Positions 1 to 20,000 of a DNA stretch of 20,000 nucleotides are shown here, in pieces. The stretch is from IMG/VR virus record IMGVR_UViG_3300020583_000016, one strand, 5' to 3'. How positions within the stretch are numbered: the first letter of the stretch is position 1; every line of letters starts with the position of its first letter. This DNA comes from an uncultured virus (IMG/VR IMGVR_UViG_3300020583_000016). Its lineage: Duplodnaviria > Heunggongvirae > Uroviricota > Caudoviricetes. A program made the position numbers and the translations under genes. The notes under the pieces are model-generated. The model was not told the DNA's origin. It saw only the letters and a program-made list of their open reading frames with translations, and searched no databases.

Positions 1-1122
1 CCCGGCGCCGGTTGCGGTCAGACACAATGCGTTCGCGGTCGGCACCTTCATCACATAACCCACACCGACCGAATAGGAAAACGGCTGGCTTGCGGTTACT
101 CCCATTGCGCCGGTGAGGTTGGTCGTACCTGTCCCGCAACTTGAGCCGGTGCCGTACACCCACTGCAGCGTGCCTGCGGTCGCAATCTGCGATAGCTGGT
201 AACCGCACACGTAAATCGAATTCAGGGTTTGCGCTGCGATGATCTGTGTGGTTCCCGCGGCCGCGGCTATGACGGCGACACTTTGCTTCGGCAAGGATCC
301 GGACTGACAAGGATCGTTGACCGCGTGATTTGAGAGCCCTGGCACCGCAAAAACGTATTCACCGGTGATCGTGGTTCCCCCGCCGGGCGCGGTATAGGCA
401 ACCGTGGCGAAAGGACACGCGGTATCGGGAATTTGAAAGGCCTGGCCGCTCGAGCTATTTGCGAGTGTGACGTTAAGGGGCTGCGTTCCCGCGGTCGAGA
501 ACGTTCCTCCGAACCCGGTCACCGTGGAGCAAGTGATGGTGAGAGTTCCGCCGGCGATCGCGGTGCCGTATTTGAAAAAGTAAGTGCCGGCGCTCGAGCC
601 GAACGGAGTCTGAAAGGTGTCGGTTTCGTTCACCGTCGCATCGGCGCCGTTGTACTCCACTTTGTCGATCTGGCCGGCAAGATACGAACCGTTGTCCTCG
701 TTGAAGGTTGCCCACGCACCGCTATAGGAGAGTGTGAAAGTTGCGGTGTTCGGGCTGCAGGTCACAACGATTTGCGCTTTGGGATAGTAGCCGGTTCCTT
801 TCAGCGTTCCTGAAGTAAACAGGAATCCGGCGCCCGAGGGCTCGAGCACGTCTGAGATCTGCACGATGTTGCCGGACCGGTCGACTCCATCGATCACGGC
901 TTGAAACTTCGTCGCGCCGGTGACCGCGGTAAAACTCGCATAGTGCTGCGTCTGCCCTAGATTCTGAATCGGGAAAGTCTGCGCGGATCCGGTACAAGTT
1001 GCGTTTGTCGCAAGGGTCTGCTGTTCGGTTTGTGGTGCCACGTAGCCGATGAACTGCGCGTGCGCGACATCTGCGACAAACGCAACAAACGCAACAAACG
1101 CAACTAGGAAACTCTTTCGCAT
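1..1122 (-). CDS. Secreted beta-rich protein, putative spike/receptor-binding protein (3' end outside window, >=374 aa)
   Basis: Translated by hand: ATG at 1122, open frame to base 1, AGAAGG upstream. Starts MRKSFLVAFVAFVAFVADVAHA|QFIGYVAPQ (Sec signal with AHA site). Rich in T/G/S/A with 8 Cys. Absent from the ORF track because there is no stop in the window. Confidence 0.85.
   Translation of the reverse strand, partial: MRKSFLVAFVAFVAFVADVAHAQFIGYVAPQTEQQTLATNATCTGSAQTFPIQNLGQTQHYASFTAVTGATKFQAVIDGVDRSGNIVQISDVLEPSGAGFLFTSGTLKGTGYYPKAQIVVTCSPNTATFTLSYSGAWATFNEDNGSYLAGQIDKVEYNGADATVNETDTFQTPFGSSAGTYFFKYGTAIAGGTLTITCSTVTGFGGTFSTAGTQPLNVTLANSSSGQAFQIPDTACPFATVAYTAPGGGTTITGEYVFAVPGLSNHAVNDPCQSGSLPKQSVAVIAAAAGTTQIIAAQTLNSIYVCGYQLSQIATAGTLQWVYGTGSSCGTGTTNLTGAMGVTASQPFSYSVGVGYVMKVPTANALCLTATGAG
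1078..1104. repeat. 9-nt tandem repeat (aaacgcaac)x3 encoding VAF-VAF-VAF in the signal peptide h-region
   Basis: Directly visible as aaacgcaacaaacgcaacaaacgcaac, preceded by a degenerate copy (tgcgacaaa). Confidence 0.85.
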
Positions 1123-1127
1123 GCCTT

Positions 1128-1643
1128 CTAAGTCCAGATGTTTGAATCTTCGAGTTCGCGCGGGTAGAGATAGCCACACAACCGCGCGCCGGCTAGCTGG
1201 CCGGCAACTACGATTCCCCCGTTCGGGCCGGCGGGGTTGTTAAAGATCGTTACCGAGATCACTTGATTTTCGAAAATGCGAAAGCCGGAAATCTCGGTCG
1301 GGTTGGCCGGCGAACCGAGTGATGCGGGAATCGCGGCATAACTGTTCGCGGCCGGCGGGGGAGCTCCGTCGACTAGGATCCGCCAGAGAATGTCTCCGGT
1401 TCCCTCGGTCCATCCACCACCGACGAAGTTATTCGCAACTTTGTTGATCACACCGTTCCGGCCGATCGGGACGGTGAACTTCAGAATCGTTGCCTCTGCG
1501 TTGATCGCCGGCAGAGTCACGTAAGCGATCTGATCGATGTTTTCCCAATTGATTGGCGGATAGATCCACAGAGGCAAGCCCGTTCCCGCCATCTCGGGCG
1601 TGGGTGGATACATCCGGCGTACGCTGCGGCTGCTTTGTAACAC
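1128..1643 (-). CDS. Small beta-sandwich virion protein (putative minor capsid/penton-like), 171 aa
   Basis: GTG start directly after the upstream TAA, with AGGAG RBS. Alternating hydrophobic beta strands, ending in the strand ARLCGYLYP. Confidence 0.7.
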   Translation of the reverse strand: MLQSSRSVRRMYPPTPEMAGTGLPLWIYPPINWENIDQIAYVTLPAINAEATILKFTVPIGRNGVINKVANNFVGGGWTEGTGDILWRILVDGAPPPAANSYAAIPASLGSPANPTEISGFRIFENQVISVTIFNNPAGPNGGIVVAGQLAGARLCGYLYPRELEDSNIWT

Positions 1644-2201
1644 TTACTCTCCTATGCTCAGAACCGGGCCGCCTGGGAAATCGGGCACTCCTGGCCGCGG
1701 TTCGTTGAATCGCATGGCTAGACCGTAAAACATCATTTCGATGGTGTTGGTCACGGTTTCAAAGTTCTGTACCACCACAAGAAGCTGTGAGTCGGGTTCG
1801 TCGAAGGGATACGGCTCACGCAAGAAAAACGGTGATCTCGGTCCGCCTCCGTTATCGCCGCCGATGTTGGCGCGCATCACTCCGCGATCGGCAAAGCGGA
1901 GTTGCTTTTTGGTGTCATAGAACTGCGCGCGGAATCCGCCGTTGACATTCGACGTCGAGGTTGTGCCGATGGCGAGCAGTGTGAAATGACGTTGCAGGTT
2001 CACGCGCGCCTGTTGGGTGTCACGTGCGGCGAGAACAAAGTTCACGGCTTCCCAATCGGGACCCATTCCTTTCAGGTCACCGCATGGGGGATGTTTTTCT
2101 CCCATGCGGTACACCTGAACCTGATAGCGGAATAGGGGCAGCATCCGCGCGAGGGGATGCGTGAGCGTATGCCGCAACGTGTATGGTTTGACTCCTGGCA
2201 C
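1644..2201 (-). CDS. Small beta-sandwich virion protein, paralogue of 2216-2686, 185 aa
   Basis: PFFLREPYPF...TNTIEMMFYGL aligns by eye with AFPLAVPYIM...TNTVQVVFNGF of the neighbouring protein. Confidence 0.72.
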   Translation of the reverse strand: MPGVKPYTLRHTLTHPLARMLPLFRYQVQVYRMGEKHPPCGDLKGMGPDWEAVNFVLAARDTQQARVNLQRHFTLLAIGTTSTSNVNGGFRAQFYDTKKQLRFADRGVMRANIGGDNGGGPRSPFFLREPYPFDEPDSQLLVVVQNFETVTNTIEMMFYGLAMRFNEPRPGVPDFPGGPVLSIGE

Positions 2202-2215
2202 TTAGTTCACCCGCC

Positions 2216-2686
2216 TTAATTAACCTTGGGTCTAGGCCACAGTTTGAAACCGTTGAAAACCACCTGAACGGTGTTCGTTGCTCCGCTCGCATCTGTAAAC
2301 AGAAGCGAGTACACACGTGTGGCCGGCATGATGTAGGGCACCGCCAGGGGGAAGGCCGCGGCTGCCTGTGCGGTTCCCGCCCAGAGGTCGATATTGATGC
2401 CGTTGAACGTGGTCGCGCCCGATGTCGCACTCGCGGTGGTACCGATGAAATCGCGCCCGGTGGCTTGTTCTTTCATCAGCACTTTGAGCAAGTTCGATGT
2501 GCGCGAAGCTTCCACCCACCACCATTCAAAATCGGCGTCGCTCAAAATCTGCAACTGGTTCGGATCCTGGGTTGCGTTCGCCGGCACCGCGCGATCAAGC
2601 ACGTATTGAAAAAACTGCCGTTCAAACTGATCATCCTGATTCTGTTGCTGCGCTGGTTGCGCTTGCGTTGTTCCGTCTCCGTACAT
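2216..2686 (-). CDS. Putative single jelly-roll capsid protein (second/minor capsid), 156 aa
   Basis: Strong AAGGAGG RBS. About 8 predicted beta strands, Gln-rich N-terminus, and position directly downstream of the putative MCP. Confidence 0.72.
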   Translation of the reverse strand: MYGDGTTQAQPAQQQNQDDQFERQFFQYVLDRAVPANATQDPNQLQILSDADFEWWWVEASRTSNLLKVLMKEQATGRDFIGTTASATSGATTFNGINIDLWAGTAQAAAAFPLAVPYIMPATRVYSLLFTDASGATNTVQVVFNGFKLWPRPKVN

Positions 2687-2724
2687 GGCTAAACCTCCTT
2701 TCCCTGAAAATTCGGCACCCGGAT

Positions 2725-2765
2725 CGAACCGGATTGCTGCCCGCTCCCGAGAGCAATCCGATTCG
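2725..2765 (-). terminator. Intergenic stem-loop after the putative MCP (attenuator/mRNA stabiliser)
   Basis: cggattgct (2730-2738) pairs with agcaatccg (2752-2760), extended by cgaa/ttcg. No clear U-tract. Confidence 0.55.
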
Positions 2766-2782
2766 TCTCGAGTCCCTGTGGT

Positions 2783-3553
2783 TTACAGGATCGCTCGCGC
2801 CAATACTCCCTCGAGATACACGTGCAAGTTGATGCCGGTACCGACGAAGATTGTCGTGGGTGATGCTGCCAGCGTGGTGAACGCCGAAGATCCGGTGATC
2901 GTTGGATCGAGCACAACCGAAAAATTCTGGTTCTGTTCGATCAATTGACCGAGGATCGGTTCCATCGGATCGAGGCCGGGAATCTGTGGCATGGGGTCCG
3001 TGATGGTAGCGACGTTCTGCGCTGTGGGCCAACCGTTCGACGCGGTGCTTCCGAGGGTTGCTGCGGTCGGAGAGACACCACTCCAGAAACCACCGGCGCC
3101 GGCAGGACACTTGGACACAAGTGCAGTCCAATAGTCTTTGCCGCTGATCGTGAGTTGCGCCAGGGTCTGACCGATGAACGAGTTCAAGTCCTGCGGTCCA
3201 ACGTCAGAACGAAGTACAACTGCTACCGCTTTCACCAGGAATTTCTTGGGAGCATCGAGCATGCCGGGTTGGACCAAGTTCGTGTGATAGAGGGTCTTTG
3301 TGAACGCGGATCCGCCCGAGGGCGTGTAAGATGCACCGATCGGCTGTGCGAACAACTGCTGTTTCGTTACCGCCGTTGCCACTGCGACGCCGTAGAAGTC
3401 ATAGAGCGGCTGAACCAAGTACTCGAGTTGCCCTGCCACAATGGGGTTGTTGCGTAGCATCTTGAGTTTTGGCCGGCCGATCTCTCTCTCTTCTATGGCG
3501 TTGCAGCGATCAAAGCGCGACGTGTAACGAGATTTAAAATTTGTTTTGACCAT
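2783..3553 (-). CDS. Putative major capsid protein (inferred single jelly-roll), 256 aa
   Basis: AAGGAGG RBS and hairpins on both sides. Basic N-terminal arm, then a beta-rich body (QPLYD...KTLYHTNL..PGML..P.KFLVKAV...LHVYLEGVLAR) with no TM segment. Fold is inferred. Confidence 0.68.
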   Translation of the reverse strand: MVKTNFKSRYTSRFDRCNAIEEREIGRPKLKMLRNNPIVAGQLEYLVQPLYDFYGVAVATAVTKQQLFAQPIGASYTPSGGSAFTKTLYHTNLVQPGMLDAPKKFLVKAVAVVLRSDVGPQDLNSFIGQTLAQLTISGKDYWTALVSKCPAGAGGFWSGVSPTAATLGSTASNGWPTAQNVATITDPMPQIPGLDPMEPILGQLIEQNQNFSVVLDPTITGSSAFTTLAASPTTIFVGTGINLHVYLEGVLARAIL

Positions 3554-3583
3554 TTCTTTTCCGCCTCCTTTCGGGTCAGAATG

Positions 3584-3630
3584 CGCGGTTCAACCGCGAA
3601 GCTTTGAGGGAGTGCGCTATCCACACTCCC
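3584..3630. promoter_or_regulatory. Two short stem-loops in the leader of the putative MCP gene
   Basis: cgcggtt/aaccgcg (3584-3598) and gggagtg/cactccc (3608-3630). Confidence 0.5.
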
Positions 3631-4181
3631 TAGTAGTTGCCGGCGTAACGGCTGCGGAAACGATGGAACCCCATTCCCGCCATCTTTGCGGCTACGGCTG
3701 CCGGATGTACGGCAGTTCCGCCCGCTGCTGGCAATGCAATCGCTCCACCGGGGCCGGGAAAGAAGATCGATCCCGCTCCGCGGTTAAATGAACCGCCAGG
3801 TACGCCCGCTTGTAGGTACTGACTGGATGACGTCGGTACCGCGAAATAGGACGGTGCGTACAGTCCAAGTCCGATCGATTGCGCAACACCGAGTTGGTGC
3901 AGTGCCTTGATGATGGTTGCCACAAGGCCGCCTTTCACGAGTTCTTCACTCGCTTTTGCGCCTCCAACCATCTTGCCGGCAAAGCCCATTGCTACCGCCG
4001 CGGCTCCGGTTGCTGCCACTCCTGCCCATCCCTGTAAACTCGAGATGAGGCCTGAGACATACAGCGAACCGAGAGCACCGGCCGCATTCCATCCCGCATC
4101 GACCACAACCCCGCTCGATAGTCCGAACGGATTGCGTCGACGGCCGCGATGGTGATGCCGCCTTCTGTAGTGTTTCGCCAT
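3630..4181 (-). CDS. Virion membrane protein with Arg/His-rich N-terminus and 2-3 Gly/Ala-rich TM helices (183 aa; alternative GTG start at 4268)
   Basis: ATG at 4181 has AAGGAG 10 nt upstream. Sequence MAKHYRRRHHHRGRRRNP, then hydrophobic segments, ending MAGMGFHRFRSRYAGNY. Confidence 0.75.
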   Translation of the reverse strand: MAKHYRRRHHHRGRRRNPFGLSSGVVVDAGWNAAGALGSLYVSGLISSLQGWAGVAATGAAAVAMGFAGKMVGGAKASEELVKGGLVATIIKALHQLGVAQSIGLGLYAPSYFAVPTSSSQYLQAGVPGGSFNRGAGSIFFPGPGGAIALPAAGGTAVHPAAVAAKMAGMGFHRFRSRYAGNY

Positions 4182-4276
4182 TTGGGTTGTTCTCCTTTCT
4201 TCCCCGGCACCGGCGAAATAGCTTCGCGGTGTGTAAGAGGATGGATTGAAAATTCGTATCTGAGGCACGTTTCCCT

Positions 4277-4552
4277 CTAAGCTGCTTCGTCGACCGGGAT
4301 AACGTCTGCCTTGTTTGCGGTCATCACGGTTTCGACTTCGATGGCCTTCCCGTCTGGTTCAACCGAGATATCCACAAGATTTGCGTCGTCGTGCACTCGC
4401 AACACGGTGCCGGTGAAGCTGTGCGATTTGTCATGTGTCTGTGTGAATCGCACTCGAGTGCCTTCGCTGATTTCGTCGTGCTCCATTTCCTTTCCCTCCG
4501 TATGTTCCGCCGGCGCTTCGGCCGGCTTGTGGGACACGCGACGTCTCTTCAT
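4277..4552 (-). CDS. Small protein, possible SH3/KOW-like beta barrel (91 aa)
   Basis: ATG at 4552 follows GGAGGG. EGTRVRF...FTGTVLRV...LVDISVE pattern. Confidence 0.65.
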   Translation of the reverse strand: MKRRRVSHKPAEAPAEHTEGKEMEHDEISEGTRVRFTQTHDKSHSFTGTVLRVHDDANLVDISVEPDGKAIEVETVMTANKADVIPVDEAA

Positions 4553-4556
4553 GCCG

Positions 4557-5231
4557 CTACCCTCCGAACTGAAATTTCCCTTCGACGAAGTAGCCGGCAA
4601 GTCGCTCCGGATTCGAATCGTCGATCAAAAGCGCCATATGGTTGCCGGTTTCTGGATCCACCGTGCACTTGACGCGCGCAAACGTTCCGGAAGCTCCCAT
4701 CAGCATGATTTGCAGGTGCGTGATCGGATGAAGTACTCCGTACGTTCGGCCTTCGCGATTCGTAATCTTGTCTCTGACGCGATCACCGACCACGGGGCAG
4801 CCGGTGAGTAGTTGCGGAATCCGCGGTGCGGTCTCGCCGGCCGTCTTTGGAGTCCAGCGCGGATCCGGTATGTCGGGCAAAGGAATCATGCCCGTCGGTA
4901 ACAGCAAGCTTTGCTGATCGTTCGATAGCGCGATAATCGGCGCGTCTTTGTGCGTCAACCAATCGAGTGTTAGCGAGCTCCACAGAATCGATTGCTGCAC
5001 AGAGAACGGCACCAAGCTCGCCGGGATGTTGCCTTCCTGATTCGGGTTCGCGTACCGCGGGCGCGCCTGGCTCAGTCCTTTGGTCGAGCGCTGGCCTTCG
5101 AACAAAATCGCGGTGAGTCGGCCGATGATCCTGTATTTCCGGTCACGAATCGTTTCGCGCTGAAACTTCATCACGTCCGCGATGCGATAGCGGTTCTGAA
5201 TCACAATTCCGGGTGCGGTTGCTGTTGCCAA
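4557..5231 (-). CDS. Hypothetical protein (224 aa; start re-assigned to TTG 5231)
   Basis: GAGGAG lies 10 nt upstream of TTG 5231. The longer ORF start at 5363 would run through a 61-nt hairpin. Confidence 0.65.
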   Translation of the reverse strand: MATATAPGIVIQNRYRIADVMKFQRETIRDRKYRIIGRLTAILFEGQRSTKGLSQARPRYANPNQEGNIPASLVPFSVQQSILWSSLTLDWLTHKDAPIIALSNDQQSLLLPTGMIPLPDIPDPRWTPKTAGETAPRIPQLLTGCPVVGDRVRDKITNREGRTYGVLHPITHLQIMLMGASGTFARVKCTVDPETGNHMALLIDDSNPERLAGYFVEGKFQFGG

Positions 5232-5257
5232 GTTCTTTCTGCTCCTCAAAAAGTTCT

Positions 5258-5318
5258 CAAAGGGGACGGTCCCAGGGAGAGGGTCTGTCAGACTTTCTCT
5301 GGCGGGACCGCCCCTTTG
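5258..5318. promoter_or_regulatory. Long intergenic stem-loop
   Basis: caaagggg/cccctttg plus cggtccc/gggaccg plus inner gtctg/cagac. Confidence 0.65.
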
Positions 5319-5352
5319 CTTGCCGGGGTGCCTGACGGCTGTCCGGACAAGA

Positions 5353-6516
5353 TCAATTGACAATCCCTTCCCGTCTCACTTCGTACGCTCCACCTTCGAA
5401 CAAAATCCGTTTGTGCCGGCTGTCAAATAACACCGTTGGCCGTTCGTCCGTCTCTTCCCCGAGTTGGTGACGCCACTCGTCGTACTCGGGTTCTTTCACG
5501 TGTTCCTTGCGCTGCTTGTAATCGATGCGGCGCGCCTCCCCAAGTTCGAAGAGGCCGTCACCGCGATCGAGCGCGCGAAACACGGAAAGCGAGCCGGATA
5601 GATCCTGATCCCCACCCACGAAATACAAGTGCCGGGCTGATTCGTCAGAAACCAGAATGGGGCGGGGCTCTTTGAAATCGATCTGTTGCACCTGGCCGCC
5701 GGCGCGGGGTTTCACATAGAGCACCAAGAGTTCCCCGAGTTTTGCGTAATCACCGGCCGGCATGTGGGGCTCGGTTAGCGTTTCTTCCCACTCGACCGGC
5801 ATGCCGGTGAAATCTTCACGGATGCCCGCGGCGTCCGGATTCTGCCGGCGGATCGCTTTCTTCTGCCGTGACTTCGGGCGCCGGGTCCAGGGATGAAAAA
5901 CTCCCTTCTCGAAAGTTCCGAGCTCTACGTTCTTGCGGCGCTTCTTCAACAGTCCGGGGAGACTGGTTCCGATACTCGCGACGTCGAGCAGTGCACCGAT
6001 GCCGGGGTTCTGTCCTGGCGCAATTCCACCTTCCGGAATCCAGTCGTATTTGTGCTTTCCTGCGCGCGCTCGAGTCACACGCACCAGGCCCGCAACCCGT
6101 TTCTGTTTCCCTGTGCGGATCAAACCTGGCGCCTGATAGCTGGCACCCGCGGCGCGCGCGCGTAATGAACTGAACCGGTCGGGGTTCACGTTCGTGGGAT
6201 TCTGCCGCGGCGTGCGGATCACAATCGTCGTGCCGGGTGGCAGAGCAATTTCGCGTGTGTCGACTTCGCTCGGGTTCGCACCCATTACTAAAAGTTCGTG
6301 CGGGTTCTTCTGCGCTTTCTTTTTCCGTTTGATCGGGTTGGTGCGCGGGCTCATCACGATGTGCCGATAACCTTTGTTCGTGAGAGTCGACTTGATCCAT
6401 GCGCCTTTGGTTTTCTTCTCTTTCGCAATCGCGTCTTTCTTGTCCTTGAACGCACCATGAAACATGTAGCCGTAGCCGGCGCCCGCGTTCTTCCGTTTTT
6501 TCGTTCGTGCTGCCAT
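5353..6516 (-). CDS. Lys/Arg-rich core-like protein with seven NP motifs and an internally duplicated C-terminal domain (387 aa)
   Basis: ATG abuts the upstream TAG. Basic low-complexity N-terminal ~228 aa, then two LGE..Y...RP....D.....L/I.F.GG repeats. Confidence 0.8.
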   Translation of the reverse strand: MAARTKKRKNAGAGYGYMFHGAFKDKKDAIAKEKKTKGAWIKSTLTNKGYRHIVMSPRTNPIKRKKKAQKNPHELLVMGANPSEVDTREIALPPGTTIVIRTPRQNPTNVNPDRFSSLRARAAGASYQAPGLIRTGKQKRVAGLVRVTRARAGKHKYDWIPEGGIAPGQNPGIGALLDVASIGTSLPGLLKKRRKNVELGTFEKGVFHPWTRRPKSRQKKAIRRQNPDAAGIREDFTGMPVEWEETLTEPHMPAGDYAKLGELLVLYVKPRAGGQVQQIDFKEPRPILVSDESARHLYFVGGDQDLSGSLSVFRALDRGDGLFELGEARRIDYKQRKEHVKEPEYDEWRHQLGEETDERPTVLFDSRHKRILFEGGAYEVRREGIVN

Positions 6517-7257
6517 CTAGAAAAGTCTCTTCAGCAAAGGCACCGCTACCAGAAGTCCAATTCCTGCGATCGCAAGCGTTGTTGCGTTCTCGGAAACCCA
6601 CGTTGTTAAATCTGGCGCCGCGGACGGTGATGTCAAACCTGGCAAAGCGAAACCGCCCGGGTTCAACACGCCGGCTGCTTGATAATTTGGAGCGGTCGAG
6701 GGGCTCTGAACCTGGGTGATCGCGTCCGTTTGTGGGAACACTCCGGCAACCGCGTAAACATAGTGGCGAACAATCGAGATCACGTCATTCACGGAAGAAA
6801 AACCCATTCCGTTCGTGACTTGCAAAACCAGTGTTACGGAAAAGGGATTGTTCATTCCGATTGCGTTGGCGATGGTTGCGCCGATGCTCGCACTCGTCGG
6901 TGCCTGTAAAACCGTAAGCTGTCCGTCTCCGTTCAATTGGCTGACTACAGCGTTCACGAGTGATTGCGGATCTTGAACGGTGGTCCAGGTGCCTTTGTAA
7001 GTAAGAATTGCGCCTGGCGGAATCGAAGCATCTCCAAGAAATCCGAGAACGGCGCCGGCAAGCCCGTGAAGCTTGTAACCACCGGATTCGGTGAACGGTG
7101 GATTTTGTCCCATGCCGCGCAACCGCCAGGGCGCAAACGGATGACCGGCCGGTGTCGGTTTCACTCCGCTGAGCATGGTTGCTGCGAAAGGATCGGTTTC
7201 CCCGTAGGGCCGGTAACCCTGGCGATAGAGTGAGAGGTCGTAATTGACGTAACTCAA
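6517..7257 (-). CDS. C-terminally anchored virion protein (246 aa; TTG start overlapping upstream TGA)
   Basis: GGAGG RBS and TTGA overlap. C-terminus TLAIAGIGLLVAVPLLKRLF. Confidence 0.75.
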   Translation of the reverse strand: MSYVNYDLSLYRQGYRPYGETDPFAATMLSGVKPTPAGHPFAPWRLRGMGQNPPFTESGGYKLHGLAGAVLGFLGDASIPPGAILTYKGTWTTVQDPQSLVNAVVSQLNGDGQLTVLQAPTSASIGATIANAIGMNNPFSVTLVLQVTNGMGFSSVNDVISIVRHYVYAVAGVFPQTDAITQVQSPSTAPNYQAAGVLNPGGFALPGLTSPSAAPDLTTWVSENATTLAIAGIGLLVAVPLLKRLF

Positions 7258-7664
7258 CGTCGCCTCCCTGATGGTCCGCTGAGTAGGAGCACCGCGGCCG
7301 CGGCTGCAGCGAGAAGTAGCCACGTGCTCGAGCTCGTACCGGTCAATGGACTAAATAGCGATGACGTCACCGGCACCGCGACGCGCGGCGAAGGGCCGGG
7401 AGTCAAACCTTTTGTGAGGCTTGAAATCGCGGATGGAATCGAACTCGCGATCGCGCTACCGGCCGACGGAATCAGACTGGTCGCACCCTGTGCGGCTTGT
7501 GCGGCTGAAACGCTTTCCGCCTCCGTCAAACCGGGGTCGTTGTACATCGGGAAATCGTTAACACTCGTGTCGAACGTCTGCGGTGTCTGAATGTCGGTGA
7601 AGAGCGGACTATCTACAAGATCACCGAGGCCGCGGAAACTTCGACTTGAACGAACCACGTTCAT
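7254..7664 (-). CDS. C-terminally anchored Ser/Thr-rich virion protein (136 aa)
   Basis: ATGA overlap at 7661-7664. Starts MNVVRSSRSFRGLGD and ends WLLLAAAAAAVLLLSGPSGRRR. Confidence 0.75.
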   Translation of the reverse strand: MNVVRSSRSFRGLGDLVDSPLFTDIQTPQTFDTSVNDFPMYNDPGLTEAESVSAAQAAQGATSLIPSAGSAIASSIPSAISSLTKGLTPGPSPRVAVPVTSSLFSPLTGTSSSTWLLLAAAAAAVLLLSGPSGRRR

Positions 7665-8515
7665 CGCATCACCAACCAAACCGCGGCGCCGATCAGAAGC
7701 AAAGGCATAAGACTTGAACCGCCGGTGATCGAACTGAGTGCGCTCGTGAGTCCGCCGCTCGCTCCGGACGGGGAGAAATCGAGGGTGTACGCTCCGCGCG
7801 TCGAAGCGCCGTAACTCGAGCCGAAAACTTGCGGAATCTCGGCAACGTACGGTCCCTGGGACGATTGCGATTGTCCCTGTACTGCGGCAACAATTCCGTT
7901 TGGTCCGGTGATGCCTGGCGTGAGTTGGTAGCAGGCGATGCAGCAACCGGCACCGATCGAACCGACACACGGTTGCTTGCCGGGAGTTTCCACCGGACAA
8001 CTAGAACCACTCGAGCAACCGTTTCGCCCGGGCTGAAGTTGCGGTGTAACCACAGTCCAGTAACCCGGCATCACCGTGGCAACTGCTTGCAACACTCCGC
8101 TTGCATCGATCTGTCCGGATTTGAAAGCGGATTGAATCTGGCGTACGTCCGCGTCGAAACCCTGCACCGCGATATTCACCGCGGAGTTTTCGTTTTTCGC
8201 TTGCTTGGCGCGGAGCTCGTGACCGGCGAGCAGGCCGGCGATGATTCCGACAATCGCACCCACACCGGCACCGATCGGGCCGGCAAAGGAACCCGCTGCG
8301 GTTGAAGCTGCGATCGCGCTCGTGCCTGCGGCTGCGATCGGCGCGGCTGCGCCGACAATTTGCGCCGCGGCGCCGAAGTATCCAAGCTGATAGATCGGGG
8401 TGTGTGGCGAGCGGACCGCGTTGCCAATTTTGTGATGTCTCCGGATCCGGTGACGGTCGAAATGCTGAACTCCCATCGAATGCAGGGGCGTGAGTGGTGC
8501 GGAAACGTTCGGCAT
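7661..8515 (-). CDS. Membrane protein with glycine-zipper helix, 6-Cys cluster and C-terminal anchor (284 aa); possible DNA-delivery protein
   Basis: TGATG overlap. Contains GPIGAGVGAIVGIIAGLLAG and CSSGSSC...PC...GCCIAC, ending LLLIGAAVWLVMR. Confidence 0.72.
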   Translation of the reverse strand: MPNVSAPLTPLHSMGVQHFDRHRIRRHHKIGNAVRSPHTPIYQLGYFGAAAQIVGAAAPIAAAGTSAIAASTAAGSFAGPIGAGVGAIVGIIAGLLAGHELRAKQAKNENSAVNIAVQGFDADVRQIQSAFKSGQIDASGVLQAVATVMPGYWTVVTPQLQPGRNGCSSGSSCPVETPGKQPCVGSIGAGCCIACYQLTPGITGPNGIVAAVQGQSQSSQGPYVAEIPQVFGSSYGASTRGAYTLDFSPSGASGGLTSALSSITGGSSLMPLLLIGAAVWLVMR

Positions 8516-9570
8516 CACTTTTTCCCCTTCATCATGAGAATCAGGGCGAGTACTCCACCGAGTGCAACCCATTCGTTGTTGAGGCCGGGAATGATGGTCT
8601 GCTCGGAAAGCCAAGCGCTAAACCCGCTCGTTGCCGGCACTCCGCTCGCTGATGCTGAAGCTTGCGCGAGTGAGACGCACGCGCCGGATCCCAGAGGATC
8701 GAGGGTGTAACCGCTCGCACATTGCGGCGCGCCGGCCGTCGGCATGCACGAACCGGACGGACCGGAGTTGATGTAACCGGGCGCGCACTGTGGCGGGGGC
8801 GAATCGATCAGCGAGTAACCCGGGGTGATGCCGGGAACAATCTGCCCCTGGCTCGGCATGTAGTCGGCCGGCGATGCTGCAACCGTGGGCGCCGGCGCCG
8901 GGCTCGCCGGCGGAATCGTCCAGGGCACCATGTACTGCGGCGCGGGTGTGGCTGGTGCCGGCTGCAGGACGGTCGAGGTTGCGCCGCTCGATCTCGATGG
9001 AATCGTTGTGGGCGGTTGGTAGTCTGGTCCGAAGTACGGATAGCGCGGCTCAATCGATTCCCCGGGCATCATTCCGTACGGCCGGCGAACTGCGATCGAT
9101 TGACCGACAGGAATTCCACTCGGTACCGCTCCGAGTCCTGCATAATTTCCGGGTGCTTCTGCATAACCGGGCGCGTGCTGCGTTTGCTTTCCGCGAACGA
9201 CGTTGGTTCCGCCGCTCGCGTTCGGCCGCGGCCGGGTTTCCCCTGGCGAGCGATAGACGTAATCCGAGTGGGTCTGTCCTTCCCTAAACGCGGTTCCGCC
9301 CCAATTCTTGTCCCAAGGACCTTTCGAGGTTCCCTGTTGTGGCAATTGCGAGTGACCACTCGGCCGGATTTGTGGGCCTTCGGAAAGTTCACTTGGTCCG
9401 AAGGGCCATCCACCACCACCGGGCGCCCAAGATCTCAACGAATCAGGTCCGATAAAGCCATGGTATTGACCACCCACCGGGCCGCCGGGTATCGAATGAC
9501 GCCAACCGCTCCACGCGAAATCGGGTGAGCTCGAGTAACCGCGGAATCCTGGCATGCGCACCCGGCTCAT
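8515..9570 (-). CDS. Gly/Pro-rich disordered protein with two C-x-x-G-Y..C repeats and C-terminal anchor (351 aa)
   Basis: ATGA overlap. Repeats QCAPGY...GSC and QCASGY...GAC, ending WVALGGVLALILMMKGKK. Confidence 0.72.
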   Translation of the reverse strand: MSRVRMPGFRGYSSSPDFAWSGWRHSIPGGPVGGQYHGFIGPDSLRSWAPGGGGWPFGPSELSEGPQIRPSGHSQLPQQGTSKGPWDKNWGGTAFREGQTHSDYVYRSPGETRPRPNASGGTNVVRGKQTQHAPGYAEAPGNYAGLGAVPSGIPVGQSIAVRRPYGMMPGESIEPRYPYFGPDYQPPTTIPSRSSGATSTVLQPAPATPAPQYMVPWTIPPASPAPAPTVAASPADYMPSQGQIVPGITPGYSLIDSPPPQCAPGYINSGPSGSCMPTAGAPQCASGYTLDPLGSGACVSLAQASASASGVPATSGFSAWLSEQTIIPGLNNEWVALGGVLALILMMKGKK

Positions 9571-9725
9571 GCTTCACCCTTCGAAACTACGATCGCGGCA
9601 ATCTGTTCGTGCGTGAGTTGCTCGAGCTCATCACCGGTGTGGAACTGGAATTGACTTTGGCGAAGCATTTCAACCGCGTCGAGGAAATCAGAAACCGGAT
9701 CCGAAGTTTGCAGGACGACGATCAT
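9567..9725 (-). CDS. Small hypothetical protein (52 aa)
   Basis: Start overlaps the upstream stop (TAATG) and stop overlaps the downstream start (ATGA), filling the gap exactly. Confidence 0.65.
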   Translation of the reverse strand: MIVVLQTSDPVSDFLDAVEMLRQSQFQFHTGDELEQLTHEQIAAIVVSKGEA

Positions 9726-10681
9726 TAGCGGCGCCCCATTGCGAGCAAGACAACCCCGCCGATCAAAAGCCACGGCAACCACGAACCGGTTGTAGTGAGT
9801 CCGAGTTGGCTGGAATAGCCCGCGGTCGGAAGTCCGTAACCTGGGGTGAGCGGCGTCGCAAAGCTCGCGTACGGTCCGGTTGCAACTACACCGGTCGGAG
9901 TTTGGATTTTCGTCGGCTGTCCCGAGGCCGCGGCGATCAGTGCCGGTGTTTCCTGAATGGTCGAGGAAACCAGCGAACTCCAATCAACCCCGTCATCCTG
10001 TCCAAGTCCGTAATGCGGCACCGTGGCGACGCCGGCGAGCCCGCGCAAACCGACTTTGCCGACCGTTGAAGGACTCGAGCAACCGCACCGACCGCCACAA
10101 CCGCAACCGCTGAGGTCCTGAGAACTCGAGTCGGTGAGGGACCACACTCTTTTTCGGTAGTAGATCGGGGGTTCTACACCGAACTGCGCATCGACGCGCG
10201 CGGCATCCATCGGAATCCACTGGCCGGAACCTGGCGGAACTTCTGCCTCGAGGTAAACGTGAGAAAACTCGTTGGGCTGGTTCGCGTCGGCTGCAATCGT
10301 CGCGAGGCGCGCCGGGTAACCAAGCGCAATCATCAGCGCACCGAGCAGCATCGAGATGTCGTCGCAATCGCCGGCGCGGATTTTAAGAAGTTCTTGTGGG
10401 GGATAAAGCTTTTCTTTTGTGACCGGATCTTTGGTGTAGCGAATGTTGCGCTTTACCCACTCGTAAACCGCATTCGCTTCCCCGATGTCGTTGTAGGGCA
10501 GGACTCCGCGCACCAAGTCGATCGCGAAACGAACGAACTGCGCATCGGATACCGCCTGGTCGACGAGTTTCCGCATGAGCGAGATGGTTTGTTTGGTGCC
10601 GGGCTCACCGGCAAGGAGTGGGGCGCGATACGCGAGGGCGGGATGCGAAACCGATGGTGAACCGAGAAAAATAGGGCTCAA
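9725..10681 (-). CDS. Transglutaminase-like (Cys-His-Asp) enzyme/cysteine protease with C-terminal membrane anchor
   Basis: VYEWVKRNIRY, GDCDD, FSHVY and WIPMDA match the transglutaminase-like superfamily triad. Ends WLLIGGVVLLAMGRR. Start codon is uncertain (TTG). Confidence 0.88.
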   Translation of the reverse strand: MSPIFLGSPSVSHPALAYRAPLLAGEPGTKQTISLMRKLVDQAVSDAQFVRFAIDLVRGVLPYNDIGEANAVYEWVKRNIRYTKDPVTKEKLYPPQELLKIRAGDCDDISMLLGALMIALGYPARLATIAADANQPNEFSHVYLEAEVPPGSGQWIPMDAARVDAQFGVEPPIYYRKRVWSLTDSSSQDLSGCGCGGRCGCSSPSTVGKVGLRGLAGVATVPHYGLGQDDGVDWSSLVSSTIQETPALIAAASGQPTKIQTPTGVVATGPYASFATPLTPGYGLPTAGYSSQLGLTTTGSWLPWLLIGGVVLLAMGRR

Positions 10682-10968
10682 CGATCACACTCGCAAGGGG
10701 GAAAGTTGCTTCGCGTGGCTGCATGCCGAAATTTCTCAATTCCGGTGATTCGCACCACGCGAAGCGGGGAGTCAAGAAGTTGGATCTGCGAATCGTTGTC
10801 ACCTTGCGGGATAGTTCCCTGCCAGGTCAACCGCGGGAGTGGTCCACCGAGTTCGCCACCGGTGTTCCACTCAGGTGCACCCGGCACCACTTTCGATTGC
10901 AACCCCTGTGGAAAACCTGTATACGTGGTTCGACGGCTGCCTTTGCGTGGGGTGCCGGTGCAGATTGC
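10682..10968. promoter_or_regulatory. Divergent intergenic control region
   Basis: Separates the minus-strand structural operon from the plus-strand operon. Contains TGTGGAAAA (10907-10915) and the inverted repeat ccggcacc/ggtgccgg (10881-10958). Confidence 0.55.
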
Positions 10969-12291
10969 ATGAAAACTGCCACCGATAATCCTGCTAATGG
11001 CCGTACCGTGGAAAAAACCACGGTGACCCGCGTCATTCCTACCGATTTCAATTCTGAAGATCGAAAGCTTCCGGATTTCTGGTCTTACATCGAAGGCCTG
11101 TCTACTGCCGATTGGGAACGGCATCTGCTTTACGTCTACCGTCGGGTTTCTGACGCCGGGCAGATGGTGCCGCTCGAGAAATCGAGTGGTTACATCGTGA
11201 TGGGGAACAATGTTCAAGTTTCGGTTGGCAACCGGGAAGAATTTGAATTCGCTCTGCAGCAGAAGTACGGCGGGGGCACCTATCGGCTGATTTTGAAGAA
11301 AGGTTCTGAACGGGTGGGCGATCACCGGATCTCAATCGATGGTCCGCCGAAAGCGGTGCAACCGGGAATCCTGGTCGACAATGCGCCGAATGTGAATCCG
11401 GTCACGCACTCATCGAACGACGTCGCGACAACCGCGATGAACCTGGTTGCGAACAAAGAAGCCGAAGCGGTGAACGTGGCAATCAATGCGCTCCGCGGCG
11501 CGTCTGAAGTGGTGCAACGTTTCAGCAGTGGAAATGCTGGTGGGGATGATGTCACCCGGGAATTTATGCGGGTGATGATCGCGCGCGCCATGAATCCGCC
11601 GGATCCGATGGACTCGATCGCGAAAATGCTCGGCATCTTTCAAACCCTGATGGGTGCCTTGAACCCGGGCGCTGCACAGAACCCGGTGATTCAACGGATC
11701 ATGGATAGTGCGCTCGATCGGCTCATGAATCCGGTTTCCTCTGGCGGATCGACGTCGACCACCACCGCACTCGTGCAAACTCTGCCGGCGATCGCGAGTC
11801 ACGTGAAAGAAGCGCTCACCGAGTGGCGGGTGGGGATGGAAGTTCAGCGCGACGTGATCATGCGATCACAACCGCAACAGTTGCCCGCGGGTTCGCCGCC
11901 TGGCGCGCCGTCACCGACCGTTCTACAACCGCCGGCGCCGGCCGCGGCGAAAGCTCCGGAGGGGCAGCAAGCTATGACGGTGGGTCCACCGCTTGAATTC
12001 ATTGAAACCAAAATTGTCGAGATCCTGGGCGAAACCCTGGGCGAACCGAACGGCGCGGACATTGCCGGCGAAGAAGTTTTTATGTTCCTCGATCGCATGG
12101 ATCCGCGGATTACCGCTCACTTGATCGGACTCGGGGAAGCAGGACTGTTTGAACTCTTCCAAACCCGGCCGATCCTGAAGCGAGCAACGACGAATCCGCC
12201 GCGGCTGCAGGAATTCATTCGCGCGTTTTTGAAGTACTCGAAACCCGAACCGCCAGCCGGAAACGGCGCGGTGACAGTGAAACCGAATTAA
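10969..12291 (+). CDS. Large hypothetical protein: N-terminal alpha/beta domain (YGGGTYRL), Met-rich helical middle, Pro-rich linker, helical C-terminal domain (~440 aa)
   Basis: Long ORF with protein-like composition from about MKTATD. The first 82 codons of the track ORF look non-coding, so the start is approximate. Confidence 0.78.
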   Translation: MKTATDNPANGRTVEKTTVTRVIPTDFNSEDRKLPDFWSYIEGLSTADWERHLLYVYRRVSDAGQMVPLEKSSGYIVMGNNVQVSVGNREEFEFALQQKYGGGTYRLILKKGSERVGDHRISIDGPPKAVQPGILVDNAPNVNPVTHSSNDVATTAMNLVANKEAEAVNVAINALRGASEVVQRFSSGNAGGDDVTREFMRVMIARAMNPPDPMDSIAKMLGIFQTLMGALNPGAAQNPVIQRIMDSALDRLMNPVSSGGSTSTTTALVQTLPAIASHVKEALTEWRVGMEVQRDVIMRSQPQQLPAGSPPGAPSPTVLQPPAPAAAKAPEGQQAMTVGPPLEFIETKIVEILGETLGEPNGADIAGEEVFMFLDRMDPRITAHLIGLGEAGLFELFQTRPILKRATTNPPRLQEFIRAFLKYSKPEPPAGNGAVTVKPN

Positions 12292-12400
12292 AAGCGGTCG
12301 AATCCCTGTTGCGGAAAGGAGCGTGCGGAGAATTGCCAGAGCCGGAACCCGGCGGTTCTCGGGAGAGTGGCCGCCGGCTTCTGAATTCGACGCATCGACG

Positions 12401-12607
12401 ATGACGGTTACCGAAACGTTTGCGGATAAGACACTCACGTGCGCCGGCTGTCGCAAGGAATTCATTTGGACGGCACGTGAACAGCAATTTTATGCAGAGA
12501 AGGGTTTCACCAACGAACCCAAGCGTTGTCGAGACTGCCGACGAACGAAAAAGATTGCCGGCGGTGCTCGCAACGGAAACGGCGCTCGCGCATCCCGCGG
12601 CCGGTGA
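12401..12607 (+). CDS. Zinc-ribbon protein (zf-trcl-like)
   Basis: DKTLTCAGCRKEFIWTAREQQFYAEKGFTNEPKRCRDCR matches the zf-trcl pattern as recalled. Confidence 0.85.
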   Translation: MTVTETFADKTLTCAGCRKEFIWTAREQQFYAEKGFTNEPKRCRDCRRTKKIAGGARNGNGARASRGR

Positions 12608-12791
12608 GTGTGCGTGTGCTCGCATTCGCCTGGCGTCTCAGGTGCTTCGCGAACTGCTGCTGAAAGATGAACTAGCGTTCGGCAAAACCCTTGTGATCGG
12701 TGTCGTATCAAGCCGGCTGGATGAGATTCAGGGCGAGCTCGAGCAGTTAGCCGGCATGCAACGGTTGTTTGAAACCTGGGTTGAGGGGTGA
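12564..12791 (+). CDS. Small helical hypothetical protein (start uncertain)
   Basis: Amphipathic helical C-terminal part. Stop overlaps the next GTG (GTGA). Confidence 0.5.
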   Translation: MLATETALAHPAAGECACARIRLASQVLRELLLKDELAFGKTLVIGVVSSRLDEIQGELEQLAGMQRLFETWVEG

Positions 12792-12850
12792 GCAGGTTCT
12801 TTCAGGCGATCCACAATTTTCTCGATCGCAACTATCCGAAAAGAGGTTCT

Positions 12851-13267
12851 ATGACGTTTCTTAAAAAACTCGGTTCCGCACTCGCGCAAGGCATCGCGCT
12901 CGCAACCGGTATGTGGCCGCTGGTTTCAAAGTTCTTCGGCGCCGGCGTCGCGGCATCGCAAACCGCGAATACGGTGGTGAACGATCTCACCGCGATCGGG
13001 CAAGTGGTGGTACAGGCCGAAGCAATGTTTCAGGGCACCGGCACCGGCGCGACGAAACTCGCCGCGGCTGCGCCGCTCGTTGCCAACGTGATCAAAACTT
13101 CTGAACTCGTTTCCGGTCACAAGATCGCAAACGAGACTCTATTCACACAAGCATGCCAGGAGATCACGTCCTCGGTTGCGGATCTTTTGAACTCGCTTGA
13201 CTCGACCTCTGTGCAAACCAGCGGGAAACCGTTGCCGGTTGCGCCGGCTGCTCCGACACAAGCGTAA
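12851..13267 (+). CDS. Holin-like protein (LL-H-type motif); alternative GTG start at 12788
   Basis: AGAGG RBS before ATG 12851. N-terminal hydrophobic helix and VVQAEAMF..TGTGATKLAAA motif, located close to the lysin-like gene. Confidence 0.55.
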   Translation: MTFLKKLGSALAQGIALATGMWPLVSKFFGAGVAASQTANTVVNDLTAIGQVVVQAEAMFQGTGTGATKLAAAAPLVANVIKTSELVSGHKIANETLFTQACQEITSSVADLLNSLDSTSVQTSGKPLPVAPAAPTQA

Positions 13268-13271
13268 GCGT

Positions 13272-13448
13272 ATGGCAAACGTCGAACCACTCAGTTCGGA
13301 AACTCTGGCGGATCTGAAACGCTACGTCCTTCAGACCAAGGGTGTTCTAGGTGCCATGCACCTTGAAACCATCGAATCGAAATGCCCGTGCGAAATCTGC
13401 GCGTGCATCCGGATTGCGATCTCGAATGAAAACGCGCCACACGCATGA
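13272..13448 (+). CDS. Small Cys-rich protein (58 aa)
   Basis: H...CPCEICAC motif and ATGA coupling to the next gene. Confidence 0.55.
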   Translation: MANVEPLSSETLADLKRYVLQTKGVLGAMHLETIESKCPCEICACIRIAISNENAPHA

Positions 13449-13642
13449 AGTTCTACCACGTCTTACACGGTGAGGTTGACGTCGATCGGGTTGTGTTCGA
13501 TCCGTATCCGCTCGCGGATCGCGAGTGTATGAACTGCAAAAGCAAACGGTTTTTCAGAGTGGAAGTTTTGTCCGAGGATGATCGAGTGCAGAGATGGAGT
13601 GCGATGTGTGAAGGCTGTAAACGGATCGTGGAACTGCAATGA
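13445..13642 (+). CDS. Small zinc-ribbon protein (65 aa)
   Basis: CMNC...CEGC with ATGA overlaps at both ends. Confidence 0.7.
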   Translation: MKFYHVLHGEVDVDRVVFDPYPLADRECMNCKSKRFFRVEVLSEDDRVQRWSAMCEGCKRIVELQ

Positions 13643-14061
13643 CACTGCTAGAAGCTCTGGCCGATTCGATCCAACGTTTCGAGGGTTGGATTCCGCCCGG
13701 CATGGATCCGAAGCTTCCCTTTGGTTCAACGTCCTGGCGAAACAGGAACCCGGGGAATCTGCGGCCGATACCGGGTTTGATCGTTGCCACCGATTCCCGC
13801 GGCTATCGGGTGTTCCCTTCCCTGGCCGATGGTTGGACCGCACTCACTAACGACATCAAAGCGAAGTTTGCCGGCTCGCACAATCTCACCGATGATTCGA
13901 CCCTGCGCAATTTTTTCGATATCTACGCGCCGTCCGATGATGACAACGATCCGAACAAGTACGCGCGCCAGGTCGCGACGTGGCTCTCTCGAGATCTCGC
14001 GATAATCATCGCGCCGGAAACCACACTCGGGTACCTGAAGCAAGTCGGGGGCTGGCGGTGA
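13639..14061 (+). CDS. Lysozyme-like muralytic protein (RNxNPGN family), putative endolysin
   Basis: Motifs FEG, SWRNRNPGNLR, GYRVFPSL.DGW.AL, TL..FF.IYAP..D.NDP..YA..V. Confidence 0.78.
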   Translation: MTLLEALADSIQRFEGWIPPGMDPKLPFGSTSWRNRNPGNLRPIPGLIVATDSRGYRVFPSLADGWTALTNDIKAKFAGSHNLTDDSTLRNFFDIYAPSDDDNDPNKYARQVATWLSRDLAIIIAPETTLGYLKQVGGWR

Positions 14062-14135
14062 AAGCTCGATGGTTCTGTATCGGTCTGTCGGTGGGGATGG
14101 GCCTTTGCGCGCTGATTCACCTGGCGATCTACTGA
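14058..14135 (+). CDS. 25-aa single-TM peptide MKARWFCIGLSVGMGLCALIHLAIY
   Basis: GTGA overlap with the lysin stop, and it fills the gap to the convergent M48 gene. Below the ORF track size cut-off. Confidence 0.5.
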   Translation: MKARWFCIGLSVGMGLCALIHLAIY

Positions 14136-14773
14136 TGAGTTTCACTCAGGAGCAAGCGCCGCATGTTCGTTATCCGGTTCGGTGTGATCGGGTGATCAAT
14201 CCCTAGCTGCCGAAACAAACCCGTGAGTCCAGTCGAAGTGTCCCCGGAATACATTTCCAGTCGACCGAAAGCGCCGGCCGCGGCGTAGGGGGAATAGCCG
14301 GCGAGAATCAGATGCCTAAAACCGATCTCATCGGCGCGCATCTCGCAAGCTACCTGATCTTGTCGGTTGTGCTGGCCGAAACATACGGAATCGATTGTGT
14401 GACCGAGTTCGTGCGCAACGATGAATGCAATTTCGTCCTCGTTGCCCATGAAATCCACCATCGCGGATGGAATGCAGACAATCGATAGTTGCGCGCTGGT
14501 GTGCGCGTTCGCGTTGATCTCTGATTTCGAGACAAGCGCAATAATCACTCGGGGTTCATGTTCTCGCATGGGAAGTAAGTTCTGACTCGCGCGGGCGAAG
14601 GCTGCAATCGAGGGGCGCGCCGGGTCGGGTGGATCTGCGAGGATTCCTCTCGGTTGTTGGTCGAAACTCGCAATCGTTCCTAGAACGGGGGCACCACAGA
14701 CGGTCGAAATTTGATTAGCGGTTTGTGCTGCCAGGGGAACGGTGAGAGTGAGAACGAGCAGAAGTGACTTCAT
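14129..14773 (-). CDS. Secreted M48-family zinc metalloprotease
   Basis: Signal peptide MKSLLLVLTLTVPLAA|Q. Motifs INA, EDEIAFIVAHELGH, EMRADEIG, AGYSP and HP....RI. Confidence 0.9.
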   Translation of the reverse strand: MKSLLLVLTLTVPLAAQTANQISTVCGAPVLGTIASFDQQPRGILADPPDPARPSIAAFARASQNLLPMREHEPRVIIALVSKSEINANAHTSAQLSIVCIPSAMVDFMGNEDEIAFIVAHELGHTIDSVCFGQHNRQDQVACEMRADEIGFRHLILAGYSPYAAAGAFGRLEMYSGDTSTGLTGLFRQLGIDHPITPNRITNMRRLLLSETHQ

Positions 14774-14938
14774 GGCGTGAAGATTTTAGGCGGGGAACGC
14801 GATCGCGACAAGCGCAAGCGTAACCAGCACCTTCGTAACCGACCACCGCACCATGCCTGTGAATCTAAGGAATGTTTGTGGAAAAACAGGACATGTACCT
14901 TCGTAACTTGTTGAGAGGGAAAGCGTGTGCGGTTTCAC

Positions 14939-14975
14939 TTGCATTGCGCATTAATTAGCATTACGCTGCAATGCA
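14939..14975 (+). promoter_or_regulatory. Sigma70-type promoter overlapped by a putative operator
   Basis: TTGCAT (14939-14944), 17-nt spacer, TACGCT (14962-14967). Inverted repeat tgcattgc/gcaatgca and three gcatt direct repeats. Confidence 0.6.
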
Positions 14976-15133
14976 TGAAAGACAAACTTGGGAATCAGTC
15001 CTGCATCCGATGGACCGTTGCCGACCGCAGGTTGATCCTCAGCCTGCAACGAAAAAGCGGCATTCTGTCCGTGTCGGATCTCATCCGGCAAGCGCTTCGA
15101 GCTCTGGCCGACAAACAAGGTTTAACCGCCTAA
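14975..15133 (+). CDS. Ribbon-helix-helix (CopG/Arc-like) regulator, 52 aa
   Basis: SCIRW beta strand, a helix, then G.LSVSDLIRQALRAL. First gene of the operon. Confidence 0.78.
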   Translation: MKDKLGNQSCIRWTVADRRLILSLQRKSGILSVSDLIRQALRALADKQGLTA

Positions 15134-15266
15134 CTGCACAATGAACTGCGACACAAAAGCCCGCGAATTACTGCAAGGTCCGATAATTCCCATACTTGGT
15201 ATTACGTTAAGTTCCCTTCGTCCGTCTCGCCACTCCTACAACTTTCCTTCCCAGAAAGCTCGCGCC

Positions 15267-15635
15267 ATGGGCTCCGAGAATCGTTCGGAAACCGTAACGA
15301 AACTCGATTCTCTGATCATCACTCCCACACCTGAGCAGAATGCCGCGCTGAAAGTCGTGCGCGCAAGATTAAGACTGCTCCGGTTGGTCGTCGAAAGAGT
15401 TCCGCATCACTTCGTTCCCTTTAAAACCGAACCATTCTACAAGCTGACCTACTACACCGAGAAACTGGAGTGCGGACACACCACACTCTATTTCCCGCAA
15501 TGCGGGCTGCCCACGAAGCGCCGCAACTGTCCCACGTGTGCGCTGAAGGCCAGCTTGCCAGCAAAAAAGCCTAGCGGTTCGGTTCACTCTGCCACGGAAA
15601 CGGAGGTGATCACTCGTGAGCGTCGATTGGGGTAA
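15267..15635 (+). CDS. Hypothetical Zn-binding protein (start uncertain)
   Basis: LECGH...RRNCPTC motif. Confidence 0.6.
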   Translation: MGSENRSETVTKLDSLIITPTPEQNAALKVVRARLRLLRLVVERVPHHFVPFKTEPFYKLTYYTEKLECGHTTLYFPQCGLPTKRRNCPTCALKASLPAKKPSGSVHSATETEVITRERRLG

Positions 15636-15851
15636 TCCCCTAGAGCACACCGAAGCTTTCAAACGTGCGTGGAGTGAGTATCAGGAAGCGAATCCGGAAG
15701 ATCTGCGGCCGTTCTATGAACTCGATTCTGTACCGCGCACGGCAGTACTCGCGCGACAGCTCGAGATTTATCGCGAACTGGTTTCCTAACGGGGCCTGGG
15801 CTTCATCGTTGTTCAATCCAAAAAGAAAGGCAAACGTTTCAGTATGGATCA

Positions 15852-15907
15852 CTCAGAACCGACTCGAATCCCCGCCGGGCTGGTTGGGGTTTCGAGTCGG
15901 GACTGAG
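15852..15907. promoter_or_regulatory. Long stem-loop
   Basis: ccgactcgaa (15859-15868) pairs with ttcgagtcgg (15891-15900), with outer ctcag/ctgag and inner cccc/gggg. Confidence 0.65.
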
Positions 15908-15949
15908 GTTCGTCCTGGCGCGACTTTGCGTGGTTCTACTCATTCTCCC

Positions 15950-16183
15950 ATGACAGCACAAGAAATTCGCGATCAGTTCGAACGGTGGGAAAAACCGTTT
16001 ATGGAAGCACTCGGGTCTAGCGATCTTGAAAAGGCGAAAGGCGCTTTGGTGTCGGTCGATGTTATTCAGGCGTACGCGCTCACGGAGATCGCAGCACAGT
16101 TAGCCGAACTGAATGAAAAATGGGATCAGACAACGTCCACTCGTACGACTTCAGCAACCCGGCATATTTCGGTGCTGGAATGA
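15950..16183 (+). CDS. Small helical hypothetical protein (77 aa)
   Basis: MTAQEIRDQFERW...LTEIAAQLAELNE, with ATGA coupling downstream. Confidence 0.62.
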   Translation: MTAQEIRDQFERWEKPFMEALGSSDLEKAKGALVSVDVIQAYALTEIAAQLAELNEKWDQTTSTRTTSATRHISVLE

Positions 16184-16542
16184 CCACCTACATCGGCATG
16201 CGGCACGACGGGCACGCGATCGTGAGTGTGGTCGATGACCGCACCCGCTGTGCTTCCATGCTCGATCCTGGGTATCGGCACGTCACCAAGTCACCCAACG
16301 GTTTTGATTGGGGATACACCGGCGCCGCTCCGTCGCAACTCGCCTTCGCGATTCTTTTAGACCACTACGGTGCACCCGGGCCGGCGTTGCTGTTCTATCA
16401 GGATTTCAAGGAATCGGTAGTCGCGTTGTGGAATGCCGACCGGTGGGAACTCACCACCGTGGAAATCGAATCGGCACTCGAAAAAATCCGCATCCTGCGC
16501 TCACGCGCCACGAAGGAACTTGCATGGAAACAATCCACCTAG
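16180..16542 (+). CDS. DUF6166-like phage protein
   Basis: SPNGFDWGYTGAAPSQLAFAIL...YQDFK..VVA....W matches the recalled DUF6166 pattern. Confidence 0.78.
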   Translation: MTTYIGMRHDGHAIVSVVDDRTRCASMLDPGYRHVTKSPNGFDWGYTGAAPSQLAFAILLDHYGAPGPALLFYQDFKESVVALWNADRWELTTVEIESALEKIRILRSRATKELAWKQST

Positions 16543-16973
16543 AGTTAAACGCGGACGAAGCGGGAATCCTGATCTATGCCCTGGGAAGCTGTACGAAGAT
16601 TCCCGAGGCCTGGCCGTTAGCACAACGGGTGCTGAATCTCGTCTCACACCCGAACCTGCTGCCAACGGGCGCCGCATCCGTACCGCCGCCGGCTGTGGGG
16701 GGATCCACACCGGCCGCGGTTGCGGCGCCAGCAGAAGCGAAGAACGGCACGGGCGAGCTCGCGATTACTCCCATCGAGGTCGAGCAATCGGCCGACGGCA
16801 AAGCGATGGTGGTTACCTACCTGATCCGGAGTGGCAGTGTCACGAAAAAGAAAACGGTTCGCTCCTGGGATCCAACGTTGTTCTCTTCCCTGCTCGCAAG
16901 CAAAGGTGTCGCGACAACGTTTGTGGTCAAAGAGTCGAAAGGCTTTCTGAACATCGTGGGGGTGAAACGGTGA
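16524..16973 (+). CDS. Two-domain protein with Pro/Ala linker and possible OB-fold-like C-terminal domain (149 aa)
   Basis: GAAGGA RBS. Beta-rich C-terminus ...VRSWD...KG....FVVKESKGFLNIVGV. Confidence 0.62.
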   Translation: METIHLELNADEAGILIYALGSCTKIPEAWPLAQRVLNLVSHPNLLPTGAASVPPPAVGGSTPAAVAAPAEAKNGTGELAITPIEVEQSADGKAMVVTYLIRSGSVTKKKTVRSWDPTLFSSLLASKGVATTFVVKESKGFLNIVGVKR

Positions 16974-17161
16974 ACCTGTTTCAACGTTGGCGACGATGGC
17001 AAATCGTGCTGTTCTCCGGAAGCTTCTCGATGCTGTTTACTGCCGCATGTCTCTATCCGATGACTCGGTTTGATCGCGATGGGGGAAGGTGGCAGTTAGT
17101 CGAAATCGGGGTTGGTTTGATTCTGATGGGGGTTTCCTATCTCTGGCCGAAACGGGCGTGA
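16970..17161 (+). CDS. Small 2-TM membrane protein (63 aa)
   Basis: GTGA overlap and two hydrophobic segments. Confidence 0.62.
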   Translation: MNLFQRWRRWQIVLFSGSFSMLFTAACLYPMTRFDRDGGRWQLVEIGVGLILMGVSYLWPKRA

Positions 17162-17167
17162 GCGGGG

Positions 17168-17293
17168 ATGACTTTCCGACTTTTCCAGTTGCTTACGCTT
17201 TTCACCGCGATTCGTCGCGAGGATCCGGAACTCTGGGAAAGGATTCAAGCTTTCGCACGCAAATGGCTCAACACTTCACACGTAACACCGTAG
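17168..17293 (+). CDS. Small hypothetical protein (41 aa) MTFRLFQLLTLFTAIRREDPELWERIQAFARKWLNTSHVTP
   Basis: Translated by hand. ATG 6 nt after the upstream stop, amphipathic helix, not in the ORF track. Confidence 0.45.
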   Translation: MTFRLFQLLTLFTAIRREDPELWERIQAFARKWLNTSHVTP

Positions 17294-17454
17294 CGGCACA
17301 AGCGTGGTGCCTGAAATGTAACAAGCAAACCATGCACCGCGTTGACGATCGCCGGATCGGTCCGTGTATGGAGTGCATAGCCGAACTCGAGCGCAAGCAC
17401 GACGCGGTAAAGGATGTTCCGAAAGAAACTCAGAGGAACTTATTTCAGAAATGA
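17263..17454 (+). CDS. Small zinc-finger protein (63 aa; alternative GTG start at 17158)
   Basis: WCLKC...H...PCMEC with ATGA coupling downstream. Confidence 0.65.
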   Translation: MAQHFTRNTVAAQAWCLKCNKQTMHRVDDRRIGPCMECIAELERKHDAVKDVPKETQRNLFQK

Positions 17455-17798
17455 CAAACAAAGCGAATAAGCAACTCGCACTCATCGAAGGTCCGGACGC
17501 GAAAGACGGTGAACTAAAAGCGTGGGCACTCGTCGAACTGTTCGGGCACCAACGGATTGTTGGATTCCTCTCACAGCAAACTTTCGGCACGGGTGTGCTG
17601 TTTCGCGTCGACGTGCCGGATCTGCTGAAAGACGGCAAGGTAGTGCGGGAAGGTTTCACCCGCTATTTCGGATTGTCGTCCATCTACTCGATCACACCGG
17701 TTTCTGAATCCGTGGTGCGGGAACTCTTGCCGTCGATTGACGGTGCACCCGCACGGCCGATGTCTCTCAAGTCTTACAGCAACGATTCTGATTACTGA
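17451..17798 (+). CDS. Conserved phage hypothetical protein (WAxVELFGH motif), 115 aa
   Basis: WALVELFGHQRIVG...RVDVP...FTRYFG..SIYSITP. Confidence 0.75.
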   Translation: MTNKANKQLALIEGPDAKDGELKAWALVELFGHQRIVGFLSQQTFGTGVLFRVDVPDLLKDGKVVREGFTRYFGLSSIYSITPVSESVVRELLPSIDGAPARPMSLKSYSNDSDY

Positions 17799-17809
17799 AA
17801 GGGGGAGTC

Positions 17810-18040
17810 ATGAACACTGATCACACGTTAGAGGTTCCAAAGTTCACCGGCGATATCACAAATCGGTGCGCGGTCGCGATGGATAGTCAGGGCAGTGTCA
17901 TGTTGATGAATCCTGGCGCATCGATCGCGATGAGCAAAGAACAAGCGTTAGTGCATGCGGCTTGGCTCGTTGCCCTGGCGGATCGGTCGGAAAACTTCGA
18001 AGAGTTCCGCGCGATCTTGAAAGCGGTGCTCGAAACATGA
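17810..18040 (+). CDS. Small phage hypothetical protein (76 aa)
   Basis: GGGGGAG RBS and MSKEQALVHAAWLVALAD helix. Confidence 0.72.
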   Translation: MNTDHTLEVPKFTGDITNRCAVAMDSQGSVMLMNPGASIAMSKEQALVHAAWLVALADRSENFEEFRAILKAVLET

Positions 18041-18186
18041 GTGAACCCGAGTCGCACGATTACACGATGGTCACGATCGAGATTCCCGCGGAAGTTTTCG
18101 AATTCTTTTCGCGTGCTTCCGGTGGGCAAGGGGAACAAGCGATTGCAAACGCACTGCGAACCCTGATGGAGATGTTCTCCGTATGA
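18037..18186 (+). CDS. RHH-type small DNA-binding protein (BrnA-antitoxin-like), 49 aa
   Basis: VTIEIPAEVFEFF...G.GEQAIANALR..M with ATGA overlaps on both sides. Confidence 0.6.
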   Translation: MSEPESHDYTMVTIEIPAEVFEFFSRASGGQGEQAIANALRTLMEMFSV

Positions 18187-18392
18187 CGCGGTTACTTGCG
18201 ATTCCGGCTTTCCTTTTCGGGGTTCTGTTTCTCTGCACCATTGGCATGATCGGTGAGATCACACACAACCTTGGCTCTGGCTGGTCCTCTGGAAAGGTTT
18301 TCGGTTTCACGCTGATGGTTATGTTCGCGCTCGGTGGGTTCGTTCTTCTCGCTCTATCCGGTGTGATTCTGGTGAAAGGGGTGCCGTTTTGA
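18183..18392 (+). CDS. Small 2-TM membrane protein (69 aa)
   Basis: Two long hydrophobic segments and coupled overlaps. Confidence 0.7.
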   Translation: MTRLLAIPAFLFGVLFLCTIGMIGEITHNLGSGWSSGKVFGFTLMVMFALGGFVLLALSGVILVKGVPF

Positions 18393-18817
18393 TCGGTCAA
18401 CCGTTTCATTTCAAGGTGCCTCTACTCCCGCCGTCGGTGAACCACTACAAGCAACCGAAACGGGGTGGTGGGTGGTACCGGGCGAAGGAAGCGATCGCGT
18501 TCGTCGATGCGGTGTGTGTGTTCTCCCACAAAACCAAACTTTCGGGAAACTTCTATGGGCTCGAACTCTGGTTTTTCCTGGGACCTTCGAAACGCAATCT
18601 TTCCTCGAATGACGTTGACAACTTTCAGAAAGTGGCAATCGATGCCCTGGTGCGGGCCACGGTGATCAAAACCGATGGCCGCCTGCTCGACTTGCACGTA
18701 CACAAACGCTTCGTAGCAACCGACCGTGAAGAGCGGACGGAATACTTCGTAACAGGAAGGCAACTCGATGAGAGAGAAGTTTTTCAACAAGGGCAGTTAT
18801 CTGCTACGGCTGGATGA
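18389..18817 (+). CDS. rusA: RusA-family Holliday junction resolvase
   Basis: PPSVNHY, DVDNFQKVAIDAL and IKTD (variant of the usual DD). Confidence 0.78.
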   Translation: MIGQPFHFKVPLLPPSVNHYKQPKRGGGWYRAKEAIAFVDAVCVFSHKTKLSGNFYGLELWFFLGPSKRNLSSNDVDNFQKVAIDALVRATVIKTDGRLLDLHVHKRFVATDREERTEYFVTGRQLDEREVFQQGQLSATAG

Positions 18818-19460
18818 CATCCGGCCGCGGGAAGCGAAACCAAACAAGCGCATTCATCTGAATTGCTCGATGGAACTCACCGAAGACATGATGCAGCACG
18901 CACCGACCCGGATCCGGCGCGTGTGGGAGATTGTTGCCAACCCGCAACTTGACACGTTCCACGTGCCGATTTCTTCCCAACTCAAGGGAATTGAAATTGA
19001 ACTCTTCCCTTCTGAGCCCATTTTGCCGAATGACGTTCCGGTGCTGGTCTGTATCAAAAACTCAATCCTGCGGGATATCCGCATCGATCGAGAAAAGGTC
19101 GACGAAAAGAACTGGACCACTCGGCTTTGTTTCTCGCTCGGCGTCTCCTGGGATTCAAACGTGTGGAAGTGGGGTGAGGATTACGTTTTTATGGAGTGTT
19201 ACGCGCAGTTCTCACAATCTCAGTCGGAACTCTTCGACGACAATCCCGCCGATGCCGTAATTGCGACTCCTGAGGCTGAGAGGCTGCGTAACGCGGAAGT
19301 CGAGGATTTAACTCACCAACTCGGTACAAACGCGCCAGAGGCCACGCAAGCGCTGGCAATCGACCCTCTACGAACGGATGAGAAACCGAAACGTAGAGGT
19401 CGACCGCGCACTTTGCCGTTAGTGAATGCCGGCGACAGGAGACCGGCGCCCCGTGCCTGA
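18768..19460 (+). CDS. Hypothetical phage protein with C-terminal AT-hook-like KRRGRPR (230 aa)
   Basis: Long ORF with a globular N-terminal part, acidic linker and KPKRRGRPR. Confidence 0.72.
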   Translation: MREKFFNKGSYLLRLDDIRPREAKPNKRIHLNCSMELTEDMMQHAPTRIRRVWEIVANPQLDTFHVPISSQLKGIEIELFPSEPILPNDVPVLVCIKNSILRDIRIDREKVDEKNWTTRLCFSLGVSWDSNVWKWGEDYVFMECYAQFSQSQSELFDDNPADAVIATPEAERLRNAEVEDLTHQLGTNAPEATQALAIDPLRTDEKPKRRGRPRTLPLVNAGDRRPAPRA

Positions 19461-19478
19461 CCGCACGCATGAGGATTT

Positions 19479-19760
19479 ATGTCCAAACTTCAGTGTCCGA
19501 CATGCTTTCACTATTTTGATCCGCAAGTGCACAGCGATTCGGTTGCAGAGTTTTGCTCGGACCGTTGCGCGTCTGTGGCGCAGACCTATCTAGAAGCCGG
19601 AACAATGCGAGTTTGTTTCAGATGTCGCGTGGAGTTTCCAGCACTCGAACCGGACTGGCGTCTGTGTGGGAATTGTGCACGCAACCGCGCGCGAAATTCA
19701 CGCGATATCCGCAACTTATGCTCACGCGACATTGATGGTCGGCTGGTTCGGAATGAGTGA
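19479..19760 (+). CDS. Double zinc-finger protein (93 aa)
   Basis: GAGGA RBS. CPTC...FCSDRC and CFRC...LCGNC. Confidence 0.7.
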   Translation: MSKLQCPTCFHYFDPQVHSDSVAEFCSDRCASVAQTYLEAGTMRVCFRCRVEFPALEPDWRLCGNCARNRARNSRDIRNLCSRDIDGRLVRNE

Positions 19761-20000
19761 GTTAGGGAGTGTCATCCACAAATGCACAGGCATCTACTTC
19801 TACGGCTGTTAGGTTTTGTACTTGGTTTTGATGTTGATTTAGATCTTGGTTCTTAGTTGAGATTTTCGCGCGCGCGCGTTCTCTTTCTATGCGACCGGAA
19901 GACATGAAATTGTTGAGTGAACTGCTTCGGGAATCGAGCAAGTACCGGTGTCCTGAACGGGTGCGCGGTGACACTGCAACCTATCATCCGACCGCACTCG

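Follow-up and report, generated by a model that had tools for sequence, protein, structure and literature searches.

The particle proteins encoded in this DNA share a short tag, [L/M/F]-x-G-[L/M]-[G/A], which is conserved, is under selection as an amino-acid sequence and recurs in different protein families. We tentatively read it as a maturation cut site recognised by g318, a transglutaminase-fold enzyme of the same gene module, a reading to which the sequences lead us to assign a probability of about 40%. In its fuller form ([R/K]-rich, x0-3, [L/M/F]-x-G-[L/M]-[G/A]-[D/Q/E]) the tag follows a basic stretch at a distance of zero to three residues and is itself often followed by D, Q or E. No fewer than six particle proteins from unrelated families carry it in a flexible leader or linker: g136, g268b, g351, g318, g212 and also g171, the last in relatives. 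The window, by which we mean the whole 20,000-nucleotide stretch analysed, contains the particle-gene module of its virus. The source is an uncultured soil virus with a genome of about 34 kb, its particle is probably tailless with an internal membrane, and its host is probably a soil bacterium of the Terriglobia (Acidobacteriota).

Enrichment and conservation of the tag

A preliminary description of the window had proposed that a broad, adenovirus-protease-like motif, phi-x-G-x-G, recurs at leader and domain boundaries of most structural proteins, and all 13 strings it listed are present on the minus strand at the residues named. When 14 structural ORFs (3492 aa) were shuffled 2000 times over each whole protein, the broad motif ([MILFYVH]xGxG) was not significantly enriched (18 observed, 12.4 expected, p = 0.07), nor was the strict adenain form [MIL]xGxG (9 against 5.8, p = 0.12), and the second adenain type, [MIL]xGG, stood at 5 against 5.8 (p = 0.69). 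A narrower pattern chosen post hoc, [MILFYH]xG[LM]G, occurred 6 times against 0.84 expected, a count reached by 0/2000 shuffles; the 17 other ORFs (2766 aa) held it once against 0.48 (p = 0.38). Conservation, counted in dereplicated homologues within 5 residues on either side of each site, divided the listed strings: eight of the 13 sites keep the sharper tag to some degree (from 3/20 to 19/22 homologues), and five do not, the latter being chance instances.

Among 13 related genomes, every one carries 3–6 copies of [LMF]xG[LM]G where local-composition-preserving shuffles predict 0.5–0.9 (p ≤ 0.032 in 13/13, p ≤ 0.006 in 10/13), while the generic adenain consensus attains p < 0.05 in only 4/13. 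Summed over 14 families, LxG[LMI]G scored 2.12 against 0.48, with a maximum of 1.01 in 300 block shuffles, and G[LMI]G[DEQ] was found in at least 40% of the members of three families and in none in every shuffle. Four of five composition-matched control patterns were flat, the fifth, V.G[LMI]G, being mildly raised (0.74 against 0.40, p = 0.007). L.GLG ranked fifth among 36,989 patterns of the same shape and was the top one without poly-Ala-like character, and the tripeptide GLG appeared in at least 40% of the members of 6/14 families (0.45 in shuffles). Plain G[LMI]G, tested with local-composition shuffles, was spread no more widely than expected (6 against 5.2 families). The earlier proposal that the virion proteins of this prokaryotic virus have a signal in common is upheld for the sharper tag, which is also conserved, by the related genomes, the family-wide shuffles and the alignments.

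The codons of the tag vary from instance to instance. The residue behind G[LMI]G is Gln in 18% of cases (enriched 3.8-fold), and tags may stand in tandem, with two or three in g268b, two in some g171 leaders and five within about 55 residues of the enzyme linker of the distant relative L094. This genome has its own flavour, LGRLRG[L/M], in five copies with differing codons across four adjacent proteins, and the apparent genome-specific flavour of the flanks is due to L094 alone; with it removed, similarity is 0.76 within genomes and 0.90 between them.

Tag-bearing proteins of the window

All features described here lie on the minus strand, and tail anchors in the membrane characterise a run of five adjacent proteins. 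In g268b (6517..7257; 246-aa form with a TTG start at 7255-7257), which is tail-anchored, both tags lie upstream of the folded middle domain: LRGMG (7108-7122) is kept in 4/19 homologues, and LHGLAG (7054-7071) has the strongest conservation of all sites, its core [LMIF]xG[LMI] occurring in 19/22. An alignment of 18 g268b sequences (A5) has five invariant and seven near-invariant columns, among which are L62, G64 and L65 of the second tag; L-x-G-L is present in 18/18 of these sequences, and a further 16/16 database homologues have L[HS]GL followed by A, R, D or G. The neighbouring g136 (7254..7664) is tether-like, consisting of a nine-residue basic start, the tag FRGLG (7623-7637; 9/21 dereplicated homologues), a long low-complexity linker and a transmembrane anchor with an RRR end. 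In the tail-anchored g351 (8515..9570) a conserved N-domain is succeeded by the tag YAGLG (9130-9144; 6/16 homologues, as NY[AR]G[LI]G), a Pro-rich linker and a transmembrane anchor with a KGKK end. The membrane protein g284 (7661..8515), with a C-terminal anchor, has weak tag-like strings: LHSMG (8471-8485) corresponds to phi-x-G-[LMI]-G in 3/20 homologues, and LGYFG (8372-8386) is not conserved (2/22). At the position of LGYFG one relative (L004/L051) has LHGLG.

In the hydrophobic, Gly-rich g212 (3630..4268), which has a His/Arg-rich start, the tag MAGMG (3669-3683; phi-x-G-[LMI]-G in 12/21 homologues) is C-terminal and precedes a conserved basic tail, GFHRFRSRYAGNY; all relatives listed have [LM]-G-[FY]-HRFRSRYAG. 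The conserved capsid-associated protein g171 (1128..1643) has MAGTG in a short leader (1578-1592), a string that is degenerate in the window and matched by 0/25 homologues at the aligned place. A leader can be recognised in 21 relatives, and 11 of these have phi-x-G-L-G elsewhere in it, in the form [basic]-x-L-x-G-L-G-[DQE], and the unit is doubled in two of the related sequences (L002 and L007). In g136, g212, g268b, g318 and g351, as well as in those g171 forms that have a long leader, the motif stands, as had been proposed, between a leader or linker and a folded or anchored part.

Three further strings were rejected as tags. LKGMG in g185 (2061..2075) occurs in 1/31 homologues and lies within a folded conserved block, G-x-G-P-x-W-E; MYGDG at the start of g156 (2672..2686) occurs in 0/5 homologues with residues there, most relatives starting later; and LSGCG in g318 (10100..10114) belongs to a Cys cluster, CGCGGRCGC, and is found in 0/12 homologues.

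The transglutaminase-fold enzyme and the particle

In the 318-aa protein g318 (9725..10681) a transglutaminase-fold enzyme is followed by the Cys cluster and by a linker with two tags; the C-terminal region beyond is conserved and leads to a transmembrane anchor with a GRR end. It matches PF01841 (E 2.9e-13; 50.5 bits, cut-off 23), as does a protein in each of five complete relatives. The core spans residues 64-160 (10202..10492), and the predicted catalytic triad, Cys106 (10364-10366), His141 (10259-10261) and Asp159 (10205-10207), forms invariant columns in a 71-sequence alignment. In the linker, LRGLAG (residues 212-217; 10031..10048) is kept in 6/12 dereplicated homologues and HYGLG (residues 223-227; 10001..10015), which is followed by QDDGVDW, in 4/12; L215 of the former and G227 of the latter are each conserved in at least 90% of the 71 homologues. 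G[LMI]G stands in the linker of 64/93 database homologues, with LGQD or FGQD at that place in others listed, and the enzyme of the distant L094 lineage has G-L-[A/N]-G-[V/Y], matching LRGLAG. Among solved structures 3isr matches best (E 1.2e-4); it is labelled 'putative cysteine protease' and is itself uncharacterised. Transglutaminase-fold cysteine peptidases include the BTLCP/LapG family (Peptidase_C93) and the lasso-peptide leader peptidases, which set a precedent for enzymes of this fold that cut at motifs of small residues or take off leaders. Their fold and Cys-His-Asp triad are shared by g318, but it has no significant sequence membership among them (Peptidase_C93, a weak match at E 0.089) and differs in being tail-anchored and of virion type.

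The capsid protein g256 (2783..3553), a single jelly roll, bears no tag. Its AlphaFold2 model, built from a 111-sequence alignment (pLDDT 88.3, pTM 0.81), was best matched in VIA-align by the SPV1 capsid protein 6oj0_T with a Z of 8.0, a middling score in that search (rmsd 3.4, 136 aligned), followed by HHIV-2 (Z 6.3), P23-77 VP17 (6.2) and HCIV-1 (6.0). The model suggests a likeness to the Sphaerolipoviridae (P23-77, HHIV-2, HCIV-1) and SPV1, which supply its best capsid structure matches (Z 8.0-5.1) and, like this virus group, have numerous small membrane proteins; a relative that is 92% identical (G001) also encodes a HerA/FtsK-type ATPase. The likeness is structural only, no sequence similarity to these viruses having been found, and here a single capsid protein, g256, was recognised. 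The words protease, proteolytic and cleaved are absent from a review of single-jelly-roll viruses with an internal membrane (PMC6356626). The cultured phage SSIP-1, which is tailless and has a membrane inside its particle, likewise has several tail-anchored late proteins, and its gp34, annotated 'structural protein' in its record, has an enzyme domain homologous to that of g318 (E 2e-12, 27.5% identity) and a C-terminal anchor. No similarity to the SSIP-1 capsid protein was detectable by tblastn, and its 25 late proteins are not enriched in the tag (1 against 0.8).

A possible cut site or docking peptide

We infer that a single virus-encoded factor reads the tag. Two papers (PMC3386624, PMC4246237) give the sites of adenain (MEROPS C5) as (M/I/L)XGX-G and (M/I/L)XGG-X, its substrates as pIIIa, pVI, pVII, pVIII, pX and pTP, and the pVI site as IVGL|G. 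The preliminary description's comparison with adenain survives in part. The core of the tag fits the first site type, P4 being Leu/Met and P2 Gly, with a small residue following P1, and is of the same type as IVGL|G. Both systems also place sites in several unrelated families of internal particle protein, strongly basic ones included, and have a basic peptide at the C-terminus beyond the final site (...MAGM-GFHRFRSRYAGNY in g212, pVIc in adenovirus). Jelly-roll capsid proteins build both particles. In other respects the comparison is not supported or the two systems differ: the broad motif is unenriched in the window, as is the GG-X type, P1 is limited to Leu/Met, and neither a C5 nor a Ulp1-type gene occurs in the complete relatives (0/5 each). 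The candidate enzyme is, moreover, transglutaminase-fold and membrane-anchored, the host is bacterial and cleavage is a prediction here.

The upstream side of the tag is fixed and its downstream side loose, which is the pattern expected from a protease reading P4-P1. This favours cleavage by g318, as do the enrichment and recurrence of the tag, its constraint in g268b, its varying codons, the L094 copies and the fit of its core to the adenain site. On the side of the enzyme, cleavage is favoured by the presence of the triad-bearing protein in 5/5 complete relatives, the two conserved tags that its linker bears, the annotation of its SSIP-1 homologue as a virion protein and the retention of the tag in 5/5 complete relatives that have no M48 peptidase. 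Several observations count against it: the adenain consensus fared poorly across the genomes and in the window, plain G[LMI]G is spread no more widely than local composition predicts, tandem tags suit multivalent binding no less than scission, a cut after residue 13 of g136 would leave just linker and anchor, SSIP-1 has the enzyme without tag enrichment, the genome-specific flank flavour rests on L094, and g318 could instead be an entry lysin.

The tag may instead be an uncut docking or targeting peptide. It would fit a putative pocket of the capsid shell, or of some other shared hub, holding g171 and the tail-anchored membrane proteins at the shell or bringing them into the particle, with g318 one more tagged cargo, such as an entry lysin. 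This reading would account for the same data; we consider it somewhat less probable than cutting, and a serious contender. Docking agrees with the position of the tags, which terminate long flexible linkers (g136 being little besides tag, linker and anchor), with tandem copies that would suit avidity, with the tags on g318 itself and with the retention of the enzyme in SSIP-1 without tag enrichment. Two known systems resemble the tag as short Gly/Leu elements on flexible linkers of unrelated proteins bound for one shell: the capsid-targeting sequences of phage T4, which are removed by its prohead protease, and encapsulin cargo peptides. For the latter, one paper describes LTVGSLR as a conserved peptide that sits on a disordered linker rich in Ala and Pro and binds a hydrophobic shell pocket (PMC11126975). 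In both of these the shell is HK97, whereas here it is a jelly roll and the tags are also internal, tandem and on membrane proteins. One-sided conservation would be unusual in a docking core, and Gly at P2 with a small residue after Leu/Met is what narrow protease clefts demand. A signal that first loads or tethers proteins, as in T4, and is then removed or severed by a viral protease would join the evidence for cutting and for docking; it is the least parsimonious account and we regard it as unlikely.

Recognition by another protease, be it an M48 metallopeptidase, an enzyme of the host or a viral protease that escaped recognition, seems more improbable still. The window encodes an M48 protein with a signal peptide (14129-14773; Pfam E 1.2e-10), G001 has one too (E 2.6e-15) and most core proteins have no family match; against this, M48 is accessory, being found in 0/5 complete relatives, all of which keep the tag, it bears a secretion signal that the tagged segments do not have, and the adenain and Ulp1 families are equally missing. 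That the tag has no function, and reflects Gly/Leu-rich composition, low-complexity linker alignment and after-the-fact motif choice, is very unlikely. The broad motif was not significant in the window, local composition accounts for plain G[LMI]G and 5/13 listed strings are chance, but this reading is largely refuted by the invariance of L-x-G-L amid a variable region of g268b, by family shuffles that all fall below the observed values of the five- to six-residue form, by enrichment in 13/13 genomes and by the L094 copies with their differing codons. Least probable of all is that g318 is a true transglutaminase, cross-linking particle proteins through the Gln of GLGQ: its fold and triad and the enrichment of Gln after the tag would fit, but at homologous sites in g136, g268b and g318 Gln exchanges with Asp and Glu (GLGQ/GLGD/GLGE), which are no acyl donors.

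If the tag is a maturation cut site, g318 would act through Cys106-His141-Asp159 on the capsid-facing side of the viral membrane, where all tagged segments would also be located, recognising Leu at P4, Gly at P2 and Leu/Met at P1 and cutting at or beside the [L/M]-G bond. Scission would remove the basic N-terminal peptides of g136 and of the long g171 leaders, set free the N-terminal module of g268b, detach the catalytic domain of g318 from its own anchor and take a 13-residue basic C-terminal peptide off g212. Such a scheme, if true, would parallel adenovirus maturation with an enzyme of unrelated fold.

A short motif in the particle proteins

Bases 1-10681 of the window hold some 15 closely packed minus-strand genes, which form an operon, and a plus-strand block comes next. 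The same gene order is kept in relatives on nine viral contigs (14.6-35.3 kb); metagenome searches gave 131 matching stretches, of which the best 80 were used, and relatives were rated as complete where they were 32-36 kb contigs with direct terminal repeats. Unrelated particle proteins of this virus (named mostly by their length) have in common a conserved short linear motif, hereafter the tag, of the form [L/M/F]-x-G-[L/M]-[G/A], often followed by D, Q, or E and preceded by basic residues. It is carried by g136, g268b, g351, g212, and g318, the last an enzyme of transglutaminase fold with a C-terminal anchor, and by g171 in relatives.

The preliminary description had listed 13 strings of the looser form phi-x-G-x-G, likened to the sites of the adenovirus protease adenain, as recurring in the structural proteins. 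All 13 are present in the sequence, and enrichment was not significant for the broad pattern (18 in the window vs 12.4 in shuffled sequences, p = 0.07) or for the adenain consensus ([MIL]xGxG, 9 vs 5.8, p = 0.12; [MIL]xGG, 5 vs 5.8). The narrower [MILFYH]xG[LM]G occurs six times in the window vs 0.84 expected, a count reached in none of 2000 shuffles, and once vs 0.48 in 17 other ORFs; because this pattern was chosen after looking, it was tested further by other routes. Among the dereplicated homologues of 14 families, GLG was found in at least 40% of the members in six families vs 0.45 when shuffled, and L.GLG ranked fifth among 36,989 patterns of the shape a.bcd and was the first that is not Ala-rich. 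Under shuffling in 30-residue blocks, which keeps local composition, plain G[LMI]G was unremarkable (6 vs 5.2 families), the sum for LxG[LMI]G was 2.12 vs 0.48 (300 shuffles gave at most 1.01), G[LMI]G[DEQ] was found in three families vs none in every block shuffle, and [LMIFYW]xG[LMI]G[DEQ] reached 1.79 vs 0.14. Four of five composition-matched control patterns were flat, and the fifth, V.G[LMI]G, was mildly raised (0.74 vs 0.40, p = 0.007). Counted genome by genome, [LMF]xG[LM]G was found 3-6 times vs 0.5-0.9 expected in 13/13 genomes (p ≤ 0.032 in all), and the generic adenain consensus reached p < 0.05 in only four of the 13.

Conservation differed from site to site. The sites kept in homologues were the LHGLAG core of g268b (19/22) and those of g212 (12/21), g136 (9/21), g351 (6/16), and g318 (6/12 and 4/12), followed to a lesser degree by LRGMG in g268b (4/19) and LHSMG in g284 (3/20); the sites that were not kept were those of g185 (1/31) and g156 (0/5), LSGCG in g318 (0/12), LGYFG in g284 (2/22), and MAGTG in g171 (0/25). 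A conserved tag of the kind that the preliminary description had proposed does exist, then, while the pattern given for it was too loose and five of the listed instances are chance occurrences. Relatives of g171 carry [basic]-x-L-x-G-L-G-[DQE] in 11 of 21 recognisable leaders, and short-leader forms like that of the window are without it. In an alignment of 18 diverse g268b sequences, five columns were invariant and seven nearly so, and the tag residues L62, G64, and L65 are among these twelve; L[HS]GL was present in 16/16 further database homologues, and the residue after it varies (A, R, D, or G). Two linker positions of g318, L215 and G227, are each unchanged in at least 90% of the 71 sequences compared. 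For 120 listed homologues of the 385 found, the linker was scorable in 93 (27 had no anchor), and among these listed homologues G[LMI]G was present in 64/93 and either G[LMI]G or G[LMI]AG in 77/93, the others shown having LGQD or FGQD. Around 154 non-hydrophobic instances, with P4-P1 and P1' denoting the residues before and after the putative [L/M]-G cut, the enrichment was 4.5-fold for Leu at P4, 6.8-fold for His at P3, and about fourfold for Q/D after the second Gly.

The protein g212 (3630-4268, minus strand) has a His/Arg-rich start, (H/R)n then N-P-F-G-L-S-S-G, and a near-invariant end, G[FY]HRFRSRYAG.Y. R-R-x-N-P precedes a Leu/Gly site in g212 and likewise in the g171 leaders of relatives. 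A DNA-level repeat was rejected as the source of the tag because codons vary among its instances; a Tat signal, a prepilin leader, and a lipobox were also rejected, the instances having no hydrophobic h-region, no subsequent hydrophobic stretch, and no Cys.

One of four remote queries with capsid proteins gave a locus, L094, and a re-query with the L094 capsid protein returned the same contig. This locus lies on a 45.7-kb contig reached via query P0140, which is 38% identical to the window's capsid protein, g256; its capsid protein is a remote relative and its gene order is kept. Four neighbouring proteins of L094 together carry 11 L-[R/A/H]-G-[L/M] sites. LGRLRG[L/M] is seen five times, in varying codons, and the 15 database homologues of the L094 enzyme retain, in Arg-rich form, the two sites seen in the g318 linker. 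A permutation test found the tag flanks more alike within genomes than between them (1.27 vs 0.88, p = 0.001), an effect that was gone without L094 (0.76 vs 0.90); a within-genome flavour of the flanks was rejected, its significance being due to L094 alone. Another distant relative, L093, shows a smaller number of tags (3 vs 0.6, p = 0.024).

Capsid fold, tail anchors, and kind of virus

The fold of g256 was modelled poorly from a nine-sequence alignment (pLDDT 30.2) and well from a 111-sequence alignment (pLDDT 88.3, pTM 0.81) drawn from the 221 relatives that a profile search of 1.84 billion representatives found. The 111-sequence model is a single jelly roll and does not support a lead from the ESM Atlas to the double-jelly-roll capsid families PM2 P2 and PRD1 P3 (score of 0.77). 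In VIA-align, capsid proteins from viruses with an internal membrane came first or among the first (SPV1, Z 8.0, rmsd 3.4, 136 aligned; HHIV-2, 6.3; P23-77 VP17, 6.2; HCIV-1, 6.0; VP16, 5.1) with unrelated jelly rolls interleaved, a Z of 8 being middling for this search. Foldseek gave no match to the model at E ≤ 0.001, profile searches of g256 and g171 against solved structures gave none at E ≤ 10, and none of 30 remote capsid homologues had a Pfam match. In G001, a related genome whose capsid protein is 92% identical to that of the window, a 556-aa protein encoded by a gene outside the window itself bears the signature of an FtsK/HerA-type packaging ATPase (PF01935, DUF87, the HerA central domain, E 6.5e-10; NCBIfam HerA, E 9.4e-11). 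Terminase, portal, and tail families were absent.

Five consecutive proteins, g268b, g136, g284, g351, and g318 (6517-10681, minus strand), each end in a transmembrane helix and a basic tail (KRLF, RRR, MR, KGKK, and GRR). An all-against-all profile comparison matched the C-terminal anchors alone (g284-g318, 90.4%; g136-g351, 90.3%), so that these five proteins appear to carry a shared tail-anchor module and paralogy among the tagged families was rejected. The build of the anchor resembles C-terminal sorting signals, and a sortase-type motif was not seen. The capsid fold, the ATPase of G001, the lack of terminase, portal, and tail families, and the tail-anchored proteins lead us to infer that the particle is tailless with an internal membrane, the latter on the basis of the five tail-anchored proteins.

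The virus family is undescribed, and its contigs stem from forest soils. No deposited phage matched g256 or g171; among prophages and hosts, the capsid-protein query gave no match and the g171 query gave one, a 34.7-kb contig in a Terriglobia MAG. G001 encodes an integrase and a resolvase in addition to its HerA/DUF87-type ATPase. Contigs that encode a capsid protein 99-100% identical to that of the window measure 33.8-34.1 kb, about half as much as the 66,678-base contig on which protein P0271, identical to g268b, is recorded; the longer contig may be a concatemer or may have arisen as an artefact of assembly. Two tandem g185 paralogues were observed in the related loci L004 and L005 (at about 11.5-13 kb and 3.6-4.8 kb), and the capsid gene of a third, L003, has an internal stop.

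Several further features of the window were recorded. The early block on the plus strand encodes a zf_Tbcl treble-clef protein (12323-12607, E 5e-22), a protein with a weak ribbon-helix-helix match (14927-15133), a DUF6166 protein (16120-16542, E 3e-24), and one with a weak RusA-like match (18389-18817). On the minus strand, g393 (1-1179, running off the window) has a signal-peptide-like start and then a conserved A-Q-[FV]-x-x-Y-x-S-P-Q-T, an element also found in L093 and L094. In L094, very large proteins come after the g393 counterpart, among them one with 1889 aa; this region may be a spike or host-recognition module. The very basic N-terminal half of g387 (5353-6516, minus strand) is accompanied by a conserved E-L-L-[VIL]-[ML]-G-A-N-P, which is duplicated in L094 (6464-7351) and may be a second short motif. 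The C-terminus of g268a (4557-5363, minus strand) reads F-x-[FML]-G-G in 9 of 22 aligned homologues and A-G, A-G-Y, or F-S in most others.

The transglutaminase-fold enzyme and other candidate proteases

In a family scan covering 16 window proteins, the PF01841 (Transglut_core) domain of g318 (9725-10681, minus strand; 50.5 bits vs a cut-off of 23, E 2.9e-13) was the sole significant family found by PHROGs, NCBIfam, and Pfam on all structural proteins. The same family was above cut-off in 5/5 complete relatives; none of C106, H141, and D159 varies among 71 sequences, and the three triad motifs are kept in all 13 aligned sequences (the window protein and 12 dereplicated homologues). Indirect hints of peptidase activity are a weak match to Peptidase_C93 (E 0.089) and a best solved relative, 3isr (E 1.2e-4), that is an uncharacterised 'putative cysteine protease'. 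A homologue of the enzyme domain (E 2e-12) is gp34, annotated as a structural protein, of SSIP-1, a tailless phage with an internal membrane and the sole cultured phage in which such a homologue is found. The domain also matches a pleomorphic membrane virus of archaea (Geoglobus acetivorans pleomorphic virus 1, E 9e-7) and two unannotated faecal phage records (the records overall being BK065156.1, MT835496.1, and MT839222.1).

Adenain C5 (PF00770) and Ulp1-like (PF02902) proteases were each found in 0/5 complete relatives, even at E ≤ 1, and neither was found among the window proteins. At 14129-14773 (minus strand), an M48 metallopeptidase that starts with a signal peptide is encoded in the orientation of the particle genes amid early genes of the opposite strand. 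Both the window and G001 have it and 5/5 other complete relatives do not, for which reason its gene looks accessory and was rejected as that of the tag protease. Cross-linking of Gln by g318 was likewise rejected, as a given site may have Q, D, or E.

Cleavage site or docking tag

The tag is probably read by a common trans-acting partner. We consider it plausible but unproven, with a probability of roughly 40%, that g318 cleaves at the tag. Consistent with cleavage are the one-sided conservation over P4-P1, the combination of Gly at P2 with a small P1' residue that is typical of narrow cysteine-protease clefts, the topology common to enzyme and substrates, the tags on the enzyme itself, the basic C-terminal peptide behind the g212 tag, and a tag core of the same type as the adenain site (M/I/L)XGX-G and the site IVGL|G of adenovirus protein pVI, as these are given in passages of PMC3386624 and PMC4246237. 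A predicted complex of g318 residues 1-190 with g268b residues 30-80 scored 0.00 vs a mark of 0.32, a result that counts neither for nor against.

A tag that stays uncut and serves for docking is possible, if somewhat doubtful. The tandem arrangement of tags and the tether-like build of g136 would suit it, and encapsulin targeting peptides supply a precedent in the portions of PMC11126975 that concern them; the likeness to these and to T4-type capsid-targeting peptides is that of a short conserved peptide on a flexible linker, here common to unrelated proteins. The comparison with SSIP-1 also points toward docking, as that phage has a homologous enzyme yet shows no tag enrichment in its 25 late proteins (1 vs 0.8). 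That one tag is both docked and cut seems improbable.

As for the adenain-like site logic of the preliminary description, the LxG[LM]G sub-type is enriched in 13/13 genomes and the protease family is absent. Without that defining family, the virus falls outside the adenain system; its own system may function in a similar way. Tailed phages, herpesviruses, adenoviruses, and giant viruses characteristically mature their particles by proteolysis. Our limited literature search found neither such a tag nor maturation proteolysis described for prokaryotic tailless membrane-containing viruses, and a 2019 review of membrane-containing phages (PMC6356626) contains zero occurrences of protease, proteolytic, or cleaved. 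Tectiviruses are described, in a portion of PMC4405056, as having no Ulp1-like protease, its acquisition being thought to have taken place in a eukaryotic setting. It is a tentative and rather unlikely proposition that a bacterial single-jelly-roll, internal-membrane lineage matures its particle in the adenovirus manner: a virion-resident cysteine protease of transglutaminase fold, not of Ulp1/adenain fold, would cut at L-x-G-L|G in membrane proteins and basic internal proteins, and one such cut would free a basic C-terminal peptide like the adenovirus peptide pVIc. If it were true, either prokaryotic jelly-roll viruses evolved proteolytic maturation with this site logic on their own, or such maturation is older than the uptake of the Ulp1-like protease in eukaryotes.

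The tag and the enzyme bear on the origin of the adenovirus/polinton maturation module, and a conserved tag together with a universal cysteine enzyme yields a testable hypothesis on how the particle is assembled, loaded, or primed for uncoating. Should the tag instead serve for docking and stay uncut, it would represent the first code by which viral internal-membrane proteins are sorted, and a handle for engineering cargo into such particles.
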